Shown here one piece after another: positions 1 through 64,000 of a stretch of DNA of 64,000 nt (position 1 is the stretch's first letter; each line of letters begins with the position of its first letter). Location: positions 1,706,561 through 1,770,560 of the forward strand of contig OX639992.1 of NCBI GenBank assembly GCA_951828515.1, in the 5' to 3' direction. The notes beneath the pieces were generated by a model, which saw nothing but the letters and a program-made list of their open reading frames with translations, was not told the origin of the DNA and made no database searches. Source of the stretch: an uncultured Poribacteria bacterium (GTDB lineage Bacteria > Poribacteria > WGA-4E > WGA-3G). A program made the position numbers and the translations under genes.

Positions 1-777
1 GGAATCGCCTATAACGAAAGCGGTGTCGCAACAGGCGCAATGGGTATCGATGCCGCAGATTATGATCGCACTGGCAAAGAGAGCCTCGTCATCGGCAATT
101 TTTCCAACGAAATGCTCAATCTCTATCACAACGAAGGCGACTTTTTTATCGACGATGCCCCTGTCGCGCATATCGGAAATGCAACCTTACTGACACTCAC
201 CTTCGCATGCTTCTTCTTCGACTTCGACCTCGACGGTAACCTCGACATCTTCACCGCTAACGGACACGTTGAAACCGACATCAACGCCATCCAGACCCAA
301 GTCACCTACGCGCAACCGCCGCATCTATTTCACAACGACTCCCAAGGCAAATTCACCGATGCGATTCATAAAGTCGGCGTGGATTTGGCAAAACCGATGG
401 TTGGAAGAGGTGGTGCATACGGAGATATCGACAACGACGGCGATTGGGATCTGCTCGTTACGACCTCCAACGGACCCGCACATCTCTTCCGAAACGACGG
501 CGGTAATCGTAACGCGTGGATTAAGATCCAACTCGTCGGGCAAACAAGCAACCGCGACGGCATCGGGGCACAGATCCGCATAACCTCCGCGTTGGGGACA
601 CAGACACACACAGTCAAGAGCGGCTCCAGTTACTGCTCACAGAGCGAACTCACTGCCATCTTTGGTATAAACGACGATCTTATTATCGAAACGATTGAGG
701 TAACCTGGCCCAGTGGTGCTGTTAGCACACGCAAAAATATCAAATCCAACCAACAAATTCGCATTGAGGAATTTTAA
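1..777 (+). CDS. FG-GAP/VCBS-repeat protein with C-terminal ASPIC/UnbV domain (CRTAC1-like); 5' end lies outside the window
   Basis: Frame 1 is open from nt 1 (GIAYNESGVATGA precedes the first Met at 40). FG-GAP-type Ca-binding motifs are present (FDFDLDGNLDIF, GDIDNDGDWDLLV). They are followed by NRDGIGAQIRI...GSSYCSQSE...VTWPSG, typical of ASPIC/UnbV. Confidence 0.8.
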   Translation, partial: GIAYNESGVATGAMGIDAADYDRTGKESLVIGNFSNEMLNLYHNEGDFFIDDAPVAHIGNATLLTLTFACFFFDFDLDGNLDIFTANGHVETDINAIQTQVTYAQPPHLFHNDSQGKFTDAIHKVGVDLAKPMVGRGGAYGDIDNDGDWDLLVTTSNGPAHLFRNDGGNRNAWIKIQLVGQTSNRDGIGAQIRITSALGTQTHTVKSGSSYCSQSELTAIFGINDDLIIETIEVTWPSGAVSTRKNIKSNQQIRIEEF

Positions 778-857
778 TTTTACTTTGCGGATGAATAACG
801 CGGATTAAGGCAGGGACAGTTACAAACCACACCGAGGCAACCCCAAAGAATTATGCT

Positions 858-882
858 GGCGAGGTTTCTAACCTCGCCTTTT
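858..882 (+). terminator. Rho-independent terminator candidate downstream of the ASPIC gene
   Basis: Perfect 7-bp stem GGCGAGG / CCTCGCC with loop TTTCTAA, followed by TTTT. The same 25-nt hairpin block recurs inside the MITE at 53206-53317. Confidence 0.55.
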
Positions 883-939
883 ACATCACAACAACTTATC
901 CCAGCCTTGCTTTAGTACCAAATCGTCAAAAACCACTCT

Positions 940-968
940 TTGACAATTTACCCTTTTTGTGGTATACT
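940..968 (+). promoter_or_regulatory. Sigma70-type promoter candidate (TTGACA-17-TATACT)
   Basis: TTGACA at 940-945, a 17-nt spacer, and TATACT at 963-968, about 155 nt upstream of the ImmA/IrrE start. Confidence 0.55.
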
Positions 969-1123
969 TTAACCCCATTTTGAGTAGGATATGTTAAGTA
1001 TATTTCGCCATTACCACAATTACCCGTTTGCGATTTCTCGGAGTTTAACACAGCGCAATTTGAAAACATCTCAATTGATGATTTTGCGACGAACTGGTTA
1101 ACCGGTTCGTGGGGATACACATC

Positions 1124-2290
1124 ATGGCTAAATCTGTAAAAGCACTCATTACGCCGGAAGTTCTCAAGTGGGCGCGTGAAGAATACATCGACTTAGAGAT
1201 CGACTACACGGCAAAAAAATTAAAAATTGATCCGGAACGCCTTGAAGCATGGGAAAACGGGACAGAGCAACCCACTATCCCCCAATTAAACAAGATTGCG
1301 AAACTCTATAGAATTCACATTTCCATTTTCTATTTGCCAGTACCTCCCACTAGTTTTCAGCGACCGGCAGACTATCGTGTCTTACCTAAACGGACTGTAA
1401 CTGATGAGGAACAGATCTATAGATTAAATGCCAACATCGTTGAAGCATTTAAAAGGCGAGAGACGCTCATCGAATTATACGAATTGTTGGAGGAATCGCC
1501 ACCTGAGGTTGATCTGAATTTCAATAGACGCGCAAGTCGGAAGCGAGCAGCGAAAAAAATAATAGAATTTCTTGAGGTTAACAGAGAGCAACTACAGGAA
1601 ACGAATACCCCACACGTCGCTTTGAAATTTTGGAAACGGATTGTTGAAGCGAAAGGTATTCTTGTCTGCCAGACGAACACACACCTGTCCGTTAATCTAG
1701 GAACAGTACGCGGGTTCTGCATTGCACAAAGACCATTTCCAGTAATTGTAATAAATTCAAAGGACAGCCCTTACGGTCGCATCTTTACCCTCATCCACGA
1801 ATTGGTTCATATTGCACTTGGAGAAAGTGTCATTCAGAATACAGGATTTAGAGAAATAGATCACTCGGATCTGAATCCAATTGAAGCATTTTGCAATCAT
1901 GTAGCCGGTGAAGTCTTAGTTCCGGAAGATGAATTACTAGAAATTATAAAGCTGCAGACCCCTGAAGAAAATCTATCTAAAATCTCCAAACACTTTCATG
2001 TGAGTTCTGAAGTCATTCTGCGACGGCTATTGATACTCAAAAAAATCTCGCTACGAAAATACCAAACTTATAGAAATAATCAGCAGAAGAAGTATAAAGA
2101 CGCGCCACAACAACCAAGTGGAGCACCACCTTATCACAATCGGCTTCTTAATGTCTCTGGCGAGTATTTCGCGAGGACAGCTTTTACGGCTTATTATGAG
2201 GATAAAATCACAATCTCTGAGTTAGCCTCCGCCTTTTCTAATTGCGATACAAAATATCTCTCTAAAATTGAGAGTACCATCTTTGCATGA
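1124..2290 (+). CDS. XRE-HTH / ImmA-IrrE family zinc metallopeptidase fusion
   Basis: N-terminal XRE-like HTH (TIPQLNKIAKLYRIHISIFY) and a C-terminal HEXXH motif (FTLIHELVHIALGE) as in COG2856 ImmA/IrrE. The ATG at 1124 is in frame with the tracked ORF start at 1109. Confidence 0.8.
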   Translation: MAKSVKALITPEVLKWAREEYIDLEIDYTAKKLKIDPERLEAWENGTEQPTIPQLNKIAKLYRIHISIFYLPVPPTSFQRPADYRVLPKRTVTDEEQIYRLNANIVEAFKRRETLIELYELLEESPPEVDLNFNRRASRKRAAKKIIEFLEVNREQLQETNTPHVALKFWKRIVEAKGILVCQTNTHLSVNLGTVRGFCIAQRPFPVIVINSKDSPYGRIFTLIHELVHIALGESVIQNTGFREIDHSDLNPIEAFCNHVAGEVLVPEDELLEIIKLQTPEENLSKISKHFHVSSEVILRRLLILKKISLRKYQTYRNNQQKKYKDAPQQPSGAPPYHNRLLNVSGEYFARTAFTAYYEDKITISELASAFSNCDTKYLSKIESTIFA

Positions 2291-2499
2291 ATTTATTTAA
2301 TCAAAATCAGATAGTTTATAGTCTGGATACAAGCTCGCTAATTGAGGCTTATCGCTTCCTATACCCAGTTGTAGTAACAGAAGAAAAATCGACCGGAAAT
2401 CTACAACATCCAAGAATCCGTGATGTATGTAAAGTTTCTAATATTGAATGTGTTAGGATATCCGGTATTGTAAAAAGGGAAAATTGGATCTTTGAGTAG
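2287..2499 (+). CDS. DUF4411-like (PIN-like) protein, apparently internally deleted (70 codons)
   Basis: ATGA start/stop overlap with the ImmA/IrrE gene. The N-end (YSLDTSSLIEAYRFLYP) and C-end (VVTEE...IRDVCKVSNIECVRISGIVKRENWIF) resemble the two ends of DUF4411 proteins that usually follow ImmA/IrrE genes. The middle portion is missing. Confidence 0.5.
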   Translation: MNLFNQNQIVYSLDTSSLIEAYRFLYPVVVTEEKSTGNLQHPRIRDVCKVSNIECVRISGIVKRENWIFE

Positions 2500-2581
2500 A
2501 CAAGGATCAATATCGCGCTCGACCTGAAACTAAAAGACTGCTATACTGCTGAGAAAATCACGGAGACGGAGTTCCAAGTAC

Positions 2582-4090
2582 GTGAATTCGCCCAAACGCC
2601 TAAACCAAGACGCACTCTATCAAGCACTCAACATCTATCGCGACGCCATGCGTCCTTTTATTCTCAGAAACCTGAAAACGGTGCAAGGTTTAGCCCCAGA
2701 AGATCGTTTCCAAAACGCAGCAGATATAGATATTGGCAATTTTCCATACCTTTTCAGAGAATATTGGCACGATGTTTTTAAACACTGCTTTGATCCCGAT
2801 CGGGATGTTCGCAGTGCCGTAGGTATTATAACGGAAGCACGAAATCAGGTTTCGCACCCTGGAACAGAAGACATCGATCCGAGTTACGCCCTTTCACGGC
2901 TTCACGACATTGCAGATGTGCTTGGACAAATCAATGCCCCCGACCAGAAGCGAGAAGTTGAATCCATCCGCGACAAATTACTCACCCGCGCGGCACCAAC
3001 TGTAGACACGAAACCAAAACTACCGCGTAGAAAGGCATCTGACCTCAAGTCATGGCGTGATGTTATACGCCCCAATACCGATGTCATTGAAGGCTCCTTC
3101 CGAAAATCGGAATTCGCTGCCGATCTTCAAGAAGTTTTTGAAGGAAACGCGAAAACGCCAGAATACGGCGAAACCGGCATCTTTTTTAACCAGACATACA
3201 TCACGCCAGGGCTCAAGGAACTCTTAATAAATACTTTGAAACGTCTCGGCAGCAAAGGCGGCAATCCGGTTATCCAACTCAAAACCGGTTTCGGGGGCGG
3301 AAAAACCCATAGTCTCATCGCGCTTTACCACCTCGTTAAAGGGATTAATACCCTGAGAGAACTCCCAGCAGAGAATGAGTATGCCCGGCTGCGGGAAGAA
3401 ATCGACGAAATCATGGACGAAGCAGAGTGGAACCCGGACACACCGCTTAATGCCAATGTATCTGTCCTGGTCGGCACCTACCTTTCCACCACTGATGCAG
3501 ATGAAACCAAACAGGGAGATCCGCTCAACACCCTTTGGGGCATGATGGCTGATCAACTCGGTGGGCAAGATGGGTATAATATCGTAAGAAAAGCCGCACG
3601 CGAAGGCACCGCCCCCGGCGGAAGCCAATTGGACGCGCTTTTTGAACACGTCGGGCCCTCCGTGATTTTGATAGATGAACTTGTCGCGTATGTCCGTAAT
3701 GTTCAAGGTGTCACAAGAGAGAGCATCTACACTTTCTTTCAAGCCGTTACAGAGTCCGTTAACAGGTCTCAGAACGTTACGCTCGTCGCAACGCTACCCG
3801 AAGGACAAGTGCACGCAGGTGGAGAAGGTGGAATGACAGCTCTTGATACACTTGAGGCTATCCTCGAAAGGGTGGACGCTGTTTCAATTCCCTTGGAAGT
3901 TGATAACGCCTTTGAGGTTGTGCGGAGACGATTGTTCAGTAATGAAATTGACGAAATAGAACGAGATCTGACCTGTGAAGCCTTCAGAAAGATGTACCAG
4001 AACTCACGCAACGAATATCCCGAGGGAGTCAACGATCAACGCTACCTACAGCGCATGAAAGACTGCTACCCGATACCCGGAGGTATTTGA
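2582..4090 (+). CDS. Swt1-like HEPN + DUF499 P-loop ATPase, N-terminal part (frame broken near 4076)
   Basis: HEPN R-N-x3-H motif (EARNQVSHPG), Walker A (TGFGGGKTHS) and Walker B (SVILIDELVAY). The ORF ends ...KDCYPIPGGI* while the protein continues in another frame. Confidence 0.75.
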   Translation: MNSPKRLNQDALYQALNIYRDAMRPFILRNLKTVQGLAPEDRFQNAADIDIGNFPYLFREYWHDVFKHCFDPDRDVRSAVGIITEARNQVSHPGTEDIDPSYALSRLHDIADVLGQINAPDQKREVESIRDKLLTRAAPTVDTKPKLPRRKASDLKSWRDVIRPNTDVIEGSFRKSEFAADLQEVFEGNAKTPEYGETGIFFNQTYITPGLKELLINTLKRLGSKGGNPVIQLKTGFGGGKTHSLIALYHLVKGINTLRELPAENEYARLREEIDEIMDEAEWNPDTPLNANVSVLVGTYLSTTDADETKQGDPLNTLWGMMADQLGGQDGYNIVRKAAREGTAPGGSQLDALFEHVGPSVILIDELVAYVRNVQGVTRESIYTFFQAVTESVNRSQNVTLVATLPEGQVHAGGEGGMTALDTLEAILERVDAVSIPLEVDNAFEVVRRRLFSNEIDEIERDLTCEAFRKMYQNSRNEYPEGVNDQRYLQRMKDCYPIPGGI

Positions 4091-4142
4091 CCGGCTCTCC
4101 CAAGATTGGGCGGTAATTCCGGGATTTCAACGCACCCGCGGT

Positions 4143-5861
4143 GTGCTACGGATGATGGCAACCTGTATCTCACGCCTCTACCAAGAACAGGATCCTTCTC
4201 TGTTGATAATGCCAGCGAACCTTACACTTGCCGATCCCGCACTCGCCGATGAATTTACAAGGCTACTCGCAAGGTCCGGTGGGAATTGGGATCCCGTCGT
4301 TCAAGAGATAGACAGCCACGGCTCCCGCACTGAACAGATCGATAGGAGCTCTCAAGGCTTCATTGAAGTAGGCAATGCGGCACGCCGAATCGCACGGACT
4401 ATTTTTCTTGGTAGTGCCACGGGGGGCGCGGTCAAAGGCATCACGAATCGGCAAATTCATCTCGGGGTTGTCGAACCCGGACAAGGGGTCGCCGTTTACA
4501 ATGACGCTCTTAACAGAATGACCGGCGACCTCTATTTCCTCTATAATCTTAACGATAGATATTACTTCCACACCCAGGAGAACCTCAACAAGGTCGCTAT
4601 CGATCGCGCTGCGGAATATACCGAGGAAGATATCCACGCTGAGATCGTCTCACGATTGGAAAGAGCCATCGGACGCGATCCGAGCGTGCAGGTTTGCCCA
4701 ACCTCGCCAAGTGCCGTCAAGGATTCTGAGACGATTCAATACGTTATCCTCCATCCGCAGGCATCCCTACCGAGCCGCGAAAAGGAGATGGATATAGCAA
4801 GTGATACAGCACGCAAAATTCTTACATACAGCGCCGATGACGAAAGGCAGCGCACCTTCAGGAATACACTTCTCTTCATCGCAGCACGGCAAGACAATAT
4901 CCGGGAACTCAGAAATTTCGTCAAAAACTATCTCGCTTGGAACTCCATCATGAACGGAGATATCCTCCACGGCGCGCTCACGAACCTCGAAGGCGCGAGG
5001 TTAGATCAGACGACGGAAAACCTCGAATCCGCTGAAGATGCCGTAACAACCGCGATCTTCAAGGCATACCGATGGACACTTACACCGACCCAAGCAGATC
5101 CTCAAACAAACGCCTACGACTTCTCTATCGCCGACACAAAAGTTGATGATCGCAGAATCATCAGTCGGCTTCGCGACAAATTCATTGAAGACGACGCAAT
5201 CGTCACAAAAATAGCCCCTGAAATCTTCGCCGCACAATTGCAGCAATACATCTGGAGCAGCGATGCCTACCAAGAACACATCGGCTTAGATACGCTCACG
5301 GAACTCATGGCACAAAACGTCTATATGCCACGGCTGCGAGACCGAAGTGTTTTAGCAATGTGCATCAGAGACGGCGTGCAGGCAGGCACTTTCGGATACG
5401 CCAGTGCTTACGAAGATAGCGACTACCGCAACTTCCGCTTTGAAGAACAGATCGGCGGGCTCCGAGTGGTTGAAGGTAGTGCTGCCGTCCTCATAAACCC
5501 TGAGATGGCAAAACTCCTCAAGGAGGAAAAAGAAAAACAACAGAAATCGGACCCTCCCGAATCAGCACCAGACCCAGAAAAGCAAACAGGAGACGACTCA
5601 ACCCCCGTTGTGGTCGAACCGCCACAAGCACAGGGACCTACCCATGTCGTTGTTACCAAAGCCTTGCAGTTAGAATTGCCTTTCATGGAGGAAATAGAAA
5701 CCTTACAGGACGAAATCGCTCGCACCCTCCAAGCCGATGGTGGAAACGTGAAAATCGAAATCACCGTTACTGCCAACAAATCAGACGGTTTTTCCGAAAA
5801 CACCACCCGTGCCGTCAAGCAAAACAGCGAACATCTCAACGCCGAATTCAAGAGCGATTAA
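4143..5861 (+). CDS. DUF499 ATPase, C-terminal part (same gene as 2582-4090 after a frameshift)
   Basis: Frame 3 reads PEVFDRLSQDWAVIPGFQRTRGVLRMMA from nt 4077, directly abutting ...KDCYPI of the upstream ORF. 4143 is only the first start codon in that frame. The tail is long and acidic/proline-rich. Confidence 0.7.
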   Translation: MLRMMATCISRLYQEQDPSLLIMPANLTLADPALADEFTRLLARSGGNWDPVVQEIDSHGSRTEQIDRSSQGFIEVGNAARRIARTIFLGSATGGAVKGITNRQIHLGVVEPGQGVAVYNDALNRMTGDLYFLYNLNDRYYFHTQENLNKVAIDRAAEYTEEDIHAEIVSRLERAIGRDPSVQVCPTSPSAVKDSETIQYVILHPQASLPSREKEMDIASDTARKILTYSADDERQRTFRNTLLFIAARQDNIRELRNFVKNYLAWNSIMNGDILHGALTNLEGARLDQTTENLESAEDAVTTAIFKAYRWTLTPTQADPQTNAYDFSIADTKVDDRRIISRLRDKFIEDDAIVTKIAPEIFAAQLQQYIWSSDAYQEHIGLDTLTELMAQNVYMPRLRDRSVLAMCIRDGVQAGTFGYASAYEDSDYRNFRFEEQIGGLRVVEGSAAVLINPEMAKLLKEEKEKQQKSDPPESAPDPEKQTGDDSTPVVVEPPQAQGPTHVVVTKALQLELPFMEEIETLQDEIARTLQADGGNVKIEITVTANKSDGFSENTTRAVKQNSEHLNAEFKSD

Positions 5862-5906
5862 CCTCTTTGTAGCATAGACTGTCAGTCTGTGCCATTTCAA
5901 ATCTGT

Positions 5907-5936
5907 TTGACATTTTCCATCGCTTTACGATATAAT
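5907..5936 (+). promoter_or_regulatory. Sigma70-type promoter candidate (TTGACA-18-TATAAT)
   Basis: TTGACA at 5907-5912, an 18-nt spacer, and TATAAT at 5931-5936, 28 nt upstream of the ORF at 5964. Confidence 0.55.
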
Positions 5937-5963
5937 ACAACCATGGCATAAGACTACGACAAT

Positions 5964-6497
5964 ATGGGAAAAAGTTTATGGACAGACCACGCCGAAGACC
6001 TTTCGAGGTTTGTACTTGGTGAGGAAAATGTTGAAGTCCTTGAAGACCTCGACACCGAGCAACAGACCGTTATTGCTCGGCAGACCGACATCACAAAACG
6101 CATCCGCGTCAACAATCAACAGGCAATCCTACACGTCGAATTGCAACTCCGCGATAGCATTCTCACACCGATGTGGGCACGAAATGCGCAATATCAAGGA
6201 TACCTCGTCGGCGAATATCAGATACCTGTCTATTCCAACGTCATCTATTTCCATCCAAATGCGGGTAGGAATGATCCCGGGGGTTACACCTACACGTGGA
6301 ATGGCTACGAACACACCAATCGCTATAAGGTCATACGGCTCATTGAAATAGAAGGACAGTCGATTTTAGAGAGGCAGGCACCGGGTCTGCTTCCGTATCA
6401 ACCACATTTCGGTAGTGCTCAAGGCGAAATTTCCAACAGATATTGTGAACGCCTTAACGCCCATCATTCAAAACATCAACGATGTGCAACGACTTGA
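5964..6497 (+). CDS. Rpn-family (transposase_31-like) PD-(D/E)xK putative nuclease, frameshifted near 6400
   Basis: The layout resembles Rpn/'recombination-promoting nuclease' proteins (AILHVELQLRDS core, MWARNAQYQGYL, VIYF). A plausible C-terminal tail (VLKAKFPTDIVNALTPIIQNINDVQRLEELHMAAARVQNIESFAQMLSE*) is readable in frame 1 to nt 6564. Confidence 0.5.
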   Translation: MGKSLWTDHAEDLSRFVLGEENVEVLEDLDTEQQTVIARQTDITKRIRVNNQQAILHVELQLRDSILTPMWARNAQYQGYLVGEYQIPVYSNVIYFHPNAGRNDPGGYTYTWNGYEHTNRYKVIRLIEIEGQSILERQAPGLLPYQPHFGSAQGEISNRYCERLNAHHSKHQRCATT

Positions 6498-6622
6498 AGA
6501 GTTGCACATGGCTGCTGCACGGGTGCAAAATATTGAGTCCTTCGCGCAAATGTTGAGCGAATAGCAACGCACTATAGGGGTAGAGACAGTTCCGCCTCTA
6601 CTGAAAAAAGGAGGAAACTGCG

Positions 6623-6880
6623 ATGGAGTTGACCATCAAACTAACAACCGAACAAATTATTGATTTTATCCAACAACTGCCAGGGGAAGAGAAGTTAACG
6701 GTGGTCCGCGCCCTCGCGAAAGAATCTCTGCCTCGCCGCGCCGAACGGATGAAGTATCTTGAATCAAAGGTTCGAGAGGTATGCACCGAACGCGGGTTGG
6801 ATTGGGATACTATGACAGATGAAGAACGCCAGGATTTCATCAATGATGTTGTCCATGAGGACCGTGAATGCGGCCAATAG
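6623..6880 (+). CDS. Putative antitoxin of a PIN-type toxin-antitoxin pair
   Basis: An 85-aa ORF preceded by GGAGGA. It overlaps the downstream PIN gene by 13 nt and has a charged C-terminal half. Confidence 0.6.
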   Translation: MELTIKLTTEQIIDFIQQLPGEEKLTVVRALAKESLPRRAERMKYLESKVREVCTERGLDWDTMTDEERQDFINDVVHEDRECGQ

Positions 6881-7275
6881 TTGTTTACGATACAAATGTT
6901 CTCATATCAGGTATGATTTGGGGAGGAACTCCTTACGACTGCATCGCACTTGCGCAAGAAAATAAAGTTAAAGGGGTAACTTGCTCTGAAATACTGGATG
7001 AATTCTCGGAGAAGTTAACGAATAAGTTTAACGCTTCTCCCTCAAGAACCGCGGAAATAGTAGCTGAACTCCTCAATTTTCACCAAGTAGTCAAAATTAC
7101 CAACCACCTTAAGAATGTTACCGCCGATCCGGATGACGATAAGATAATAGAATGTGCCGTTATCGGAGGAGCCACCCACATTGTTACTGGGGACAAAAAG
7201 CATCTCCTACCCCTTCGGAGTTATCAAGGTATTCTTATCGTAAAAGCCGCGGATCTGCTTGCGCAATTCCAATGA
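6868..7275 (+). CDS. PIN-domain toxin (TIGR00305/COG1569-like)
   Basis: VVYDTNVLISG at the N-terminus, DPDDDKIIECA, and HIVTGDKKHLL near the C-terminus. These are the acidic residues characteristic of the PIN family. Confidence 0.8.
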   Translation: MRPIVVYDTNVLISGMIWGGTPYDCIALAQENKVKGVTCSEILDEFSEKLTNKFNASPSRTAEIVAELLNFHQVVKITNHLKNVTADPDDDKIIECAVIGGATHIVTGDKKHLLPLRSYQGILIVKAADLLAQFQ

Positions 7276-7293
7276 AAATCAATTAAAAAACCT

Positions 7294-7563
7294 ATGCCCA
7301 CTTACCGAAAAAAACTCATTGAGGTCAACATACCCCTCCAAGCCATTAACATAGAATCGGCAAAAGACGCTTCACTCACACATGGACACCCCTCAACCCT
7401 ACACCGCTATTGGGCACGCCGTCCGCTCGCCGCATGCCGCGCTGTCATCTTCGCCAGTATGGTAGACGACCCCTCCGAATGCCAAGACGAATTCCCGACT
7501 GAACCCGAACAGAACGCCGAACGCATTCGACTCCACAACCTCATGAAACGACTCGTGATATAG
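7294..7563 (+). pseudogene. DUF1156 DNA methyltransferase, N-terminal 89-codon stub only
   Basis: KKLIEVNIPL..IN.ES...ASLTHGHPSTLHRYWARRPLAACRAVIFASMVDDP is the characteristic DUF1156 N-terminus. The ORF stops after ...MKRLVI and about 590 nt of non-coding DNA follow. Family members are normally many hundreds of residues longer. Confidence 0.7.
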
Positions 7564-8044
7564 CAAATTTCATAGCAACCTTCATAGTGCCCTTTGATGA
7601 AAACCGTCTAAAACCCAATAGGCGTCAGGGGTTATCACCATTCACGACACCTATTGACTTTTCGGCTTTGCTATGGAAACTGTGAAAGTATCGTCAGATT
7701 TGTGAAACTGTTCAAACGATTCATCTTCGCGTCAAATAAAATTTCAGAGTAACTCCCCAAAAACCTTCTGCAAGAACCCGAGAAAACCCAGTCAAAACGC
7801 GGGTTTATAGCATTCGCTTGGCATATCAATTTTTCATATTTACTCTGAATACTCTGAAATTATGGTGAAATATAGAAATACGTTGGGATGTAATCCTGCA
7901 AATCCTGATTCAGATAACCGATAACTGATTCCTGAATACCTCCGTCCATCCGACAAAAAACTTGACGGTAGAACCGAAATAGGTTAACATTACCACATCA
8001 CTATCAGAGTGAGTGCGAGACTTTCTAAAGGTAGAATTAAAAAA

Positions 8045-8091
8045 CGTAGCTCGTAACGGAGTGGAGGGGTTTTTGCTTGGGTATTTCTTCA
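8045..8091 (+). repeat. Dispersed ~47-nt intergenic block (copy A); core TTTTGCTTGGGTRTTTC
   Basis: CGTAGCTCGTAACGGAGTGGAGGGGTTTTTGCTTGGGTATTTCTTCA matches 49294-49340 with about 5 mismatches. The core also occurs at 20568-20585, 30913-30935, 63857-63880 and, reversed, at 44795-44815. Confidence 0.8.
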
Positions 8092-8154
8092 GATTTAAGG
8101 GACGCATCCGATAGTTCTTACGCACGCTATTTAACCGCAAGGAAAAATTAAAAT

Positions 8155-9324
8155 ATGAAAACTTATCGCGTTGCCATATTAGGGTGCCGGAGTCGCGGCA
8201 CCTCGGCAGCAAAGGCATATCACGCACATCCACGCACTGAAATCGTTGCACTCTGCGACCTCGTTCAAGAGCGGTTGGATACTCTCGGCGACATCGTGAA
8301 CGTCTCAGCACATTTCACCGATTTAGACGAGATGATCCAGCAGACGGCTCCCGATATTGTCGCAATCCCCACAGCAACAGAGGCACACTATCCACTCTGC
8401 ATGCGCGTCCTTGAACACGATGTGAACATCGAAGTGGAGAAACCCCTCTGCATCGATCTCGTCCAAGCAGATGAGGTGTTGGCAAAAGCGAAAGCGAAAA
8501 ACGCTCGCGTCGCCGTGCACCATCAACGACGCACGAGTCCCTCGATGCAGGCAGTCGCCAAAGTCCTAAACGAAGGAAAAATCGGCGACCTCCGGTACAT
8601 CTACGCCAGTGGGAAAGGCTACTACGCCGGTTACGGGTTAATGAATATCGGAACGCATGTCGTTAACAACATGCTCCGCTTCGGCGGGAAGTGTCGAAGC
8701 GTCATGGCGCAAGCAACGACAGGCGGACGTAATATCATACAGGATGACGTACTCCCTTCACCCGCCGGCATGGGGATAGTTGCAGGCGAATACGCCACAG
8801 CGACACTTCAATTCGACGGAAACGTCACCGGCACCCTTCTTCAGCACCGATTTCCGAAAGTGGATACCGATGCGTATGTCATGGAACTCTACGGCACTGA
8901 AGGGAGACTCTTCTGGTCGGAATTGAAAGGTTCGTGGTGGCTACCTACACCGCATTTCGTCCCCGATGGCACACACGACCAATGGCAGCCTCTCGCGTCT
9001 ATCTATCCAGAACATTTTGACCCGGACAAGGGCGCGAACGCCGACGATTACTGCTTCGTCGACGAATATGTGAACGCATTAGACGAGAACCGCGAACACG
9101 AATCTAACGGCGAAGAGGGTCGCCATGTCATTGAGATTCTAATGGGAATCTTTGAGTCCGCTGTCTACGGCACACGTGTGGAATTGCCCCAGAAAAACCG
9201 AGAGCATCCACTCCTGCGGTGGCATTCTGAAGCCGCCCCTTCTTTGAAAAGTGGTGAAATACGGGATATGCCTCGCGATTACGGCACTTGGCTATCATTA
9301 GAAGATGAACGTTTGTATAAATAG
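8155..9324 (+). CDS. Gfo/Idh/MocA family oxidoreductase
   Basis: N-terminal Rossmann motif (YRVAILGCRSRG...EIVALCDL), EKPL motif (NIEVEKPLC) and a typical length of 389 aa. Confidence 0.85.
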   Translation: MKTYRVAILGCRSRGTSAAKAYHAHPRTEIVALCDLVQERLDTLGDIVNVSAHFTDLDEMIQQTAPDIVAIPTATEAHYPLCMRVLEHDVNIEVEKPLCIDLVQADEVLAKAKAKNARVAVHHQRRTSPSMQAVAKVLNEGKIGDLRYIYASGKGYYAGYGLMNIGTHVVNNMLRFGGKCRSVMAQATTGGRNIIQDDVLPSPAGMGIVAGEYATATLQFDGNVTGTLLQHRFPKVDTDAYVMELYGTEGRLFWSELKGSWWLPTPHFVPDGTHDQWQPLASIYPEHFDPDKGANADDYCFVDEYVNALDENREHESNGEEGRHVIEILMGIFESAVYGTRVELPQKNREHPLLRWHSEAAPSLKSGEIRDMPRDYGTWLSLEDERLYK

Positions 9325-9421
9325 TTGTCAGTTATCGGTTATCAGTTAAGACTTTGTGGTGATTACAGCAAACTTTACGACCACCGCAGACCTCTTTAAC
9401 TGAAAACTGACGACTGAAAGG
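9325..9421. repeat. Heptad-arm palindromic intergenic element (copy 1)
   Basis: Left arm GTTGTCAGTTATCGGTTATCAGTTAAG starts 1 nt after the stop codon. Right arm is CTTTAACTGAAAACTGACGACTGAAAGG. The arms pair over about 24 positions allowing wobble and a few mismatches. There is an inner hairpin TTGTGGTG...ACCACCGCA. Confidence 0.8.
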
Positions 9422-9470
9422 TTTTTCTACGAAAAACCGAACTGAAAACTATTCCTCAAAGGACAAAACT

Positions 9471-10280
9471 ATGCCGAATCCTACGACGAATGCTGACAAT
9501 CAACCACCGATCCCACTAACGGAAGAGCAACGTTTTCTCTTTGACACCCGCGGATGGCTCCTGTTCCCAAGCGTACTCAGCGAAACCGAGGCTAAGGAGA
9601 TGCGCGAGTTCTGTTATCAACTCAAACAGGAACCCGAATCAATAATTCCTGAACACCACCGCTCTCCCATCGGCGGTCCTCTTGAGTCGCTGACCGATCA
9701 TCCGGTTGTGCTCGGATTCATGAACGAATTCCTTACTTCGGGATATGCCAACGAGAACTGTTACGGGTTCCGATTAGAGGGCACGTTCCTAACGATTCGT
9801 CCGAATGGACACGACAATTTCAGTCCACATGGCGGGCGTGGGATGCTCAACTTTCCCGGCAACTCACATACCTATCATCTACACCATGACAGCGCACACA
9901 GTGGACTGACTCGCGTCGTCTGGGAACTCAACCCCGTCCAGAAAGGTGGCGGTGGCACGATGTTCCTCACCGGTAGTCATAAAGGGGCATTTCCTGCACC
10001 GGAGTCAACGAAAGATCGCAATTCACCGCTGTGGGAAGACTATACCTGTCCGGCAGGTTCCGTGCTCATCTTCACAGAGGCGATCACACATACAGGTGCA
10101 AGATGGACCGATGAATCCGTTGATCGGATCGCGCTTTTCCATTGCTACAATACAGTCGGAAACAAATGGCATAAATGGGAACCGCATCCGAAACACGTCG
10201 AAGAGATGCCGTTTAAACGTCAGACACTCTTTCGACCCGTTCACTGTCAGGACAATACACCAACACTGGATGCTGTGTAG
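9471..10280 (+). CDS. Phytanoyl-CoA dioxygenase (PhyH) family Fe(II)/2-oxoglutarate oxygenase
   Basis: LTEEQRFLFDTRGWLLFPSVLS N-terminus, an H-x-D motif (HLHHD), and a distal His (AITHTG) with RIAL. Confidence 0.75.
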   Translation: MPNPTTNADNQPPIPLTEEQRFLFDTRGWLLFPSVLSETEAKEMREFCYQLKQEPESIIPEHHRSPIGGPLESLTDHPVVLGFMNEFLTSGYANENCYGFRLEGTFLTIRPNGHDNFSPHGGRGMLNFPGNSHTYHLHHDSAHSGLTRVVWELNPVQKGGGGTMFLTGSHKGAFPAPESTKDRNSPLWEDYTCPAGSVLIFTEAITHTGARWTDESVDRIALFHCYNTVGNKWHKWEPHPKHVEEMPFKRQTLFRPVHCQDNTPTLDAV

Positions 10281-10340
10281 TAAGTCGGCTGGGTTGAACA
10301 GAATGAATCTATGGATTTCAATTTAAGGAACAATTAAAAT

Positions 10341-11477
10341 ATGAAAATTACGAATGTGAAATCTTTTGTTTCAGCAGATGGACACTTCTTCGTGAAGGTC
10401 GAGACCGACGCAGGAATTTACGGGGTCGGTGAGGGCGGTCTACGCCGTCGCGCGCTCGCCTTAGCCGAAGTCGTTCGCTCATTTGAACCCTTTCTCATCG
10501 GCGCAGACCCGTTCCGAATCGAACACCTATGGCAGGTGATGTTTCGTGGTGGTTTTTTCCCCGGAGGTGTCGTCCAATCCGCAGCAGTCAGTGCTGTAGA
10601 CATCGCACTCTGGGACATCAAAGGAAAAGCCTTGAACGTTCCCGTCTATGAACTGTTAGGCGGACGCACGAGAGACAAAGTCGTCTGTTATCCACATAAC
10701 GGCGGCGGCTCAACTGAGGCAATCATCGAGAGTTGCCGACAAACCTACGAAGCCGGTTGGAAGTTTGTCCGTTGGAGTGTGGTTGATCATTCTGACAGTG
10801 GGGGGACGTTTGAACCCAGACGCGCCGTCCAAAACACCCTTAAGCAGGTGGAAGCCGTTCGTCACGCATTAGGCGATGATCTCGAAATACTGATCGATGT
10901 ACATACCCGCCTCGACCCAGCAGACAGCCTTGATTTCTGTAACAAGGTCGCACAGTACAATCCGTTTTTCATTGAGGACCCACTTCGAGCCGAGAACCCC
11001 GCGAGCCTCAGACGGCTTCGGCAGCAGACCTCGGTGCCACTTGCCGTCGGCGAGCAATTCGACAGTAAGTGGACCTTCCGAGAAGTCATCGAAGAAGAGC
11101 TCATGGACTACTGCCGCGTTGATCTCTGCATCGCCGGTGGGTTAACAGAAGCACGCAAAATTGCTGGATGGTGTGAAACGCATTATATCTATATAGCACC
11201 ACATAACCCGTTGGGACCTGTATCCGCTGCAGCGGGTCTGCATCTCTGTTTGTCATCGTCACTCGTCGGCGTGCAGGAACTCCCACGTGCCCCTATGTCT
11301 TCCCTAACCGATGTTTTTCCGGTTCAGGTGCCGTGGGAATCAGGCTATCTCCTACCGCCTGAACGCCCTGGACTTGGCATCGAATTCAACGAGGATGCAC
11401 TTACCAACGTCTCAACGCAAGAATATGGACCGCCTCACGGCTACCAACGCGATGACGGTGCCTTTACGAATTGGTAA
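10341..11477 (+). CDS. Enolase-superfamily dehydratase (mandelate racemase/muconate lactonizing family, galactonate/mannonate-dehydratase-like)
   Basis: MKITNVK...VKVETDAGIYGVGE, AVSAVDIALWDIKGKALNVPVYELLGG and IEDPL motifs; 378 aa. Confidence 0.85.
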   Translation: MKITNVKSFVSADGHFFVKVETDAGIYGVGEGGLRRRALALAEVVRSFEPFLIGADPFRIEHLWQVMFRGGFFPGGVVQSAAVSAVDIALWDIKGKALNVPVYELLGGRTRDKVVCYPHNGGGSTEAIIESCRQTYEAGWKFVRWSVVDHSDSGGTFEPRRAVQNTLKQVEAVRHALGDDLEILIDVHTRLDPADSLDFCNKVAQYNPFFIEDPLRAENPASLRRLRQQTSVPLAVGEQFDSKWTFREVIEEELMDYCRVDLCIAGGLTEARKIAGWCETHYIYIAPHNPLGPVSAAAGLHLCLSSSLVGVQELPRAPMSSLTDVFPVQVPWESGYLLPPERPGLGIEFNEDALTNVSTQEYGPPHGYQRDDGAFTNW

Positions 11478-11559
11478 CCTTAAAGGTAGCAGGCACACTC
11501 CGTGTGCCGTTGCCACAATTAAACCTTGATGCATACCCAAACAACGAAGGAGAAATTGA

Positions 11560-12750
11560 ATGACAACTGCTGAAATCAAAGAGATGGCGACGGAATATAT
11601 CATTAATACTTACGGTGACAGAAGCCTTGCATTCGTCAAAGGCGAGGGTCCCTACCTCTGGGATGCCGATGGCAAGAAATATCTCGACTTCCTCGGCGGA
11701 CTCGCTGTCAACGGATTAGGGCACTGTCACCCGAAGGTCGTCGCCGCCATTCGCGAACAGGCAGGCAAACTGCTGCACACATCAAATCTCTACTATATCC
11801 AACCGCAGGCAGAACTCGCGAAATTGCTTATCGACAACTCCGATATGGATCAGTGCTTCTTCTGTAATAGCGGTGCCGAAGCAAATGAAGCAGCTATTAA
11901 GTTAGCGCGGAAATACGCCAAGGACAGTGGTAGAACAGACGCCTACGAAATCATCACGATGGATAATTCGTTCCATGGACGGACGATGGCGACGATTACT
12001 GCCACTGCACAAACGAAATATCACGTTGGGTTTGAGCCGATGCTCGAAGGTTTCAAATACGTGCCGTTCGACGATCTCGAAGCAACCGAAGCCGCTATCG
12101 GTGAAAAGACGTGCGCCATTTTAGTTGAACCGATCCAATCCGAAGGCGGCGTTAATATCCCCAGTGATGGGTATCTCCAAGGGTTACGAGAACTGTGTGA
12201 CGAACATAACCTGCTACTCATTTTCGACGAAGTCCAAACAGCGATGGGAAGATTAGGCACCTTTTTCGGATACCAAAGCTACGGCGTTGTGCCAGATGTA
12301 ATCACAATGGCAAAGGCACTCGGTAGCGGTGTACCGATCGGTGCAATGTTGGCGAAACGAAACATAGCAGAAAGTTTTGTGCCCGGCACCCACGCCGCAA
12401 CATTCGGCGGAAATCCGTTAGTCACCGCGGCGGCAGCCACAACCGTCAGAACCATTTTGGAAGAAAACCTCACCGTGAACGCCGTTAAAATGGGGAATTA
12501 CCTTGCTGGCGGACTGATGGAATTAAAGGATAAATATCCGGTCAAAGAGGTCCGTGGGAAAGGCTTACTCCGAGGCTTAGTCATGGACGTCGATGCCACA
12601 CCGATCGCTGCGAAATGTATTGAGAACGGGTTGGTCACGATCTGCACTAATGATTATGTCCTTCGGTTCTTACCACCGCTCAATATCAACGCCGGTCATG
12701 TTGAGGAAGCCGTTAACATCGTTGAAAAATCGATGTCCGAAGTCCTGTAA
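11560..12750 (+). CDS. argD: Acetylornithine aminotransferase (class III PLP aminotransferase)
   Basis: GEGPYLWDADGKKYLDFLGGLAVNGLGHCHPKVV, HTSNLYY, NSGAEANEAAIKLARKY, DEVQTAMGRLG, and the PLP-lysine context VITMAKALGSGVPIGA. Confidence 0.85.
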   Translation: MTTAEIKEMATEYIINTYGDRSLAFVKGEGPYLWDADGKKYLDFLGGLAVNGLGHCHPKVVAAIREQAGKLLHTSNLYYIQPQAELAKLLIDNSDMDQCFFCNSGAEANEAAIKLARKYAKDSGRTDAYEIITMDNSFHGRTMATITATAQTKYHVGFEPMLEGFKYVPFDDLEATEAAIGEKTCAILVEPIQSEGGVNIPSDGYLQGLRELCDEHNLLLIFDEVQTAMGRLGTFFGYQSYGVVPDVITMAKALGSGVPIGAMLAKRNIAESFVPGTHAATFGGNPLVTAAAATTVRTILEENLTVNAVKMGNYLAGGLMELKDKYPVKEVRGKGLLRGLVMDVDATPIAAKCIENGLVTICTNDYVLRFLPPLNINAGHVEEAVNIVEKSMSEVL

Positions 12751-12751
12751 G

Positions 12752-13615
12752 ATGCGATACATCGAAAAGCCTAACGCAGTTGCGTGGATAAAAATCTATG
12801 TGTTTTGCCTTCTCCTTGCAATCATGGGATGCCGCGGTAGCACGACCACGATTGAATTGTCACCCGCCACCCGCGCGGAATTGGATGCTATCCTCAACAC
12901 GCTGCAAGCCAGGTACGACCTGACGGGTTCCTTAAAGATCACCCGGATGATGGTAACGATTGAAGAGGGCGACCAACGCGAGGAACTCCGAGAATCGTTG
13001 TGGTATAAAAGATCGGAGAACGGCGGGGAGTTGCTCCATATCCAAGCACTGGGGGGAATGAATGAACCACGCGGCATCGCAATTGCAAATCAGGACAAGA
13101 ACCAGTTCCTGCTCCATCTTGTGAATGAGCAGAAAGCGTACGTCGGACCGTTATCGGATGGAGTATTGCGAGAAATTTTCGGCATCGATCTGCGTGTGTC
13201 AGATGTCCTGAGTGCGATCTTCGCCAATCCATTCCTCGATGGACGCACTGCTGACTTTATATCCGTTGAAAGCTCCGGAGCAAAATTTATTATTAAGCGT
13301 CCGGGGGTCCAAACCGGGTACATGGAGACTATCACGTTCTTCATCCGCGAGGATGAACCACGAGTTACAGCATGGCACATCCACAACGAAAACGGCACGC
13401 TTGAACAACGTGCCACCTTCACTGACTACCGTGAGGTGAGCGGTATCCTCCGACCCCACAAGGTCGAAATCGAACGTCCGCTTGAACACACACGAGTCGC
13501 CGTGAAAATTGCCAAAGTCGAACTGAACGTCGAGATTAAAGACAGCAAGTTTGACCCTGCACCCTTTCTGGGCGAGGACATCGAAATTATTCCCTTGTCC
13601 GAATTAAGAAAATAA
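12752..13615 (+). CDS. Lipoprotein of unknown function (occupies the lolB-like position upstream of ispE)
   Basis: The ATG at 12752 gives a signal peptide with a lipobox (LLLAIMGC). The tracked ORF start at 12593 overlaps argD and is rejected. The stop overlaps the ispE start. Confidence 0.6.
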   Translation: MRYIEKPNAVAWIKIYVFCLLLAIMGCRGSTTTIELSPATRAELDAILNTLQARYDLTGSLKITRMMVTIEEGDQREELRESLWYKRSENGGELLHIQALGGMNEPRGIAIANQDKNQFLLHLVNEQKAYVGPLSDGVLREIFGIDLRVSDVLSAIFANPFLDGRTADFISVESSGAKFIIKRPGVQTGYMETITFFIREDEPRVTAWHIHNENGTLEQRATFTDYREVSGILRPHKVEIERPLEHTRVAVKIAKVELNVEIKDSKFDPAPFLGEDIEIIPLSELRK

Positions 13616-14505
13616 TGGACAAAATCGTGCGAGAGATAAGAGTCCGCGCGCATGCGAAAATTAACCTCTACCTGGATGTCGTAGGCAAACGCGAGGACGG
13701 CTATCACGACCTCGAAACGATCCTTCACTCCATCGAGTTGCACGATGATGTCATCATCCGCAAACAGGCAACGAAGGGCATAACGGTTCGCTGTGAACAT
13801 CCAGCGGTTCCGCGTGATTCCCGCAATCTGGCATACCGAGCGGCACACCTCCTCAGCGATACAGTAGGCAATATCGGCGGGATTCGGATTGACATCCATA
13901 AGCGAATTCCGGTTGCAGCTGGACTCGCAGGCGGGAGTGCGAATGCTGCTGCCGTTCTCCACGGCGTGAACGAACTTTTCGGGTTAGGCTTCACACAGGA
14001 AACGCTAATGCAGTTTGGAGCACAATTGGGAGCAGATGTCCCCTTCTGCTTGCACGGCGGTGCTGCATTAGGACTCGGCATCGGTGATCGGTTAACACGT
14101 GTTCCTGTACTCTCAGATGTACCGCTCCTCCTGCTAAATCCCGGCATCGAAATTTCAACAGCGACTGTATTTAAGAAATTGAATTTTTCCTTGACAACAC
14201 GGGAAAAAAGAAGTATAATTATAAAGACCTGTTTGGGGAAGAGTGATGTCGTCGGCATCGGGAAAAACCTATACAACCGACTTGAGGTTCCAGTTTTTTC
14301 CCAATATCCCGAAATTGCTGCGCTAAAAACCGAGTTATCTACGCAGACTGGGGTTTGTGGCGCGCTGATGTCCGGGAGCGGTGCTACGGTGTTCGCTGTG
14401 ATGCACAATGGTGACACCGCGTGTCGGAACGAGTCACACTTCAAAAACAGAGTCAGTTTCTGTACAACCACAGTAACCAGTCCTGTCGGTGTGTCCGTAT
14501 ATTAA
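13615..14505 (+). CDS. ispE: 4-diphosphocytidyl-2-C-methyl-D-erythritol kinase
   Basis: AHAKINLYLDVVGKREDGYHDLETI and the GHMP-kinase motif IPVAAGLAGGSANAAAVL. Confidence 0.9.
   Translation: MDKIVREIRVRAHAKINLYLDVVGKREDGYHDLETILHSIELHDDVIIRKQATKGITVRCEHPAVPRDSRNLAYRAAHLLSDTVGNIGGIRIDIHKRIPVAAGLAGGSANAAAVLHGVNELFGLGFTQETLMQFGAQLGADVPFCLHGGAALGLGIGDRLTRVPVLSDVPLLLLNPGIEISTATVFKKLNFSLTTREKRSIIIKTCLGKSDVVGIGKNLYNRLEVPVFSQYPEIAALKTELSTQTGVCGALMSGSGATVFAVMHNGDTACRNESHFKNRVSFCTTTVTSPVGVSVY
14191..14219 (+). promoter_or_regulatory. Perfect-consensus sigma70 promoter (TTGACA-17-TATAAT) inside the 3' part of ispE
   Basis: TTGACA at 14191-14196, a 17-nt spacer, and TATAAT at 14214-14219, about 295 nt upstream of tRNA-Gln. 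Confidence 0.5.
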
Positions 14506-14512
14506 CAATTAA

Positions 14513-14584
14513 AGGGCGGTGGCCAAGCGGTAAGGCACAGGTCTTTGGCACCTGCATGCGTAGGTTCGAATCCTACCCGCCCTG
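14513..14584 (+). tRNA. tRNA-Gln (anticodon UUG)
   Basis: Manual cloverleaf. Acceptor AGGGCGG/CCGCCCT (7 bp). 3-bp D stem GCC/GGC with loop AAGCGGTAA. Anticodon stem CAGGT/ACCTG with loop CTTTGGC. T arm GTAGG-TTCGAAT-CCTAC. Discriminator G. No encoded CCA. Confidence 0.9.
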
Positions 14585-14715
14585 TCTCCTTTTTGAAACG
14601 GTTACTGAATCTCTAAAGGAAAAAGGAACATTTAAAAAATGAAATAAAGTGCGGACTTAAAGAACGGATTTCAAAGTCTAAACGCACTTAATTTCTCCAC
14701 AAGGTAGAATAAAAA

Positions 14716-15396
14716 ATGCAACAAGCAAAATTAGAAGCCCAACAACGCAACACCTTTGGAAAGCAGAATGCTCGTGAACTCCGGAAAGAGGGCGGAGTAC
14801 CTGCCGTGTTGTATGGTCGCGCGCAGGACACCTTGTCAATCCAACTCAATGCGCGAACCTTCAGACAATTCCTACGAACGTACGGTGAAAACGTCATCAT
14901 CAATATGGAAGTCAGCGAAGGCAACACAGAAACCGTCATTATCAAAGAAATTCAACGCCATCCGGTAAATAAGCATATGTTAATTCATGCAGATTTTATC
15001 AGAGTCTCTTTGGATGAGCCCGTGACCTCAGCTGTGCCGGTAGTTCTCGTAGGCAACCCACCCGGTGTTCAAGAGGGTGGAGTCCTTGAATTCCCTCTCC
15101 GTCAAGTGACGCTTCACTGCCTACCGATGCAAATGCCTAACGATATCACCATTGATGTCAGTCATTTAGATATCGGTGACGCTGTCCATGTGAGCGAGCT
15201 AAGCTTTGACGAGGAAGTTGACATTATAGATGAACCAGAACGGATTATTGCGACGGTGAGCCAACCACGCGTCCAACTCGATGATGAACTAACAGAGGCT
15301 GAAGAAGGCGAAGGAGAAGAGGAAGAAACCGCTGAAGAACCTACGGAACCAGAAATTATTTCTCGTAGGCGCGGTGATGACGACGATGACGAATAG
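14716..15396 (+). CDS. rplY: 50S ribosomal protein L25 / general stress protein Ctc, with acidic C-terminal tail
   Basis: The N-terminus (LEAQQRNTFGKQNARELRKEGGVPAVLYG) is typical of L25/Ctc. The position between tRNA-Gln and pth is conserved synteny. The tail is Glu/Asp-rich. Confidence 0.9.
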   Translation: MQQAKLEAQQRNTFGKQNARELRKEGGVPAVLYGRAQDTLSIQLNARTFRQFLRTYGENVIINMEVSEGNTETVIIKEIQRHPVNKHMLIHADFIRVSLDEPVTSAVPVVLVGNPPGVQEGGVLEFPLRQVTLHCLPMQMPNDITIDVSHLDIGDAVHVSELSFDEEVDIIDEPERIIATVSQPRVQLDDELTEAEEGEGEEEETAEEPTEPEIISRRRGDDDDDE

Positions 15397-15511
15397 TATC
15401 GTCTACACCAAAAAACCACACTCACCGCGTAGCAATACATAAAACCCAAAGCGCACTTAACCTATAGAAGCGATCCCTCGATCATGATTCTATCTAAACA
15501 AAGCGCGCAGC

Positions 15512-16900
15512 TTGGAACAAAGTGGAAAGCGGATATACGGAAAAGTTTTTAATTATACCTTGCGGAGTAACAACGTGCGTTTGGACTTTGAACTGCGTTT
15601 ATCAAATCCGCCTGCGCCGATGCTGCAGGCTGCTGTCTTGGATAAACCAAAGTGGATAGTTCGTAATGAAATGGAGAACGGATATACGGAAAGGAAACCC
15701 TTCATTTATCAAACCCACCTGACCGAACTGCAAGGAACAATTAAAAGCCGAACCGCAAGGAACATTAGAAAAACGGTTAGCGTGCTTTTTTTAAGCATCT
15801 TCGCGTGGGTTATCATCTCCAACAGTCCCGCTCAAGAAAACTCCGTTCGCTTCACTGATGCCAATGGAGAAACCATCGCCGAAGTGCCTGCTCAACTCCA
15901 AGAGGAGCAGATCTATCTCTCCGTTGATGCAGTGAGACAGGTTTTCGATCCCGATATGACGGATCAATACAATCATCCACGAAAACGACTCACCCTGAAG
16001 ACCAAAGACAAGCAAATCCGCTTACAAATCGGGAATCCGGTAGTCAGTATCGATCCCGGTGGACAGACACGCACCCTTCCCACATCCCCGATAATCATTG
16101 AGCAAGAGCCGATGTTACCTATCGCGTTTTTCACGCAAATCTTACCAGACTTCTATAACCTCGAAACCCTCTATAATCCGAGTTTGAAAAGGGTCCAACT
16201 TAGACCCAAAGGCACATGGACACCAACCGGGACAGGTGATTCCATCAATTGGGCAATCATCATCGACCCAGGACACGGTGGCACAGACGACCGTGGATGC
16301 GAAAGTAGTACAGGTCTCCTTGAAAAAGACATTGTACTTGCACTTGCAAAACGACTTCAGCGGATGAGTGAAGAGCAAGGGATAAAGGTCTATCTCACAC
16401 GCCAGACAGATACGAAAAAGACACACTTTGAGCGCATTCAGGTTGCCAAACGGAACCAAGGACAACTCTTTCTCAGTTTACACTGCAATGCATCTTTTTC
16501 ACCACACGAAAAAGGAATTAAGATTTACCTCAACAATCCCAAAGGACAACTTCGATTCCCAAGTAACGCGCAGTCAGCCCTTACAGGACAACGGTTAAAA
16601 ATCCTTGCTCAAGCCAACTTCCTAAAGCAGAGCCAAGACTTCGCACACGCACTACAAACGGAATTAAATTTCCTAACGGAAACACCAGTTAAAATTACCG
16701 AACTACCACTTGTAGCACTATCCGAAGCCTATATGCCAGCACTCGTTCTGGAAATCGGCTATCTCTCCAACGTGGAGGACTTAGAGAAACTTTCTGATTC
16801 TGAATATATCGCAGACGTTGCTCAAGCAATTGTCCGCGCTTTCCAACGACACATTTCTTCTATTAACCCGCCTGTCCGATCAACAGCATTGGAACAGTAA
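15512..16900 (+). CDS. N-acetylmuramoyl-L-alanine amidase (Amidase_3) with N-terminal membrane anchor; start codon uncertain
   Basis: IIIDPGHGGTDDRG, EKDIVLALAKRL and LFLSLHCNAS motifs, plus a TM segment (VSVLFLSIFAWVIIS). The first ~55 codons overlap dispersed repeats (CGGATATACGG x2, TTAATTATACCTTGCGG), so the true start may be at 15671 or later. Confidence 0.75.
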   Translation: MEQSGKRIYGKVFNYTLRSNNVRLDFELRLSNPPAPMLQAAVLDKPKWIVRNEMENGYTERKPFIYQTHLTELQGTIKSRTARNIRKTVSVLFLSIFAWVIISNSPAQENSVRFTDANGETIAEVPAQLQEEQIYLSVDAVRQVFDPDMTDQYNHPRKRLTLKTKDKQIRLQIGNPVVSIDPGGQTRTLPTSPIIIEQEPMLPIAFFTQILPDFYNLETLYNPSLKRVQLRPKGTWTPTGTGDSINWAIIIDPGHGGTDDRGCESSTGLLEKDIVLALAKRLQRMSEEQGIKVYLTRQTDTKKTHFERIQVAKRNQGQLFLSLHCNASFSPHEKGIKIYLNNPKGQLRFPSNAQSALTGQRLKILAQANFLKQSQDFAHALQTELNFLTETPVKITELPLVALSEAYMPALVLEIGYLSNVEDLEKLSDSEYIADVAQAIVRAFQRHISSINPPVRSTALEQ

Positions 16901-16948
16901 CACACCGATCGGTTTAGGGTAGTCCTGTACTTGTATACGAGGAAACCT

Positions 16949-17923
16949 ATGTCGGACAATCATGAAACAGTAAACATTTCTGACATCCGAAATAAACAGA
17001 TTTCAAGAGCACAAGGATGCCTCATTGGGCAACTCGCAGGAGACGCACTTGGAAGCCTCGTTGAGTTCCAAGCACCTGAAGAAATCCAGAGACAATATCC
17101 TGACGGCATCCGAGATATGGCTGATGGAGGAACTTGGGACACAATCGCAGGACAACCGACAGACGATTCCGAATTAGCACTCATGTTGGCACGTACACTG
17201 GTGGAGAGAGGCGCGTTTGATCGGGAAGCAACTCGGAAGGCTTACATCTTCTGGTATGAGTCTGACCCTTTTGATTGTGGATATACCACCAGTAACGGAC
17301 TCATGGGACAGCACAAACCAGACAGTCAAGCAAACGGTGCTATGATGCGTGTCAGTCCACTCGGGATCTTCGGTGCGAATTACGATTTAAAGCAGGTCGC
17401 AGACTGGGCACGTCAGGACGCCGCAATCACCCATATACATCAAGTTTGCCAGGATACCAGCGCACTGTTCGCCATGGCGATAGCACACACAATCCGTACA
17501 GGTTGCGACGCGTCTACACTCTATGACGACATTATTTTTTGGGCACCGGAGATAACGACGAGGCAAAGCATTATTGAGACCATCGAAGCCGCAAAGGACG
17601 CACCCCCTGAAGATTATACAATCAACCAAGGATGGGTGTTAATTGCGTTTCAAAACGCGCTCTATCAACTCCTTCATGCCTCAAGTACCGAACAGGGAAT
17701 TATAAACACAGTGATGCAAGGTGGGGACACAGATACAAACGCCGCAATTTGTGGTGCCCTGCTTGGTGCTGTCAACGGGCTATCAACGATACCTGAACGG
17801 TGGATAGAAACCTTACGCAACTGCCGTCCAGAAAAAGATACGCCGGGGGTCTATCAACCACGTCCTGAGTGTTTCTGGCCCGTAGATGCTTTAGAACTCG
17901 CTGTGCAACTCGTCGCGGCTTAA
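16949..17923 (+). CDS. ADP-ribosylglycohydrolase family protein
   Basis: GCLIGQLAGDALGSLVEF, GQPTDDSELALMLA and GGDTDTNAAICGALLGA motifs. The ATG at 16949 lies in the tracked ORF that starts at 16931. Confidence 0.85.
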   Translation: MSDNHETVNISDIRNKQISRAQGCLIGQLAGDALGSLVEFQAPEEIQRQYPDGIRDMADGGTWDTIAGQPTDDSELALMLARTLVERGAFDREATRKAYIFWYESDPFDCGYTTSNGLMGQHKPDSQANGAMMRVSPLGIFGANYDLKQVADWARQDAAITHIHQVCQDTSALFAMAIAHTIRTGCDASTLYDDIIFWAPEITTRQSIIETIEAAKDAPPEDYTINQGWVLIAFQNALYQLLHASSTEQGIINTVMQGGDTDTNAAICGALLGAVNGLSTIPERWIETLRNCRPEKDTPGVYQPRPECFWPVDALELAVQLVAA

Positions 17924-17964
17924 ACCGAGGCACGGAGATCTCGGTACGGAAGACAGGAACAAAA

Positions 17965-18561
17965 ATGGTGAAACATAACAGTAGTGCCGGATTTTCAAGA
18001 CTCATAGTGATATGGGGAACAACTTTGGTTCTCATCGCAGTTGGGTTCGGTGTGACGTTATATCTCATTGAACAGTCAAAGCAATCAGTGGTCCCGACAG
18101 CACCACCGCCATTGCCCATCGCTGCTAACCCGTCAGACATACCACCATCTCCACAAGAGGTCAACCTATTTCTCCTCGATACGACTGCCCTGACGCTGGT
18201 CCCAGTTAAAACTGAACGACGGCTCCATGTCGAACTTACGAAACGCTTGAGCCAGATAATCACAGCACTCATTCAGGAAACACCACCCAACTTTAGAAAC
18301 ACGATTCCGCGTGGAACAGTCTTGAACGAAGCCTACATTGATAGCCAACAAACCGCGTATTTGGATTTTTCAAACCATCTCACCGATGGGCACATCGGCG
18401 GGACAACAGCAGAACTTTTGACCATCACGGCAATTCTTAAAACCGTTTTCGACGCATTTCCTGAAGAAATCAAACAGGTTCAGATTTTAATCGAGGGTGA
18501 GGAAGTGAGAACGCTCGCGGGACACCTCAACCTTTCACAACCGCTACATCTGTTCCAATAG
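17965..18561 (+). CDS. GerMN-domain membrane-anchored protein
   Basis: The ATG at 17965 gives an N-terminal TM (LIVIWGTTLVLIAVGFGVTLYLI). The C-terminal region (AYLDFSNHL...GGTTAELLTITAILKTVFDAFPEI..VQILIEGEEV.TLAGHL) is typical of GerMN. Confidence 0.7.
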   Translation: MVKHNSSAGFSRLIVIWGTTLVLIAVGFGVTLYLIEQSKQSVVPTAPPPLPIAANPSDIPPSPQEVNLFLLDTTALTLVPVKTERRLHVELTKRLSQIITALIQETPPNFRNTIPRGTVLNEAYIDSQQTAYLDFSNHLTDGHIGGTTAELLTITAILKTVFDAFPEEIKQVQILIEGEEVRTLAGHLNLSQPLHLFQ

Positions 18562-18786
18562 ACTTTTAATTTATGGCATCCTGGACTGTCCTCCATTCCT
18601 GGTGCAAGCCTCTATAGGAAACCTATGGGACAAGGGGCAGATTTCTGGTGAAACGCTTGTCTATCTTTAAAAAGGAATATAGGATACATCAAAAACCAGG
18701 TTTCCTGCAACAACGACGCAGACAACTCAAACACGAAAAGCGTCAAGTTACAAAGCCGTTACTTATTCGCAAGGTAGAATTAAAAA

Positions 18787-19347
18787 GTGAAACTCATTGT
18801 TGGACTCGGTAATCCGGGGATACGCTACGAGCAGACTAAACATAATATCGGCTTTCGCGTGATTGACGCGCTCTACGAGGAATGCGGTCGAAGTACATCC
18901 CATACATCAATTGGCAAATCACTCGTTAGGCAGGCGACATGGCACGATATCGCTATTGTTCTCGCGAAACCGATGACATATATGAACAACAGTGGTACCG
19001 CTGTCGCCGCACTCGTCAGACAGTTCGAGATCCCACTCTCGGAGCTATGTATTGTCTACGACGATGTCCACTTAGACATTGGTGTGCTTCGGATGCGACA
19101 AAAGGGGAGTGATGGAGGTCAGAAGGGAATGAAGTCTATCATCCACCATTTGGGCACTACTGTTTTTCCGCGCTTACGCATCGGCATCGGTGAACCCATC
19201 GGCGACTTGACCGATTATGTCCTCACGGATTTTACAGAAGACGAAGAAATCGAGATAACACATACCATCGACCGTGCCGTTGATGCCATTGAAACTTTCG
19301 TCAAAGATGACATTCTTACAGCAATGAACCAATTCAATAGACGCTGA
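18787..19347 (+). CDS. pth: Peptidyl-tRNA hydrolase
   Basis: MKLIVGLGNPGIRYEQTKHNIGF, KPMTYMNNSG and GHNG-like (GGQKGMKSI) motifs, with a GTG start. Confidence 0.9.
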   Translation: MKLIVGLGNPGIRYEQTKHNIGFRVIDALYEECGRSTSHTSIGKSLVRQATWHDIAIVLAKPMTYMNNSGTAVAALVRQFEIPLSELCIVYDDVHLDIGVLRMRQKGSDGGQKGMKSIIHHLGTTVFPRLRIGIGEPIGDLTDYVLTDFTEDEEIEITHTIDRAVDAIETFVKDDILTAMNQFNRR

Positions 19348-19350
19348 AAT

Positions 19351-19478
19351 AGCAGTCAGCCGTCAGGTCGGGTTGCTACGCACCCCTTTCAGCAGTCAGC
19401 CGTCAGCCATCAGTTTTAAGAGGTTTTCGTTTAAAAACACCTTTCTTGCCGATAGCCGATAGCCGATGGCTGATGGCC
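19351..19478. repeat. Heptad-arm palindromic intergenic element (copy 2, duplicated left arm)
   Basis: AGCAGTCAGCCGTCAGG ... CAGCAGTCAGCCGTCAGCCATCAGTTTTAAGAGG ... CCTTTCTTGCCGATAGCCGATAGCCGATGGCTGATGG, with 7-nt periodicity in both arms. Confidence 0.8.
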
Positions 19479-19499
19479 ATAAAACCAAACAGGAAACTG

Positions 19500-20519
19500 A
19501 TGACAAATCAAAAATCCCCTTTACTGACGGAAACCGAAAGTCCGAAAGCCAAATTACAAACCGCTATTGACGCTGTGATAAAAGCCATGCAACTCTGTGA
19601 ACAGGTGCAAGCTGAGATGGTGCCAACAGATGCAATCCAAAAAACAGACCGGAGCCCCGTAACTGTCGCGGACTTCGGATCGCAGGCATTGATATGCAAA
19701 GCAATCGGCGATGCTTCTCCCGACGACGTTATCGTCGCTGAGGAGAGCGCCCAGGCACTGAAAGAGAACGCATCGCTCTTAGAACGCGTCACAGATTACG
19801 TGAACCCATTTTTCAAAGATGCACCGCCCTCGGCAGAGACTGTCTGTGAATGGATCGATCGGGGGAGTGGTGAGGTCGGACCAAACTTTTGGACGCTTGA
19901 CCCAATTGACGGTACGAAAGGCTTTCTTCGCCGAGACCAGTACGCAATCGCCTTGGCTCATATTGTTGATGGCACTGTTCAACTCGGCGTTTTAGGGTGT
20001 CCAAACTTGCTGTCCGGATTGAACGACGAAGATTTAGAACGTGGATGCCTTTTTGTCGCCATCCGCGGTGAAGGCACACGGCTCTACACGAAAACAGGAA
20101 ACTTTATAGAGCAAGTACACGTATCGGAAGCGGTACATCGCTTCGCAGAGAGTTTCGAGTCCACGCACGGAGACAGTGATGCACACAGTAGCATTGCGAA
20201 TGCCCTCGGAATTACAGAATCACCTGTTCGCATGGACAGTCAGGCGAAGTACGGCATCGTTTCCCGTGGCGAAGCATCGCTCTATATCCGTCTTCCGAAC
20301 CCGAAGTATCCAGATTACCGCGAATGCATCTGGGATCATGCCGCAGGGCTGATTGTCGTCGAAGAAGCAGGCGGCACGGTTACAGACGCGAACGGCATCC
20401 CGCTTAATTTTCTGACGGGCAAGCGGATGCATGAGAACCGCGGTGTCGTCGCAACCAACGGAAAACTCCATCAACAGGTTTTAATGGCGGTCAGCAGTCA
20501 GCAGTCAGCAGTCGGTTAA
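19500..20519 (+). CDS. 3'(2'),5'-bisphosphate nucleotidase (HAL2/SAL1-type inositol monophosphatase family)
   Basis: SPVTVADFGSQ, WTLDPIDGTKGFLR, DSQAKYGIVSRGEASLYIR and WDHAAG motifs. The ATG at 19500 is preferred because codons upstream lie in the repeat. The last 9 codons and the stop lie in repeat copy 3. Confidence 0.85.
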   Translation: MTNQKSPLLTETESPKAKLQTAIDAVIKAMQLCEQVQAEMVPTDAIQKTDRSPVTVADFGSQALICKAIGDASPDDVIVAEESAQALKENASLLERVTDYVNPFFKDAPPSAETVCEWIDRGSGEVGPNFWTLDPIDGTKGFLRRDQYAIALAHIVDGTVQLGVLGCPNLLSGLNDEDLERGCLFVAIRGEGTRLYTKTGNFIEQVHVSEAVHRFAESFESTHGDSDAHSSIANALGITESPVRMDSQAKYGIVSRGEASLYIRLPNPKYPDYRECIWDHAAGLIVVEEAGGTVTDANGIPLNFLTGKRMHENRGVVATNGKLHQQVLMAVSSQQSAVG

Positions 20520-20612
20520 GAGGGGTCTGGTGAACCAAAGCTTCCTTCGGGAATCGGAGTGTTTTTGCCGGGGTGTTTCCCTCTCCTACGCTGAAAGCCG
20601 ATAGCCGAAACC
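20487..20612. repeat. Heptad-arm palindromic intergenic element (copy 3)
   Basis: GCGGTCAGCAGTCAGCAGTCAGCAGTCGGTTAAGAGGGG ... TTTTTGCCGGGGTGTTTCCCTCTCC ... GCTGAAAGCCGATAGCCGAAACC. Confidence 0.8.
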
Positions 20613-20654
20613 AATACACTGAAAACTATTATAGCAGGAGGCGATAAATACAAT

Positions 20655-21620
20655 ATGAAAGCTGGGCAAATCGTTGCACCACGTCAGATCGAAATTGTTG
20701 ATATAGAACAACCGAACCTCACCGATTACCCTGATGGCACAGTGATGATAAAAACCGCACACAGTGCTATCTGTGGTACTGACATGCCGTCGTTCGTCCT
20801 TGAACATCCAGCGGACAGTTATCCACTTGCACCGGGACTTTCGATTCACGAGACAATTGGTGTCGTTACGGAAAGCACCTCAGACAAATTCAAGGCAGGA
20901 GACGAGGTCCTCGCGCTTCCACGCTATATCGGCGGACTTTCAGAATACTTCCTGTCAGATGAAAGCGTCACGTTACCGTTGACAGACTTCCCGCGAAAGG
21001 ACTGCATCCTGATGTCCCAACCGCTTGGAACGGTTGTTTGGGCATGTCGGAAACTGCCGAACCTACTTAATCTCGATACCGTCGTTATCGGACAAGGACC
21101 GATGGGGCTTCTCTTTACACACATGCTGAGCAACCTCGGCGCGCGCACCGTGATTACGACAGATCTGGTCGATTTCCGACTCGCAGTTTCTAAGAAGATG
21201 CGTGCCACACACACGATCAACACTGCTAAGGAAGATCCCGTCGCTGGCATTGAGGAAATTACGGAGGGCAAAATGGCGGATTTGGTAATTGAGGTCGTTG
21301 GACACCAAACGGAGACTATCAACGATTGCCTTCAACTCCTGAAGCGGGACGGGACACTTCTCGCTTTTGGCGTACCGGACGACCAAATTTACGATTTCCA
21401 TTTCGCAGATTTTTTCCGGAAAAATATCAGATTCATCGGGTCCGTCGGACCGGACGCGCCGAACGACTTCCCATTGGCGATGGATATGATTGCCCAAGGA
21501 CGCTTAGATGTGTCCCCGATTATTACACATCATCTGCCTTTTACAGAGGCACAACTCGGATTTGAGATGGCATTGAACAAGAAAGACGAGGCAATTAAGA
21601 TAGTCTTCGACTATGAATAG
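20655..21620 (+). CDS. Zinc-type medium-chain alcohol/polyol dehydrogenase family protein
   Basis: Catalytic Zn ligand context (AICGTD, SIHETIG) and a Rossmann GxGxxG (VIGQGPMGLL). Confidence 0.8.
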   Translation: MKAGQIVAPRQIEIVDIEQPNLTDYPDGTVMIKTAHSAICGTDMPSFVLEHPADSYPLAPGLSIHETIGVVTESTSDKFKAGDEVLALPRYIGGLSEYFLSDESVTLPLTDFPRKDCILMSQPLGTVVWACRKLPNLLNLDTVVIGQGPMGLLFTHMLSNLGARTVITTDLVDFRLAVSKKMRATHTINTAKEDPVAGIEEITEGKMADLVIEVVGHQTETINDCLQLLKRDGTLLAFGVPDDQIYDFHFADFFRKNIRFIGSVGPDAPNDFPLAMDMIAQGRLDVSPIITHHLPFTEAQLGFEMALNKKDEAIKIVFDYE

Positions 21621-21740
21621 TTATCAGTTGTCAGTAAGAGCGATTTGTAACAATTCTCCCCAATTTGGAGTATTCCAGAGCGTGGTGAATTGTTACAGAT
21701 AGCCCCTTAACCGAAAGCCGATAACCGCAGACCGATAACC
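21621..21740. repeat. Heptad-arm palindromic intergenic element (copy 4) between convergent genes
   Basis: TTATCAGTTGTCAGTAAGAG ... inner stem TGTAACAATTC/GAATTGTTACA ... CCCCTTAACCGAAAGCCGATAACCGCAGACCGATAACC. It abuts both stop codons. Confidence 0.8.
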
Positions 21741-21742
21741 AT

Positions 21743-22792
21743 TTACAACGGCAATTCAACGGGACGTTCTTCACGGCTGGACTGGTAGATAGCGAGAATA
21801 ATCTCAACGGCTTTGCGTCCTTCGCGTCCATCAACGAGATGCGAGGCATCGTGTTCAAGCCCATTAATGAGGTTTTCCATCTGCCGTCGGTGATTGGCAT
21901 GGTTAATAGCTCTTGGATCGGATGCCCCACCGCCGGTGTCTGTTTTTTGAGCGAATTTCTCTCGGATTTCTGCATCTTCAGGCAGTTCCGGGTCGAATTC
22001 CCAAGTCACAATGTCTTCCTCGGCTAAAACGACAGTTCCGTTTGTGCCGGAAATTTCAGTTTTCTTAAGCATGCCGGGAAAAGCGGTAGTTGTGCCTTCA
22101 ATGACACCGAGTGCCCCGTTTTCAAATCGGAGTGCAGCGACAGCGGCATCTTCGACCTCTATCCGCTCGTGTGCCAAGGTATCGGTAAACGCTTGGACAG
22201 ATTTAACGGGTCCCATAAAATACTGGAGCAGGTCAATAGCGTGGATGGATTGGTTCATGAGCGCGCCACCACCATCAAGGTCCCACGTTCCTCGCCAGCC
22301 ACCGCTGTCGTAATACTCTTGAGAACGGTACCATTTGATGTAGGCATCGCCCAAAGTTAACTTGCCGAATCGTCCGCTCTCAATTGTGGATTTAACGAGT
22401 TGCGTACTTTCTGTGAAGCGGGAATTGAAAATAGCGCACAGCCGGACACCCGCTGCGTCGCACGCTTCAATAATCTGATCGCACCGTGGGAGCGTGATTT
22501 CCAACGGTTTTTCAACGATGACATGTTTGCCAGCTTCCGCTGCAGCGACAGCAGGTTCCAAATGCGCACCGCTCGGCGTACAGATGCAAACGATATCTAA
22601 GTCGTCCCGTTTGAGCATCTCGGCATAATCGGTATAACTGTCGACATTGTAGCGATCGGTGAGCCGTTTAGCGTTCTCGGCATTTCGTGAACTGACTGCG
22701 ACTAATTGCCCGTGTTCTAATTCAGAAATCGCGACGGAATGAAAATCGGAGATCATTCCGCACCCAATAATACCAAATCCGTATGTCTTCAT
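21743..22792 (-). CDS. Gfo/Idh/MocA family oxidoreductase
   Basis: YGFGIIGCGMISDFH and the EKPL motif (VIVEKPLE); 349 aa. Confidence 0.85.
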   Translation of the reverse strand: MKTYGFGIIGCGMISDFHSVAISELEHGQLVAVSSRNAENAKRLTDRYNVDSYTDYAEMLKRDDLDIVCICTPSGAHLEPAVAAAEAGKHVIVEKPLEITLPRCDQIIEACDAAGVRLCAIFNSRFTESTQLVKSTIESGRFGKLTLGDAYIKWYRSQEYYDSGGWRGTWDLDGGGALMNQSIHAIDLLQYFMGPVKSVQAFTDTLAHERIEVEDAAVAALRFENGALGVIEGTTTAFPGMLKKTEISGTNGTVVLAEEDIVTWEFDPELPEDAEIREKFAQKTDTGGGASDPRAINHANHRRQMENLINGLEHDASHLVDGREGRKAVEIILAIYQSSREERPVELPL

Positions 22793-22852
22793 ATTCTTAA
22801 CTATCGTCCTTTACTACACGATCTGACTGTAGGTCAGATCATTGGAAAAATT

Positions 22853-23491
22853 ATGACCTCCAACGAGAATCAAGTTTCAGAGCACGCGCCTACAGAGGAA
22901 CAAGACTCTGAGCAGACACCTACGAATAAAGTCTTCAGAATCGTCTGTATGACGTTTTGCCTTGCAGTGACGGTGCTGTTTCTCTGGGTCTGGCATCATC
23001 AAACCCAGTTCAATGATCATTACCGGAAAGCAACTTTTCTGATGCGCAACGGTGAAGCCAAGCAAGCGATCGAAGCGTACCAGAAGGCAATCAAAAACAA
23101 GGCTCGCACCATCTTTTTCACCAAAGAACCGTCGGTTTACAATAACCTTGGGCAAGCCTATCTATACGACGAACAATATGCTCCCGCTGTTGAGAACTTT
23201 AAAAAAGTGATTGAGATGGCACCGAATATCGCGGAAGGCTACGTTAATCTGACCACCGTCTATCTCCGGCAGAATTTACCAACCGACGCGCGCGAGCGGT
23301 GTCTACGCGCCCTTCAAACCTTCCCGAAGACCGCCCTGCTTCATTACAACCTCGCATGCGCTTACGCGTTAGAGGGCGAATCCCAAAAATCGGTAGACTC
23401 GCTTACGCAAGCAGTAACACTTAACCCGGACCTCAAAGCACTTGCACAACGAGAGGACGCGCTTAAGGAGATTGTACCTGAACTTCCTTGA
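22853..23491 (+). CDS. TPR-repeat protein with N-terminal transmembrane segment
   Basis: The ATG at 22853 follows the divergent gene's start. There is a TM (IVCMTFCLAVTVLFLWVW) and several TPR-like units (AIEAYQKAI, NNLGQAYLYDEQYAPAVENFKKVIEMAPN, HYNLACAYALEG). Confidence 0.7.
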   Translation: MTSNENQVSEHAPTEEQDSEQTPTNKVFRIVCMTFCLAVTVLFLWVWHHQTQFNDHYRKATFLMRNGEAKQAIEAYQKAIKNKARTIFFTKEPSVYNNLGQAYLYDEQYAPAVENFKKVIEMAPNIAEGYVNLTTVYLRQNLPTDARERCLRALQTFPKTALLHYNLACAYALEGESQKSVDSLTQAVTLNPDLKALAQREDALKEIVPELP

Positions 23492-23519
23492 ATCTTGTGC
23501 TTTCATACAAACCAACAGA

Positions 23520-24035
23520 TCAATGCAGAACATTCGCTAACTTTCCACCACAGCGCGCCGTCTTAATCTCAAACGATTTGCCCCGGAAATGGACTTTTGA
23601 TTGGCTTTTGCTGAGTTGTCTGACCTCCGCTCTACTAATCCCATTATGAAATAAAACGGGATAGCAGACGCTTTTAACACTCCGCGGCGTGTAATCAATG
23701 GCAAAAGCAGCTCCGGCTTTTAACTGTTCCACTGCTTCTGATGCGTCAACATTACCGCCACCCTTGAGTTCTATTGGAACTACAATAAAGTTTTCTGTAT
23801 CATCGAAGTAGAAGAGAACGCACTCACACTGATTTTCCCCTTCTTGTCCACTCGGAAATACTGCGTCTAAATCCACGACAACTCGATCATTTTCTGAGAT
23901 ACCGGTTAGGTCTGCGCTACATCGCCCGCGTCTGAATGAGTTCCCGTTAAAAAGACTTTCTCTACCTACCTTATCCCGGATATTCTCAAGAATTTCACTC
24001 CTGCTCAACCTCGGTGCCTCCTGTTGCTTCTTCAA
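23520..24035 (-). CDS. Small PD-(D/E)xK-like protein of unknown function, partner of the upstream ATPase
   Basis: The only in-frame starts are TTG (24035 or 24008). The TTG at 24008 is preceded by AGGAGG with an 8-nt spacer. The candidate nuclease core is VVVDLD...VLFYFDD...FIVVPIELKGG (D ... E-x-K). It overlaps the ATPase stop by 14-41 nt. Confidence 0.55.
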   Translation of the reverse strand: MKKQQEAPRLSRSEILENIRDKVGRESLFNGNSFRRGRCSADLTGISENDRVVVDLDAVFPSGQEGENQCECVLFYFDDTENFIVVPIELKGGGNVDASEAVEQLKAGAAFAIDYTPRSVKSVCYPVLFHNGISRAEVRQLSKSQSKVHFRGKSFEIKTARCGGKLANVLH

Positions 24036-25470
24036 TTTGGGTTCGGAGGTCCACCGAACGATTGTAGAGTTTCTCAGCTACTTCTCCATACTCCTCCGGT
24101 TCTATGCCAGCGATGCGTTCAAATGGAATTTCTTTTACTGGTTCGCTTTCACGGAACCACCACGCACCAACCTCTTCCTTCGTCAACCAAGTTTCCGGTT
24201 CTGTTTTATTTTTTTCCAGTTTCATTACTTCACCCTCGCGAACCAAATTGCCAATTTGCTCAAGGAGCCAGTCGCTATGCGTCGTGATAATCACGCGGAC
24301 ACCAGCTCGAACCAAACGGGCAAGGGTTAGGGCAACCTTAGTTTGGGCAGCGGGGTGTAGATGGGCTTCAGGTTCTTCAATGACGAGCGTATCATTAGGT
24401 TGAATAATTCCACGTAAAAACAAGACAAGTGGGGCGAGTTCCGATACCATTGATGATGACCTACTCATTGATAGAGATTGCTTTGCCTGCTGTGGATGGT
24501 AACGGAATTCAGGGAATCCCGCTGCAGGTTCTGAAACTCTTATCTCTCCACGCAGCACATTTGTCTCCAGTGCTTCGGCGATCTCAAGTATTCTACCCGA
24601 GGACCTGTTTCTTACCTTGTAATTAATAATCTGTTTTAGAAAGTCCGCTATCACTCCTGAAAACGCTGGAACTTCAGACAGAGTTTCCAAACCGATACGG
24701 CTGTTGACAAAATCTATGAGAGAACTAGCAATCACACGACGGCTCTGCACGATGCCACCCCGAGCAGCAGGTAAGTAATGCAATTGCGAAGTCTCCCGCC
24801 CAGAAACACGAAAAAGTCGCATAAGATCTTCAAAATCCAGTGTTTCTTCCGGTCCCTCACCAGTCCCTGGTTTAAGAACTATGTCCTTGTTAATAAAACC
24901 GTTTACAATGGAATTGGAGTCAGAATCGTGCATGAGGTCAAAAGACCACAAGCACTGATCTCCTTCACGGACGTTTAGCGAAACTTCCATTTTATTCCGA
25001 GCATCACCGGTGAAGCGTATCAACTCTGAAATGGATTCCAAATCAAAACACCGTTGGAGTTCATCTTCAAAGGCTGTAGATTTCTTGAGATTAGATTCTA
25101 ACCAAGACCGCATCTGATCGGGTAAATCTGAAAACTTGAAGGGTCGTCCATGTGTATTCAGTTTTTCGAGCATTTCCATAGTTTCTACCTGTAGATCTAC
25201 CTGTTCTTGAATCTCCAGGGACCGACTTCGAGCGCGGTAAGCGAACCTTAAGTAAGAACTGGCCCTAGATGACCACGGAAATTGCGAAAACCCCTCAAAA
25301 CTTTGGTATAATGCATAGATGAGTGCGGCGAGATATGTCTTACCGGTATTGCTCTCACCCACAAAAACAGTCAGCGGACGCAGATCTATCTCCGCCTTTT
25401 CTATCGGTCCAAAATTCTCCACTGCAATATGGATATCTGGGTGCTGCCGTCCATGCTCGGTTTTTCGCAT
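23995..25470 (-). CDS. ABC/OLD-class (AAA_15/AAA_21-like) P-loop ATPase
   Basis: Walker A (VFVGESNTGKTY), a long helical insertion, a Q-loop-like YLPAARGG, Walker B (DTLVIEEPEAHLHP) and an H-loop (VIITTHSDWL). Confidence 0.8.
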   Translation of the reverse strand: MRKTEHGRQHPDIHIAVENFGPIEKAEIDLRPLTVFVGESNTGKTYLAALIYALYQSFEGFSQFPWSSRASSYLRFAYRARSRSLEIQEQVDLQVETMEMLEKLNTHGRPFKFSDLPDQMRSWLESNLKKSTAFEDELQRCFDLESISELIRFTGDARNKMEVSLNVREGDQCLWSFDLMHDSDSNSIVNGFINKDIVLKPGTGEGPEETLDFEDLMRLFRVSGRETSQLHYLPAARGGIVQSRRVIASSLIDFVNSRIGLETLSEVPAFSGVIADFLKQIINYKVRNRSSGRILEIAEALETNVLRGEIRVSEPAAGFPEFRYHPQQAKQSLSMSRSSSMVSELAPLVLFLRGIIQPNDTLVIEEPEAHLHPAAQTKVALTLARLVRAGVRVIITTHSDWLLEQIGNLVREGEVMKLEKNKTEPETWLTKEEVGAWWFRESEPVKEIPFERIAGIEPEEYGEVAEKLYNRSVDLRTQIEEATGGTEVEQE

Positions 25471-25503
25471 TGTTTTTTCCTGACACCGATGAATTTTAAA
25501 CCA

Positions 25504-25532
25504 ATTATACGTCTATTCCTACCTATTTGCAA
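25504..25532 (-). promoter_or_regulatory. Sigma70-type promoter candidate (TTGCAA-17-TATAAT) for the ATPase cassette
   Basis: Minus-strand TTGCAA (25532-25527), a 17-nt spacer, and TATAAT (25509-25504), about 34 nt upstream of the ATG at 25470. Confidence 0.55.
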
Positions 25533-25561
25533 CGAAAAATGGGCGAGAATGAATCCCGCCC
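25533..25561 (-). terminator. Rho-independent terminator candidate after the LamG gene
   Basis: The minus strand reads GGGCGGGATTCATTCTCGCCC followed by ATTTTTC. Confidence 0.5.
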
Positions 25562-25599
25562 ACCTCACTTAGAACAAACAGTGGATAGATATGCCAACA

Positions 25600-26388
25600 C
25601 TATCTTTTCAGCTTACCCCACACCGTCGCCAATTTGCCGCGGGCAGAAACATCAAGCGTATCGTTGATGATTTTCTGGATGTCTGCTTCAGAAAGTGCGT
25701 AGTTGGCTAACATTAATTCGTCGATTCTACCCTGAAAGAAACGCGGGCAGCATCCGTTATTTTCGCCACCGAATCGCAAAGACTTGTCTGGTCTGGTTAG
25801 ACCAGGCCCCTTCTGTGCGATAGCCGTACCATCGGATTCCCCATTAATATAAAAACGGGCTTCGCTACCATCCCAGGCAATGGCAACATGCGACCATTCT
25901 TTCGCCTTTATTTTCCCATCAGAAATATGGTAACCTGGACTACTGGTCTCGTAGAAGTAATAAGCAAGCTGTCCCGCACCCGGCTCAATTTGCAGATAGT
26001 AGGTGTTCTTGTAGAAAATCGTGAACTTGTTCTCCTGCCCACCCGCCGGAAGTTCGTCAGGGTAAACCCATGCCATCATCGTAATGGCTTCATCTATGTC
26101 GAGCTCATCGGAGTGTGCGACATCTATGAAATCGGCTTTACCGGCCTCACCAGCCATTTGCACGGCGTTCCCTGAAATGCCTTCAGCCCACTTCACATCG
26201 CCGTCGAATTCACCGACCAAACCAGCAGTCTCATCCTTAGCCTCTTTCCCTTTGCCTTCATCGAAATGCCAGACATATAACTTCTCGCCGAGCTGTTTCA
26301 CGTTACCTTTTCCGCCCGCAGCGTAACCCGCAAAGCAGAGAGATAGACTTAGAAAAACGCATAGCATCATCAAAATCTGGGTTCTCAT
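25600..26388 (-). CDS. Secreted LamG/concanavalin-A-like domain protein with C-terminal TVWGKLK tail
   Basis: Signal peptide (MRTQILMMLCVFLSLSLCFAG). LamG pattern (WHFDEGKGKEAKDETAG..., ITMMAWVYP, WSHVAIAWDGSEARFYINGE, GRIDELMLANYALSEADI). The tail is KLATVWGKLKR. Confidence 0.8.
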   Translation of the reverse strand: MRTQILMMLCVFLSLSLCFAGYAAGGKGNVKQLGEKLYVWHFDEGKGKEAKDETAGLVGEFDGDVKWAEGISGNAVQMAGEAGKADFIDVAHSDELDIDEAITMMAWVYPDELPAGGQENKFTIFYKNTYYLQIEPGAGQLAYYFYETSSPGYHISDGKIKAKEWSHVAIAWDGSEARFYINGESDGTAIAQKGPGLTRPDKSLRFGGENNGCCPRFFQGRIDELMLANYALSEADIQKIINDTLDVSARGKLATVWGKLKR

Positions 26389-26415
26389 TGGTGGTTCCTC
26401 CCTTTAGAATGAACA

Positions 26416-26441
26416 AAAGGGCGGGTCAAACCCGCCCCTTT
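26416..26441 (-). terminator. Rho-independent terminator candidate between the two LamG genes
   Basis: The minus strand reads GGGGCGGGTTTGACCCGCCC followed by TTTTGTT. Confidence 0.55.
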
Positions 26442-26503
26442 AGTAAACTTGGCAACAAGCAGGCATTGTGGCACTGCCGCTATGACAGAGAATATTTATT
26501 CAG

Positions 26504-27274
26504 TTACATTTTCAACTTGCCCCACGTTGTGGCAAGTTTATCCTTGGGCGATACAGCAAAATAAACGCCGTTTTCCATATCTTGGTTAATCTCGTCAACG
26601 GTGAGGGCGCGGTCATAGATGGCGACTTCATCAACCAAGCCAATCATACCGGGCAATCCCGTTTGTGCCTTACCGATACGGAAGACGACTTCAATGCTGT
26701 TAATTTCACCCTTCGGTGGTGCGAATTCAACATCTAATTTGCCGTCAATATATTGGCGAATCATATCACCATCGTAGGTAGAAGAAACGTGGTGCCACTG
26801 CTCCAAATCGGGTTTAATTGTCTGTTTATTCCGTGAACCTTTCCACCCACCGATGTTAATCCACGTCTCAATTTGCGGGGAACCCGTAAACTGAGCACTC
26901 CACTGAAGGCAATAGCCGCCAACGTTTGCAGAGCTTCTGCGTCCCATCAAGTTAGAGTCACCTTGGGATTCCTCAGGGAAAAACCATGCCTGAATCGTGA
27001 TCTCATCCGTAATGTCGAGTTCAGGAACTGCGTCAACCTCTACAAACTGTTCGGAAGCTTCAAGATGCACAGCACCGCCAATTTTACCGTCTTTCGACCA
27101 TACGGCACCTTCAAGGGTACCTTCGATGTTATTGCCACTTACATCTTTCACCTTGCCACCATCGTCTTCATCGAAAGTGAAATACAACATGAGCGCCTTG
27201 TCATCGTTTATTGCCCACGCATCGACACTAAGACTTAGTGCAATGAGGCAAAAAACTGTGATAATAGTTTTCAT
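26504..27274 (-). CDS. Secreted LamG/concanavalin-A-like domain protein with C-terminal TTWGKLK tail
   Basis: Signal peptide (MKTIITVFCLIALSLSVDAWA). LamG pattern (FTFDEDDGGKVKDVSGNN, ITIQAWFFP, WHHVSSTYDG, GLVDEVAIYDRALTVDEI). The tail is KLATTWGKLKM. Confidence 0.8.
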   Translation of the reverse strand: MKTIITVFCLIALSLSVDAWAINDDKALMLYFTFDEDDGGKVKDVSGNNIEGTLEGAVWSKDGKIGGAVHLEASEQFVEVDAVPELDITDEITIQAWFFPEESQGDSNLMGRRSSANVGGYCLQWSAQFTGSPQIETWINIGGWKGSRNKQTIKPDLEQWHHVSSTYDGDMIRQYIDGKLDVEFAPPKGEINSIEVVFRIGKAQTGLPGMIGLVDEVAIYDRALTVDEINQDMENGVYFAVSPKDKLATTWGKLKM

Positions 27275-27294
27275 AGTAGCGAGCTCCTTGTATT

Positions 27295-27434
27295 GGCTAT
27301 CGGCTGTCGGCAGTCAGCCGTCAGTGAAGAGGTCTTTCAGTAAAATCTACCCTGAGTTTGGAATATTCTGGACACGGGTGAATTGTTAGAAATCTACCTC
27401 TTTGCCGACTGCTGATAGCTGACCGCTGACGGCT
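27295..27434. repeat. Heptad-arm palindromic intergenic element (copy 5)
   Basis: GGCTATCGGCTGTCGGCAGTCAGCCGTCAGTGAAGAGGT ... ACCTCTTTGCCGACTGCTGATAGCTGACCGCTGACGGCT. Confidence 0.8.
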
Positions 27435-27436
27435 AT

Positions 27437-29071
27437 TTAGAATGAAGAAATCTGAATTTCCTTCGCCGTAATAAACTCAAGAAGCGCAGGAGTGCCTTCT
27501 TGCGTTTTTTGGATGCCGCGCTGAATAGCCGGGATAATTTGGTCAGGTGTTTCGACACGCTCACCGTAGCCACCGAACGCCTTCGCCATGTCTGCGTAGT
27601 GACCAGAGATGTCTGTACTACGGAATTTTTCGGTAGACACAGGCATGATCGGAATCTCAATCGCCATTGAGAAATTGTTGAAAAGTACTGACAAAATCGG
27701 GATTCTCTCACGCACAGCAGTCTCAAAATCCATGCCGGTAAAGCCGATAGCGGCATCACCCCAGACGTTGACACAGAGCGCGTCCGGTCTGGCGAGTTTT
27801 GCACCCATGGCGAGTCCGAGACCGTAGCCGAGCTGCGTCGTCTTGCCCCAACCGATATAAGTGAGCGGTGCGACAGACTGCCAGAAGGGCGACATTTGGT
27901 CGCGTGGACTCCCCGCATCGTGCGTAATAATCGTGTTGTTGACATCGACAGTGTGCAGTAGATCCGAGATGACGCGATACGGGGTCATCGGCACTTCATC
28001 CGAGGTGAGTTTCGCCTTCCACTGGTCGAGCCATTCCGCTTTAACCGCACTGATTTCTCCAGTGACAGCAGCCCTGCGCTCCTCGGATGCCCCGTTAGAA
28101 CGATCGCGAACGGCTTCTACCAAGCCATCTAAAATCAAACCTGCATCGCCAACGAGAGCGGTTTCAACGGGAACATCTTTGTTAATGTCCGCGGGATCCA
28201 ATGTCGCGTGGATAACCCGTTTTCCCTCGGGAATCCTGACACCGAAGCCAGTTCGGGTGAAACTGCACCCGATACCCAAAATCAGATCCGTTTTTTGAAG
28301 GAAGTGATGCACCGGTTTCGGAATCGCGCGTCCACCGGAACCCAATGCTAACGGATGATCTTCCGGGAATGCGCTTTTGCCACCCAAACTCGTTGTTACG
28401 GGTGCACCGAGCAGTTCCGCCAATTCTTTTAAAGAATCCCAGGCTTGGGCATAATGCACACCTTGTCCTGCGTAAATGACAGGACACTCGGCATCAAGTA
28501 ACGCCTCTGCAGCAGCCTCAATCGAAGCACTGTCAGGTCCGTAGCGCACGGTGGGTACCGGTGTCGGATCAAAGGAGTCGGAAATCTCTTCACCAAACAG
28601 ATCTGATGGGAATTCCACGAGTGCGGGGCGAGGTCTGCCGTTCCGGACTTGAGTAAAGGCACGTCGCATCGCTTCCGGGACAGCTTCAGGCATCGTGACC
28701 TGTTCACACGACTTCGTTACATGCCGATAGTTCAGGGCAGAATTGAAATTCGGTTGGATTTGCGTCATGCCCCGAGAATAGCCACCCGGCAGAACCACAA
28801 TCGGTGCGGAATCGCCATAGGCTTGGGCGACACCCCCGAAGGCGTTTTCGGAACCGGGTCCGCTCTGCATACAGAACACACCAATCTTCTCCCCAGAGGT
28901 TATCCGGCTCATAGCGTCTGCCATGTGAAGCCCAATACGTTCCTGTCTAACGATAATCGGACGGATGTCTAATTTCGCCGCCGCTTCGATGATCGGGTTA
29001 ACGGGATACGCAAACAGGTATTCGACTCCCTCTGCTTTAAGGACTTTTGCAACTGCATCAACAACTTTCAT
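27437..29071 (-). CDS. Thiamine-diphosphate-dependent enzyme (acetolactate synthase large-subunit-like family)
   Basis: MKVVDAVAKVLKAEGVEYLFAYP, SGPGSENAFGGVAQAYGDSAP and the TPP-binding GDAAIGF...N motif. The ATG at 29071 is preferred because upstream codons lie in repeat copy 6. Confidence 0.85.
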   Translation of the reverse strand: MKVVDAVAKVLKAEGVEYLFAYPVNPIIEAAAKLDIRPIIVRQERIGLHMADAMSRITSGEKIGVFCMQSGPGSENAFGGVAQAYGDSAPIVVLPGGYSRGMTQIQPNFNSALNYRHVTKSCEQVTMPEAVPEAMRRAFTQVRNGRPRPALVEFPSDLFGEEISDSFDPTPVPTVRYGPDSASIEAAAEALLDAECPVIYAGQGVHYAQAWDSLKELAELLGAPVTTSLGGKSAFPEDHPLALGSGGRAIPKPVHHFLQKTDLILGIGCSFTRTGFGVRIPEGKRVIHATLDPADINKDVPVETALVGDAGLILDGLVEAVRDRSNGASEERRAAVTGEISAVKAEWLDQWKAKLTSDEVPMTPYRVISDLLHTVDVNNTIITHDAGSPRDQMSPFWQSVAPLTYIGWGKTTQLGYGLGLAMGAKLARPDALCVNVWGDAAIGFTGMDFETAVRERIPILSVLFNNFSMAIEIPIMPVSTEKFRSTDISGHYADMAKAFGGYGERVETPDQIIPAIQRGIQKTQEGTPALLEFITAKEIQISSF

Positions 29072-29093
29072 TTTTTTAATGTTCCTTTTTTTC

Positions 29094-29206
29094 GGGCTGT
29101 CGGCAGTCAGCAATCAGCAGTCAGTTAAGGGTTTGTGGCAGTCGCGTTTTGCGTGAATTCCACAAATCTCTCTTTAACCGATAACCGATAACCAACAACC
29201 GATAAC
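29094..29206. repeat. Heptad-arm palindromic intergenic element (copy 6)
   Basis: GGGCTGTCGGCAGTCAGCAATCAGCAGTCAGTTAAGGG, inner stem TTTGTGG/CCACAAA, then CTCTTTAACCGATAACCGATAACCAACAACCGATAAC. It runs up to the neighbouring stop codon. Confidence 0.85.
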
Positions 29207-30021
29207 TACTTGGCATTAGAACTCGTAGGCACACCGTCATTCATCACAAGTGGAAAATGGTCGCCTGCTAATTTATCACCATCGTTGACGGCAACAAAAG
29301 GTTTCATAACATGGTTTCCGCTGGCATCGTATAGCGTCTCATCTGTCATATAATGCACCGCAATCGCACGCCGAGGGTTATCGCTTGTGTTGTCATGCGA
29401 TCCGTGCCACGTTAAGGAATGATGGTAATGGACATGTCCTTTCGGTACAGGGCAGAACTCTACCTCTAATTCGTTATCTTCAAAGCGATCCGGCATAGAA
29501 TGGATGTCCTTGACGGAATGCAGGAACGGAATCTGATTGCCCCAATGGTGAGAACCACGAACCATACGCATACATCCATTACCTTCATCAACATCATCCA
29601 ACGCAACCCAAGCCGATACCTGACTCGTTTTCGGGGTAAGGATTGGCCAATAAGGTGAATCTTGGTGCCACATGTTGACGCCACCAACATGCGGCGGTTT
29701 GTATTGAATCTGATCATGCCAGACCCGCAACTCTGTCGCTGACATCAGTTGTCCAATATCTTCGACAATCACCGGATTGTGAACGAGTCGGTGATAGGCA
29801 GAACTCGCCTCCCAAATATTAACGACTTGCCAGACCGGACTCTCTTCTCTGCCGCCGAGATTGACGATATGCACCGGCTGCGGAACATCGGTTTTCTCGT
29901 AATCATCAATAACACGTGCCAATTCCGAACGCAACGCCTCAACCTGCTTATCACTTAAAACACGGTTACCGAGGAGGAACCCTTTTTCACGAAATGTGTC
30001 AACCTGGGTTTGGTTGAGCAT
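29206..30021 (-). CDS. Phytanoyl-CoA dioxygenase (PhyH) family protein, tandem paralogue 1
   Basis: LNQTQVDTFREKGFLLGNRVLS, WHQDSPYW (H-x-D) and LTWHGSHDNTS. It is strongly similar to the adjacent gene. Confidence 0.8.
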   Translation of the reverse strand: MLNQTQVDTFREKGFLLGNRVLSDKQVEALRSELARVIDDYEKTDVPQPVHIVNLGGREESPVWQVVNIWEASSAYHRLVHNPVIVEDIGQLMSATELRVWHDQIQYKPPHVGGVNMWHQDSPYWPILTPKTSQVSAWVALDDVDEGNGCMRMVRGSHHWGNQIPFLHSVKDIHSMPDRFEDNELEVEFCPVPKGHVHYHHSLTWHGSHDNTSDNPRRAIAVHYMTDETLYDASGNHVMKPFVAVNDGDKLAGDHFPLVMNDGVPTSSNAK

Positions 30022-30047
30022 ATCTGTCTCCTATAGATAGAAAAGAT

Positions 30048-30860
30048 TTATATGTTGGGTTTTGTCGGTTCTCCAGCATCCATCACAAGCGGAAAATGGT
30101 GTCCCGCTAATTTATCACCACCATTGATGGTAACAAAACGTTTCATGATGTGAGTGCCATCCTTATCGTAAAGGGTTTCACCCGTCATATAATGCACGGC
30201 AATTGCACGTCTGGGTCCATCACTGGTGTTGTCGTGCGATCCGTGCCATGTCAAGGCGTGATGATAATGGACATGTCCTTTCGGCACAGGACAGAGTTCC
30301 ACTTCCAATTCGTTACCCTCAAATTGATTCGGCATCGAATCGATGTCTGGAACCTCCCGCAAAAATGGCATCTGGCTTCCCCAGTGATAGGAACCGCGGA
30401 CCATGCGCATACATCCGTTGCTCTCATCAACATCGTCCAACGCAACCCAAGCCGATACCTGACTCGTTTTCGGGGTGAGAATCCCCCATAACGGTGAATC
30501 CTGATGCCAGCGGTTCACACCACCGACCTGTGGCGGTTTGTACTGGATCTGGTCGTGCCAGACGCGCAACTCTGTTGCCGACATGAGTTGCCCAATCTCT
30601 TCGACAATCAATGGATTGTGAACCAGTCGGTGATAGGCAGAACTCGCCTCCCAAATATTGACGATCTGCCAGACTGGACTCTCTTCCTTACCGCCGAGAT
30701 TCGCAATGCGCACGGGTTGCGCAATATCGGTTTTTTCATAGTCATCAATAACACGCGCCAATTCCGAACGCAACTCGTCGACTTGTTCATCACTTAAAAC
30801 ACGGTTTCCGAGAAGAAAGCCTTTTTTACGAAATGTGTCAACCTGAGTTTGATTAAGCAT
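30048..30860 (-). CDS. Phytanoyl-CoA dioxygenase (PhyH) family protein, tandem paralogue 2
   Basis: Collinear with 29206-30021 over the full length (by eye roughly four-fifths identical); same H-x-D and distal His motifs. Confidence 0.8.
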   Translation of the reverse strand: MLNQTQVDTFRKKGFLLGNRVLSDEQVDELRSELARVIDDYEKTDIAQPVRIANLGGKEESPVWQIVNIWEASSAYHRLVHNPLIVEEIGQLMSATELRVWHDQIQYKPPQVGGVNRWHQDSPLWGILTPKTSQVSAWVALDDVDESNGCMRMVRGSYHWGSQMPFLREVPDIDSMPNQFEGNELEVELCPVPKGHVHYHHALTWHGSHDNTSDGPRRAIAVHYMTGETLYDKDGTHIMKRFVTINGGDKLAGHHFPLVMDAGEPTKPNI

Positions 30861-30887
30861 ATTTTTTAATGTTCCTTTTCATTGACA

Positions 30888-30992
30888 ATCGGTTATCGGT
30901 TAAAAGAGGATATTTTGCTGTCGGGTGTTTCCCTTGTTAAACGAAAACCTCTTAACCGACGACTGACGACTGACAACCGACAACCGACAACC
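30888..30992. repeat. Heptad-arm palindromic intergenic element (copy 7)
   Basis: ATCGGTTATCGGTTAAAAGAGGATATTTTGCTGTCGGGTGTTTCCCTTGTTAAACGAAAACCTCTTAACCGACGACTGACGACTGACAACCGACAACCGACAACC. The core is nearly identical to copy 10. Confidence 0.85.
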
Positions 30993-31000
30993 ATTTTCCT

Positions 31001-32035
31001 TTACGCACCAACTATCCTATCCCTGAGTTCCACCCACTCCTCGTCGGAGAGTTTCGGGGGCCACGCAATCCGTTCACCGATGAGTGCGGAGCGATACGCC
31101 GCCATAATCAAATCAAACCCAAGCATCGCGTACTCTAACTTATTGCGATGTGGTTGATTTTCGTCATCGAGCCATGTAGCAATCGCTTGCGTAAAGTCGC
31201 GCTGTCCGAATTTGTCATCTTCGCCGAAGTGGGTTTCCTCAACAAAATGCTCTGTCATACCGTCAAACTGATAGCCCCATGAACCGTTTTCTCGCCACCA
31301 CAGTCTGCCTTTCGTCCCCCAAAAATCGAGGTTGCACCGTGGATTACTACCGGGGAAATCAATGGTTCCGAACGCTGTCCGTGCAGACTCAAAAAAGACG
31401 CGGGCACCGTTCTCGAACGTATAAATCGCCATCAAATCTTCGGGGCATTGCCGATGCGGGATGTGATAGGTTTCTGCACCCTGAACGGCACCCCACACGT
31501 GTGTGATCGGAATGTCTTTCAGGGCGAAAAGCACAACGTCCATCAAGTGCGTATCCATATCGGTAATATCGCCCTCGGTGCAAGCACGAATGAAGTGTAT
31601 GTCGCCGAGACTATCGTCAGCAAAAAACTCTAATAATTTTTCAGCAAATGGCAGATATCGTCGTTGATGATTGACGATAATTTTTAATCCCGTTTTCTCG
31701 TACGCTGCAGCGAGTGCTTCCGCTTCGCTGGGTCTGAGCGCAAGTGGTTTTTCTATCACTAATGCTTTAACACCCGCTTCAGCGGCAGGTTCTACCCAGA
31801 TATGCCGCGGCACCGTCGGTTCTGTGACAGCATGAATAATATCGGGTTTCTCCTTTTCCAACATCTCGACGTAATCTGTGTATCCGGGGATGTTTAGTTC
31901 TTCTACCGCTGCTTTTAACCGTTCCTCGTCAAGTTCGCAGATGGCAACCACCTTCATATTTTCGATGCCTTCATAACGTCGGGCATGGTGTACACCCCGT
32001 CTTCCGCCAACGATCCCAGTTCGATACATTCCCAT
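31001..32035 (-). CDS. Gfo/Idh/MocA family oxidoreductase
   Basis: MGMYRTGIVGGRRG...MKVVAICEL and the EKPL motif (VIEKPLA). The start at 32035 is preferred because the candidate promoter at 32104-32132 would exclude the ORF's upstream Met at 32098. Confidence 0.8.
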   Translation of the reverse strand: MGMYRTGIVGGRRGVHHARRYEGIENMKVVAICELDEERLKAAVEELNIPGYTDYVEMLEKEKPDIIHAVTEPTVPRHIWVEPAAEAGVKALVIEKPLALRPSEAEALAAAYEKTGLKIIVNHQRRYLPFAEKLLEFFADDSLGDIHFIRACTEGDITDMDTHLMDVVLFALKDIPITHVWGAVQGAETYHIPHRQCPEDLMAIYTFENGARVFFESARTAFGTIDFPGSNPRCNLDFWGTKGRLWWRENGSWGYQFDGMTEHFVEETHFGEDDKFGQRDFTQAIATWLDDENQPHRNKLEYAMLGFDLIMAAYRSALIGERIAWPPKLSDEEWVELRDRIVGA

Positions 32036-32103
32036 AATGTGCCTCCTCGTTGAAGCGTGCAGTTTGCCGGTTTCCCATATTCTACCAAACGCTTTCACAC
32101 CGT

Positions 32104-32132
32104 ACTATAGCATCTTTAAAACTTTATGTCAA
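32104..32132 (-). promoter_or_regulatory. Sigma70-type promoter candidate (TTGACA-17-TATAGT)
   Basis: Minus-strand TTGACA (32132-32127), a 17-nt spacer, and TATAGT (32109-32104). Confidence 0.5.
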
Positions 32133-32388
32133 TCAGTTAGTCTTTTGTCCGAGTAAATAGTATACGCCACACCGACGGGAAACGCAAGTGTTTTACGTAC
32201 GGAGACATAGGTTGTCGGGGTTAGAAACCCCTCCCACAAGAGTGCAGCAGCCGTATGTGTGTTGAGACAGAAACCCATCCCCATAGAAAGAGTTACACCC
32301 CAGAGCCCATCCCTACAGCGAAGGGATCTCTACTGGAAGATCGAAAATATAGGAGAACTAAATGGTTCTAATTGACGCGTTTTCTTTA

Positions 32389-32417
32389 TTGTCAAATTCA
32401 CGCCCTTGTGTTACAAT
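32389..32417 (+). promoter_or_regulatory. Sigma70-type promoter candidate (TTGTCA-17-TACAAT)
   Basis: TTGTCA at 32389-32394, a 17-nt spacer, and TACAAT at 32412-32417, 40 nt upstream of the ATG at 32457. Confidence 0.5.
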
Positions 32418-32456
32418 GCAACAGACTAAGTTAATTCACTTTCTGGGGAGGGTTAT

Positions 32457-33584
32457 ATGAAAATTGATAAAATTGAGTCGTTTTTTATTGGGAACGGCTA
32501 TGTAATTCGGATCCATACGGATACCGGTATCAGTGGCGTGGGACAGACCGCTTGTTGGGGTTACCCAGAAGCTGTTGATAGCATCATCAACACGTTTAAG
32601 AAACATCTCATTGGACAGAACCCGTTGCGGATTGAGCATCACTGGCAATATCTCTACCGTATGGGTCCATTTCGTGGAACCGCGCTGAGCGGTGCTATTA
32701 GTGCGGTGGACATCGCCTTGTGGGACATCAAGGGCAAACATTTCGATGTCCCGATTTGGGAATTGTTAGGCGGGAACTGCCGCGATAAAATCCGACTACA
32801 CCTCCTCGGCGGCGGCAGCACACCGGAAACGATGTATGACGCAGCGAAGGCGGCTGTCGAAGAAGGTTTTACGGCACTCAAGTTTGATCCAGTGGTCGGA
32901 AACTTCCAAGACATGACAGTTGATCGTCTCGTCAAGACCGCTCGTGACATTGTAGCGGCGGCTCGAGAAGGCGGTGGACCGGATCTCGATCTGATTGTTG
33001 AAGTGCATCGGAAACTGACACCGATGAATGGCATCCTGCTGGAATCGGCTCTCGCACCGTTTAATCTCTACTTCATTGAAGACCCAATCCAGATCGATAC
33101 TATTACAACACAAGGGGAATTAGCGAAAAGGATGACAACCCCTCTCGCTATCGGTGAACGCAATGTAAGCATCTGGGAATTCCGCGAACTCCTTGAAGCA
33201 GGCGGACCGCAATATGTGCGCCCCGACCTCGGCTTGGCAGGTGGCATAACGCACTGTAAGAAAATCGCGGCACTTGCTGAGGCGTATCACAGTGCGGTTG
33301 TCACGCACAACTTCCTTGGACCACTCATTACCGCGGCATCGCTTCACTTAGATACAAGTATCCCGAACTTCATCACTCAGGAATATACCAAGGGCGATGA
33401 ATCCGAAGCTTTTGCTGTCTATAAAGTCGCATATCAACGGGAAGGTGGATACATTCCAATACCTGAAGCTCCAGGCTTAGGCATTGAACTTGACGATAGT
33501 TTAATCGAAAAAACGCCGTACCAACCAATGAACACCGGCAGGACACCTCTGCGTGAAGACGGCTCTGTCGCTTACGCAGTCTAA
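32457..33584 (+). CDS. Enolase-superfamily dehydratase (mandelate racemase/muconate lactonizing family)
   Basis: MKIDKIESFF...IHTDTGISGVGQ, AISAVDIALWDIKGKHFDVPIWELLGG and FIEDPI. It is a paralogue of 10341-11477. Confidence 0.85.
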   Translation: MKIDKIESFFIGNGYVIRIHTDTGISGVGQTACWGYPEAVDSIINTFKKHLIGQNPLRIEHHWQYLYRMGPFRGTALSGAISAVDIALWDIKGKHFDVPIWELLGGNCRDKIRLHLLGGGSTPETMYDAAKAAVEEGFTALKFDPVVGNFQDMTVDRLVKTARDIVAAAREGGGPDLDLIVEVHRKLTPMNGILLESALAPFNLYFIEDPIQIDTITTQGELAKRMTTPLAIGERNVSIWEFRELLEAGGPQYVRPDLGLAGGITHCKKIAALAEAYHSAVVTHNFLGPLITAASLHLDTSIPNFITQEYTKGDESEAFAVYKVAYQREGGYIPIPEAPGLGIELDDSLIEKTPYQPMNTGRTPLREDGSVAYAV

Positions 33585-33675
33585 CAGCAGTCAGCCATCA
33601 GCATGCTTCGCAGTGAGAACTATCAGACAAGAGCTCTTTGGTAAAGTGTCGTTTTTTGATCGCTGAACGCTGAAG
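33585..33675. repeat. Heptad-arm intergenic element (copy 8, more diverged)
   Basis: CAGCAGTCAGCCATCAGC begins immediately after the stop codon. The right arm is GATCGCTGAACGCTGAAG. Confidence 0.55.
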
Positions 33676-33756
33676 ATTGATACGGAGTGATAGACCCCCA
33701 GCTAAAGCATGGGGGTTTTGACACCGAAGTTTGATAAAGAAGTGGAGGAATCGAAC

Positions 33757-34557
33757 ATGAATGCTGACGAAAAATATCTATTCGATCTGAATGGTTACCT
33801 CGTTGTCAAGAACGTGCTAACACCCGAAGAGGTAGCAATAGCGAATGAAGCGATTGATAAACATAGCGAGCAAGGACGCATCCGTCCACGCGAACAGGCA
33901 CTCGATGGCGGCTCCCCGGAATTAAAAGGTGAGCAGGGCAGAGCGGAACTCGGCGGTATGCTCAATTGGGAGGAACCGTGGTGTAATCCGTTCCGACACA
34001 TGCTTGCACACCCGACACTCATTCCTTATCTCAATGAAATATTGGGAAAAGGGTTTCGAATGGATCATCAGATGTTCCTGCTTTCAATGGACAAGGGTGC
34101 AGAGGGGCATACGTTCCATGGCTCCTCCGGTCCTGGTTTCGATCCGAACCAATACTATATTTTCCGTGACGGACGTATGCACAACGGCTTGACTGTCGTT
34201 ACATTCCAATTGACGGATGTGCCACCCGGAGCGGGTGGGTTAATCGTTATACCGGGAAGCCATAAGAGCAACTACCCGTGTCCGCAAAAGATGCGGCTTT
34301 ACCAAGAACACCAAGAGAACATCCGACAACTCGTCTGCAACGCCGGCGATGTGGCAATCTTCACGGAGGCGGTGACGCACGGAACACTTCCGTGGACAGC
34401 CGACCATCCGCGCCGCTCCATTCTAACCCGGTATACCGCAGGCAACATGGCGTATGTTCCTGCCTATGAAATACCGGAATGGGCAAATGAGCGACAGCGT
34501 GCTGTCATGGAACCACCTTATCATTCGCGATTAAATCGTCCCACCTTGGAAACATAG
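33757..34557 (+). CDS. Phytanoyl-CoA dioxygenase (PhyH) family protein, tandem near-identical copy 1
   Basis: MNADEKYLFDLNGYLVVKNVLT, PGSHKSNYP and FTEAVTHGTLPW. It is 266 aa if started at the ATG at 33757. Confidence 0.8.
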   Translation: MNADEKYLFDLNGYLVVKNVLTPEEVAIANEAIDKHSEQGRIRPREQALDGGSPELKGEQGRAELGGMLNWEEPWCNPFRHMLAHPTLIPYLNEILGKGFRMDHQMFLLSMDKGAEGHTFHGSSGPGFDPNQYYIFRDGRMHNGLTVVTFQLTDVPPGAGGLIVIPGSHKSNYPCPQKMRLYQEHQENIRQLVCNAGDVAIFTEAVTHGTLPWTADHPRRSILTRYTAGNMAYVPAYEIPEWANERQRAVMEPPYHSRLNRPTLET

Positions 34558-34652
34558 GAAGGTTTTTAATTTATGGGATCCTGGACTGCGCTCTGCTCCG
34601 CTTACGCGCAGGTTTCTGGTGAGGTCGCAACTGAAATAAGGAAAGTTAAAAT

Positions 34653-35453
34653 ATGAATGCTGACGAAAAATATCTATTCGATCTGAACGGTTACCTCGTT
34701 GTCAAGAACGTGCTAACACCCGAAGAGGTAGCAATAGCGAACGAAGCGATTGATAAACATAGTGATCAGGCACGCATCCGTCCACGTGACCAGACGCTTG
34801 ATGGTGGCTCTCCGAAACTGAAAGGGGAGCAGGGCAGAGCGGAACTCGGCGGTATGCTCAATTGGGAGGAACCGTGGTGTAATCCGTTCCGACACATGCT
34901 CGCGCATCCTACACTTGTTCCCTATCTCAATGAGATATTGGGAAAGGGCTTCCGTATGGATCATCAAATGTTTCTGCTTTCAATGGACAAAGGGGCAGAA
35001 GGCTTCATTTTCCACGGATCTTCAGGTCCCAGTTTTGATCCGAATCAATACTATATTTTCCGTGACGGACGCATGCACAACGGCTTGACTGTCGTTACAT
35101 TCCAATTGACGGATGTGCCACCCGGAGCGGGTGGGTTAATCGTTATACCGGGAAGCCATAAGAGCAACTACCCGTGTCCGCAAAAGATGCGGCTTTACCA
35201 AGAACACCAAGAGCATATCCGACAACTCGTCTGCAACGCCGGCGATGTGGCAATCTTCACGGAGGCGGTGACGCACGGAACACTTCCGTGGACAGCCGAC
35301 CATCCGCGCCGCTCCATTCTAACCCGGTATACCGCAGGCAACATGGCGTATGTTCCTGCCTATGAAATACCGGAATGGGCAAATGAACGCCAGCGTGCTG
35401 TCATGGAACCACCCTATCATTCGAGATTAAATCGTCCCACCTTGGAGACGTAG
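34653..35453 (+). CDS. Phytanoyl-CoA dioxygenase (PhyH) family protein, tandem near-identical copy 2
   Basis: It differs from 33757-34557 at 10 of 266 residues by manual alignment. The C-terminal half has a single difference. Confidence 0.85.
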   Translation: MNADEKYLFDLNGYLVVKNVLTPEEVAIANEAIDKHSDQARIRPRDQTLDGGSPKLKGEQGRAELGGMLNWEEPWCNPFRHMLAHPTLVPYLNEILGKGFRMDHQMFLLSMDKGAEGFIFHGSSGPSFDPNQYYIFRDGRMHNGLTVVTFQLTDVPPGAGGLIVIPGSHKSNYPCPQKMRLYQEHQEHIRQLVCNAGDVAIFTEAVTHGTLPWTADHPRRSILTRYTAGNMAYVPAYEIPEWANERQRAVMEPPYHSRLNRPTLET

Positions 35454-35468
35454 GAAGGAATAACTGAT

Positions 35469-36539
35469 ATGTCTACTTCAACGAGCGCAATCCTGGGTCT
35501 CATTTTTCTGGGACTTGCGAATGCCTCCGTTTTCCTGATGTTCAAACTATGGGGTTACCCATTTGACAAAGAGACACATACGAGTTCCGCCCCGCGGTCC
35601 TTGATGCTGCTCCATCGACTCATCGGCTACGCATATGCGATACTCTACGTCTTTATGATGTGGTACATGGTGCCACGTTTGTGGAATTACCAAGTCGAAC
35701 TTCCGCCGCGTACCGTCGCGCACCTGATGCTCGGCATTACGATCGGCGTACTGATCCTCGTCAAGATTGCCATTCTCCGGTTTTTCCGGCACTTTGAGGA
35801 AGCGATGCCGTATATTGGCACGACGCTGCTGATTTGCACTTATCTATTGATTGGATTGTCGGTGCCGTTTACATTCCGAGAAGCAGCATTGCGAACACAG
35901 ACAGACGCGTTCAGCGATGAGGGTATTGCACGAACCCGTAAGTTACTTGAAAACGCAGGATTGCCAGAGGAAGCACCACTCGATCAGTTGGCATCGAAGC
36001 GAAAATTGCAGGACGGACAGTATGTCCTACAGCGTAAGTGCGTTATCTGCCACGATCTACGCACCATTCTCGCGAAGCCACGCACGCCTACAGATTGGGT
36101 CCGCCTCGTCAATCGCATGGCGATAAAGCCAATGATCGGCGAACCAATTTACACAGAAGAGGAGTGGACAGTCTCGGCATATCTTATTGCTATCACGCCT
36201 GACATCCAAACCTCGGTTCGGCAACAGCGGCAACAACAGATGCGTGCGAACGAGGCGAAAGCAGCCGCTCAAATCGCAACTTTTGCTATGGAAATGGATA
36301 TAGAAGTTGAAACCGATATAACGACAACGCCCTACAACGAAGTGGAAGCGAAAGCACTCTTTGAGGACAAATGCTCTCAATGCCATCCCGTCACCGATGT
36401 TGAAGACTATCCACCTCGCTTTGAGGAGGAGACAACCGAGATGGTAGCACGGATGATAGACAACGGGCTTTACCTTGAAGAAGTAGAGATCGAATTCATT
36501 ACGCGCTATATCAACGAGAACTATCTTGACAGTGAGTAG
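35469..36539 (+). CDS. Membrane-anchored dihaem c-type cytochrome
   Basis: Several N-terminal TM helices, then two CxxCH motifs (KCVICHDL, KCSQCHPV), each followed by a candidate axial Met (VNRMAIKP, VARMIDNG). Confidence 0.7.
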   Translation: MSTSTSAILGLIFLGLANASVFLMFKLWGYPFDKETHTSSAPRSLMLLHRLIGYAYAILYVFMMWYMVPRLWNYQVELPPRTVAHLMLGITIGVLILVKIAILRFFRHFEEAMPYIGTTLLICTYLLIGLSVPFTFREAALRTQTDAFSDEGIARTRKLLENAGLPEEAPLDQLASKRKLQDGQYVLQRKCVICHDLRTILAKPRTPTDWVRLVNRMAIKPMIGEPIYTEEEWTVSAYLIAITPDIQTSVRQQRQQQMRANEAKAAAQIATFAMEMDIEVETDITTTPYNEVEAKALFEDKCSQCHPVTDVEDYPPRFEEETTEMVARMIDNGLYLEEVEIEFITRYINENYLDSE

Positions 36540-36649
36540 GAGGAAGGACTCACACGGCATTTGAACCATCCCTATTCACTGACTTCTGAGCGCGCTCGCA
36601 AGCCAGAGATTACTTCGTAGCGGATGTGTTCCTGTGCAGTCCTAAAAAT

Positions 36650-38263
36650 ATGACAAAAACAAAGATCGCTGATCTCAGCGAACTCAATGATCGCGAGCCG
36701 ACTTACGCCCTCGTCGCAAACGTCGATCTCGTGGTCATCCGGTATGACAACGAAGTTTCTGTGCTCTACGGCAGATGCCATCACCGCGGCGCTTTACTCG
36801 CTGACGGTTATATTGACGGCGAAAACCTAATATGTGGCGTTCACTACTGGGATTACCGCTACGATACAGGTATAAGCGAATACCAGAACACGGAACGTCT
36901 CGCTAAATTTAATGCATGGATAGAGGACGATGCTGTCTATGTCGACGAAGATGAAATCCGAGAGTGGGAACATCAGAACCCACAACCTTACCATCGGGAC
37001 GAATATCACGGAACGTATCAAGACATTCACGGCACCCCAGAAGAACCGTATGTCGCCCAGATCCAAGAATTGGCGCGTCATGGACTGAGTAAAGTCGGAC
37101 ACCACGGCCAAACTGAGGCGATGGGAGTGCTGCGGGAGGATTTACCGAATTGGGACGCGCTTCAATTTGTTGTTGCGCAGTTGCATAAAACACCACATCT
37201 CGATGACGAACCGGTCGAAACGGAGTTGGTTATAGGTCCGCGAGCAAAAAAACCGCTAAAACTCGATATACCGATTTTTGTCTCCGATATGAGTTTTGGT
37301 GCGCTGTCAGCCGAGGCGAAAATCGCATTAGCGAAGGGCGCGGAAATGGCAGGCACAGGTATCTGTTCCGGCGAAGGTGGGATGCTATTGGCAGAGGCTG
37401 AAGCAAACAGTCGTTACTTCTATGAACTCGCTTCGGCACGGTTCGGATTCTCCTATGATAAACTCGAACACGCGCAGGCATTCCACTTCAAGGGAGGACA
37501 AGGGGCAAAAACGGGGACAGGCGGACATCTCCCCGGCAACAAGGTAACAGAGGAGATAGCGGCGGTACGTGGACTACAAGCGGGGGAACCCGCGATTTCA
37601 CCCGCCCGGTTTCCGGATTGGGAGACACTCGACGACTTCGCAAAATTTGCGGAACTCGTGCGGAAGGAGACCCACGGCATTCCGATCGGGTTTAAACTCT
37701 CCGCACAGCACATCGAGAAAGACATCGAAGCCGCGCTCCACATCGGTGTGGATTACATTATTCTCGACGGTAGAGGCGGCGGTACTGGTGCCGCACCGCT
37801 TTTATTCCGAGATAACATCTCGGTCCCAACAATACCAGCCTTGGCACGCGCCCGGAAATATCTTGATGAAACGGGGAACAGAGATGTCACGCTTATTATT
37901 ACCGGCGGTTTACGAACTCCAGCTGATTTTGCGAAAGCGTTAGCACTCGGTGCAGATGGTGTTGCAATTGCGAATTCCGCGATGCAGGCGATCGGCTGTA
38001 TTGGGATGCGCGCATGTCATACCAACAACTGTCCAGTCGGTATTGCAACACAGAAGGAGCATCTGCGTTCTCGACTCAAGGTAGAAGTCTCAGCACAGCG
38101 TTTGAATCGGTTTCTCGGTGCGTCCGTCTCCCTCATGCAGGTGTTAGCGCGTGCCTGTGGACACACCCATTTAAATCAGTTCAATTCGGACGACTTGACG
38201 ACGTGGGCGCGCGACATCGCCTATTTGACAGGCGTTAAATACGCTGGAGTTGTGCCGTTGTAA
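36650..38263 (+). CDS. Rieske [2Fe-2S] domain fused to an FMN-dependent glutamate-synthase-related (GltS domain 2-like) domain
   Basis: Rieske CxH-x16-CxxH (RCHHRGALLADGYIDGENLICGVHYW). GltS-FMN motifs follow: GAKTGTGGHLPGNKV, ILDGRGGGTGAAP, ITGGLRTPADFAKALALGADGV and CHTNNCPVGIATQ. Confidence 0.8.
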   Translation: MTKTKIADLSELNDREPTYALVANVDLVVIRYDNEVSVLYGRCHHRGALLADGYIDGENLICGVHYWDYRYDTGISEYQNTERLAKFNAWIEDDAVYVDEDEIREWEHQNPQPYHRDEYHGTYQDIHGTPEEPYVAQIQELARHGLSKVGHHGQTEAMGVLREDLPNWDALQFVVAQLHKTPHLDDEPVETELVIGPRAKKPLKLDIPIFVSDMSFGALSAEAKIALAKGAEMAGTGICSGEGGMLLAEAEANSRYFYELASARFGFSYDKLEHAQAFHFKGGQGAKTGTGGHLPGNKVTEEIAAVRGLQAGEPAISPARFPDWETLDDFAKFAELVRKETHGIPIGFKLSAQHIEKDIEAALHIGVDYIILDGRGGGTGAAPLLFRDNISVPTIPALARARKYLDETGNRDVTLIITGGLRTPADFAKALALGADGVAIANSAMQAIGCIGMRACHTNNCPVGIATQKEHLRSRLKVEVSAQRLNRFLGASVSLMQVLARACGHTHLNQFNSDDLTTWARDIAYLTGVKYAGVVPL

Positions 38264-38313
38264 ACACTTGTGTCCCACCCAATTGCGATGCTGGCGATGG
38301 CAGTCCAAGAGAT

Positions 38314-39687
38314 TCACACATCATAGTGCATGAAAGATAGAAACGCGCCCATAAAGAAGACGAGGTTGAATAGAAACAGTAGCAGGATATTCAAACTGGC
38401 TTCGTCAAACGCGGTGGAAAAGCCAGATGGGGTGTCGTCAAATTTTGGAATCTTATCCACGTTTATTTGAATCTTCGACAATTTCTGCCTTTCCACATCT
38501 TCAAGAAAGAGGTTGGGATTGAACGGATATTCTTCATAGGTGAACTGTAGGAGGCTGCGCCGATATTCTATCGCCTTCTTGAAAAACCGTTCGTAATGTT
38601 TGATGCCGGTGCCGACCAATGCCTCACAGCCGATCTGATAGATCGACGTTGGCGAGATACGGGATATATTCTGCGCGAGTTTCACCTGATGCAGTTGTTG
38701 GTTGCGGTATTCATTGTAAATCGCTTGCTTGGCATCCGCGATTTTGGCAGAACGGGTCAGGGGTTCGCCGGGCGACCAGCGCGCGCTAAATCTACCCTCG
38801 CCGTATCGTCTACGGATATCGTGCATCGTATCATCTGCCTGTCTGGTTATCGTCTTCTCATCAGGGAGTTCCACCAATTGACTTGCCAGCAATCCGCCTG
38901 TCCTTGGAATAAACACCGCAAAACACACCCAAACCAAAAGGAGTAGGACGAGACTGACCGATGAACTTCTTGTAAGACAGGAGATGAATAGTCCAAGTGT
39001 CGCGAAAACAGAAATATAGAGGACTGAAAACAGGGCGACTCCGCCAATCTGTAGCCAATAGGTCGATTCAAAAGGTAGAATCCCGAAAAGCGAGATGATG
39101 AGTGTGTTCATGCAAATCCCGATAATCAAAGGAATCGATAGACTGATGAGTGTGCCGATATATTTCCCAAAAAGCAAAGTTGCGCGAGGGAGCGAATTAG
39201 AAAGACAGAGGCGGAGCGTGCCTGTTTCTGCCTCGCCTGAGATGCTGTCATAGGTCATAGCAAACGCCGCGAAACTCAGAATAACGCCGACGGTAAACAC
39301 CCAATCCAATGCCTCAAATCTCTGGAGTGTGTAGTTTCTCCGAAGTATTGTTTGCGGACCAACCAGTTCAAACGCATCCACAGCGAAGGCATTCGGCAGG
39401 TCTTTTTCATTCCCTTCAGCGATAAATCCCAATGGGCTTGGCAAACGATATATCAGTTGTGTTGGTCTGAAACTGACCACACGGTGTAAGCCTCTCTTCG
39501 TTTTATCTTCGAGAATCTGAAGGTTTTCGCTGACATTTTCGCGGTAATCCGCAACCTGTTGCCGGTAATCGTGGATGTACAGCACACTTCCCGTCAACAT
39601 TAAGACGATTACCAGAACCAACGTCAAGGCGAAACGGAGACTCTGTAGATGATCTAAAAGTTCTCTCCAGATAATTTCACGTAGCAT
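38314..39687 (-). CDS. ABC-2-type transporter permease-like membrane protein
   Basis: N-terminal TM, a large extracytoplasmic loop, a cluster of TM helices (TLLFGKYIGTLISLSIPLIIGICMN...) and a C-terminal TM. It is paralogous in architecture to the upstream gene. Confidence 0.6.
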   Translation of the reverse strand: MLREIIWRELLDHLQSLRFALTLVLVIVLMLTGSVLYIHDYRQQVADYRENVSENLQILEDKTKRGLHRVVSFRPTQLIYRLPSPLGFIAEGNEKDLPNAFAVDAFELVGPQTILRRNYTLQRFEALDWVFTVGVILSFAAFAMTYDSISGEAETGTLRLCLSNSLPRATLLFGKYIGTLISLSIPLIIGICMNTLIISLFGILPFESTYWLQIGGVALFSVLYISVFATLGLFISCLTRSSSVSLVLLLLVWVCFAVFIPRTGGLLASQLVELPDEKTITRQADDTMHDIRRRYGEGRFSARWSPGEPLTRSAKIADAKQAIYNEYRNQQLHQVKLAQNISRISPTSIYQIGCEALVGTGIKHYERFFKKAIEYRRSLLQFTYEEYPFNPNLFLEDVERQKLSKIQINVDKIPKFDDTPSGFSTAFDEASLNILLLFLFNLVFFMGAFLSFMHYDV

Positions 39688-39691
39688 CTTC

Positions 39692-41230
39692 TCACCTCAC
39701 CTCGCTTTTCAAGAACATCGCTCCTGTAATCAGAAACAGCAGGATGTTGAGAAAAACCAGGTAGACTAAATCCGGGAAGACACCTCCCAGAGCGTTATTT
39801 CCAGACGCGGGTCCACTGGTAAAGACAGGCATGCCACTTAAGTCGAGTGGTTCCACGTCATCCCAACTTTTCGGTGTGATGTTTGCGAAAAACGCTTCTT
39901 CGTCTGATTCCGTGAGTTCTGCTTGTGAGGGCATATCGTTGAGATTGACTGACGTGAACCAGCTGATACTTGAGAAAGCCCCTTGTTCTTGCATATATGC
40001 CATCAGTGCTTTTCGGTAATCCTGTGCTTGATGGATGAACCGCTCATGTCTCCTCAGATCCGTGCCAGATAAGCCCGCAGAGATGTTGTAGTAAACCCAT
40101 GCCGGAGAAAGTCTGGAAAGATTTTCAGCCAAAACGGTCTGTCTTTTCAGCGAACGGTAGTATTCCTGATGGAGGTTTCCTATCTGCTCTGCGTATTCAA
40201 TGCGGTGTGGAATGTAAAATTGAGCACCGTTGAGATACCAGAGCATCGCTTCTCTGGATGCTGTTAGGACTTGGAAAGCAAATGGCTGATTGCCACTAAT
40301 CACACCGTATCCTGTTGCAAAGTACGAGTTGCTTCGATGCTTTGCACCATAATCTCTGATTTTCTCATTAAATGCTGTCCTGATTGCCGCGCTCTCTATG
40401 TTAACCACGGCTTTGGAAGGTATCGGTCGTACCTGTTTTGCGATATACACGGCACCGTTTGGGATGATGAACACAATTACAATCCATAGGAATAGCAACC
40501 AGACGAGTGCCCTCGCCGACCGATGGGTGATGGCTGAAACCAGCATCGAAAACAGGAAAAAGACAGAAAGGTATAACGCCAAAGCCGCAAACAGTAAACC
40601 GAACCTGCTCCATTCAGCGATGTGAAATTCTATCATCGGGTTTACGTTTATCAATAGAGCCGCGGCTATCCAACCGATTGCGAGTGGCACGAGGAGACTC
40701 GCCATTCCGCCAAGGTATTTCCCAATCAGAATATGGTATTTCGAGACTGGGTTTGATGCCACAAGTGCGAGTGTTCCACTTTCACGCTCACCGCAAATGA
40801 CATCGTAAGCGATGGAAATCACAAACAGGCTGAACGCAATCTGCCCCATGAGCACCGCATCAACAGCGGAAAAAACGTTCAGAAGCGGGTTGCCACCGCC
40901 GAGTATTCGCGCCTCTGTGGGGACATCTTCGTAGGAAACCTTTACTGTGCTTCCGAGCTGCCGCTCCATCCCTAAGCAGATAACACTTAAGGGTTCAGGC
41001 GGTTTTGCGATGTCCAGTCTCAGATATGAATACACCTTCACTTTCTCAAGGGCGTTCCGATGCTCGATTTCTGCAGCATTGTGAATGCTGAGTCGCTTCT
41101 CGTAGTCCTCCATCAGCACATACGTACTGGCGATGAAAAGCGCAAGGCAGACGATTAACCCGATGAATAGACGGAGGGAGAGGATGTTTTCTGTGAACTC
41201 TCTTTTGGCGATTATCCAGATGGGGGACAT
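39692..41230 (-). CDS. ABC-2-type transporter permease-like membrane protein
   Basis: IWIIAKREFTENILSLRLFIG N-terminus typical of ABC-2/NosY-like permeases, with multiple TM helices. It is separated from the downstream paralogue by a 4-nt gap. Confidence 0.65.
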   Translation of the reverse strand: MSPIWIIAKREFTENILSLRLFIGLIVCLALFIASTYVLMEDYEKRLSIHNAAEIEHRNALEKVKVYSYLRLDIAKPPEPLSVICLGMERQLGSTVKVSYEDVPTEARILGGGNPLLNVFSAVDAVLMGQIAFSLFVISIAYDVICGERESGTLALVASNPVSKYHILIGKYLGGMASLLVPLAIGWIAAALLINVNPMIEFHIAEWSRFGLLFAALALYLSVFFLFSMLVSAITHRSARALVWLLFLWIVIVFIIPNGAVYIAKQVRPIPSKAVVNIESAAIRTAFNEKIRDYGAKHRSNSYFATGYGVISGNQPFAFQVLTASREAMLWYLNGAQFYIPHRIEYAEQIGNLHQEYYRSLKRQTVLAENLSRLSPAWVYYNISAGLSGTDLRRHERFIHQAQDYRKALMAYMQEQGAFSSISWFTSVNLNDMPSQAELTESDEEAFFANITPKSWDDVEPLDLSGMPVFTSGPASGNNALGGVFPDLVYLVFLNILLFLITGAMFLKSEVR

Positions 41231-41284
41231 CTAAAAGTCTCTAATTGTTGGAAACTATGCTTGAACACTATTCAAATTGCGAGT

Positions 41285-41728
41285 CTACTCATCAAACTTT
41301 TCCTGTGTCGGGACCCTTTGCTTAGCAGCATCAGAGTTGTTAGTTGCGATCTCAAGTATCGACCGCAGATTCGCCAGAGATGTTGCGATTGATTCGAGAG
41401 CCTCTACTTCTCGGATCCGAAGTTCATCTTTCTCCGAGACAGATAACCCAGCATCGTTTGGTTCAACCTCGTTTGGCTTAGTCTCGCCTGATTCATCTTT
41501 TTTTGACTTAGTCTCTCTTGGCACGGGGGTATCGACTGCCAAGGAATTGACGTATCTGGAACGCAAATGAATTTTGAGAGTTTCCTGTAACTCAATAATC
41601 TCTGGGTCATTCAGAGCCTTCTGAACCACACTGCGGTGTATACCAGTAGCCTCCGCAATCTGGTTCACAGACGACTGCCTTAGCGACTCTTGCGCTATGC
41701 GTAATTTTTCCTCATAAGAAATCAACAT
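41285..41728 (-). CDS. Small HTH-containing protein of unknown function
   Basis: Candidate HTH (SVNQIAEATGIHRSVVQKAL) followed by a low-complexity charged tail. A strong promoter candidate lies upstream. Confidence 0.5.
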   Translation of the reverse strand: MLISYEEKLRIAQESLRQSSVNQIAEATGIHRSVVQKALNDPEIIELQETLKIHLRSRYVNSLAVDTPVPRETKSKKDESGETKPNEVEPNDAGLSVSEKDELRIREVEALESIATSLANLRSILEIATNNSDAAKQRVPTQEKFDE

Positions 41729-41777
41729 CTCTCATTTCCTCCATAGCATTTCATGCCATATTTCTTTATTTTTTGTA

Positions 41778-41806
41778 ATTATATCACACAAAATGTTAAA
41801 TATCAA
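41778..41806 (-). promoter_or_regulatory. Sigma70-type promoter candidate (TTGATA-17-TATAAT)
   Basis: Minus-strand TTGATA (41806-41801), a 17-nt spacer, and TATAAT (41783-41778), about 50 nt upstream of the ATG at 41728. Confidence 0.55.
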
Positions 41807-42144
41807 CAAAAAAACTATATTTTTGCCATATTATTTTATTTGTCGGTGTAAACACCAAATCTCATTCTACATAGATGCCTTTAAAAATCTGTTTGTTCTG
41901 TGTGAAGAAGTCCTCTTTTACCTCACCGCCGAATTGCCCAATAGCCAATATAAAGAATCGCTTTTGTACCAGCCGTCACACTCGTGTCTGCATTGCAGAA
42001 AAAGAAAAAGGCACTGCCTGCCTCGTCAATGCCTTTCTATATACGTTCTTGGATCAAGCACTTGCGGAGTGTTCACCGAGAACATTGTCACGACTCCAAT
42101 GCCCTGCTAATGAATCTTGTTCGGTAAACCGCCATGCCATGTCT

Positions 42145-42972
42145 CTACAGCCGAATTTTCTTGAATTCCTCAATCTGTGCCGTAATCGCACGTTCCGTTG
42201 GGAGACGCTCCGCGCTCGACGCACCGTAGAAGCCGACAACCCCTTCGGTATTTTCCAGAACGTATGTTGCGTCCTCTGGCTCCGCGATGGGACCCCCGTG
42301 ACAGATAACGAGGATTTCTGGATTGACCCCTTTCGCGGCATCGTGGATGGCTTGCACCCGTTTGGCGGCATCCGCAAGTGTGAGAGCAGTTTGTGCTCCA
42401 ATAGAACCTTTCGTTGTCAGTCCCATGTGTGCGACGAGAATATCAGCACCCGCATCCGCCATCTGCTCCGCCTCGGTTTCGTTAAAGGCGTAAGGTGTCG
42501 TGAGCATTCCCATCTGATGCGCCGTCCGAATCATCTCCACCTCGGGTCCGTATCCCATATCGGTCTCTTCAAGCAGTTGACGGAATGTGCCGTCAATCAG
42601 TCCGACGGTCGGGAAGTTTTGCACACCGGAAAACCCGATCGCATCTATCTGACTCAAGAAGACATCCATCAAGCGAAATGGATCCGTACCACATACGCCT
42701 GCGAGAACGGGTGTGTCTGGAACGACGGGTAGCACCTCGCTTGCCATCTCAACGACAATCTGGTTCGCGTCGCCATAGGGCATCATACCAGCAAGTGAAC
42801 CCCTGCCCGCCATTCTGAATCTGCCGGAGTTGTAGATAATAATCAGGTCAATGCCACCAGCTGCCTCACACTTCGCAGAGATACCTGTGCCTGCACCTGC
42901 TCCGATGATCGGTTTACCTGCGTCAATATTGCTGCGCAGTTGCGCTAAAATTTCTTCACGTTTGAATTTCAT
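42145..42972 (-). CDS. Phosphoenolpyruvate-hydrolase-like TIM-barrel protein (COG5564 family)
   Basis: [50 protein letters not shown] and [16 protein letters not shown], characteristic of this family. Confidence 0.75.
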
Positions 42973-43113
42973 GTATCGTTATTCCTTGTGTGTAATAATT
43001 GAATGTAGTATACTACACGCATTATAGCAAAATATTTAGATTTTGCGTAATACTTTTAACCTCCTTCAATCCACCGTTTTTCATCAGGAAGTCCGTTTGA
43101 GGAAGCAACGTTC

Positions 43114-44736
43114 ATGAAGTTGTACAACAAACCCACCAACTGCGTCATGGTGGGTATTTATGTTTTATTCATAGGTGTCCTTTGTCGTCCTGTGGCGGCT
43201 TACATAGAAGGACCTTGGCTATGGATGATTGCCAGTGGTGAGAAAGTGGATGAAGACCAGCTTGCTGTGGCAAGCAGAGGAAAATTTACGGAAAACCTTG
43301 TTGCTGAATACGGTGTAAATGAAGGTGATGCCGCAGGACTGTTGCGATGGACGCGCGGCCGAATACGCCCTACAGTCGATTGCTTGTTCCGGGACTGGCT
43401 TTGCAATTCCAATAACGTCAACGATGTCATCAATAAAATAGGGTTAAGCACAGACAGTGGAATAAATTACCATGCAGCGTACGCTTTGATTAACATCGTC
43501 TCACCACGCGACCGAAAAAACGTCGCAATGGGTGTAGGTAGCGATGATGCAGTTAAAGTTTGGCTCAACGGAGAAATCGTACATGTGAATAACGTCAATA
43601 GGGGCACTACAGGTATTCAAGACCTGTTTCGCGTCGATCTAAAAACTGGCAGTAATCTCCTACTTGTTAAGGTAACGGATAGATTTGGGCATTGGGGCAT
43701 GTTCTTCGAGATCTATCTTGACAAGGCAAATTTCACCACTGAACTTCCTACCGGAACCCCTGGAATTTCTCTCGCTACGCAAATGTATGAAAAATATAGT
43801 GCAATCCTTCAACAACCGGAAATCCGAGAACGAGTGCCGGCTGTCCTGGGACACCTGCAGAGGCCCGAAATACAAGCACTGTTAACGCCTGTTACGATAG
43901 ATGCTGTTGTTAAAAATCCGGATCTTCTTGGAACATTCGGCGTAGATGATGAAGTGATCCAATTCCTTAAAGCACATCCGAGTATCAGAATCATGTTCAG
44001 CGATCCCGACTTTCAAACGCTGCTGCAAAATCCAGAGGCTCTTTCAGAATTCGCCGGGCTCATTACAGAGGATTCCCATGTGAAAATACCCAAACGCCAG
44101 CGACAACAACCCGGAGATGTTGACGGCAATGGGGTCGTAGATATACAGGACCTTGTATCTATCGCCTCGCGTTTCGGTCAAAAAGGACAGAATCCCGCGG
44201 ATGTCAACGGCGACAAGACGGTTGATATTCGGGACCTTGTTTTGGCTGCCGCCTTAATGACAGCCGGAAGAGCCGCACCTTCTGCTTACGCTGCCATAGG
44301 AACGAACCCCGATAATTTACCGCTACAGCCTGAGGACATCGAACTTTGGCTGACTCAAGCCCAACGACTTGATTTGAGCAAGCCAATGCTACAAAGAGGG
44401 GTCCACGTGCTCGCGCATCTCATGGAGATGCTAACGCCAAAAAGGACACACCTCTTGCCTAATTATCCGAACCCCTTCAATCCAGAGACATGGATCCCCT
44501 ATCAACTCGCCGAAGCAGCAGATGTTACGCTCACCATCTACGCCGCAGATGGACGCTTGATTCGGACCCTGGCGTTGGGGCATCAGTCTACAGGGATATA
44601 TCAGAGCAAAAGCCGAGCGGCGTATTGGGATGGGCGGAATGCGTTGGGTGAGCCTGTCGCAAGTGGCATCTATTTCTATACGCTCAGGGTTTCCGGAGAA
44701 TTCACTGCTACACGGAAGATGTTGATTCGGAAATAA
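43114..44736 (+). CDS. Secreted protein with jelly-roll-like N-domain, dockerin-type repeats and FlgD-Ig/T9SS-type C-terminal sorting domain
   Basis: Signal/TM (VMVGIYVLFIGVLCRPVAA). Two dockerin-like Ca-binding repeats (GDVDGNGVVDIQDLV, ADVNGDKTVDIRDLV). C-terminus: NYPNPFNPETWIPYQL...ASGIYFYTLRVSGEFTATRKMLIRK. Confidence 0.75.
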   Translation: MKLYNKPTNCVMVGIYVLFIGVLCRPVAAYIEGPWLWMIASGEKVDEDQLAVASRGKFTENLVAEYGVNEGDAAGLLRWTRGRIRPTVDCLFRDWLCNSNNVNDVINKIGLSTDSGINYHAAYALINIVSPRDRKNVAMGVGSDDAVKVWLNGEIVHVNNVNRGTTGIQDLFRVDLKTGSNLLLVKVTDRFGHWGMFFEIYLDKANFTTELPTGTPGISLATQMYEKYSAILQQPEIRERVPAVLGHLQRPEIQALLTPVTIDAVVKNPDLLGTFGVDDEVIQFLKAHPSIRIMFSDPDFQTLLQNPEALSEFAGLITEDSHVKIPKRQRQQPGDVDGNGVVDIQDLVSIASRFGQKGQNPADVNGDKTVDIRDLVLAAALMTAGRAAPSAYAAIGTNPDNLPLQPEDIELWLTQAQRLDLSKPMLQRGVHVLAHLMEMLTPKRTHLLPNYPNPFNPETWIPYQLAEAADVTLTIYAADGRLIRTLALGHQSTGIYQSKSRAAYWDGRNALGEPVASGIYFYTLRVSGEFTATRKMLIRK

Positions 44737-44826
44737 GTTTCTTCTATAATGCTGGACTCTGATGCTGAGTTAAAATGGACGGGCATGAAAACCTTGAAGA
44801 AACACCCAAGCAAAACCCCTTACATT

Positions 44827-46002
44827 TTAACGTCTGGCATGCTGTGATTCCGCAGGAGCGCGGTATTCAACATTAAGATGTGGGGTTTCTAAACGGATAT
44901 GCCCTTGAAGTCGCGAGGTCAGGCAACTTTCCAAAGCACCGCTCACCAGTAACGTTCGTTCTGCCGGATATGGTGCGACACCCGTTTCAAAAAGCTCCTC
45001 GATTTTGGCGATAAGACACGCAGAATAGGTGACGTTTGGCGTGGGTGTTAAGAAAAACTGTGTTGACACTGGAACAGGTTCGTCCTTCAGTTTCGCGGCA
45101 AAGCAGTAATCCCGCACCGCACCATTGAGCATCAAAAGCGTCGCCCTCAATCCGTCGTTATATTCAATGAAATAAGCGGATGGATTCTCGGCGAGCCGGT
45201 AAATTTCATCATTACGGATCATATCTTGTGTTCTACCGTCTTCATCCGTTAAACCGCACGGCGTATCACTTCTCGAAAGTGCCGCTTCCAACAATTCCAG
45301 AGACCAGCGTCCGTCCTCGCCCGCCTTCCAGACTTCCTCACCATCTATTAATTGGACAGCCGCAACCCCAGTTTCGCCTCCTTTTCGGCGTTCTATCATA
45401 CATTGCATTGCCTCCAAGGCATGATAATCCATCGGATCCGAGCCGCCAACACCGACCATAAGTGCTTCCTCTATCTCGCACTCCAACGGCAATTCGACAT
45501 CCGGTAACCGCCATGTGACAGGCAACGACGAACCCGCGAGCACTCCAAAACCGAGGCGGTGTCCATCGTCCACCATCTCTTTCGCTTTCTCAAAACTGTA
45601 GGAGAGGTGCTTGTCGTTGTAGACAGGCACGGCACGTCCATCCGTCTCAAAGACCTTGACGCACTCTTTGAAAAATTCGTACCGCGGATATAACACTTGG
45701 TTCATTTCATTGTGCGGGTAATCACCGTGTTCACCGATGAGCAACACAGCATCCACAGCAATCTCATCACCACCGCACCGCAGTGCTTCAGTAATAGTAG
45801 GGTAGACAGAGAAACCGAACTCTTTGGCACGGTCGAGACTTTGGTCGCCCTCTGGCTTCTGGTCAACAAAAAGTGAGACCACTTTCATATCCGGACGATG
45901 CCATCTCCCTTCAGTTGGATAGCCAACGAGAAACCTATCGGCGAAGTGCTGTGCGTGCGATAGGTAACGGTAGATAGTAGCAATAACAGCAATTCGTTTC
46001 AT
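44827..46002 (-). CDS. Conserved hypothetical protein, paralogue A of a tandem pair
   Basis: The ATG at 46002 (MKRIAVIATIYRYLSHAQHFADRFL) lies 4 nt after the upstream paralogue's stop. Shared motifs are IGEHGDYP.NE, LYPRYEFF and AGSSLPVTWR. Confidence 0.6.
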   Translation of the reverse strand: MKRIAVIATIYRYLSHAQHFADRFLVGYPTEGRWHRPDMKVVSLFVDQKPEGDQSLDRAKEFGFSVYPTITEALRCGGDEIAVDAVLLIGEHGDYPHNEMNQVLYPRYEFFKECVKVFETDGRAVPVYNDKHLSYSFEKAKEMVDDGHRLGFGVLAGSSLPVTWRLPDVELPLECEIEEALMVGVGGSDPMDYHALEAMQCMIERRKGGETGVAAVQLIDGEEVWKAGEDGRWSLELLEAALSRSDTPCGLTDEDGRTQDMIRNDEIYRLAENPSAYFIEYNDGLRATLLMLNGAVRDYCFAAKLKDEPVPVSTQFFLTPTPNVTYSACLIAKIEELFETGVAPYPAERTLLVSGALESCLTSRLQGHIRLETPHLNVEYRAPAESQHARR

Positions 46003-46006
46003 AACT

Positions 46007-47206
46007 TCAGGTCCTCCAGAAAGTTGATGCTTCAGTCGGTTGATAGGCAATGTCCAAATGAGGGGTCTCCTGCTGTGTGCTGTCAGTGAAGAGACTGTCA
46101 ACACCTGCGGCAACAAGTCCTGTCGTCAATAACGTACGTTCAACAGGATAGGTTGCTTCACCCGTTAGGAACATTTTCTCGATATTGTTAACCAACGGCG
46201 AGAAGAAGTTCGCCAACGTCGTCCGTGCGGGTGGCATCGGGAGATACATCTGCGTTGAAAGTATCTCGTTATCCGATCCGATATAAGCAGCAAAGTTGAA
46301 ATCCTGCACCAACCCGTTCATCAGGATCATAGTAGACTTGAGTCCGTCATTGTGTTCGTACTGATACGCTATCGGATCTTTTACGATCTCCTTCAATTCA
46401 TCAATATTTGGAAATGGATTGTTAAACCCAGAACGTGATGGTGTGAGCGTATGGCTCCGACAGAGTGCAGTTTCAAAGAGTTCTCGCGACCAGAGTTCGG
46501 TGTGATGTGCCTCCCAAAACGCGTCGCCACGATACGCCTGTAGCCATTTCACACCGCTCTCACCGCCTTCGCGCCGCTCCACCATACACTGTAAGGTTTC
46601 CAAGGCGTGGAAGTCGTAACTATCCACACCACCGTAGCCGACACATACCGCCTCGGAGACCGGGACGCCGAGCGGCATGTCAATGGAAGGGGTGCGCCAT
46701 GTAACCGGCAGGGACGAGCCTGCCATAAAAGCGAAGTCCATAGACTGGGACATGTCGTACATCTCACGCGCCCAGTCCCAGTTCCATGAGAGGTGTTTGT
46801 CGTTAAAGGTCGGCACACCGCGTCCACTCTTTTCATACACCTCAGCGATCTGCATGAAGTGTTCATAGCGCGGATAGAGACGTTGCCCTTTCTCGTTGGT
46901 GGGATATTCGCCATGCTCACCGATAATCAAAACACCGTCGACTGCGAGTTCCTCACCCCCGAGAGTGAGTGCCTCCGCAATTGTGGGGTAACCTTTCATT
47001 GTCGGGAAACGCTCCAATCGTTCGCTACTGAGGTCGTTGTCCTTGACCTGTTCGACGAAAAGGGAGACGAGATCCATCGGTGGGTGATGGTGTCGGCTGT
47101 TCCATCCGTAGCCTTCCAAGAATCGATCAACGATATGCTGTGTGTGCGAGTATTTGTGATAAATCGTCGCAATCGCGGCGATTTTAGGGCGTTTTTCCAT
47201 AATCAA
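46007..47206 (-). CDS. Conserved hypothetical protein, paralogue B of a tandem pair
   Basis: KIAAIATIYHKYSHTQHIVDRFL, IGEHGEYPTNE, LYPRYEHF and AGSSLPVTWR. It is collinear with 44827-46002. Confidence 0.6.
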   Translation of the reverse strand: MIMEKRPKIAAIATIYHKYSHTQHIVDRFLEGYGWNSRHHHPPMDLVSLFVEQVKDNDLSSERLERFPTMKGYPTIAEALTLGGEELAVDGVLIIGEHGEYPTNEKGQRLYPRYEHFMQIAEVYEKSGRGVPTFNDKHLSWNWDWAREMYDMSQSMDFAFMAGSSLPVTWRTPSIDMPLGVPVSEAVCVGYGGVDSYDFHALETLQCMVERREGGESGVKWLQAYRGDAFWEAHHTELWSRELFETALCRSHTLTPSRSGFNNPFPNIDELKEIVKDPIAYQYEHNDGLKSTMILMNGLVQDFNFAAYIGSDNEILSTQMYLPMPPARTTLANFFSPLVNNIEKMFLTGEATYPVERTLLTTGLVAAGVDSLFTDSTQQETPHLDIAYQPTEASTFWRT

Positions 47207-47257
47207 TTTCCTTTGTAAATCATAAGGTCAATCCTCACGGAGTTCTTCCGGGGAAAG

Positions 47258-47286
47258 AGTATACCAAAACCTACTCAAAATGCTAA
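47258..47286 (-). promoter_or_regulatory. Sigma70-type promoter candidate (TTAGCA-17-TATACT)
   Basis: Minus-strand TTAGCA (47286-47281), a 17-nt spacer, and TATACT (47263-47258), about 52 nt upstream of the ATG at 47206. Confidence 0.45.
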
Positions 47287-47349
47287 TAACTTACATAATG
47301 TAAATAGGGCATTCAGTCTCGCTATAGGGGGATTTCTAAATTCGGTATA

Positions 47350-48411
47350 TTACTTTTCATCTCCCTGTTTCTTGAGTTCTCCCCAGCGTCTCGGAAGTTT
47401 GCCTTTTGGGTTCACCGCCAGAAAGCCGGTGTCGTACGCCTCAACGATCGGTGAAAATATTCCGTTGTCTAACCAACCCCCCAAGAGATAGATGGTGCCA
47501 TTCACAACAACCGCCGTTGTTGCTTTTGGGATTGTTATGGGTGGCGCTTTGTGCCATTTGTTGACTGTTGGATTATAAATATCTACAGCATCAATGCGTC
47601 TAGACCAATTGTTCCGATCATAACCGCCTATTGTCCAAATCTCATTACCGACGACAACGGTTTCAAACCAACATTTTGGCATGGGTATATCAGGACGTTT
47701 ACGCCACGTGTTGATTTTAGGATTATACTCCTCAATAGCATCAACAAGGCGATCACCAAGGGGTCCCGCGAACGAAACTTCACCACCGAGAACATAAACT
47801 TTACCGTCTACAACTTCAGCCTTCGCCCATCCCCGTTCTGTCGGCATATTCGCTCGCTTCTCCCATCTATCGGTCAAAGGATCGTAAACCTCAACAAGAC
47901 CTATAGCCTCGCGTTTACCGAGTTTATTGTTGTGAATACTCCCACCAATGATGTATATCTCTCCGTCAACGACCGCGGTGACGAAACCCTTACGGCGCGT
48001 TGGCATATTCCGCTTCTTGACCCACGTATCGGTGCGTGTGTCATACATCTCAACGGTTTTTGTGTATTCGCCGCGCATCTCCTCTCTACCCCCAAACACA
48101 TAGATGTCGGTGGAAAAAACGGCAGCTCTGGCAGAAATCCGCGCTGTCGGCATACTTGCGGCTTTCTGCCATGTGTCCGTCCGCGTGTCGTAGACATCTA
48201 CCGTTGAAAGTGCAGGGGCACCACCCCCTAAATTTTCATGGTGATCGAAACCACCGGTCAGGTAAATTTTACCATTCACAGCCGCGGCTGCCATGCCCCT
48301 TCTCCATGTTGGCAGTTCGGATATCTGTTCCCAACCCCCAGCAAAACTGTTAGAGACACCAACGAGGAAAAGGATAATAAGCCATTGCAAATACCTGTAT
48401 TTTGCGAACAT
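47350..48411 (-). CDS. Secreted Kelch-repeat beta-propeller protein with divergent RRWGELK tail
   Basis: Signal peptide (LQWLIILFLVGVSNSFAGG). There are six or so repeats of the form ...G(K/E)IY..GG......V(E/D)VYD..TD.W...A.MP..R. The C-terminus is VNPKGKLPRRWGELKKQGDEK. Confidence 0.8.
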   Translation of the reverse strand: MFAKYRYLQWLIILFLVGVSNSFAGGWEQISELPTWRRGMAAAAVNGKIYLTGGFDHHENLGGGAPALSTVDVYDTRTDTWQKAASMPTARISARAAVFSTDIYVFGGREEMRGEYTKTVEMYDTRTDTWVKKRNMPTRRKGFVTAVVDGEIYIIGGSIHNNKLGKREAIGLVEVYDPLTDRWEKRANMPTERGWAKAEVVDGKVYVLGGEVSFAGPLGDRLVDAIEEYNPKINTWRKRPDIPMPKCWFETVVVGNEIWTIGGYDRNNWSRRIDAVDIYNPTVNKWHKAPPITIPKATTAVVVNGTIYLLGGWLDNGIFSPIVEAYDTGFLAVNPKGKLPRRWGELKKQGDEK

Positions 48412-48589
48412 AGTTTTCTCCTTATACGTTTAGAACGTGCGTTCGATATCAGACCTCCGGAAAGAGAACCTCTTTTCCTGTTAAAGACACAATTTTAGAG
48501 TGGAAAAGGTGCATAAAATTGGCACGTTAGCTGTGTATAAAGAAATCGTTCCTGAAAATCCATCGATTTGATGAGACACAAAAATCTAT

Positions 48590-49081
48590 CTACGGCGAGG
48601 GTATCGTAGAATCGACATTCAGCGGTTTCTCTATTAGCACAACCGGTGCCTGACAACAATCACAATTCCCCGGAGCAACCGCTCGGATATAGCACGTGTC
48701 GCAGTAATAGTAAAGTTCATGTACAACACCATCTTTGATCGCGTAAAATCGGATGACCTCCAGTAGTTGCGTTTTGGGAAAGACACGACTGTTGATAATC
48801 AGATCTTTTTGATGTAGCTGCTCATCAACAAAGAGTGCCTCCGCTAACGAAGTGCGCAGAAGGGTGTAGTAGTTGCCATCCTCTGTTTTGACACCGTATA
48901 GATGTTCATGGGATTTAAAAAGTTCTACGGCATAGTGCGTGTGCATCTCCTCCGCTAAGCAGACGATTTTTCCTCGGAGTTCAACCTCTTTCGGTTTCTG
49001 TACTTCAGTTGTTGGGTTGGCTCCGCTCATCAGAAAGACCAGAATAACGAAAAATGGGGATAAGCGTTTGAAATTACACAT
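48590..49081 (-). CDS. Secreted hypothetical protein with C-terminal CxxC...CxCC cysteine cluster
   Basis: Signal peptide (LSPFFVILVFLMSGA) and YYCDTCYIRAVAPGNCDCCQAP near the C-terminus. Confidence 0.5.
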   Translation of the reverse strand: MCNFKRLSPFFVILVFLMSGANPTTEVQKPKEVELRGKIVCLAEEMHTHYAVELFKSHEHLYGVKTEDGNYYTLLRTSLAEALFVDEQLHQKDLIINSRVFPKTQLLEVIRFYAIKDGVVHELYYYCDTCYIRAVAPGNCDCCQAPVVLIEKPLNVDSTIPSP

Positions 49082-49293
49082 TTTTAATTTATTCCTCCTG
49101 GACCGCTCTCCAAATGTAAAGCAAAGACAAATTATGCCATTTAAGGAGACATAATTTCATTACGAGCGGGTTTCTGGTTAATTTACGCTGGGCTTAGAGG
49201 TCTTGGTAATTGTCTAAATCAAGCTTCCTCGATCTTCAAGGATTTGTAGAATCGAATTATGGTGGTTTCCTGCAACAAACATAACAAAAAGCG

Positions 49294-49340
49294 CGTAGCC
49301 CGTAACGAAGTGGAGGGGTTTTTGCTTGGGTGTTTCCTCA
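49294..49340 (+). repeat. Dispersed ~47-nt intergenic block (copy B)
   Basis: CGTAGCCCGTAACGAAGTGGAGGGGTTTTTGCTTGGGTGTTTCCTCA matches 8045-8091. It is followed at 49383-49399 by an orphan copy of the CCGCAAGGTAAAATTAAA leader motif with no downstream plus-strand gene. Confidence 0.8.
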
Positions 49341-49396
49341 ACTCGAAATCAAAAACTTTCAAATTACAGACCACGTCACTTATCCGCAAGGTAAAA

Positions 49397-50266
49397 TTAA
49401 AGAGCCCACCGATTTGGACCAGGACCGGGTTGATGTTCATCGCGAACACGCTTAAATTCCTCAGGCGTGGTAACAACATTTTCAGGGTGCAACCGACTCC
49501 GCGCGAGAAAGCCTGCTTCGGGTTGATAGCCGGTCGGTTTTGACGCGTCTTGATAGCGGGAATCAACACTCCATCGGACTTGATGACTGACATTGGGAAT
49601 AGAACGGTGCGGGGTCAGATTGGTCAGTAGAAAAATGCTGCCAAACTTGACGGGGACCACTACGGGTTCGACTTCAGGCAATTCATCCGGTGGTATCTCA
49701 AGATAGAAACGTTCCGGAACGCTCTGATGCCGGAAAACGCCGTCTCGATGGACGTGCGGGATGACCTCCAAACACCCGTTCTCAACCGTAGCATCTATCA
49801 GCGGAATCCAGACTGTGAGTTGCAAAACAGAGTCGCATTTAGGCTCCATATAGCCAGCGTCTTGATGCCAAGGGACAAGGGTCCGGTCGTGTTCAGGAAG
49901 CTTCGGACGCACCCTATAGGCTGGGTGACACATAATATCCGGTCCGACGAGCGACTCAGCGATGTCAAGCAGTTTTGGGTTGATGAGCAGGTCGAAGAGT
50001 GCCGGTCCCGTGTGTGCCCCGCTGAACACCTTCTGGAACACGACAGGGGATTGCGCCGTAATTTTTGCCAAACGGGTATCAAACCCTTCCGTTTTAAATT
50101 CAGAGTCAATTTCACCTCCGGCGTAGAGTTCTGAGGCACCAGCATCAACAATTTCCTCAAACTCCGCGATAAGTGGGTTCAGATCGTCCGGTGCAAGTGC
50201 ATCTTCGATTAACAGATAGCCGTTCTCATTAAAATCGTGGATTTGCGAATCCGTTAATGTCTTCAT
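49397..50266 (-). CDS. Phytanoyl-CoA dioxygenase (PhyH) family protein
   Basis: MKTLTDSQIHDFNENGYLLIEDAL, WHQDAGY (H-x-D) and TPHRS. The ATG at 50266 is preferred because upstream codons lie in repeat copy 9. Confidence 0.8.
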   Translation of the reverse strand: MKTLTDSQIHDFNENGYLLIEDALAPDDLNPLIAEFEEIVDAGASELYAGGEIDSEFKTEGFDTRLAKITAQSPVVFQKVFSGAHTGPALFDLLINPKLLDIAESLVGPDIMCHPAYRVRPKLPEHDRTLVPWHQDAGYMEPKCDSVLQLTVWIPLIDATVENGCLEVIPHVHRDGVFRHQSVPERFYLEIPPDELPEVEPVVVPVKFGSIFLLTNLTPHRSIPNVSHQVRWSVDSRYQDASKPTGYQPEAGFLARSRLHPENVVTTPEEFKRVRDEHQPGPGPNRWAL

Positions 50267-50274
50267 TTTTTTAG

Positions 50275-50354
50275 TGGCTGTCGGCTGTCGGCTTCCAGCC
50301 ATCCGTGAAAGAGGTGTTGGGGTAACCGAAAACCTTTTCACTGACTGCTGACCG
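50275..50354. repeat. Heptad-arm palindromic intergenic element (copy 9)
   Basis: GGCTGTCGGCTGTCGGC...GTGAAAGAGGTG...ACCTTTTCACTGACTGCTGACCGC. Confidence 0.75.
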
Positions 50355-50403
50355 CTTAAAAACCTCTCCTATAATGTAAATGCGAAATTTGACAGCGTAT
50401 GAG

Positions 50404-50823
50404 TCAAATTTGGACCAATTCAACCAGAATGCCATCTGGATCCTTCGCACATGCAACGCCAACTGCGTCCGGCGCACCTATCGGGTCAGACAGGAATTCA
50501 ACACCATTCTGTTTTAGGTTTTCGACGGTTCCGTGAATATCCTCTACAAAAAAGGTAAGCCAACGGACACCTGCTGCGAATTCATCAGCTGGTGTCGGCG
50601 GTGGCGATTCAATATCCATTAGTTTGATAAGCGTGTTACCGGCTTTAAGTCGGACCTGGCGAAACCCTGTCGGTGCAAGCCCTACGCCGCGTGCCAGATT
50701 ATCTGGAATCTCCAACTCCAGCACAATCTCAAGCCCTAACTTGTTGCGATAAAAATCCAGCGACGCTTCAAAGTCACTACAGGTAATAGCAATGTCAATA
50801 GTGGGATGCGATAAGTTTAACAC
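50404..50823 (-). CDS. VOC (glyoxalase/bleomycin-resistance/dioxygenase) family protein
   Basis: A 139-aa two-module beta-alpha-beta-beta-beta pattern (HPTIDIAITCSDFEASLDFYRNKLGL ... FFVEDIHGTVENLKQNGVEF ... DPDGILVELVQ). Confidence 0.75.
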   Translation of the reverse strand: MLNLSHPTIDIAITCSDFEASLDFYRNKLGLEIVLELEIPDNLARGVGLAPTGFRQVRLKAGNTLIKLMDIESPPPTPADEFAAGVRWLTFFVEDIHGTVENLKQNGVEFLSDPIGAPDAVGVACAKDPDGILVELVQI

Positions 50824-50829
50824 GGGTTT

Positions 50830-52662
50830 CTAACCTCCTGTCAGAACGAAGATTGCCTCTCGAAATTGACCGAGTGGACGCGTATCATAGGTAATGTCTA
50901 CTGGAACGACAATTCTCTTTCCTGAAGCGTCAAGGTGCCTTGGAATCGGGACGGAAAAATCGATGTGACCATCTGATCGCGCTGAAATCGTTGTTTCTGC
51001 GGGAGCAAGCTCCATATTCCATGCGTTCGGAAGAATCGGTTGGGCGATTGCCGTGCGTGGTTCAGATGAATGATTCGTTATCTCCACACGTAACTGTGCC
51101 GTTTCACCAAATGCGACCTCCTGCTCATAAGGATAACAGCGGACCCAATGTTCGTCCATGCCGTAGTTCGCGTGGTCCCAAGGAAAGAGTTCAGTATAGC
51201 ACTCTTCACGTTCGGCAAGTATGTCCAGCATACACTGCATCTCGGCATCAGTAAAATCAAAGGCTGGATCGACATGGCAATTAAAGATATGCGTCGGTTC
51301 AAGTTGCTGAATACGCCGCAGGCACTTTTCGTAACCGGCATCCTTGCCGAGCAAATTTCGATTACCGGAACAATAGTCGTCTATCCCTGCCATCGTGAAG
51401 GAGTCACCTGCGAAGAACATCCGAACACCGCGTCCCTCAACGAGCAGTCCACCGTGATAGTAGGTCTGTCCCGGAAAATGGTATGCCGTCATTGTGAACT
51501 CATTCCACTGCCAAGAATCTCCATCACGGGTAATGCGATCCACTCGGGTGACCGAAGGCGAAATACAGGGGAGCCTGAAACCGATTGGGTTTGTGATGAC
51601 TCGCGCGACAACCGAATCCGTTATCGTTTCACAAGGGAAAGTCGCTTGAAATTCAGGGATAGCATCAACATGGTCATCGTGGTAGTGTGTCACCCAAAAT
51701 TGCGTGACCTCCGAAATTTCGCTATTTGCTTGTAACTGCTGGATCTGTTTGATAACATTCGGTGAGCCACAATCCATAACGAACGCTTCACCGTTTTCGG
51801 AGATAACCATCCATGTTGTGCCGAAATGGCGTAGGAATTCGGGTGGCGGTTTGCCCTCCCGGATAGGCATGTGTCCAGGACTTCCCTCAAATTCAGCAAA
51901 AAGTTTCGGAAAGTAGTGCCGGAGGGCTGAGATTGCGACATATTTATCGTAACAGCGTGTCAACCTCTGCTGAAGCGAGTCAATCGCCCTGTTTGGATCG
52001 TTCATAACAACACCATGCGTAGGAACAAGCGTCGTCGCTGATGTCTGGCGGATCTTCTCAAGGCTCTCAGTTAGTTCGTCGCGTGCCCCGAGAAACCCGT
52101 GGTAATCACTCGTCTGTTGTCCTTTTTGTAAACTGTAGAGGTCCCACAACTGACCCTCATCATAAATGAGATCACCAGAGAAGGCAAAACGTTCACCACC
52201 AACATCAACGAGATAGGTGACACTCCCATCGGTATGCCCTGGTGTTTCAAGAACCGTCAACGATGCCGGACCCCACTCAAACCGTACACCTTCGGTATAC
52301 GTATCCATCACAGAGATAGCATTGGCGAGCATGAGATTGTGGGGGTGGTAATTATAGAGGTGCCATCGATATTGTGGATCGTTCCAAAAGGTCTCGACCT
52401 CGCTAAACCACGCCGCCTCTTTCGCTGGAACGCCGACGCGAACATTATCAGGTATTGGAAAGCCCGCTGTGCTATCGCGGTGATGATGTGTGAACAGAAT
52501 TTGTTCAATGTCGGTGATGCCGAGTTCCGAGAGTGTAGCGCAGAAAGTAGTCCCACTCGGATCAATAAGAAGTGCCCGGTCACCATCACTGAGGATACCT
52601 GTGTTGACATGCCCATGATGAACATATAGGTGATGGCTGAGTTGAGAAAAGCGGGTCTGCAT
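50830..52662 (-). CDS. Double metallo-beta-lactamase-fold hydrolase
   Basis: Two MBL modules: the first has FTHHHRDS, the second has the canonical HxHxDH (WVTHYHDDHVD); 610 aa. Confidence 0.75.
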   Translation of the reverse strand: MQTRFSQLSHHLYVHHGHVNTGILSDGDRALLIDPSGTTFCATLSELGITDIEQILFTHHHRDSTAGFPIPDNVRVGVPAKEAAWFSEVETFWNDPQYRWHLYNYHPHNLMLANAISVMDTYTEGVRFEWGPASLTVLETPGHTDGSVTYLVDVGGERFAFSGDLIYDEGQLWDLYSLQKGQQTSDYHGFLGARDELTESLEKIRQTSATTLVPTHGVVMNDPNRAIDSLQQRLTRCYDKYVAISALRHYFPKLFAEFEGSPGHMPIREGKPPPEFLRHFGTTWMVISENGEAFVMDCGSPNVIKQIQQLQANSEISEVTQFWVTHYHDDHVDAIPEFQATFPCETITDSVVARVITNPIGFRLPCISPSVTRVDRITRDGDSWQWNEFTMTAYHFPGQTYYHGGLLVEGRGVRMFFAGDSFTMAGIDDYCSGNRNLLGKDAGYEKCLRRIQQLEPTHIFNCHVDPAFDFTDAEMQCMLDILAEREECYTELFPWDHANYGMDEHWVRCYPYEQEVAFGETAQLRVEITNHSSEPRTAIAQPILPNAWNMELAPAETTISARSDGHIDFSVPIPRHLDASGKRIVVPVDITYDTRPLGQFREAIFVLTGG

Positions 52663-52692
52663 TGGGTATCCTTGTTTACGGAGAACAGAATC

Positions 52693-53100
52693 TCATACAA
52701 AAACTGCAGGTGAGACCTGAAACCTTTCTGCTAAAGTCCGAATGTGTGTGACCGTCAGATCCCGCTCACCGTTAAGGATTTCCAAAACGAAGTCAGGCGG
52801 ACCAAGCTCCGGTAAATCTATCGGTTTAATCTGGTGTTCTTCCACCAACAACTTAAGTACCTCAACGCCATTACATTCGGGAATTGGATGATGTTTCTCC
52901 TCATAAGCATGTATGACTGTACCCAGTATATCAAGGAGTTCATAGAGAGGGTGTTGTTCGTCGGTGCCCACTTCATCAATCAAAGCATTTAAGGTTGTAA
53001 TGGCTTTATCGTATTCGTTCTCATCACGAATTGAAAAGAGAGGTTGAATAATGCGCCAATGTGTCTGAATATCCTTTGCGATAACGCTCATGTTTTCCAT
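52693..53100 (-). CDS. higA: HigA-type HTH antitoxin (COG5499-like)
   Basis: IRDENEYDKAITTLNALIDEVG.DEQHPLYELLD.LGT.I..YE and a C-terminal HTH (LTVTHIRTLAERFQVSPAVF). Its start overlaps the reconstructed higB stop. Confidence 0.75.
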   Translation of the reverse strand: MENMSVIAKDIQTHWRIIQPLFSIRDENEYDKAITTLNALIDEVGTDEQHPLYELLDILGTVIHAYEEKHHPIPECNGVEVLKLLVEEHQIKPIDLPELGPPDFVLEILNGERDLTVTHIRTLAERFQVSPAVFV

Positions 53101-53489
53101 CCTCCTGTGTCATATTCTGCATGCGTCAATACACGACGAACATATCCTTTCCCACGATTAAAGTGAATAGAAGTCATCAGTCGATATTTGTTACCGCCGA
53201 TATTATAGTAAAGCCCGCAATTACTTATACATCGACAGAGAGGCGAGGTTAGAAACCTCGCCAGCGAAACGGTGGGACCTGTTTACCAAAATGTAAACTT
53301 ATTTTTAGAAACTACTATAAAAACGGTTAAACCATCCACAAGATCTGCGCTTGGAAACACTGCGCGCAATTCGGTAAAACTTCCGAACGAATTCTTTGTC
53401 ATGAGCTTAAACCAACGCATAAGCGACGTTTGACTATTAGGATATTGTTTCCAGAACTCGCGCAGTGCTCTTTTGCTAATAATGTGCAT
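53088..53489 (-). pseudogene. higB: HigB-type mRNA-interferase toxin (pfam09907-like) split by a 112-bp insertion
   Basis: The N-part (MHIISKRALREFWKQYPNSQTSLMRWFKLM...FPSADLVDGLTVF, 53489-53319) and the C-part (NIGGNKYRLMTSIHFNRGKGYVRRVLTHAEYDTGGWKT*, 53204-53088) are in the same frame once 53206-53317 plus one TA are removed. That gives a 95-aa protein. Confidence 0.8.
53206..53317. mobile_element. MITE-like 112-bp insertion with TA target duplication
   Basis: Flanked by TA (53204-05) and TA (53318-19). Short terminal inverted repeat (TAGTAAAGC... / ...GAAACTACTA). It carries the hairpin GGCGAGGTTAGAAACCTCGCC, whose 25-nt block also occurs at 855-879. There is no coding capacity. Confidence 0.7.
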
Positions 53490-53503
53490 CCTCTTGCCAA
53501 AAA

Positions 53504-54892
53504 CTATGCCTCAGCAAACTGCGGTCTGCCGAGGGCATCTGTTCTGCCTTGACGTTTGTAGTGCGGGAGATGCCCGCCTGCATCTGCCAAAATACGTTCT
53601 TGTGCAAGCGCAATTCGGTCAGCCCCTTTGTCAGCGATGTCATGCTGGCAGGCGACATCTGCCTCAAGGTCAAACAGCCGTATATCATCCTTAAAATCGA
53701 CACTGGAAAAATACCAACTCCTTGCATCTTTATACCAAACGGAGTTGACATACCGACAGGTCAAGTAGTCACGCGATGTCCAATCGCTTTTCCCTTCAAC
53801 GAGCGGAAGCAAACTCTGCCCCTGAATCTCACCCGCAGGTTCAACTTGGCTGGCTGCCATAACGGTAGCAGGCACATCAAGCGTATAGACGAATTCGTCA
53901 CACGTTGTGCCAGCATTTACACCAGACGGGTGGCTAACCATCATAGGGATGTCCATTGTGCCCGGGTACATAAAGTTCGCCGGTTTGCCGGTGGCTTTGT
54001 CTGGGTTCTCTGCGAAGTTCGTGCCGTGGTCTGCGAGGAAAACAATAAGTGTGTTTTCACGCAATCCGAGCCGATCAATGGTATCCACCAACCTTCCAAA
54101 CCATGTATCTACGAGTGTTACCAAGCCAGCGTAATTGGCTTTAACGCTCGGCAACCGTTCTTCAAGTTCCGCATCATTGAGTGAACCGTAGGGGAGGTTG
54201 AGACAGATAGGTTCGCGGTCTTCACGTTTACCGTAGAGATCGTAATAGTGGATAGGTGCCTCCCATGTTTCGTGAGGTGTGAACCCATCAACGTAGAGGT
54301 AAAACGGCGTATTCTGATGATTGTGTTCAACGAATTCAATTGCGGATCGGAACAACCGTGCGGCGGGCCACATCTCCTCTGGACGTTCAGGTTGGACGTT
54401 CACAATATGGGCACGGATACGTTCGGGGTTTCCTCGATAACGGGAAATCAGTGAAGGATCGGCGTGCGCACCACCCCGGTACCTATCTTCGGCTTGACCT
54501 CTGACGAATTCCCATTGTCGGAACCCACGCGTGAAATTCATGCCCGGCACGAAATAATGCGGCACATCGGCAAAGAAACCGGTATGATACCCATTTTGGA
54601 CAAGCGATTCAGCGATCGCGGGTTCATCAGAAGACATTGGCTGCCAACCGGGGGTATAAACGTTGTCCCATGGCACAGGGGTATAAGTGCTGAACGGATA
54701 GGCGCGTCTACCGGTATGTAAAGTACGGCGCGTCGGGATTGTCGGTAAGCATTCCGGATGCGCGTTCGTAAATCTGACGCTCTGTTCGGCAAACCGTGCT
54801 AAATTCGGGGTCTGAACCCAATCGTTGCCATAAGGACTAAGATATGCGGTTCGCAGTGTATCTGAAACAACGACGACTATGTTCCAACTCAT
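53504..54892 (-). CDS. Sulfatase-like alkaline-phosphatase-superfamily hydrolase (Thr at the formylglycine position)
   Basis: VVVSDTLR metal-ligand context, TPNLARFA, and a signature region (ECLPTIPTRRTLHTGR) with T-x-P-x-R in place of C/S-x-P-x-R. Confidence 0.75.
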   Translation of the reverse strand: MSWNIVVVVSDTLRTAYLSPYGNDWVQTPNLARFAEQSVRFTNAHPECLPTIPTRRTLHTGRRAYPFSTYTPVPWDNVYTPGWQPMSSDEPAIAESLVQNGYHTGFFADVPHYFVPGMNFTRGFRQWEFVRGQAEDRYRGGAHADPSLISRYRGNPERIRAHIVNVQPERPEEMWPAARLFRSAIEFVEHNHQNTPFYLYVDGFTPHETWEAPIHYYDLYGKREDREPICLNLPYGSLNDAELEERLPSVKANYAGLVTLVDTWFGRLVDTIDRLGLRENTLIVFLADHGTNFAENPDKATGKPANFMYPGTMDIPMMVSHPSGVNAGTTCDEFVYTLDVPATVMAASQVEPAGEIQGQSLLPLVEGKSDWTSRDYLTCRYVNSVWYKDARSWYFSSVDFKDDIRLFDLEADVACQHDIADKGADRIALAQERILADAGGHLPHYKRQGRTDALGRPQFAEA

Positions 54893-55000
54893 TTTTTAAT
54901 TTTCCTTGCGGTTCGGTTAGGTGAGGTCTGGTTAATTAGTTCTTTTCCGTATATCCGCTTTCTGCAGGGGCTGGGTTACCCAGTCCCCGCGCGTTCCAAG

Positions 55001-55321
55001 CTACACACTTTGGCTATTGGTAGGTGCGGAATAATCGAAAACAAGAACATCCTCAACAAGTGGACGGATGTGTTCACTCGCGATTTGACGATGAAAAGGG
55101 TGTGGCAGATATGCGTCGCGTGCCGCTTCGTCTGTAAAACGCACTATAAAACCGTATGCATACCCCTGACTCTTGCCTTCAGGACTGTTGTTCGTGCCAG
55201 CAGTTATGGATTCAATGCCGGGAATTTCATCAGCCATTCCCAATAGCGCATCGGACAAAGTTTCCAGTTGTGTTTCGGTAATTCCTGATTTTAACTTTAG
55301 TAAGACGATGTGCTCAACCAT
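55001..55321 (-). CDS. Dabb (stress-responsive alpha/beta-barrel) family protein
   Basis: MVEHIVLLKLK...GIESITAGTN.SPEG.SQGYAYGFIVRF.DEAARDAYLPHP.H. The start at 55321 is preferred over the AT-rich upstream extension. Confidence 0.8.
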   Translation of the reverse strand: MVEHIVLLKLKSGITETQLETLSDALLGMADEIPGIESITAGTNNSPEGKSQGYAYGFIVRFTDEAARDAYLPHPFHRQIASEHIRPLVEDVLVFDYSAPTNSQSV

Positions 55322-55377
55322 TATAACTTCCTTCTTCCATTTTTTTGACGATGACCAGATTTTAATAGTTAGAAAAT

Positions 55378-55406
55378 TTGCCAATTTTAAAAAATTGTTA
55401 TATAAT
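55378..55406 (+). promoter_or_regulatory. Sigma70-type promoter candidate (TTGCCA-17-TATAAT)
   Basis: TTGCCA at 55378-55383, a 17-nt spacer, and TATAAT at 55401-55406. Confidence 0.5.
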
Positions 55407-55482
55407 TTAAAGTATGGCACAAGTGTCTTTTTTTTTCAAGTCTCCACGAGGCTCACAAACTAATGACAAAGGAGTATTAAAA

Positions 55483-56073
55483 ATGAAACTGGTTTATGTT
55501 TGTATCGCGGCACTCTGTATTGCGACCGCATTAACTGTCTTCGCTGCTGATCCAGTGGTCGTCACAGAAATAAAGGATAACAAGGGCGGGATTTATAAAG
55601 CCGTCGAGTTGGAAGAGGGTGGGAAATTTTTCCACGATAGGGACTATACGATTACAACTATTCCGAAAGATTTTCTTGGACTAACGCAAGTCTCCACGTC
55701 AGCAGACTGTCCTGGCGGACAAGACTACCGACTCACGTTTGAAATCGACCGGCCGGCTTATATCTACCAAGCATGGGATAGCCGACATACACCTCCAGAA
55801 GACCGTGGACAGGATCCGAAAGGCTGGTTTACAAAGGGATATACGGATACTGAAGAAATCCTCATGTTGGATGCCCCACACGCTCCAACCGAATATCATA
55901 TCTACAAATCCAATGAACCGCATCCGAAAGGAGTCGTGGAATTGCTCGGTATTGATGAGGTTATTGGGGACCCGGTCCTCATGTGGACGATCTTCCTCGA
56001 AGAAGGTGTGCTTCCCGTTGACCCGGCTGGGAGTCTAACGACAACATGGGGTGAAATCAAATCCGATCGGTAG
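55483..56073 (+). CDS. Secreted protein of unknown function with C-terminal TTWGEIK tail
   Basis: The ATG at 55483 gives a signal peptide (MKLVYVCIAALCIATALTVFA). The C-terminus is VDPAGSLTTTWGEIKSDR. Confidence 0.65.
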   Translation: MKLVYVCIAALCIATALTVFAADPVVVTEIKDNKGGIYKAVELEEGGKFFHDRDYTITTIPKDFLGLTQVSTSADCPGGQDYRLTFEIDRPAYIYQAWDSRHTPPEDRGQDPKGWFTKGYTDTEEILMLDAPHAPTEYHIYKSNEPHPKGVVELLGIDEVIGDPVLMWTIFLEEGVLPVDPAGSLTTTWGEIKSDR

Positions 56074-56102
56074 CGTTATCATTCAAACCGAACTCAACTA
56101 CA

Positions 56103-56130
56103 AGCGGGCTGATAAGCCCGCTTTCTTTTT
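56103..56130 (+). terminator. Rho-independent terminator
   Basis: An 8-bp perfect stem AGCGGGCT/AGCCCGCT with loop GATA, followed by TTCTTTTT. Confidence 0.8.
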
Positions 56131-56159
56131 CCTACTTCTTCAACACAGACGATAGATTC

Positions 56160-56522
56160 TTAATAGATAATACACGCGCCACCCGCACAAGCACTTCCTG
56201 CTTTCTGCGTCACATCACCAGCAACATTTTCAGCCTCGCCTGCCTCAAACTCGGCAACTATTGACATCGTTTCCTCTGCTGGCTCGGATATACTGAACTG
56301 GAGGGTGTCGCTCTGTGTGAAAGTTACCGTGCATCCTGTCATCTGGAAAAGAGCGATCGCGATGCAGAAGAGAATGCAAATGGCTGTCAGTTTTCGGCTC
56401 TCGGGAACCTTTAGGAAAGAGATTTTCTGGTGAAGTGATACTTCCTTGCTGATAGCTGACTGCTGATCGCGACGCGAGCCGCGTGTAGGCTCGCGGGACA
56501 ATGCTACAAAAATGTGTTTCAT
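56160..56522 (-). CDS. Possible small lipoprotein; start codon doubtful
   Basis: Lipobox-like (AIALFQMTGC) after a hydrophobic stretch. The first ~45 codons are encoded by a heptad-arm repeat copy (56382-56469) and no canonical start lies between the repeat and the hydrophobic segment. Confidence 0.35.
   Translation of the reverse strand: MKHIFVALSREPTRGSRRDQQSAISKEVSLHQKISFLKVPESRKLTAICILFCIAIALFQMTGCTVTFTQSDTLQFSISEPAEETMSIVAEFEAGEAENVAGDVTQKAGSACAGGACIIY
56382..56469. repeat. Heptad-arm palindromic element (copy 11)
   Basis: GGCTGTCAGTTTTCGGC ... CCTTTAGGAAAGAG ... TTTCTGGTGAA ... CTTCCTTGCTGATAGCTGACTGCTGATCG. Confidence 0.65.
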
Positions 56523-56524
56523 TA

Positions 56525-57649
56525 TTAAATCTCAACTCTCTGAAGATCGGCTTGGTCCAGCGTATTTGTACCTAAACCGACTGAACTCGCTGTGTTGATA
56601 TGGTTTGCCAACTTAGACACATTACCTAACTCCATCTCCTCGCGCTTCTGGTTGATGGTCTGAAGGACAAGAACATCAAGGATAACCGGATCTGTACTGA
56701 TAAAAAGACTGCCATATTTCCACGTACTTTCGGCGTGATATATCGGTCCTCGGTCGAAGGATGCCACCAACCCATCAACAATATTGAGCGTAAGTTTATC
56801 TTTCAGGACCTTATGCTCCATAATCTCAGCGATAGCCGGATTGCAATAGATCGGTTTTCCATGGAATCGGCGTGTGTTATCAACACTACCAAACGCGAGA
56901 TTCTTTAAGCATCCACTGATCCCCGCCATTTCATGATGTTTCAAAACAGGAACATTAATCAACACATCAACATGTTCCGTAACGATTCGGGAATACCGAG
57001 AGCGAGTACTTTCGTTTTCTCGGCGGTTAACACTGTCTTTTCCGCTTTCGTAAAACACTTCGTCATCATACCCGATACCCTCTGTGTCAGAGGCAATAGT
57101 CTGCACTTCGCCTTCATCTTGTTTGATAGGGTATCCAGCGTTCAAGAGATGGCTCTCAAACCGATCCCAGATAATAATTTGTTTTTTGAGAACACCTGCG
57201 CCGTATAGCCCTTCAACGATCTTATCAACAATGATAGGATGTGTGCTGAGCTCGGGTCCACCAAGTGGGTTAATTTTTATGCCGACGATATCATCAGGCA
57301 GGACAATATCTCGCCACGCCTCTTTAGCGGAGGCACGTCCAGTGAACTTCATCATCGCCTGATCAATCAGTTCACTGACAGCATCTTCATCGAGCCGATC
57401 ACCATCCCAAACGTTTTCACTGACAGCCTCGACGACAGACGTAAGGGGTGTTGTTGTGGTGGTATCGGGCTGTAACTGCCCGCTACTCAACTGTGCGAAC
57501 GCCGGAAGCGCACTCAGCGCGCCCCCGATCCCGCCAACACCAGTAGCAAGTCGGGTTAAGAATTGTCGGCGGTCAAGTGCATCTCGGTGCTCTGCAGCTT
57601 CCTGGCTGTCGGCAATAATGTCTTCTATAACGGTGTCGTAAGGTTTCAT
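56525..57649 (-). CDS. DUF362-domain protein with twin-arginine signal
   Basis: Tat motif (DRRQFLTRLATGVGGIGGALSALPAFAQ). DUF362-like core (IVGIKINPLGG...IIIWDR...GISGCLKNLAFGS). Confidence 0.7.
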   Translation of the reverse strand: MKPYDTVIEDIIADSQEAAEHRDALDRRQFLTRLATGVGGIGGALSALPAFAQLSSGQLQPDTTTTTPLTSVVEAVSENVWDGDRLDEDAVSELIDQAMMKFTGRASAKEAWRDIVLPDDIVGIKINPLGGPELSTHPIIVDKIVEGLYGAGVLKKQIIIWDRFESHLLNAGYPIKQDEGEVQTIASDTEGIGYDDEVFYESGKDSVNRRENESTRSRYSRIVTEHVDVLINVPVLKHHEMAGISGCLKNLAFGSVDNTRRFHGKPIYCNPAIAEIMEHKVLKDKLTLNIVDGLVASFDRGPIYHAESTWKYGSLFISTDPVILDVLVLQTINQKREEMELGNVSKLANHINTASSVGLGTNTLDQADLQRVEI

Positions 57650-58755
57650 CAGAGTTTACCTAATTCCGTGAGAATCTGTGCTGTCGGCACACGTACCGCC
57701 ACCCCGTCAATGGATTTCCAAGCGATTGTTCCATCCTTGCGAAGCACATAGGATGCCGGACGTGCTATCCTATCGTTACCAGGATCCAAAACATTGTAAG
57801 CCTTGATGACCTCTCTGTCCTTATCAGCGAGGACAGGGAATTCAAGTCCACTACCTTGGACTGTTTTTTTAGTATCACCTTCATCATCGGAACTGATAGC
57901 GATGAGTTCCGCACCTGCCGCCCGAATTTTAGCATAGTTTTTTTGCAACTCTCCGAGTTGTCCCCTGCAGAACGGTCACCAGCCGCCGCGGTAAAACACA
58001 ACCACTGCGTTCTTGTTGCCGACATAATCAGCGAGTGCGTGCAACTTACCATCACCATCCGGTAACTCAAAGGCGGGTGCTTGACTTCCGGTGCTCAAGC
58101 CTCGACCCGGATCCAGTTTCTCTTGTCCAGGCAAGCGGGTGAGTTGAACCTGTAGCTCCAATGTCTCTGCCTCAGGTATCGGATGCACTGCCACTTCCCT
58201 ATCTTCGTAACCCGTATGTGCGATTGCTAAGGTTAAAGCTTGCTCCACAGGAAGGTTTTCAAAGGTGAAAACACCTGCCCCTGTTGTCAGTGCTTCGTAA
58301 ACTTTGCCTGCTTTATCAGTAAGCTGGAGGTTGACTTCACCGAGCGGTTCACCCGTCGCTTTATCCGTTAAGACACCACGTAAATGTGAGACAGGGGTCT
58401 CCAATGCTATAAGTGCCACCTTATCCAGCGAAACAACTTGCCCAGAGGTAACAGTGACACTCACTTCCTTGGTTTTATAGCCCTTCGCTGATATTTGAAG
58501 TGTGTAGTTTCCAGCCTCGATTGATGGGAGTTCGTAAGTCGCCTGTATCTCAGTTTGTGCTAAGAGTTGCCCATCTCTTAGTAAACGCACCTGAACTAAT
58601 ACACCGTCAATAGATTGCACCTCTCCACGCAGTGTGCCTGTTAATGTCTCAACTGCGGAGGTATCTACCGTTTCCTCAAGGGGATTCTCTGTTCCGCAAT
58701 TTAATCCTGCGAACAGCAAGAGTGCGAACGCGAGAAATGTCTGCATCTGTTTCAT
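57649..58755 (-). CDS. Secreted carboxypeptidase-regulatory-like repeat + AhpC/TSA (peroxiredoxin-like) fusion with in-frame TGA (candidate selenocysteine) at 57976-57978
   Basis: ORFs 57976-58755 and 57649-57948 are in one frame. Reading through the TGA gives VVVFYRGGW-[TGA]-PFCRGQLGELQKNYAKIRAAGAELIAISSDD, the W-C-P-x-C redox motif with TGA at the first Cys. There is a signal peptide at the N-terminus. Confidence 0.7.
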
Positions 58756-58764
58756 GATTTTTTC

Positions 58765-59571
58765 CTATTTGTTTAACTGTTGTTTAATTCTGCCCCACGT
58801 TGTTGCCAATTTGTCCACAGGGTCAACTGCCGCGGCGGTTTCAACGCCGTTGTCCATGAGAAATTTCATATCCTCTTCTTCCAAGGCAACATCGAAGAGG
58901 GCAACATCGTCGATGATGCCTGCAGTATATCGGTCATAGTGCCGCCCAATATGAAATACACCTTCACCCGTGCCGTATCCGTCTTTTTCATTGAAATCAG
59001 TCTCGGCTTCCATTTCGCCATCTATCCATATCGAAGCCTTACCAGTACCTGCGTCGGCTCTACCAACGACAAAGTGCCATTTGTCGTCTCCAATTTCGGT
59101 TCTGCCATCTGCTCGGAAACTTGTTGATGCACTGTCGCGCAGGTAGAGAGTCACCTTGTTATCGCCACCTCCGTTCCAGAGTAGATACCACGGGAGCGCC
59201 TGTGATGTATCCTCGTAGTTTTTGCCAACAAGCGCACCGGCGACCCTGGTGCCTTTGAAATGGCAGATGATCGTGAAGGAGACACCCGCCTTAAATCCGA
59301 CAGTGTCTGAGTGCGGAACTTCAACCCAGTTGCTGGCACCGTCAAATTCAAGTGCTTTTCCAAATTTCCCATCGACCCATTTCGCGCCGTGGATTTCACC
59401 GTCGTTTCCATGCTCTGACGAATCCGTAGCAACATTGCCCTTTCCTTCGTCAAAGAGCCACATTCCTGTAATATTCTCGGGGTCAATCTTCGCAAAACTG
59501 GGTAGTGCTACCAGTAAAAAGACTACCATAAAACTCGCGAGCGATATTCGGACACCTTTAAACAAAGACAT
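58765..59571 (-). CDS. Secreted LamG/concanavalin-A-like domain protein with C-terminal TTWGRIK tail
   Basis: Signal peptide (ISLASFMVVFLLVALPSFA). LamG pattern (WLFDEGKGNVATDSSEHGNDGEIHG, FTIICHF, WHFVVGRADAG). The tail is DKLATTWGRIKQQLNK. Confidence 0.8.
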   Translation of the reverse strand: MSLFKGVRISLASFMVVFLLVALPSFAKIDPENITGMWLFDEGKGNVATDSSEHGNDGEIHGAKWVDGKFGKALEFDGASNWVEVPHSDTVGFKAGVSFTIICHFKGTRVAGALVGKNYEDTSQALPWYLLWNGGGDNKVTLYLRDSASTSFRADGRTEIGDDKWHFVVGRADAGTGKASIWIDGEMEAETDFNEKDGYGTGEGVFHIGRHYDRYTAGIIDDVALFDVALEEEDMKFLMDNGVETAAAVDPVDKLATTWGRIKQQLNK

Positions 59572-59819
59572 TACAATTCCTCCTTAAAATATCCGTCAGT
59601 TCACAACACAGATGAGCAATTTCTATGCCATACCTCTTTCCGCCTCAAGCGTGAGATTTCGCACGAAATGGGGCAATTCTCGTCTCAGCGTGCACAAAAA
59701 GGGGCAATTGCGAGTGGCTGAAATATCAAACACACGCTCCAATTCTTATAGTATACCATCCACAGTGGAGTTATGTCAAATCAAACGGATAGACTTATTT
59801 GGAAGCACGTGAGTTAGTT

Positions 59820-60065
59820 TTAAAACGACTTCGACTTGATTCGCCCCCATGTGGTGGTGAGAGAGGCACTATTCGGACTGATAGAAAGTGCGCCGCTGGT
59901 AGTAGCACCCTTTATCCCGATTAGAGTGTTACTATTTCCTGACGCATCTTGAAACCGGTCTGCACCTGCTGACTCATCAAAATTCCATAGAGCCAAGGTG
60001 TGTTCATCACTCTCAAAACGATGGGGTGGATCAAAGGGTTCAATGCCCGTGATTGACAAAGGCAT
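59820..60065 (-). CDS. LamG-family relic: N-terminal strand fused to the TTWGRIK tail (81 codons, no signal peptide)
   Basis: LALWNFDESAGADRFQDASGNSNTLIG matches the start of the LamG domains above and then runs directly into SLTTTWGRIKSKSF. Confidence 0.45.
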   Translation of the reverse strand: MPLSITGIEPFDPPHRFESDEHTLALWNFDESAGADRFQDASGNSNTLIGIKGATTSGALSISPNSASLTTTWGRIKSKSF

Positions 60066-60195
60066 GACCTTTGGGTAAAATAGTCTGTGCTTTACTATGC
60101 TACTAAGACCTTAAGGGGGCAGACGGACGAAAAACACGAATCATTTTTTTTACTCCACTATTAAACTCTCCGCATACCTTCTGCTAATCCTAATT

Positions 60196-61044
60196 TTGCT
60201 GCTGAATGGATCGGTTAACGCAGCGTTCGAGAACATTGAACTCATGGCGGGTCCCGCAGGGATGGGTGGCGCGTACTCGGCGGCGACCCAGGATACCAGT
60301 GCCCTGATATGGAACCCTGCAGGTTTGGCAGGATTACCTACACCTGAAATCGGCATCAGTTACATGGATCTATATGGCGTGTTGGGTTACAGTTTCGTGG
60401 GAGTGGCACACCCAATTCGGAGTGGACAAACTGTTGGCGCAGCAATTTTGAACTCAAGCGATATAGAAGGCATTTCTCAAGAACGGATTGTGCTGCTGTC
60501 TTCTGCAGTTCGTGTATGGAAGGGGTTTCACATCGGTATTAATGCGAAATATTTCAGCACTTCAGTCAATTTGGAACAGATGCCGTTAGGGCGCGGAACA
60601 GGATGGGGCACCGATCTCGGCATTCAGTACGCTCCCATAACAAATTGGATTAGAATCGGCATAGTATTCCCGAATCTGTTCTCCAACCTGTCTTATCATC
60701 GACTTGAAAAGACGACTTCCAAGAGTACCTACAACGAATCGCTTCTACGTGAATGGCGTATCGGTTCTGCTGTAAAAATCAACCTTGGTTCAGGAATACC
60801 AGATAGAAAATCGGATGCTCTGTTAGCGGCTTTTGAGGTTGCGAATGGTATTCCGCTTATCGGATGCGAGTACCGGAGCGACGTCCGATACGGTGAATTC
60901 GCGTTGCGGTTGGGATGGCGTTTCAACGATGGACTTACCGCTGGGTTCGGTTATCAGCGCGGCAATATCGGTTTAGACTACGCCTTTGTGAATGATAGAT
61001 ACGGCTCGCAGACCTCGCTATTTTCAGTCCGCCTGTTCTACTGA
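60196..61044 (+). CDS. PorV/PorQ-like outer-membrane beta-barrel protein; true start unclear
   Basis: AGPAGMGGAYSAATQDTSALIWNPAGLAGL is the conserved N-terminal motif of PorV/PorQ-type barrels. Alternating beta-strand pattern ends ...SLFSVRLFY. The frame is open upstream to 60115 and encodes a signal-peptide-like KLSAYLLLILILLLNGSVNA without an ATG/GTG. Confidence 0.65.
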   Translation: MLLNGSVNAAFENIELMAGPAGMGGAYSAATQDTSALIWNPAGLAGLPTPEIGISYMDLYGVLGYSFVGVAHPIRSGQTVGAAILNSSDIEGISQERIVLLSSAVRVWKGFHIGINAKYFSTSVNLEQMPLGRGTGWGTDLGIQYAPITNWIRIGIVFPNLFSNLSYHRLEKTTSKSTYNESLLREWRIGSAVKINLGSGIPDRKSDALLAAFEVANGIPLIGCEYRSDVRYGEFALRLGWRFNDGLTAGFGYQRGNIGLDYAFVNDRYGSQTSLFSVRLFY

Positions 61045-61281
61045 TCTAACCTACAAAGTGAGTGGAAAAAATATGTTGGCGTATAACATTCTCCGTTTGG
61101 ATTGGCACGAGAAAACAGAAGATGGCTCAACCAGTCGGCTTTTCAAAAATCAATCGTATTTGGATTTGATGTTTGAGAAAACTGGAATTCGGTAGTTTTA
61201 AGGTTGAAAATCACCATTTTCCTATTGCATAATAGTAATGGCTATTATTCCTGTGGATTTAGGCAAAAAGGAGGTAAAACG

Positions 61282-61530
61282 ATGGAAAAATCAACGACTA
61301 TCCAAGAGATTGTGGAGCGGTTAGACAAACTCACGCCTGTGCAACAGAAACAGATTTTAAATTCTGTTCTCTCTCTTTTAGGCGAACCGATAAGAGGCAC
61401 CCCAGTTACGGAGCTGCTGAAATTTGCAGGGACAATTTCAAAGGAAGATGCGGAAATCATGAAACAGACGATTGAAGAAGGATGCGGAATGGCATCGTTA
61501 TCGCAAGGACAGCCTACTGAAAAGCATTGA
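61282..61530 (+). CDS. Orphan antitoxin-like small protein (copy 1)
   Basis: AAAGGAGG RBS. TTIQEIVERLDKLTPVQQKQILNSVLSLLGE...LKFAGTISKEDAEIMKQTIEEGC is the pattern of antitoxins that precede PIN/VapC toxins. Confidence 0.6.
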   Translation: MEKSTTIQEIVERLDKLTPVQQKQILNSVLSLLGEPIRGTPVTELLKFAGTISKEDAEIMKQTIEEGCGMASLSQGQPTEKH

Positions 61531-61616
61531 TTTCTCGGACGACCTATGATAAAATCTTTTCAAGAGACCCGTACGGACAAGAACAACACCACCGTAATCA
61601 AAAAGGAGACAACACC

Positions 61617-61820
61617 ATGAAAAATCCAACGACTATCCAAGAGATTGTACAGCGATTAGAAAACCTTTCGCCCGGACAACAGCAGGAGGTTCTAGATTTC
61701 ACGATGGAACTTTCGGGTGAGCTGCCAGAAGGTACATCCATTAAGGAATTTATTAAATTTGCTGGAACAATTCCATTAAAAGATCTTGAAGAGATGAAGC
61801 AAGCGATTAACGTGAATTAA
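61617..61820 (+). CDS. Orphan antitoxin-like small protein (copy 2, paralogue of 61282-61530)
   Basis: AAAGGAG RBS. TTIQEIVQRLENLSPGQQQEVLDFTMELSGE...IKFAGTIPLKDLEEMKQAIN. Confidence 0.6.
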   Translation: MKNPTTIQEIVQRLENLSPGQQQEVLDFTMELSGELPEGTSIKEFIKFAGTIPLKDLEEMKQAINVN

Positions 61821-61882
61821 TTCTTGCTACCCGAGACGCACATTTTGATGAAGTCGAATCTCTACAGACAGAATACTGGTAG
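61820..61882 (+). pseudogene. C-terminal remnant of a PIN (VapC-like) toxin
   Basis: Reads ILATRDAHFDEVESLQTEYW*, the typical last ~20 residues of a PIN toxin. It directly follows the antitoxin with no N-terminal part present. Confidence 0.5.
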
Positions 61883-61885
61883 CCC

Positions 61886-63259
61886 CTACACTAACAACAG
61901 ATATGGGTCTTGAATATAGCCAGAGACTGTTTGTAGAAACTGCGCGGCAGGGGCACCATCTATCACACGATGGTCAAACGTCAAACTCAGGGTCAACATG
62001 CTACGAACAACAATCTCATCGTCGTGAACAACCGGTTTCTTCAGAATTCTCCCTACCCCAAGAATAGCACTCTCCGGTGGATTGATGATAGGTGTGAACG
62101 CGTCAACGCCGAAGTTCCCAAGGTTTGTAACGGTAAAGGTACCACCTTGAAGTTCACCCGGCGTCAGTTGATTACTGCGTGCCCGCTCTGCGAAACCTTT
62201 TACCTGATCAGAGATATCCGATAACCTCTCCTTATCTGCATTCCGGACGACTGGCACCACGAGTCCATCGTCCAGTGCAACTGCCACACCGATGTGAATT
62301 TCCGGCAATAGTTGAATACCGTCATCAGTGAGTGTTGCGTTGAGTCGCGGATGTTCCCGCAAGGCGTTTGCTACGACTTTAACGAGAAGATCGGTGTAGG
62401 TGAGACTGACCTCTCTCGCCTGTAGTTTATCGTTGAGCATTCCACGTAGTTCAACGAAAGCCGTTGCGTCAACCTCCGTGTGAAGTGTGACGCTGGCGTT
62501 GGTTTGAAGGCTCATGGTCATCCGCTCTGCGATAATTTCACGGATGCCAGCCATCGGAATAACTTCTGCTGCCTGTTGGAGAACAGGTGTTTCTACAATA
62601 GGGGCTTCAGCGGCGGCTGCGCTCGCTTGTAACACATCGTCACGGACAATTCTGCCATAGGGTCCCGAACCGACAATTGAAACCAGGTCAACTCCGTGCT
62701 CCTTTGCCAACCGCCGAGCAAGCGGTGAAGCCTTAAGCCGTGTTGTTTCTTCAATCGGAGCAGATCCTCTCAAGTCAATATATCGCTGGACATCGCTCTC
62801 AAGAATACGTCCTCCGGGTCCAGAGGCTTTGACTTCGGTCAAGTCAATAGCGAGTTTTTCGGCAAGTTGGCGTGCCGCTGGTGACGCTTTTGGTGCAACG
62901 GTCGTAGTCGATGGCGTTGCCTTGGGTTGTGCAGGTTGTACCGACGCTTGCGGTTCCGGTGTGGTGTCCATTTCAACGGGTTCGGGTGTGGCATCCGCCT
63001 CAACGCGTGCTACTTCCTCTCCGGGTGCGCCGATAATCGCTAACAGAGCGTTGACAGGGACATTGGTACCTTCCTCAGCAAGCAATTGCGCGATAACACC
63101 ATCAGTTGGGGATTCTTGCTCATGGACGACCTTATCGGTTTCAATTTCCAATAAGGGTTGTCCTTGCGTGACGGTATCGCCCTCCTTAACCAGCCATTTC
63201 CCGATTTTTCCCTTGGTCATCGTCTGATCCATCTGAAGCATTCTCAATTCAATTGCCAT
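61886..63259 (-). CDS. Dihydrolipoamide acyltransferase (E2) of a 2-oxoacid dehydrogenase complex
   Basis: Lipoyl domain (LLEIETDKVVHEQESP). Two E3-binding domains (ASPAARQLAEKLAIDL...GPGGRILESDV; ASPLARRLAKEHGVDL...GPYGRIVRDDV). Catalytic DHRVIDGA. Confidence 0.9.
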   Translation of the reverse strand: MAIELRMLQMDQTMTKGKIGKWLVKEGDTVTQGQPLLEIETDKVVHEQESPTDGVIAQLLAEEGTNVPVNALLAIIGAPGEEVARVEADATPEPVEMDTTPEPQASVQPAQPKATPSTTTVAPKASPAARQLAEKLAIDLTEVKASGPGGRILESDVQRYIDLRGSAPIEETTRLKASPLARRLAKEHGVDLVSIVGSGPYGRIVRDDVLQASAAAAEAPIVETPVLQQAAEVIPMAGIREIIAERMTMSLQTNASVTLHTEVDATAFVELRGMLNDKLQAREVSLTYTDLLVKVVANALREHPRLNATLTDDGIQLLPEIHIGVAVALDDGLVVPVVRNADKERLSDISDQVKGFAERARSNQLTPGELQGGTFTVTNLGNFGVDAFTPIINPPESAILGVGRILKKPVVHDDEIVVRSMLTLSLTFDHRVIDGAPAAQFLQTVSGYIQDPYLLLV

Positions 63260-63510
63260 TTTTTAATTTTTCCTTGCGGTTTTTTAATTATACCTTGCGG
63301 TTCGTTCAGCCGCATTGGGTGAATACCGTTCTTCCCCGTATATCCAGCCTGGCGCGATGCTTGGGCTTACACGCTTTAGATAACAACCACTATAATTCCC
63401 GTGCGATTCGGTAAAACTGATTTTGCGTGAACGATTCCACTTGTATATCCAATTCGGCACGATGCTCGGGTTTACGCGCGAGCTGATAGAGAACGGACGA
63501 CTATTTTTCC

Positions 63511-63807
63511 TCATGAATGTCCTTCGATCAACTCAATCAATAACTCAACATTCGCATCTTTTTCCAGAATAAGTGCGAATTTATGGTACTCGTCGCCCTT
63601 GAAAACCGCCTGAATGAACGGACTAAACGCGATTAAGAGTTGACTGCCCAAAAAGTTAAGCGGCTTACCAGTCTCTAAAATGAGGATTGCTGGCGCGGTC
63701 AAACCGCGCCGTACAATCCATGTTGCTGCCTTTTCAAGCAGGACACGTTGCTCGGATTCAGGAATATCCTCAAGGACACGTGGTATTTCGGGGTTTGGAT
63801 TGAACAC
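63511..63807 (-). CDS. Hypothetical protein (98 aa)
   Basis: ATG-initiated ORF with coding-like composition; no recognisable motif. Confidence 0.4.
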   Translation of the reverse strand: MFNPNPEIPRVLEDIPESEQRVLLEKAATWIVRRGLTAPAILILETGKPLNFLGSQLLIAFSPFIQAVFKGDEYHKFALILEKDANVELLIELIEGHS

Positions 63808-63820
63808 AGTTTTCTAATTT

Positions 63821-63939
63821 GGTTGTCGGTCTGCGGTTATCGGTTACAAGAGGATGTTTTTGCTTGGGTGTTTCCCTTGTTAAACGAAAACCCCTTAACT
63901 GGAAACTCTCACTGCGAGGCAAACCGATAACTGATAACC
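63821..63939. repeat. Heptad-arm palindromic intergenic element (copy 10)
   Basis: GGTTGTCGGTCTGCGGTTATCGGTTACAAGAGGATGTTTTTGCTTGGGTGTTTCCCTTGTTAAACGAAAACCCCTTAACTGG...CCGATAACTGATAACC. Confidence 0.85.
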
Positions 63940-64000
63940 ATTTCGCGAAATGTAATGGAGCATAGCGCGGAGGTCCATCACTTAAATCTCCAAGTCGCTC

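Follow-up and report, generated by a model that had tools for sequence, protein, structure and literature searches.

The closest described relatives of the cassette analysed here are PD-T4-4, PDC-M47 and WonAB. PD-T4-4 pairs an ABC ATPase with a small PD-(D/E)xK nuclease and is experimentally validated as a phage defence (Vassallo 2022, PMC9519451; PMC10952713). WonAB, from the WASA-1 prophage of Vibrio cholerae, has the same architecture, and its phage defence is also experimentally validated (PMC12137116). That defence is abolished by Walker A, Walker B and H-loop mutants of WonA and by the K71A mutant of WonB; over-production of WonB is toxic, and the toxicity needs WonA and its ATPase activity (PMC12137116). 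Abortive infection with translation arrest is a phenotype established for WonAB only. According to PMC12137116, an operon of the type "OLD-ABC ATPase + novel REase" had already been described in Krishnan et al. 2020. PDC-M47 is known as a computational candidate of PADLOC-DB v2, and we found no description of it in the searchable literature. The genuine examples of PD-T4-4 considered here are those of E. coli plasmid CP057079 (L012), E. coli Col plasmid NZ_CP051743 (L010) and Vibrio P2-like phage 1.202.O (L124).

The cassette lies in a stretch of 64,000 nucleotides, which we call the window, from a member of the Poribacteria, a phylum known chiefly for its sponge symbionts. It consists of two genes on the reverse strand in the order A then B. 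The A component (23995..25470, reverse strand) encodes an OLD-like ABC ATPase of 491 aa, and the B component (23520..24008, reverse strand) encodes a protein of 162 aa with a PD-(D/E)xK fold. The start of B overlaps the stop of the ATPase gene by 14 nt. The reading frame of the small ORF is open from a TTG at 24035, and a first-pass annotation of the sequence had placed the probable start at the TTG at 24008, 8 nt downstream of a Shine-Dalgarno-like AGGAGG (24017..24022, reverse strand) inside the 3' end of the ATPase gene. The homologues agree with this placement; they are 161-165 aa long and their starts match the TTG at 24008. Two relatives (L001 and L002) keep the TTG; in more distant ones the equivalent site reads ATG. 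The Shine-Dalgarno-like site is at the same position in those two, as GGGAGG in L001 and GGGAG in L002.

The pair had also been credited with its own promoter directly after a neighbour's terminator. A motif scan does find a sigma-70-like candidate there, TTGCAA-17 nt-TATAAT (25504..25532, reverse strand), which matches the consensus at 10 of 12 positions and is the top-scoring site in the region, but the region holds 5 promoter-like sites against 2.6 +/- 1.9 expected, so the candidate is weak and is to be taken as suggestive only. Immediately 5' of the promoter candidate, an intrinsic-terminator-like hairpin, GGGCGGG-ATTCATT-CTCGCCC followed by TTTTT (25535..25561, reverse strand), can be read from the sequence at the end of the upstream LamG gene. 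RNAfold gives -20.5 kcal/mol for the region 25530-25580, and a simple terminator scan did not list the hairpin. The flanks, which had been noted as functionally unrelated, are this LamG gene and a convergent TPR gene. In GC content the cassette (0.44-0.48) is barely below its flanks (0.45-0.56), and the difference is uninformative.

The ATPase carries every motif by which it had been assigned to the ABC/OLD class. Its Walker A is G38-ESNTGK44-T45, its R-motif Y232-LPAAR237-GG, its Walker B L362-VIEE366-PEAHLHP and its H-loop I394-ITTH398-SD; K44, R237, E365/E366, H398 and the surrounding motif residues are invariant in 59 homologues. Pfam matches it to AAA_15 (5e-27) and AAA_21 (3e-10). Residues 61-340 form a variable insert and residues 421-491 a conserved C-terminal extension, the protein ending at 491 aa in a short helical extension; the Pfam and PADLOC profiles detect no TOPRIM or other fused nuclease domain. 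The top of its 129 PADLOC matches is PD-T4-4_A (PDLC04033 at 3.3e-38, with PDLC04032 at 6.4e-29). The A model of PDC-M47 is the second-best match (PDLC04664, 1e-32, 111.7 bits), and AriA follows at 2.2e-28. The match to PD-T4-4_A is split in two stretches and reaches 130 bits, where genuine members score 220-860 bits, and by this profile the window ATPase is a distant member. It aligns end to end with a PD-T4-4_A-like ATPase of Enterococcus (E 3e-19). Its structural model is of medium confidence (pLDDT 66.9) and was used for fold-level neighbours only, which are PtuA, the retron Eco8 effector, OLD, and the heads of SMC, RecN and Rad50.

The small protein has no match in Pfam, NCBIfam, PHROGs, PADLOC (E<=1) or the PDB sequences, and tblastn against phage and plasmid collections gave none either. 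It is not a chance ORF, because it has 184 close homologues and its family comprises 816 clusters at 50% identity (E<=1e-3). This family is unnamed in every database queried. The structural model, of high confidence (pLDDT 94.5), points to a restriction-endonuclease-like fold, as had been proposed; the leading Foldseek matches in the PDB are PD-(D/E)xK enzymes, NucS/EndoMS on top and EcoO109I, BsmI, Bse634I, Card1, Can2 and Cap4 among the others, at low TM-scores of about 0.3 and with a few unrelated folds further down the list. The family signature is D46-x-D48, C61-(D/E)62, E80-x-K82 (E80-L-K82 in the window) and Q95. A catalytic core had been read from VVVDLD, FYFDD and the ELK motif. The first and last of these stand, in that D46, D48, E80 and K82 are conserved, but the aspartates of FYFDD are not conserved among the relatives, and the acidic partner is instead residue 62, which is E in the window (in "CEC") and D in most relatives. 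D/E62, E80 and K82 are each kept by 93% or more of a set of 128 sequences, comprising 127 diverse representatives and the window protein. The model and these residues together support a nuclease whose activity is predicted.

The kinship of this family to the described B components becomes visible through its relatives. Of 129 relatives of the small protein, 80 are matched by PDC-M47B models (best 2.7e-7), and these matches are weak and confined to the catalytic core (about residues 26-107). When ten relatives were scanned singly, E-values ran from 1e-4 to 1e-2 and three gave no match; a Poribacteria relative (P0120) that shares 57% identity with the window protein matches PDC-M47B at 3.8e-3. 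PD-T4-4_B models match 11 of the 129 (best 3.1e-5). In hhalign comparisons, a broad profile of the family (A2) aligns with the Enterococcus B protein at 92.6% (E 4e-7). The family profile aligns with the B protein of the genuine Vibrio-phage PD-T4-4 at 87% (E 4e-6) and with the E. coli PD-T4-4_B profile at a probability of 40% (E 2.9e-4); in these alignments the D, CD, (D/E)xK and QL motifs line up. A profile made from Poribacteria alone (A1) reaches neither PD-T4-4_B nor the Enterococcus protein, so the link from the window B to PD-T4-4_B hangs on intermediate sequences. Profile comparison thus supports homology of the family to PDC-M47B and PD-T4-4_B, while the PD-T4-4_B models themselves do not take in the window protein as a member.

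Set beside PD-T4-4, the window cassette has the same organization, A then B on one strand with the genes abutting or overlapping. The A component of PD-T4-4 is likewise an OLD-like ABC ATPase of about 460-490 aa without a fused nuclease, and the B motifs D, C-D, (D/E)-x-K and Q-L come in the same order. The differences are that the window ATPase is only about 22-27% identical and its insert does not align with that of E. coli PD-T4-4_A, that PD-T4-4_B is 198-210 aa long against 162 aa, and that PD-T4-4_B keeps only the "CD" cysteine of a 3+1 cysteine pattern found in the window family. PD-T4-4 is found on an ICE, plasmid or prophage and WonAB on a prophage, whereas the window cassette is chromosomal. 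The window B scores nothing against PDC-M47B. WonAB is likewise a two-gene operon of an OLD-type ABC ATPase sensor and a small variant PD-(D/E)xK nuclease. Mapped by spacing only, K34, R182, E300 and H333 of WonA likely correspond to K44, R237, E366 and H398 of the window ATPase, and K71 of WonB, also placed by spacing, would correspond to K82 of the window nuclease. The C-terminal extensions of WonA, once dimerised, are the predicted docking site of WonB. In the window family, the identity of this extension is the best tracker of nuclease identity (r = 0.91), and at one locus (L062) the extension and the nuclease have apparently been replaced together. The cassette is a divergent member of the already described PD-T4-4 / PDC-M47 / WonAB class and not a new kind of system. 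The suggestion of an unnamed, uncharacterised variant accordingly falls at the class level, on a match to a named system, the very outcome that the first-pass annotation had set against itself. The window nuclease is too divergent for existing models, and current detection models half-recognise the cassette.

PARIS, Septu and Gabija/OLD share the logic of a sensor ATPase with a nuclease effector. The AriA model of PARIS matches the window ATPase over the full model, and the GajA, Old and PtuA models match it more weakly, those of Old and GajA only in the Walker B/H-loop region. The effector is a TOPRIM in AriB, OLD and GajA, an HNH in PtuB and a PD-(D/E)xK in the window. The partner in the window is not a TOPRIM/DUF4435 AriB as in PARIS, it has no HNH match as Septu would require, and no TOPRIM is fused to the C-terminus of the ATPase as in OLD/Gabija. 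All four assignments are rejected because the effector fold is the wrong one.

The genome scan for related loci covered the Poribacteria-level subfamily only. An AAA_15/AAA_21 ATPase is directly upstream of B in 31 of 31 genome loci of species representatives, and the other intact loci inspected all have it too, as the proposed pairing had predicted; most A-B junctions overlap by 1-14 nt. In at least 12 Poribacteria species the cassette occupies one and the same chromosomal position, with metabolic genes around it, and in the window and many other Poribacteria this fixed site is neither a defence island nor a mobile element. At the shared locus the flanking genes are 85-97% identical, and the ATPase is 57-65% identical. 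In all, the cassette occurs in at least three different contexts, some of them beside restriction-modification or IetAS genes; IetAS with HEC-01A and type IIG restriction-modification neighbours are seen in L003-5, L037 and L042. Tandem divergent copies are present at L018, L024 and L028, and disrupted copies at L023 and L036. In the closest relative (L044), the catalytic core of the nuclease is deleted and the ATPase is intact. A sister clade is without the cassette. Such fast divergence, duplication, decay and absence support an accessory-gene-like evolution.

We consider that the cassette is most probably a two-gene defence module of the PD-T4-4 / PDC-M47 / WonAB class, directed against phages or mobile elements, the defence activity being assigned by analogy with its validated relatives. 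By the same analogy, A would dimerise head-to-head round two ATP sites. The hypervariable insert (61-340) is likely to be the sensor surface and the conserved extension (421-491) a likely docking site for the effector. Translation of B from a weak TTG, coupled to the end of the ATPase gene, may keep B sub-stoichiometric. On sensing an infection cue, A would bind or hydrolyse ATP and thereby license B, presumably in complex with it, to cut nucleic acid, and the infection would be aborted. The precedent of WonAB suggests RNA or translation as the target, and DNA is also possible.

Two overlapping genes in one operon, one of them for a potentially toxic nuclease, could also form a toxin-antitoxin or addiction module, in which the ATPase restrains the nuclease and the main role is to stabilise a genomic region and not to defend against phages. 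Pfam labels AAA_21 as "putative AbiEii toxin, type IV TA system", Col-type plasmids of 4-5 kb carry genuine PD-T4-4 pairs as their main cargo, and the loss of the nuclease core next to an intact ATPase in the closest relative is a typical fate of toxin genes. The toxicity of over-produced WonB has the same flavour, but its dependence on an active WonA (PMC12137116) rules out simple sequestration in that system. A large ATPase with a hypervariable insert also fits a sensor better than an antitoxin, and the window cassette sits off mobile elements, so that we regard this reading as improbable. Still harder to credit is a housekeeping pair for DNA repair or recombination, composed of an SMC/RecN/Rad50-like ATPase and a NucS/EndoMS-like nuclease and inherited vertically in Poribacteria. 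The constant locus among metabolic genes, the NucS/EndoMS repair nucleases at the top of the Foldseek list and the resemblance of the ATPase model to SMC, RecN and Rad50 heads would suit it. It is rejected because the cassette decays, is duplicated and diverges rapidly relative to its flanks; the cassette-free sister clade and the varied contexts also speak against it, and the nearest ATPase profiles are those of defence and not repair systems.

It is also conceivable that an independent system has converged on the layout of an ABC ATPase plus a REase fold and differs in mechanism from PD-T4-4 and WonAB, for instance as a metal- or Fe-S-dependent nuclease with another trigger and target. The window B is undetected by every existing model and is shorter than PD-T4-4_B (about 200-210 aa), its family shares only one of the conserved cysteines with PD-T4-4_B, and the probability against the E. 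coli profile is low. However, the A proteins are clearly homologous, the B family is tied to both PDC-M47B and PD-T4-4_B with all four catalytic motifs in register, and the gene order and overlap are identical. Common descent is the simpler reading, and we think convergence unlikely.

As a member of the described class, the cassette reveals no new principle of immunity. Its value is mainly practical: a large nuclease family of about 160 aa, which Pfam, NCBIfam and PHROGs miss and PADLOC mostly misses, can now be tied to PD-T4-4 / PDC-M47 / WonAB, and this link would improve how defence systems are annotated in Poribacteria and in further under-studied phyla. The Poribacteria loci also amount to a natural experiment, with one locus, conserved flanks, a hypervariable insert, a co-varying extension and nuclease, and tandem and decayed copies. 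It could help to map which parts of these ATPases serve in sensing and which in effector docking.

The cysteines allow a more tentative proposal, which we would not rate above a speculative possibility. The window protein has C30, C61, C115 and C153; C30, C61 and C153 are 95-98% conserved in the family, and most members have a fourth cysteine, at 18, 25 or 115. Cas4c or Cas4 models match 2 of 129 relatives, and the cysteine spacing differs from that of Cas4. The family of about 160 aa might be a distinct metal or Fe-S-bearing branch of the WonB/PD-T4-4_B nucleases, in which a metal site, structural or regulatory, is built from the three cysteines, one of them beside the catalytic acid, and the "wandering" fourth. 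The C-terminal extension of the ATPase and the nuclease might then be swapped jointly, as one effector unit, with the insert diversifying as a sensor, and, if so, Poribacteria would maintain a modular sensor/effector architecture chromosomally.

The cassette consists of two overlapping ORFs on the minus strand (23520-25561), an OLD-like ABC ATPase gene (23995-25470, minus strand; ATG start, 491 aa) and, downstream of it, a small PD-(D/E)xK gene (23520-24008, minus strand). It is a divergent member of the PD-T4-4/PDC-M47/WonAB kind of system. The first-pass annotation had supposed this architecture to be unnamed, but PD-T4-4 and WonAB, both partly characterised experimentally, are already such pairs of ABC ATPase and PD-(D/E)xK protein, and with the operon of Krishnan et al. 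2020 these reports establish that the architecture had been described. At present the nuclease subfamily of the window lacks annotation, and standard models do not detect it. The locus is useful in exposing this annotation gap and in providing a comparative series in Poribacteria; no new principle emerges from it.

The small protein of the window is intact, has a REase fold and retains all of the active-site signature. It has no matches in Pfam, NCBIfam, PHROGs, PADLOC models or PDB sequences, nor in phage and plasmid records. An exhaustive profile search gathered a widespread, unnamed family of 816 clusters at 50% identity (E ≤ 1e-3), of which 223 reach E ≤ 1e-10. Full-length members are almost all 150-170 aa long, and the names among the cluster members looked up were nothing better than "hypothetical protein". 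The AlphaFold2 model (62 sequences; pLDDT 94.5, pTM 0.91) runs alpha(3-14), hairpin, beta(42-46), beta(63-68), beta(74-82), alpha(89-104), beta(118-121). Foldseek gave only weak matches to the PDB (E 4e-3 to 0.1, TM about 0.3), the leading ones almost all being restriction-endonuclease-fold enzymes: NucS/EndoMS, EcoO109I, BsmI, BspD6I, Bse634I, Card1, Can2, Cap4, MUS81 and cap-snatching endonucleases. In a viral structure library, UL24/UL76, VRR-NUC and PD-(D/E)xK proteins came up alongside helicase, Rpb5 and many unnamed entries.

Conservation was counted over the window protein and 127 diverse representatives (n = 128). D/E62 and E80 are each conserved in 127, C30 and Q95 in 125, C153 in 123, C61 and K82 in 120, and D46 and D48 in 104. 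On the model, the second core strand opens with D/E62, the third contains E80-x-K82 and the helix after it contains Q95, a predicted placement that is the canonical PD-(D/E)xK arrangement. Since E80-x-K82 is both conserved and canonically placed, the E-x-K had been read correctly in the first-pass annotation. D46 and D48 from its predicted core are likewise conserved, but its "FYFDD" aspartates are not, and the true acidic partner is E62. C30, C61 and C153 are 95-98% conserved family-wide (broad alignment A2), and C61 adjoins the catalytic acid. A fourth Cys occurs in most of the family, at position 18, 25 or 115; the window protein carries C115 and, in addition, C63. This pattern suggests a metal-binding site particular to this nuclease branch. 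It may be a Zn or Fe-S site absent from the E. coli-type PD-T4-4_B, which retains only the "CD" Cys among these cysteines.

The ABC ATPase is intact, with all catalytic motifs present. The residues of Walker A (G38-ESNTGK44-T), the R-motif (Y232-LPAAR237-GG), Walker B (LVIE365-E366-PEAHLHP) and the H-loop region (ITTH398-SD) show no variation in an alignment with 58 homologues. By segment, identity to 120 homologues is 80-97% for residues 21-60, 73-93% for 341-480 and 19-67% for the insert (61-340). Pfam assigns AAA_15 (5e-27) and also AAA_21 and AAA_23. The best PADLOC matches are PD-T4-4_A (3.3e-38) and PDC-M47A (1e-32), with AriA of PARIS (2.2e-28) and then NsnB, HEC-02A, Old, GajA and PtuA below them. 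The model is of medium confidence (pLDDT 66.9), and its structural neighbours are the retron Eco8 effector, Septu and retron PtuA, SMC heads, OLD, RecN and Rad50.

The nuclease side of the relationship was traced through its family. When each of the 129 members of the broad alignment was scanned with PADLOC, 80 matched PDC-M47B (best 2.7e-7) and 11 matched PD-T4-4_B (best 3.1e-5). Genuine PD-T4-4 systems were found by tblastn with the window ATPase against plasmids and phages: on an E. coli IncX1 plasmid (ATPase 2.9e-260, nuclease 6.1e-108), on a 4.8-kb Col plasmid (3.2e-123, 1.1e-43) and in a P2-like Vibrio phage, where repressor and integrase flank the pair (6.4e-185, 6.5e-18). An Enterococcus plasmid (L011) carries an intermediate, with an ATPase scoring as PD-T4-4_A (1.1e-65) and a nuclease scoring as PDC-M47B (1.8e-7). 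Alignment of the window ATPase with the Enterococcus ATPase spans the full length (22% identity, E 3e-19); with E. coli PD-T4-4_A it takes in the Walker A region at the N terminus and the last 190 residues. The A2 profile reached the Enterococcus nuclease with 92.6% probability (E 4e-7), the Vibrio-phage PD-T4-4_B with 87% (E 4e-6) and a profile of 20 E. coli-type PD-T4-4_B sequences with 40% (E 2.9e-4). All three alignments span the catalytic core, where the conserved motifs fall in register; both PD-T4-4_B alignments place all four motifs (D, C-D, (D/E)-x-K, Q-L), and the one with the Enterococcus nuclease places C-D, E-L-K and the Q. The Poribacteria-only profile matched neither the Enterococcus nor the PD-T4-4_B proteins, and therefore the link rests on intermediate sequences.

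The Col plasmid (NZ_CP051743, 4802 bp, Col/Rop-type, from E. coli) has the PD-T4-4 pair as its main cargo, and small Klebsiella plasmids of 4.26 kb and 7.9 kb also gave tblastn matches to the ATPase. The part played by small plasmids in carrying PD-T4-4 may be underrated. In the Vibrio phage (1.202.O, Peduoviridae, temperate; L124:2026-4057), the two genes overlap by 8 nt, and the layout resembles that described for WonAB in the WASA-1 prophage.

The pairing itself is constant. An ATPase of AAA_15/AAA_21 type (about 420-520 aa) lies directly upstream of the nuclease in every relative locus looked up (L001-L009, small-protein identity 81% down to about 26%) and in 31/31 loci from species-representative genomes (29 Candidatus Poribacteria, one unclassified, one Longimicrobiales), as expected of the two-gene unit originally proposed. 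The close homologues named by source are from Candidatus Poribacteria. The small ORF is readable as far up as a TTG at 24035; in 184 close homologues (161-165 aa), the gene-caller starts fall 9 codons after the equivalent position, and since this corresponds to the TTG at 24008, the latter is taken as the start. Two Poribacteria loci keep this TTG, with GGGAG(G) ending 8 nt before it, like the AGGAGG of the window; remoter relatives have ATG or GTG there. The genes overlap by 14 nt in the window and by 14, 8 or 1 nt in the other family loci checked, except for an 8-nt gap in L006, a pattern consistent with translational coupling. A promoter-like TTGCAA-17-TATAAT (25532-25504, minus strand) is the best match in the region, where the excess of such matches over shuffled sequence is only about twofold, and directly before it stand the GC-rich hairpin and T-run ending a LamG gene (25561-25535, minus strand). 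The two genes are obligatorily co-expressed from one promoter region and probably translationally coupled. A convergent TPR gene and two LamG genes flank the cassette, the wider neighbourhood is metabolic, and the GC of the cassette is only marginally below that of its flanks. The window sequence confirms the observation first reported.

PD-T4-4 came from a functional selection for T4 resistance and sits in an ICE-like defence locus (PMC9519451); it is listed as an AAA_15/P-loop ATPase with a PD-(D/E)xK nuclease (PMC10952713; bioRxiv 2025.07.10.664194). WonAB, from the V. cholerae WASA-1 prophage, comprises an OLD-type ABC ATPase and a "variant PD-(D/E)xK" protein, and according to its authors it resembles PD-T4-4 and is a close relative of the "OLD-ABC ATPase + novel REase" operon of Krishnan et al. 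2020. Its defence needs both genes and is abolished by WonA K34A, R182A, E300A and H333A and by WonB K71A. WonB is toxic only in excess of WonA, and its toxicity depends on active WonA; infection is aborted independently of lysis, translation stops and the genomic DNA stays intact. The predicted docking site of WonB is the dimerised C-terminal extensions of WonA (all PMC12137116). The original functional reading, a defence-type ATPase-nuclease pair with a PD-(D/E)xK effector, is well supported. By analogy with WonAB, PD-T4-4 and the OLD/PARIS/Septu group, an ATPase dimer would serve as sensor and regulator, its variable insert contacting the trigger and its C-terminal extension holding the nuclease. 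ATP binding or hydrolysis would then license the nuclease to cleave host and/or phage nucleic acid (DNA or RNA), aborting the infection. The weak TTG start may hold the potentially toxic nuclease below the ATPase level.

At least 12 species share the window-type locus, in the order TPP enzyme, LamG, LamG, cassette, TPR, GFO/IDH, ADH. At this fixed site the cassette has diverged fast: identity to the window is 85-97% for flanking proteins but 69-86% for TPR, 57-65% for the ATPase and usually 70-80% for the nuclease. Among ATPase segments, the C-terminal extension (421-491) tracks nuclease identity most closely (r = 0.91; insert, r = 0.62). This co-variation agrees with the WonAB docking model, as a correlation partly expected from shared phylogeny. 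At L062:2438-4361 (MKWU01014614.1), the flanks and ATPase core match the close clade (core 92% identical to the window), the extension is 58% identical and the nuclease 36%, suggesting that docking extension and effector were exchanged jointly as a unit. In the closest relative found (L044, metagenome contig Ga0209754_1000303; flanks 88-98%), the ATPase is intact (84%, 490 aa), and the nuclease (4969-5280, equivalent to window 23520-24008) has lost residues about 28-113 through an in-frame deletion, and with them the whole catalytic core and every catalytic residue; it looks like a case of effector lost and sensor kept. An insertion of about 570 bp splits the ATPase at L023:2965-5011, and L036:1540-3084 has an internal ATPase deletion (residues about 171-300) and a frameshift in the nuclease; both are decayed copies at the window-type locus, unless they reflect MAG assembly error. 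Two divergent cassettes stand in tandem at L018:3746-8775, where the second looks interrupted, at L024:3746-7603 and, judged from ORF sizes only, at L028:3550-7664; the second nuclease of these loci is about 33% identical to that of the window. In one MAG, L033 and L041 are unlinked copies, and the cassette is missing from a sister clade that has the TPR-GFO-ADH block. Judged from these comparisons, the cassette is dispensable and dynamic in Poribacteria.

There are at least two further conserved chromosomal contexts, and the 81 neighbour proteins scanned from 18 other contexts were mostly metabolic. At L003:1-4297, and also in L004 and L005, a HEC-01A-like ABC ATPase, IetA (7.5e-73) and IetS (8.9e-37) lie directly upstream of a cassette of 42-44% identity, with a DDE transposase downstream in L003 only; the L003 region is a small defence island in an apparently poribacterial genome. 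In two Poribacteria genomes, a type IIG restriction-modification enzyme directly adjoins a divergent cassette (L037:5557-8697, 1.4e-235) or lies about 1.3 kb upstream of one (L042:70-2166, 8.3e-175), and a mad3-like ATPase adjoins the cassette in L028. At L002:4497-6172, another Poribacteria context, the cassette has an AAA_15 N-terminal fragment of 92 aa and a DDE transposase just upstream, which hints that the region was once rearranged or that a second ATPase has degraded there.

Follow-up and report, generated by a model that had tools for sequence, protein, structure and literature searches.

A short C-terminal peptide of about 20 residues, …AV[ED]PxGKL[AT]TTWGx[LI]K followed by 1-5 further residues, is shared by otherwise different exported proteins of Poribacteria, a dominant, uncultivated, sponge-associated candidate phylum. 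The tail is a portable peptide tag under selection at the level of the peptide. It is proposed, with roughly even confidence, that this Poribacteria tag is read by a shared partner in the cell envelope for sorting or docking. That a partner reads the tail, and that sorting or anchoring is the outcome, is what we infer to be most likely.

Tailed genes in the window

The window, i.e., the whole 64-kb stretch of DNA that was analysed, comes from a Candidatus Poribacteria bacterium and holds exactly six open reading frames (ORFs) that terminate with the motif, and the motif occurs in no other real gene. They are the six tails quoted in a preliminary description of this DNA, all of which were found at their coordinates. 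A six-frame scan gives seven occurrences of W[GA].[ILVM]K, of which six sit 1-6 residues before a stop and the seventh lies within a 55-aa stop-to-stop segment. The DNA pattern YTNRCNACNACNTGGGGNNNNHTNAAR (for L[AT]TTWGx[ILMFV]K) has four matches in the window vs 0.00 expected from shuffles. The tails and two context genes are as follows:

25600..25659, minus strand: tail TLDVSARGKLATVWGKLKR and stop (protein end ...SARGKLATVWGKLKR) of the LamG_3 protein 25600-26388; variant with T-V-W and without Pro
26504..26563, minus strand: tail YFAVSPKDKLATTWGKLKM and stop (protein end ...SPKDKLATTWGKLKM) of the LamG_3 protein 26504-27274
43114..44736, plus strand: exported protein with dockerin-like repeats and an FlgD_ig/T9SS-like C-terminal domain (FlgD_ig match)
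47350..47424, minus strand: divergent tail FLAVNPKGKLPRRWGELKKQGDEK and stop (protein end ...NPKGKLPRRWGELKKQGDEK) of the Kelch propeller protein 47350-48411
56008..56073, plus strand: tail VLPVDPAGSLTTTWGEIKSDR and stop (protein end ...DPAGSLTTTWGEIKSDR) of the 196-aa protein 55483-56073, without Pfam family
58765..58836, minus strand: tail AAAVDPVDKLATTWGRIKQQLNK and stop (protein end ...DPVDKLATTWGRIKQQLNK) of the LamG_3 protein 58765-59571
59820..59888, minus strand: tail LSISPNSASLTTTWGRIKSKSF and stop (protein end ...NSASLTTTWGRIKSKSF) of the truncated gene remnant 59820-60110
60196..61044, plus strand: PorV/PorQ-family outer-membrane barrel (NF033709, E 1.3e-16, 61 bits, below the curated cutoff of 90)

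Pfam assigns LamG_3 to three of the six carriers, Kelch to one, and no family to the remaining two. All five full-length tailed genes have signal-peptide-like N-termini, as had been noticed beforehand. The remnant 59820-60110 aligns only with the last ~75 residues of ~290-aa proteins at loci L022 and L115, and since nothing but this C-terminal part of the family remains, its earlier designation as a relic holds. Tailed orthologues of the LamG_3 protein 58765-59571 are found at L080, L028, and L018, and a Kelch homologue at L126 carries the canonical tail KLTTTWGAMKRR, in contrast to the divergent tail of the window Kelch protein. An exact look-up of the window LamG protein returned no record; P0001, which is 96% identical to it, gave synteny only.

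Sequence of the tail and selection on the peptide

The fuller consensus of the tail is ΦΦ[AP]-V-[EDS]-[PA]-x-[GDN]-K-L-[AT]-T-T-W-G-x-[LI]-K, then 1-5 polar or basic residues and the stop. The W (position 0) and the K (+4) are invariant, V, L, T, T, and G are near-invariant, and a Lys at position -5 is conserved in 78%. Beyond the K, the residues vary in sequence and keep to a narrow number (0-8, mode 3, among the matches listed), with polar or basic termini. With a local HMM built from 177 tails, the median score of tailed ORFs is 39.5 bits vs 15.6 bits for the top non-tailed ORF. The invariant W and K, the near-invariant V, L, T, T, and G, and the narrow distance to the C-terminus argue for a protein reader rather than a generic physicochemical role.

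The N-terminal half of the tail has the spacing of a propeller-type strand-turn-strand, as in the LAVDxxGNhThVW repeats of P0269 and 'YAINPNGKL' of a designed propeller, which suggests that it may be hairpin-like. A search of PDB sequences with the tail profile gave nothing significant; the short chance matches illustrate an 'h-A-h-x-P-x-G-K-L' strand-turn motif. A likeness to the Asp-box (SxDxGxTW) was considered and rejected: the spacing between G and W is three residues in the Asp-box vs six in the tail.

Tail genes often occur as tandem paralogues (49 of the 103 loci, among the matches listed, have at least two), as would also be expected if the tail had arisen by recent duplication or were a nucleic-acid element (DNA or RNA) conserved at the 3' ends of genes, such as a repeat, terminator, or mobile insertion. 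Between tails, however, identity is 83% at codon positions 1+2 and 41% at position 3, with all synonymous codons in use; moreover, the carriers are unrelated, and the tail is conserved across a phylum spanning 34-57% GC. Because synonymous sites vary freely, selection acts on the peptide, and this variation refutes the DNA-element explanation; the reading as a whole is given practically no weight.

Distribution across genomes

A scan of species-representative genomes with the DNA pattern for L[AT]TTWGx[ILMFV]K yielded at least 117 stretches. Among the matches listed, 102 stretches bear the label Poribacteria, 10 with true tails come from metagenome-assembled genomes (MAGs) that have another label or none, and five are chance hits. 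Beyond the window, too, the motif keeps to the C-terminus, as had been anticipated: 129 of the 134 motif matches listed are true tails, nearly all ending 0-8 codons before the stop and one carrying a 12-residue extension, and none of the 134 places the motif inside a Poribacteria protein. One MAG without taxonomic label, with 64-68% GC, has variant tails (MWGWLKQ). Judged from the matches listed, the tail appears to be specific to Candidatus Poribacteria, although it may also occur in other phyla.

At the protein level, the tail profile retrieved 354 representatives (50%-identity clusters, E <= 0.001) from 1.84 billion proteins, and the motif is C-terminal in 132 of the best 148 of these. The same profile against an index of 5.8 billion proteins gave 47 candidates, all short fragments, a word index being ill-suited to a 20-residue motif. 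The literature searched does not mention the motif, and no C-terminal signal of Poribacteria besides the Por CTD was found in it.

Carrier proteins and export

The upstream domains had been described as unrelated, and the wider sample agrees: without their tails, the carriers fall into about 21 unrelated families (22 blastp clusters) with at least 10 different Pfam families. These include LamG_3, 3keto-disac_hyd (DUF1080), CBM9, F5/8 type C (discoidin), NPCBM, PD40, and Kelch, besides an ankyrin protein with an HExxH motif, giant LTD proteins, and several proteins without Pfam family. The carriers are mostly small proteins (median 264 aa) made up of one lectin-like or propeller domain, and most of the carriers are non-catalytic binding modules. 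When homologues were collected by domain and not by tail, the tail was conserved in at least 115 of 120 homologues of the LamG_3 protein 26504-27274, down to 52% identity, and in all 120 homologues of the protein 55483-56073.

Signal-peptide-like N-termini are present in 144 of 156 tailed ORFs (92%) vs 114 of 445 non-tailed ORFs (26%; Fisher p = 1.8e-51), the latter being neighbouring genes, so that the tail does not occur equally on cytoplasmic proteins. TM-like segments and lipobox-like sites are rare among the 156 tailed ORFs, with one and three cases, respectively. The cargo is thus predicted to consist of Sec-exported, non-lipoprotein, non-membrane proteins.

Predicted structure

In AlphaFold2 models of two cargo proteins, the fold ends immediately before the tail, for which pLDDT is 38-57 overall. 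In the 26504-27274 protein, residues 241-256 have a pLDDT of 52-57 vs >90 for the core, and in the 55483-56073 protein the tail stays below 50. The core of the latter is a beta-sandwich like the accessory domains of GH138 and GH2 enzymes (Foldseek matches 6hzf and 6hpd, E about 3e-5). In these two unrelated families, the tail is predicted to be structurally separate from the cargo fold. A reading of the tail as the last strand of LamG, or of any single domain family, was rejected on the diversity of carriers (22 blastp clusters) and on the two models, which place it outside the core.

Over the tail itself, AlphaFold2 gives no confident structure; it draws a weak, low-confidence helix (TTWGKLK) and not a hairpin. 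The helix, on one face of which L(-4), W(0), and L/I(+3) would fall, together with Trp and Lys as typical interfacial residues, would suit a self-sufficient interfacial anchor in membrane or LPS, resembling the amphipathic C-termini of Escherichia coli PBP5 and PBP6, short peptides that may likewise tether a Sec-exported soluble domain. Such an anchor is quite improbable for the tail, which appears to be neither hydrophobic nor strongly amphipathic: its mean hydrophobicity is negative vs +0.38 for the PBP5 anchor, and its helical hydrophobic moment of 0.34-0.43 (PBP5 anchor, 0.43) does not exceed the strand moment. Three successive Thr and the invariant Gly are also unfavourable for a helix, and the strictly conserved polar positions are more in keeping with recognition by a protein than with a lipid surface.

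Comparison with known signals

The tail is unlike any catalogued signal. The preliminary description could name no matching sorting signal, and none emerged here from the Pfam and NCBIfam models, even for isolated tails at E <= 10. It had also noted the lack of a hydrophobic helix; across 177 tails, no TM-grade window exists in the last 30 residues (maximum 15-residue Kyte-Doolittle value 1.47, median 0.27).

With PEP-CTERM/exosortase, LPXTG/sortase, GlyGly-CTERM/rhombosortase, and MYXO-CTERM, the tail has in common that a short, lineage-restricted C-terminal tag sits on many paralogous exported proteins, often LamG-like ones, and a small Pro signature opens the tag (V-[ED]-P in the tail, V-P-E-P in PEP-CTERM). 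These signals, however, couple their motif to a transmembrane helix and a cluster of basic residues, whereas the tail has no hydrophobic segment and matches no model. Of the PEP motif, TM helix, and Arg-rich cluster it shows nothing beyond the V-[ED]-P resemblance. Its motif is L[AT]TTWG and not the LPXTG type of sortase substrates, in which a hydrophobic segment and a positively charged end come next, and the combination of profile and TM helix that defines GlyGly-CTERM/rhombosortase and the other NCBIfam CTERM signals is absent. Type I secretion, which uses no N-terminal signal peptide, does not agree with the N-termini of the tailed ORFs. The beta-signal of outer-membrane proteins likewise lies at the C-terminus, resembles a strand, and contains Gly and an aromatic residue, but it ends barrel proteins with a terminal aromatic, whereas the tail has a polar or basic end and soluble cargo (LamG, CBM, or propeller domains). 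Dockerins of cellulosomes, which bind cohesins, are also portable C-terminal modules that give diverse carbohydrate-active or -binding modules one docking address; they differ in being a ~60-70-residue duplicated Ca-binding fold, for which the tail is too short, PF00404 does not match the carriers, and no cohesin-like partner of the tail was identified.

A further parallel is the T9SS C-terminal domain (CTD), also a C-terminal address on Sec-signal-peptide proteins of a diderm with many unrelated cargo domains, and also coexisting with PorV/PorQ-family barrels. The tail might be a minimal derivative of it, in which case such barrels would handle it together with a T9SS-like translocon, and it might be cleaved and attached as T9SS cargo is. 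The gene at 60196-61044, whose PorV-like nature the NF033709 match upholds at its sub-cutoff score, is a divergent neighbour of two tailed LamG genes and keeps this place at L080; as the two loci are close relatives, these adjacencies are not independent. At L129, too, a tailed gene has a PorV-like gene nearby, FlgD_ig/Por-type CTD proteins occur in the same genome, and many TIGR04183-type CTDs have been reported in Poribacteria (Kamke et al. 2014, PMC3909097). The derivation is nevertheless unlikely. The tail, as first described, is far shorter (~20 residues, with low AlphaFold2 confidence) than the CTD, a folded Ig-like domain of 70-100 residues, and neither the six proteins nor the isolated tails match TIGR04183, PF18962, or FlgD_ig (E <= 1-10), while the protein 43114-44736, serving as positive control, matches FlgD_ig. 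The CTD of that protein ends differently (...TRKMLIRK), PorV-like adjacency is confined to 3 of ~110 loci, and T9SS structural genes were not found in Poribacteria (Kamke et al. 2014, PMC3909097). The barrel is best taken as context and as a candidate partner only. As had been observed before, the CTD occurs apart from the tail, and a second, different type of C-terminal signal therefore coexists with it in the same genome; in ~1 Mb of sampled Poribacteria DNA only two such CTD proteins were found vs 177 tails, and the two signals were never on one protein.

The invariant K at +4, the variable residues of limited number beyond it, and the conserved K at -5 point to another alternative, namely a signal for processing and covalent anchoring. 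The tail could be cut at the V-[ED]-P hinge, or else at the invariant Lys or beyond it, and a transpeptidase could then attach the protein, through its new C-terminus or the side chain of the Lys, to peptidoglycan or to a glycolipid of the surface; the nearest logic is that of sortase, PorU, or Lpp with L,D-transpeptidase. Braun lipoprotein is attached through a C-terminal Lys, and the tail also has a conserved Lys near its C-terminus, although not as the terminal residue. We regard covalent anchoring as improbable: neither a transpeptidase nor a protease is consistently encoded near tail genes, and the tail lacks the hydrophobic retention segment that, to our knowledge, all known sortase- and exosortase-type signals possess. 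Still further down in probability is a maturation or turnover tag, removed by a Ctp/Prc-type tail-specific protease or used in quality control, with no effect on location. A flexible C-terminal extension on periplasm-exposed proteins and a V-x-P hinge as possible cleavage site would fit it, but the extreme C-terminus that PDZ proteases read is the variable part of the tail, and such strong retention across about 21 unrelated families is hard to explain in this way.

Neighbouring genes

The recurrent neighbours of tail genes are mostly abundant Poribacteria families (PhyH, GFO/IDH/MocA, sulfatase, and TPR). The neighbour analysis identified no dedicated partner, processing enzyme, or transport machinery; ASPIC/UnbV alone stood out, weakly. 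ASPIC/UnbV is the immediate co-directional neighbour in 9 of 11 cases vs a base rate of 0.30 (p = 0.0007), its genes pair with at least four different carrier families, and TPR-ASPIC-LamG(tail) operons recur at L081, L108, and L120. These arrangements would agree with a tail that is not a sorting signal and instead an assembly motif docking lectin modules on a soluble or extracellular scaffold, and non-catalytic binding carriers would profit from multivalent display. Such a scaffold could be formed, for example, by TPR proteins or by ASPIC/UnbV (CRTAC1-like) proteins with their FG-GAP propeller, and multi-lectin complexes could be built on it in dockerin-cohesin fashion. On the other side, collapsing orthologous loci leaves adjacency in 4 of 6 independent arrangements, a weak signal, the ASPIC and TPR families are large in Poribacteria, and most tail genes, including the six in the window, have no ASPIC or TPR neighbour. 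An assembly motif is thus judged an outside possibility.

Proposed mode of action

No sorting signal described to date agrees with the tail, so that it probably marks a new route of sorting or docking in the cell envelope. After export, the signal peptide would be removed, and the tail would extend flexibly from the folded cargo. It would then be bound by an envelope component common to the different cargo proteins. Binding may order the tail, probably into a strand or hairpin, and this component would retain, translocate, or display the cargo at the cell surface. The tail would act much like a miniature CTD or dockerin, as one common address for many different glycan-binding modules. More tentatively, and as something possible rather than probable, a strand or hairpin tag without a TM segment, together with machinery of its own distinct from sortase, exosortase, and classical T9SS, may constitute an unrecognised, phylum-specific pathway that displays a large and rapidly diversifying lectin-like repertoire at the Poribacteria surface.

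Significance for Poribacteria

LPXTG, PEP-CTERM, and the T9SS CTD each led to the finding of a dedicated secretion or anchoring machine. The present tag is carried by hundreds of protein clusters in Poribacteria, where Por-type CTDs were reported without T9SS core genes. Since it has neither a membrane-spanning segment nor a folded domain, its reader likely works unlike known systems, and the tail itself offers a defined peptide bait for that partner. The motif also provides a one-line rule by which the repertoire of lectins that are probably secreted or located at the surface can be listed for any Poribacteria genome. If a dedicated display pathway does exist, this repertoire would be a plausible molecular basis for the recognition of sponge-matrix or particle glycans.

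Distribution of the C-terminal tail

The preliminary description had listed six window proteins ending in a common peptide, and a scan of all six reading frames for W[GA].[ILVM]K recovered exactly these. Six of the seven matches lie 1-6 residues before a stop codon in the ORFs below, and the seventh falls inside a 55-aa stop-to-stop segment.

25600-26388 (-): Laminin_G_3 protein
26504-27274 (-): Laminin_G_3 protein
47350-48411 (-): Kelch protein
55483-56073 (+): 196-aa protein, no Pfam family assigned
58765-59571 (-): Laminin_G_3 protein
59820-60110 (-): short ORF, no Pfam family assigned

The last ORF corresponds only to the final ~75 residues of a ~290-aa family and is therefore considered a gene remnant. 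When L[AT]TTWGx[ILMFV]K was searched as a degenerate DNA pattern, the window (GC ~48%) gave four matches versus 0.00 expected from shuffles. Homologues that are 90-96% identical to window proteins are labelled Candidatus Poribacteria.

The same DNA pattern was used to scan a collection with one genome per species, where at least 117 stretches were matched. Among the matches listed, 102 stretches carry a Poribacteria label, 10 hold true tails in unlabelled 'uncultured bacterium' MAGs or one Pseudomonadota-labelled sponge MAG, and five are chance hits (Marilutibacter, Exilibacterium, Synechococcus, Marinifilum, and Acidihalobacter). True tails account for 129 of the 134 pattern matches listed, and among these the protein nearly always ends 0-8 residues past the conserved Lys (mode 3), with one tail extended by 12 residues. 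Among the matches listed, enrichment in Poribacteria is overwhelming; they do not prove that the tail is exclusive to the phylum. Since the tails derive from sponge MAGs, the single-cell genome WGA-3G, and a 3000-m ocean MAG (locus L088), they are not limited to one habitat. In a viral collection scanned as a control, 13 stretches matched, 12 of them by plain chance (stop-ridden frames or the interior of unrelated proteins). The remaining stretch, L004 (IMGVR_UViG_3300012947_000048), has an apparently genuine tail at 303-329 (+), ...PSLQRPKLATTWGHLKSGK*, and may be a Poribacteria fragment or a prophage region classed as viral.

A relaxed search of the pattern-matched loci yielded 177 tailed ORFs, often tandem paralogues, with at least two in 49 of 103 loci. 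The variant tails TTWAxLK and MWGWLKQ occur in one unlabelled MAG, SRP200020_co5_420 (64-68% GC; loci L030, L074, and L126), in which tandem arrays of 5-7 tailed genes mix variant (KLGTTWAALKG, ALMWGWLKQL...) and canonical tails, which would suit co-variation analysis. A profile built solely from the tails of the window and their homologues retrieved 354 representatives (E <= 0.001) from 1.84 billion proteins, and the motif was C-terminal in 132 of the best 148. Three database ORFs contain more than one motif, namely, P0370 ('TIARGKLTTVWGKL' three times in tandem), P0334 (two in series), and the PD40 protein P0311 (one internal, one terminal), which may represent two fused tandem genes; all three are probably gene-calling or pseudogene artefacts. 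Taken as a whole, the tail is real, highly non-random, and phylum-wide.

Sequence of the tag

Residues of the tag in 177 tails, counted from Trp (W = 0); the search pattern itself partly shapes the frequencies
-13 to -11: hydrophobic, hydrophobic, A or P
-10: V (85%)
-9: E, D or S
-8: P or A
-7: variable
-6: G, D or N
-5: K (78%)
-4: L (89%)
-3: T or A
-2: T (90%)
-1: T (88%)
0: W
+1: G (91%), else A or S
+2: variable
+3: L or I
+4: K
past +4: 1-5 polar or basic residues, then stop

Homologues retrieved via their domains follow the same scheme, and in them W and K are invariant; a covalent anchoring signal that relies on this Lys is one alternative reading of the tag. Codon identity between tails is 83% at positions 1 and 2 versus 41% at position 3, and all codons for L, T, G, A, V, and P occur. 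Synonymous positions are thus free to vary, so that the peptide is under selection and a nucleotide element is ruled out as the basis of conservation. No hydrophobic segment was found in the last 30 residues: the Kyte-Doolittle value of the most hydrophobic 15-residue stretch there has a median of 0.27 and a maximum of 1.47. An autonomous interfacial anchor is a further alternative reading.

Carriers and their export

After removal of the last 25 residues, 119 carriers formed 22 blastp clusters, including one chance hit. By Pfam, Laminin_G_3 makes up half of all carriers, and the others include 3-keto-disaccharide hydrolase (DUF1080), CBM9, F5/8 type C, NPCBM, PD40 propellers, Kelch, and DUF3108-like proteins, an ankyrin-repeat protein with an HExxH motif, large proteins (970-1400 aa) with a lamin-tail domain, and several families that match no Pfam model. 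The 196-aa window carrier is predicted to form a beta-sandwich resembling GH138 and GH2 accessory domains. With a median length of 264 aa, carriers are mostly small non-catalytic modules of glycan-binding type. A signal-peptide-like N-terminus is present in 92% of complete tailed ORFs versus 26% of neighbouring ORFs (p = 1.8e-51), a TM-like segment in only one tailed ORF, and a lipobox-like site in only three.

Two unrelated carriers were modelled by AlphaFold2 with homologue alignments. In the LamG protein 26504-27274, pLDDT exceeds 90 in the core and is 52-57 over the last 16 residues; in the 196-aa protein it is below 50 over residues 182-196. These low values over the tail indicate an appended, probably flexible peptide, and the last strand of a domain is ruled out. 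The tail is kept in essentially all domain-retrieved homologues of the LamG family (down to 52% identity) and in 120/120 of the 196-aa family (down to 61% identity). The earlier view of a portable C-terminal module survived every test run, e.g., carrier clustering, near-stop position, and tail pLDDT. A maturation tag would be another explanation for such a peptide.

In its N-terminal half, the tag is spaced like propeller-type strand-turn-strand units. Apart from tails, the tail profile matched only repeat proteins, whose units include LAVDRNGNVTAVW, and YAINPNGKL recurs in a designed propeller of the PDB. On these grounds, the tag may become ordered as a strand or hairpin upon a partner.

Comparison with known signals

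Neither Pfam nor NCBIfam (release 20, June 2026) contains a model that matches the tail, even for isolated 30-residue tails at E <= 10, and no mention of the motif was found in the literature searched. The tail lacks the TM helix needed by PEP-CTERM, LPXTG, and GlyGly-CTERM signals, the terminal aromatic residue of the OMP beta-signal, and the defining features of dockerins, and its carriers have signal peptides, unlike T1SS substrates. From the T9SS CTD the tail departs in size, fold, and profile; a reduced T9SS-type signal is an alternative reading. The DNA sampled contains few FlgD_ig/T9SS-like CTDs (2 versus 177 tails), and these never share a protein with the tail; in the window, one occurs on a separate protein.

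43114-44736 (+): FlgD_ig/T9SS-like CTD on an exported protein that has dockerin-like EF-hand repeats
60196-61044 (+): PorV/PorQ-family barrel gene (61 bits, below cutoff)

Por-type CTDs have been reported in Poribacteria, a phylum reported to lack T9SS structural and core genes (Kamke et al. 2014, PMC3909097); both genes above lie in the window.

Candidate partners

The PorV/PorQ-family gene adjoins tailed genes in the window and in its close relative L080, and a PorV-like adjacency is seen in one further case only (L129). Among neighbour families, ASPIC/UnbV genes (FG-GAP propeller, CRTAC1-like) stand out, being adjacent to and co-directional with tail genes in 9/11 cases versus a base rate of 0.30 (L036, L045, L065, L081, L089, L103, L108, L112, and L120), often with a TPR gene upstream, and the tailed proteins beside them come from four or more different carrier families. 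When orthologous loci are collapsed, the adjacency is found in 4/6 arrangements, which is weak support. ASPIC/UnbV is a possible functional partner or scaffold for tailed proteins, and one alternative reading is that the tag serves for docking onto ASPIC/UnbV or TPR scaffolds; both this family and the barrel are leads, not findings.

Other genes in the window

1109-5861 (+): defence-like island at the window start, with an HTH_3 and Peptidase_M78 (IrrE-like) protein followed by two proteins matching HEPN_Swt1 and DUF499
23520-25470 (-): AAA_15/AAA_21 ATPase (491 aa) and 171-aa ORF
29206-30860, 33709-35453, 49397-50341: five PhyH (phytanoyl-CoA dioxygenase) paralogues with several GFO/IDH/MocA and MR/MLE genes
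44827-47206 (-): two tandem paralogues (~390-430 aa) directly upstream of the Kelch tail gene
57649-57948 (-): AhpC/TSA
57976-58755 (-): two CarboxypepD_reg domains, signal or lipobox-like N-terminus

The last two form one frame (57649-58755) broken by a single in-frame TGA (...FYRGGW-TGA-PFCRGQ...) in the context of a W-U-P-F-C (UxxC) redox motif. Conservation of both TGA and motif extends to L080 (6317-7400, +). The interrupted frame is a candidate for a selenocysteine peroxiredoxin-like protein. CAACUC...GAGUUG, a small conserved hairpin 17 nt downstream, is thermodynamically not distinctive and has no Rfam match. The ATPase module separates a TPR gene from the LamG pair. In the otherwise syntenic relatives L131-L133 it is missing, and the TPR gene comes straight after the pair. 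The module resembles an inserted defence-type (OLD/Abi-like) cassette. The 44827-47206 paralogues have no Pfam or NCBIfam match and no signal peptide by eye. The PhyH paralogues fit the reported expansion of phyH in Poribacteria (Kamke et al. 2014, PMC3909097).

Interpretation

The proposal of a possible new sorting or recognition tag survived every test run, with sorting itself being the part that we infer. The best-supported mechanism, to which we give even odds, is that the tag acts after Sec as a docking or sorting signal and would be read by a shared envelope component. The tag is rated among C-terminal sorting or docking tags, and its reader has a substantial chance of being categorically new.

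Follow-up and report, generated by a model that had tools for sequence, protein, structure and literature searches.

The window analyzed, a stretch of 64,000 nucleotides (64 kb) from the genome of an uncultured sponge symbiont of the Poribacteria, contains hairpin-shaped repeats of about 100 bases, the arms of which are composed of 7-base units and which dot the intergenic gaps. The first-pass annotation listed 11 such loci as one hairpin family, and the sequences at all 11 coordinates agree with the layout described there. These 11 loci form a single modular family with the formula 5'-(RTYRKYN)2-5, AAGAGG-like inner stem, exchangeable core, CCTCTT, (complementary units)2-5-3'. The copies beginning at 9323 and 56382 reach past their listed bounds, to about 9455 and about 56505, respectively, since the right arm of each contains nested small hairpin modules.

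Element 1 (9323–9455) contains a left arm of GTTGTCA/GTTATCG units (9323–9347), an AAGAC...CCTCTT inner stem with CCTCTT at 9391–9396, and a right arm (9397–9415), followed by the nested mini-hairpin GAAAGGTTTTTCTACGAAAAACC (9416–9438) and complementary-type units to about 9452; the TAG stop of the gene 8155–9324 overlaps its first unit, and its folding z-scores are −4.7 on the plus strand and −3.5 on the minus strand (other z-scores are given below in this order). Element 2 (e19388, 19351–19478) is represented by outer partial forward units (19351–19366), a left arm of the GTCAGCC type (19390–19415), AAGAGG (19418–19423), the minimal core TTTTCGTTTAAAAACACC and a right arm (19447–19478), with z of −4.8/−6.1. 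Element 3 (e20486, 20486–20612) consists of a left arm (20486–20517), AAGAGG (20518–20523), a core with the TTTTGCCGGGGTGTTTC block and a right arm (20590–20612). Element 4 (21620–21742), with a long GATTTGTAACAATTC/GAATTGTTACAGATAGC stem as its core and z of −5.8/−4.4, spans the entire interval separating the convergent genes 20655–21620 (+) and 21743–22792 (−). In element 5 (27291–27436; z −6.8/−4.7), a left arm of five units (27291–27326) and AAGAGG (27327–27332) are separated by the core from CCTCTT (27397–27402) and the right arm (27403–27434). Element 6 (29094–29208), the copy on which the first-pass annotation centered, contains GTCGGCA/GTCAGCA units in the left arm (29099–29126), an AAGGGT head, a TTTGTGG...CCACAAA core stem, CTCTTT and a right arm of TAACCGA units (29176–29206); the stop of the gene 29206–30021 (−) overlaps its last unit, and z is −3.2/−5.0.

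The arms of element 7 (e30888, 30888–30994) comprise two units on the left vs. five on the right, with AAGAGG at 30904–30909 and CCTCTT at 30948–30953; its core, the TTTTGCTGTCGGGTGTTTCCC block plus the minimal core, is by eye about 94% identical to that of element 11, the arms of the two being different. Element 8 (33585–33675) is a weak copy with a left arm at 33585–33603, a nested GCTTCGCAGTGAGAAC module, a degenerate right arm at 33656–33675 and z of −0.7/−0.8. Element 9 (50275–50354; z −3.4/−1.9) has a left arm (50276–50306), AAGAGG (50309–50314), a short core and a right arm (50337–50354). Element 10 (56382–56505; z −1.9/−1.2) includes a degenerate left arm, the core module TTTCTGGTGAAGTGA, a right arm (56447–56469) and the nested module GACGCGAGCCGCGTGTAGGCTCGCGGGAC (56471–56499). 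Element 11 (63821–63939; z −3.1/−3.8) is represented by a left arm (63821–63845), AAGAGG (63848–63853), the TTTTGCTTGGGTGTTTCCC block with the minimal core, nested CTCACTGCGAGGCAAAC (63908–63924) and a right arm reaching 63939. Among the three partial arms listed earlier, that at 7911–7940 (AGATAAC CGATAAC TGATTCC) is a genuine solitary arm of the complementary type, the partner arm being absent; that at 18707–18730 is too degenerate to call, and that at 34563–34640 does not belong to the family. The latter represents a separate repeat family (TTTTAATTTATGG..CCTGGAC..TTTCTGGTGA), further copies of which are located at 18562 and 49082.

A period scan of the window revealed nine runs of period 7 and zero to one run for each other period from 4 to 12; the period-7 runs are not due to chance. 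Arrays of at least three units matching RTYRKYN number 18 in the window vs. 0.46 expected from Markov shuffles, and arrays of period 7 were reported by Tandem Repeats Finder for 7 of the 11 elements (13 of 24 rows, one of them a 14-nt double unit). Forward arrays are located on the left and complementary arrays on the right in every element of the window. The same polarity was found in 934 kb of Poribacteria DNA, which contain 120 forward..reverse arrangements, 39 of them independent of the search pattern, vs. 8 reverse..forward, 11 forward..forward and 9 reverse..reverse. In the TAACTGA register, the commonest units of these 120 elements are CAACTGA (87), TAACTGA (73) and TAACCGA (51); tandem TAACCGA, TGACTGC and CAACCGA are present in the window. 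The RTYRKYN units contain no G-runs and are degenerate, with 92 distinct heptamers among 773 units. Within the search pattern, which itself imposes T at position 2, G accounts for 79% at position 1 and C for 70% at position 6, and position 7 is nearly free. Likeness between copies in the window is seen in sub-modules, a 24-nt arm of elements 4 and 11 (96% complementarity) and a 47-nt core-block stretch (91%); since no two near-identical full-length copies are present there, no recent burst is visible. Nested hairpin modules were also found in other genomes, with their orientation relative to the arms unchanged, and the orientation of cores relative to transcription is mixed in the window.

The elements are located between a stop codon and the ribosome-binding site of the next gene, or a convergent stop, and occupy 11 of the approximately 41 intergenic gaps of at least 40 nt in the window. 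Starts at 0–5 nt after stop codons had been reported; the proximity to stops holds, and the range runs from overlap with the stop codon (TA|GTTATC at 9323, 21620 and 29206) to about 6 nt past it. The left arm of element 3 even lies inside a coding region, that of the inositol-monophosphatase-family gene 19500–20519, whose product takes its 10 C-terminal residues (AVSSQQSAVG*) from this arm. Arms begin at a median of 2–6 nt after stop codons and end about 10–25 nt (median 12–23 nt) ahead of the next predicted start. A scan of 185,579 species for the arm-plus-head pattern gave matches almost solely in Poribacteria MAGs. Two further matches came from a cultured gammaproteobacterium, Peristeroidobacter agariperforans KA5-B, and a separate scan matched two viral contigs; in both hosts the layout is retained, with units adapted to GC content. 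No further element was found in the 5.5 kb beyond the window available from contig L216, and a blastn search of 72,556 plasmids with element 1 as the query returned nothing.

Comparison with related strains revealed rapid turnover. In L216, which is 99.4% identical to the window, the only indel in 15.2 kb is one 7-nt arm unit, an extra CGGTCTG in the left arm of element 11; element 9 is identical, and element 10 differs by three SNPs. In L001, with about 90% identity, six elements are comparable: three are missing or have unrelated DNA in their place, a fourth is built anew around a gene, and two are kept in altered form. Element 2 is absent or different in L001 and in the runs X1 and X2. Element 3 is absent from L001, where a 35-nt spacer and another protein C-terminus were found, and in run X1 its arms are kept, with the core swapped for a different one of 35 nt. 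The arms of element 4 in L001 flank a 1.3-kb insert bearing a gene that is absent from the window, and run X7 contains 136 other letters in place of this element. Element 5 of L001 carries a 20-nt deletion, with loss of the inner CCTCTT; the same site is occupied by another core in L002 and by an empty 40-nt spacer in L005. A 30-nt nested module is inserted in one arm of element 6 in L001, the element of L002 being diverged, and the site of element 7 in L001 has been taken over by another repeat family, with 115 unrelated nucleotides that include the 'leader' repeat. Other strains, represented by the runs X1, X2, X7 and X14, swap out exactly the element intervals. The presence/absence polymorphism in relatives that had been proposed as a check is confirmed, with elements absent, replaced or supplied with another core in L001, L005 and the X runs. 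This natural series of strains, from 80% to 99.4% identity, comprises single-unit gain, core swapping, nested insertions and wholesale replacement.

On both strands, eight of the 11 elements fold with far lower energies than their dinucleotide shuffles (z about −3 to −7). A signal limited to one strand was found for elements 3 and 7 (minus only) and element 9 (plus only), and elements 8 and 10 fold weakly on both strands (z −0.7 to −1.9). No arm-to-arm covariation was detected in the window (permutation p = 0.75–0.88). RNAalifold returned no pairs and no consensus structure for 23 canonical copies, after which the register for the counts on these copies was set by hand. In this register, pairing accounts for 73.6% of cells vs. 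74.7 ± 0.8% with the 3' partners shuffled, and the covariation score is 0.210 vs. 0.225 for shuffled partners. The pairing register itself is real, since a shift of the partner by 1–3 columns leaves only 23–47% pairing. Permutation of cognate arms within genomes gave 0.754 vs. 0.725, and comparison between genomes revealed a weak cognate-arm signal (p = 0.006 and 0.03). The number of units in one arm does not correlate with that in the other (r = −0.19). Register-free lag-7 identity is 0.78, barely above the cognate-arm identity of 0.75–0.77. The unit-by-unit comparison (5.3 of 7 within arms vs. 4.3 between arms) was dropped, because it is confounded by unit register.

No strand preference in folding was found, the sense RNA being more stable in 38 copies and the antisense RNA in 39 (Wilcoxon p = 0.69). 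No T-tract follows the elements, as only 0–3 T were counted within 8 nt downstream of nine of them. In a terminator scan of 18500–34800, none of the seven whole elements was called; the sole call inside an element, at 20545–20559, corresponds to a six-pair sub-hairpin of the core of element 3. Rfam identified only a tRNA in the window and no structured-RNA family at the elements. RNA contigs of relatives extend into element arms, these being assembled contigs of strains 90–97% alike, the exact strain of the window being absent from the RNA runs. These results argue that the RNA structure of individual copies is not what is maintained, which points the search for an explanation to a DNA-level process or a sequence-reading factor. 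A canonical terminator is located at 26414–26442.

Genes and signatures of a mobilizing system were also searched for. Flanking direct repeats average 1.73 vs. 1.62 ± 0.11 in shuffled pairings, indicating no target-site duplication, and the flank logo represents a decaying extra unit with no distinct terminal motif. Pfam annotation of the 56 window ORFs with coding potential revealed no Y1_Tnp/RAYT or other transposase domain. As for features of MITEs, inverted arms are present and likeness between copies is limited to sub-modules (91–96%). A gene of IS605 OrfB was found in at least one Poribacteria MAG (L214). The gene in the 1.3-kb insert between the arms of element 4 in L001 encodes a T5orf172/MUG113 (GIY-YIG-like) protein. 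It was considered as an autonomous partner and rejected as an ordinary syntenic single-copy gene: four other Poribacteria, with 51–69% identity, also have it at this ADH-GFO junction, and every sequence cluster of it is located on only a few contigs. Other Poribacteria carry the gene between these two arms as well; it was therefore lost by the lineage of the window. Integron attC sites, brought to mind by the heptamer core GTTRRRY, were likewise rejected, as the polarity runs the other way and the neighbors are housekeeping genes in synteny.

Among the long simple repeats of bacteria, tandem heptamers show the strongest over-representation, and to our knowledge their origin and function are still unexplained after more than 30 years. 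The Poribacteria repeats are akin to kinds known from cyanobacteria, Xanthomonas and giant sulfur bacteria. The first-pass annotation could not assign the family; this is now superseded, as the units can be placed in a published heptamer class, TAACTGA/STRR, and pairs in convergent orientation were described in Xanthomonas. TAACTGA intergenic direct repeats were found in marine Beggiatoaceae, some Cyanobacteria and Bacteroidetes (MacGregor 2015, Front Microbiol, PMC4679880; Flood et al. 2016, PMC4853749). Similar to this class, TAACTGA is the second commonest Poribacteria unit, the others being the one-letter variants CAACTGA, TAACCGA and AAACTGA; sets comprise 2–6 units, are intergenic, face the downstream start in forward orientation and occur occasionally in frame within ORFs. 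In the published sets, however, 169 are direct and one is inverted, and most end a few nucleotides from the start codon (PMC4679880), whereas the Poribacteria arrays are nearly always inverted pairs around a core (120:8), end about 10–25 nt before the start and mix many unit variants within one arm.

GGGAATC arrays of Xanthomonas campestris and X. axonopodis are tandem heptamers, 89–93% of them intergenic; the upstream ORF, about 28 nt away, is nearer to them than the downstream ORF, and their variation was ascribed to slippage (Rehm et al. 2015, PLoS One, PMC4692102). The same authors report 70–75 loci with two convergent arrays on opposite strands, capable of forming a stem-loop, and extensive length and sequence variation among close relatives (PMC4692102). 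The Poribacteria arrays share with them, as described there, the convergent arrangement on opposite strands, the intergenic location nearer to the upstream ORF and the variability between relatives. They differ in the unit, which is G-rich and quadruplex-forming in Xanthomonas (PMC4692102) and of TCAGTTA/GTCAGCA types without G-runs in Poribacteria. The passages of PMC4692102 make no mention of an AAGAGG/CCTCTT stem, exchangeable cores or nested modules. The host phylum is also different.

Cyanobacterial STRR (short tandemly repeated repetitive) heptanucleotide sequences were reportedly described by Mazel et al. in 1990, with the units CCCCAGT, TTGGTCA and CAACAGT (STRR1-3), and we know of no report of the AAGAGG/CCTCTT head motif for STRR. 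According to passages of PMC2670836, STRR hairpins are present between hupS and hupL, with transcript stability or translational coupling proposed as their role; like them, the Poribacteria elements are composed of tandem intergenic 7-bp units able to form hairpins between co-oriented genes. The host phylum differs, and no tandem dimers of STRR1-3 were found in the window. Small dispersed repeats (SDR) nested in other repeats of Nostoc are said to have been described by Elhai et al. in Genome Research in 2008. Such nesting is also mentioned in PMC4390886 and resembles in form that of the hairpin modules of about 17–30 nt, GAAAGRTTTTTC..GAAAAAYC, GACGCRAGCCGCGTGT..GCGGGAC and CTCACTGYGAGGCAAAC, inside the Poribacteria heptamer arms. 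One presence/absence case and the recurrence in other genomes suggest that these nested modules are mobile. REP/BIME and REPIN of Enterobacteria and Pseudomonas are defined by GTAG/CGTC tags and a linked RAYT gene. The Poribacteria elements are likewise abundant, intergenic, palindromic and mosaic, follow stop codons and lack target-site duplication; however, REP/REPIN stems have no heptad periodicity, the Poribacteria arms do not appear by eye to be REP units of 20–40 bp, and no RAYT gene is present within the window. None of the papers searched joins 'Poribacteria' with 'heptamer'.

In their fast change, the elements behave like selfish or neutral repeat DNA and not like tuned RNA switches or terminators. 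We consider it somewhat more probable than the contrary that they are DNA-level selfish or near-neutral modular foldback repeats, with arms stepping by 7 nt, dispersed by a mobilizing activity or recombination. The seed is a palindrome in which an inner AAGAGG/CCTCTT stem encloses an exchangeable core hairpin, and it is flanked by arms of 2–5 tandem, inward-pointing units of the TCAGTTA/TAACTGA family. As a lineage-wide non-coding repeat, the element occupies the spacer from the stop codon to the next ribosome-binding site; whole elements, cores and small nested hairpin modules are gained, lost and exchanged between loci, and ectopic recombination among copies may add to the dispersal. Arm length also changes in steps of 7 nt, as polymerase slippage would give. 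The arms would be complementary only because both sides draw on the same unit family, the mRNA hairpin would be a by-product that is not individually selected, and single copies would probably have no function. The elements are probably tolerated since none of the frames is closed by the forward arm, and the head and complementary arm carry stops; therefore, insertion at the 3' end of a gene would swap just a few C-terminal residues. Against this reading, no target-site duplication or defined terminal motif was found, the window contains neither near-identical full-length copies nor a transposase, the one candidate partner gene, T5orf172, proved to be an ordinary one, and a weak cognate-arm signal exists across genomes. 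A sequence-read function would also be consistent with the high regularity of placement, with the conserved AAGAGG/CCTCTT stem of SD-like and anti-SD-like sequence and with the occurrence of the architecture in a gammaproteobacterium and viral contigs.

The first-pass annotation proposed bidirectional terminators or mRNA stabilizers, and a related reading is that the elements are RNA-level cis-elements, the mRNA hairpin of which protects 3' ends, pauses or terminates transcription, or couples or uncouples translation of neighboring genes. In favor of it, the hairpins show both length and stability (z to −6.8), are consistently placed just past stop codons and ahead of ribosome-binding sites, and are transcribed, as the arms occur in RNA contigs of relatives; an SD-like AAGAGG pairs with an anti-SD-like CCTCTT in the inner stem, and a role in transcript stability or translational coupling was proposed for 7-bp-repeat hairpins in the passages cited above (PMC2670836). 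The compensatory changes between arms that this reading predicts, the lack of which the first-pass annotation had named as refuting, were looked for and not found, nor were an RNAalifold consensus structure, a sense-strand folding advantage or a T-tract. Arm lengths are unequal and uncorrelated, core orientation is mixed relative to transcription in the window, RNA contigs enter the arms, and junctions lack, re-core or replace the element in strains with 90–97% identical genes; accordingly, the proposal of terminators or stabilizers is not upheld, and RNA-level cis-elements in general appear rather unlikely. Binding arrays for a factor with a 7-nt footprint (a cold-shock/S1-type OB-fold protein on RNA or ssDNA, or a polar DNA protein or transposase), with the hairpin being secondary, would account for the strict inward polarity of units, which pairing alone does not demand, for the preferences at positions 1 and 6 within the search pattern, with position 7 nearly free, and for the sharing of unit family and head with distant hosts; binding of S1, Csp or CsrA was proposed for TAACTGA arrays (MacGregor 2015, PMC4679880). 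However, no protein emerged as a candidate or was linked to the arrays, unit sequence is highly degenerate, arms are gained and lost between close strains with no visible consequence, and outward unit-step expansion from a palindromic seed explains the polarity equally well, so we regard such arrays as improbable.

The footprint of a mobilization system, also proposed earlier, is borne out as far as gain, loss, replacement, core swapping and nested modules are concerned, and not as regards target-site duplication or a transposase in the window. A more specific version is that the elements are REPIN-like, non-autonomous and moved as ssDNA hairpins by a RAYT/IS200-type Y1 transposase encoded elsewhere in the genome. 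Their hairpin-forming, intergenic nature, presence/absence polymorphism, the lack of target-site duplication, which Y1 transposition predicts, and the IS605 OrfB gene in at least one Poribacteria MAG (L214) are consistent with it; nevertheless, it is very improbable, as the window ORFs contain no Y1_Tnp or other transposase domain, the arms are tandem heptamers and not 20–40-bp REP units, and near-identical doublets are absent. A further, more far-reaching reading is that the polar architecture represents a single cross-phylum class and not a peculiarity of Poribacteria, (TCAGTTA-type)n, AAGAGG, loop, CCTCTT, (TAACTGA-type)n, read or propagated by a conserved putative machine, for which a single-strand- or structure-specific DNA enzyme and a protein with a 7-nt footprint are candidates. 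This reading is speculative and seems unlikely; if true, the copies in P. agariperforans KA5-B and in two viral contigs would make the class experimentally tractable and would suggest phage-borne spread.

The Poribacteria version of heptamer repeats is unusually dense and well-structured, with about one quarter of the intergenic gaps of the window occupied. Metagenome assemblies are broken at the elements, which also shift protein C-termini and stop codons and can mislead gene callers and RNA-motif hunts in uncultivated Poribacteria; the same layout in a cultured gammaproteobacterium provides a route to experiments. Core blocks were found outside heptamer arms as well: the window contains a stand-alone TTTTGCTTGGGT(A/G)TTTC block at 8062–8091 (+) and further stand-alone copies at 44795–44824 (−) and 49308–49341 (+).

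Reading of all 11 intervals confirmed the layout described in the first-pass annotation for the heptamer-armed hairpin elements (CAGTCAGCAG-type hairpins), which are located at 9323–9455, 19351–19478, 20486–20612, 21620–21742, 27291–27436, 29094–29208, 30888–30994, 33585–33675, 50275–50354, 56382–56505 and 63821–63939 (elements 1–11, respectively). In each, 7-nt units of general form RTYRKYN (GTCAGCA, GTCGGCT and GTTATCG types) make up the left arm, which is followed by an AAGAGG-like head, a core that varies, CCTCTT and a right arm of complementary units. The right-hand limits of elements 1 and 10 had to be extended, as their arms contain small nested hairpin modules; of the supposed partial arms, 7911–7940 is a solitary complementary-type arm, 34563–34640 belongs to another repeat family, and 18707–18730 is uncallable. 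Period-7 arrays were detected by Tandem Repeats Finder in 7 of the 11 elements; a neutral period scan of the window revealed nine period-7 runs versus 0–1 for every other period from 4 to 12, and 18 arrays of at least three units were observed in the window versus 0.46 expected. Eight elements fold much more stably than their dinucleotide shuffles on both strands (z about −3 to −7); the same holds for elements 3 and 7 on the minus strand only and for element 9 on the plus strand only, and folding of elements 8 and 10 was weak on both strands. A tRNA was the sole Rfam match in the window, the heptamer elements being unrecognized.

The gene content of the window is represented by ordinary metabolic and housekeeping genes, including those for peptidyl-tRNA hydrolase, ribosomal protein L25, GFO/IDH/MocA oxidoreductases, PhyH dioxygenases and a TPP enzyme. 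The elements fill 11 of approximately 41 intergenic gaps of at least 40 nt. Their siting directly after stop codons, previously given as 0–5 nt, holds, with a range from overlap with the stop codon (TA followed by GTTATC) to about 6 nt beyond it; the 3′ limit lies just ahead of the ribosome-binding site of the next gene or, if that gene is convergent, at its stop codon. In a larger sample of 934 kb of Poribacteria DNA with 120 elements, ascertained via one arm-plus-head pattern, arms start a median of 2–6 nt past the stop codon and end a median of 12–23 nt ahead of the predicted start, a distance that depends on gene starts predicted from the longest ORFs. Both tandem and convergent gene pairs host elements, as had been proposed, and so do divergent pairs. 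The left arm of element 3 is coding: an inositol-monophosphatase-family protein takes its 10 C-terminal residues, AVSSQQSAVG, from it (20486–20519), with the TAA of the head as stop codon. The protein of a relative with approximately 90% identity ends in SVLKALAKL instead.

In the larger sample, the forward–reverse arrangement of units was found 120 times and its mirror 8 times, with 11 and 9 same-sense pairs; 39 of the 120 elements are independent of the ascertained pattern match. Both arrangements form hairpins equally well; therefore, the polarity belongs to the element and not to pairing. The canonical minimal form consists of arms, (A)AGAGG, a loop of about 20 nt (T-rich, TTAA, A-rich, in this order) and CCTCTT. 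Larger cores contain added modules that also occur alone, such as the TTTTGCTTGGGTGTTTC block, found by itself at 8062, 44795 and 49308. Hairpin modules of approximately 17–30 nt, namely, GAAAGRTTTTTC..GAAAAAYC, GACGCRAGCCGCGTGT..GCGGGAC and CTCACTGYGAGGCAAAC, are nested inside arms in constant orientation.

Three units joined to the head, a pattern for which about 2 chance matches are expected in 596 Gb, were sought in 185,579 species, each represented by one genome, and at least 118 stretches matched. Among the matches listed, about 111 come from named Candidatus or uncultured Poribacteria MAGs, 4 from two other MAGs and 2 from the cultured gammaproteobacterium Peristeroidobacter agariperforans KA5-B, and 1 is a likely chance match. 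The layout is complete in the Peristeroidobacter copies (contigs L099, 7923–8000, and L189, 6842–6948), with units that are rich in G+C: (GGTTGGC)n, AAGAGG, loop, CCTCTT, (GCCAACC)n. The same polar layout was found in viral (IMG/VR) contigs L199 (529–632) and L200 (732–812). No arrays of at least three units were found in 797 kb around TPP enzyme homologues of other lineages.

The comparison of relatives proposed in the first-pass annotation showed that elements are lost, replaced or altered. Contig L216, from a 6.35-Mb assembly, is 99.4% identical to the last 15 kb of the window, with 89 differing positions in 15.2 kb; it has a single indel, in element 11, the left arm of which is longer by one 7-nt unit. 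In contig L001 (approximately 90% identity), elements 2, 3, 5, 6 and 7 differ: element 3 is absent, the protein C-terminus differs and a ‘leader’ repeat precedes the next gene; element 2 is either missing or different; in place of element 7 there are 115 unrelated nucleotides, which carry the ‘leader’ repeat; element 5 is shorter by 20 nt, including the inner CCTCTT; and element 6 has an extra 30-nt nested module in one arm. In contig L002 (approximately 81%), elements 5 and 6 keep their positions, with different cores or units; in contig L005 (approximately 76%), the site of element 5 is empty, consisting of a 40-nt spacer. In DNA runs of other samples, the replaced stretches are exactly the element intervals 19348–19556, 21620–21737 and 27289–27437; one run retains the arms of element 3 with a different, minimal core. 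No target-site duplication was detectable at the elements.

In L001 (17047–18453), a 1.3-kb stretch with a T5orf172/MUG113 (GIY-YIG-like) gene separates the two arms of element 4. This gene lies between ADH-like and GFO/IDH/MocA genes in most Poribacteria examined (including contigs L210, L212, L213 and L214); in the window lineage the junction lacks it and contains element 4 (21620–21742). Accordingly, the gene is lost in the window lineage, and arms and core now close the gap. T5orf172 as an autonomous element was rejected, the gene being present at the same junction in four other Poribacteria at 51–69% identity; each T5orf172 sequence cluster occurs on few contigs only. IS3, IS605-OrfB or DDE transposase genes adjoin the gene in contigs L213–L215, so the junction looks like a hot spot.

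Compensatory change between arms, the test set in the first-pass annotation, was not detected in the window: the arms of one element are no more complementary to each other than to those of other elements (p = 0.75–0.88), and non-cognate arms can fit far better (element 11 left versus element 4 right, 96%). For 23 canonical copies in one register, 73.6% of cells are standard pairs versus 74.7 ± 0.8% with 3′ partners shuffled, and 462 of 500 shuffles reach the observed pairing; moving the partner register by 1–3 columns lowers pairing to 23–47%. Since the shift lowers pairing but the shuffle does not, the register is real and complementarity is wholly at the family level. RNAalifold found no consensus structure. 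Across genomes the cognate-arm excess is small (0.754 versus 0.725, p = 0.03, within-genome permutation), as expected if whole copies share descent. The number of units in one arm does not correlate with that in the other (r = −0.19).

A role at the RNA level, in stability, coupling or pausing, is considered unlikely. Contigs assembled from sponge metatranscriptomes of related strains, with the exact strain absent, continue from coding sequence into heptamer arms, which weakly suggests that the elements are transcribed without an obvious stop; RNA of the sense strand has no folding advantage (sense versus antisense, 38 versus 39 of 78, p = 0.69). The suggestion that the elements are terminators was not borne out, as no T-run lies downstream of any element and a terminator scan of 18500–34800 calls none of the seven whole elements there. 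A canonical intrinsic terminator with a 13-bp G+C-rich stem and a T-run was found after the Laminin_G_3 gene (26414–26442, minus strand); the organism therefore has ordinary terminators distinct from the heptamer elements.

On balance we lean towards a DNA-level foldback repeat, selfish or nearly neutral. A palindromic seed (head stem and core) would be dispersed and exchanged between loci, and each side, independently of the other, would gain or lose the terminal heptamer by whole units, as expected from slippage. Such a process would account for the fixed polarity, for unequal, uncorrelated arm lengths with complementarity at the family level only, and for mosaic modules, fast turnover and alike cores beside dissimilar arms, as in elements 7 and 11, the cores of which are approximately 94% alike by eye. 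That the heptamers form arrays read by a factor of 7-nt footprint appears rather improbable. Mobilization specifically of the RAYT type is very improbable; no transposase domains were found among window genes.

Among known heptamer systems, the Xanthomonas GGGAATC repeat forms convergent pairs of tandem heptamers, which are intergenic, near the upstream ORF and variable between relatives (PMC4692102). The TAACTGA unit occurs in Beggiatoaceae, Cyanobacteria and Bacteroidetes, mainly as direct repeats ahead of start codons (PMC4679880; PMC4853749); in cyanobacteria, the interval between hupS and hupL contains hairpins built from 7-bp STRR units (PMC2670836). The commonest units of the 120 elements, in the published register, are CAACTGA, TAACTGA and TAACCGA. 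The Poribacteria elements differ from these systems in host phylum and density, the conserved AAGAGG/CCTCTT inner stem, and exchangeable cores and nested modules. No published mention of heptamers in Poribacteria was found in the literature searched.

Other dispersed repeats were found in the window. The ‘leader’ repeat CCGCAAGG(A/T)A..ATTAAAA(T)ATG abuts start codons of many unrelated genes (8130–8157, 10325–10347, 14620–14645, 18763–18793, 49371–49403, 54892–54920, 63260–63309 and others) and is tandemly duplicated at 63260–63302; since in L001 it occupies spacers holding heptamer elements in the window, the two families compete for one niche. A third, post-stop family, TTTTAATTTATGG.ATCCTGGAC...GGTTTCTGGTGA, is present at 18562–18651, 34558–34640 and 49082–49190, and its TTTCTGGTGAAGTGA piece doubles as a core module in heptamer-armed elements (element 10; contigs L140 and L191). 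A perfect 25-nt inverted pair, GCTGGCGAGGTTTCTAACCTCGCCT, lies at 855–879 and 53241–53265, each copy being a small hairpin itself (GGCGAGGTT..AACCTCGCC); a similar GGGGTTAGAAACCCC is present at about 32245, making these another small dispersed hairpin repeat.

What looks like a variable, defence-like islet lies at 23364–25610: these 2.2 kb encode an AAA_15/AAA_21 (AbiEii-like) ATPase and contain a 171-aa ORF, and in their place the run X7 strain has 163 different letters. The cluster 1109–7275, encoding an IrrE/M78 peptidase with an HTH domain, a DUF499 protein and a PIN-domain protein, with adjoining long non-coding stretches and two ORFs without a Pfam match, is possibly a defence or toxin–antitoxin island. 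Genes of the PhyH family number at least seven in the window and include two tandemly duplicated dioxygenase gene pairs (29206–30860 and 33709–35453) with 78–91% DNA identity.
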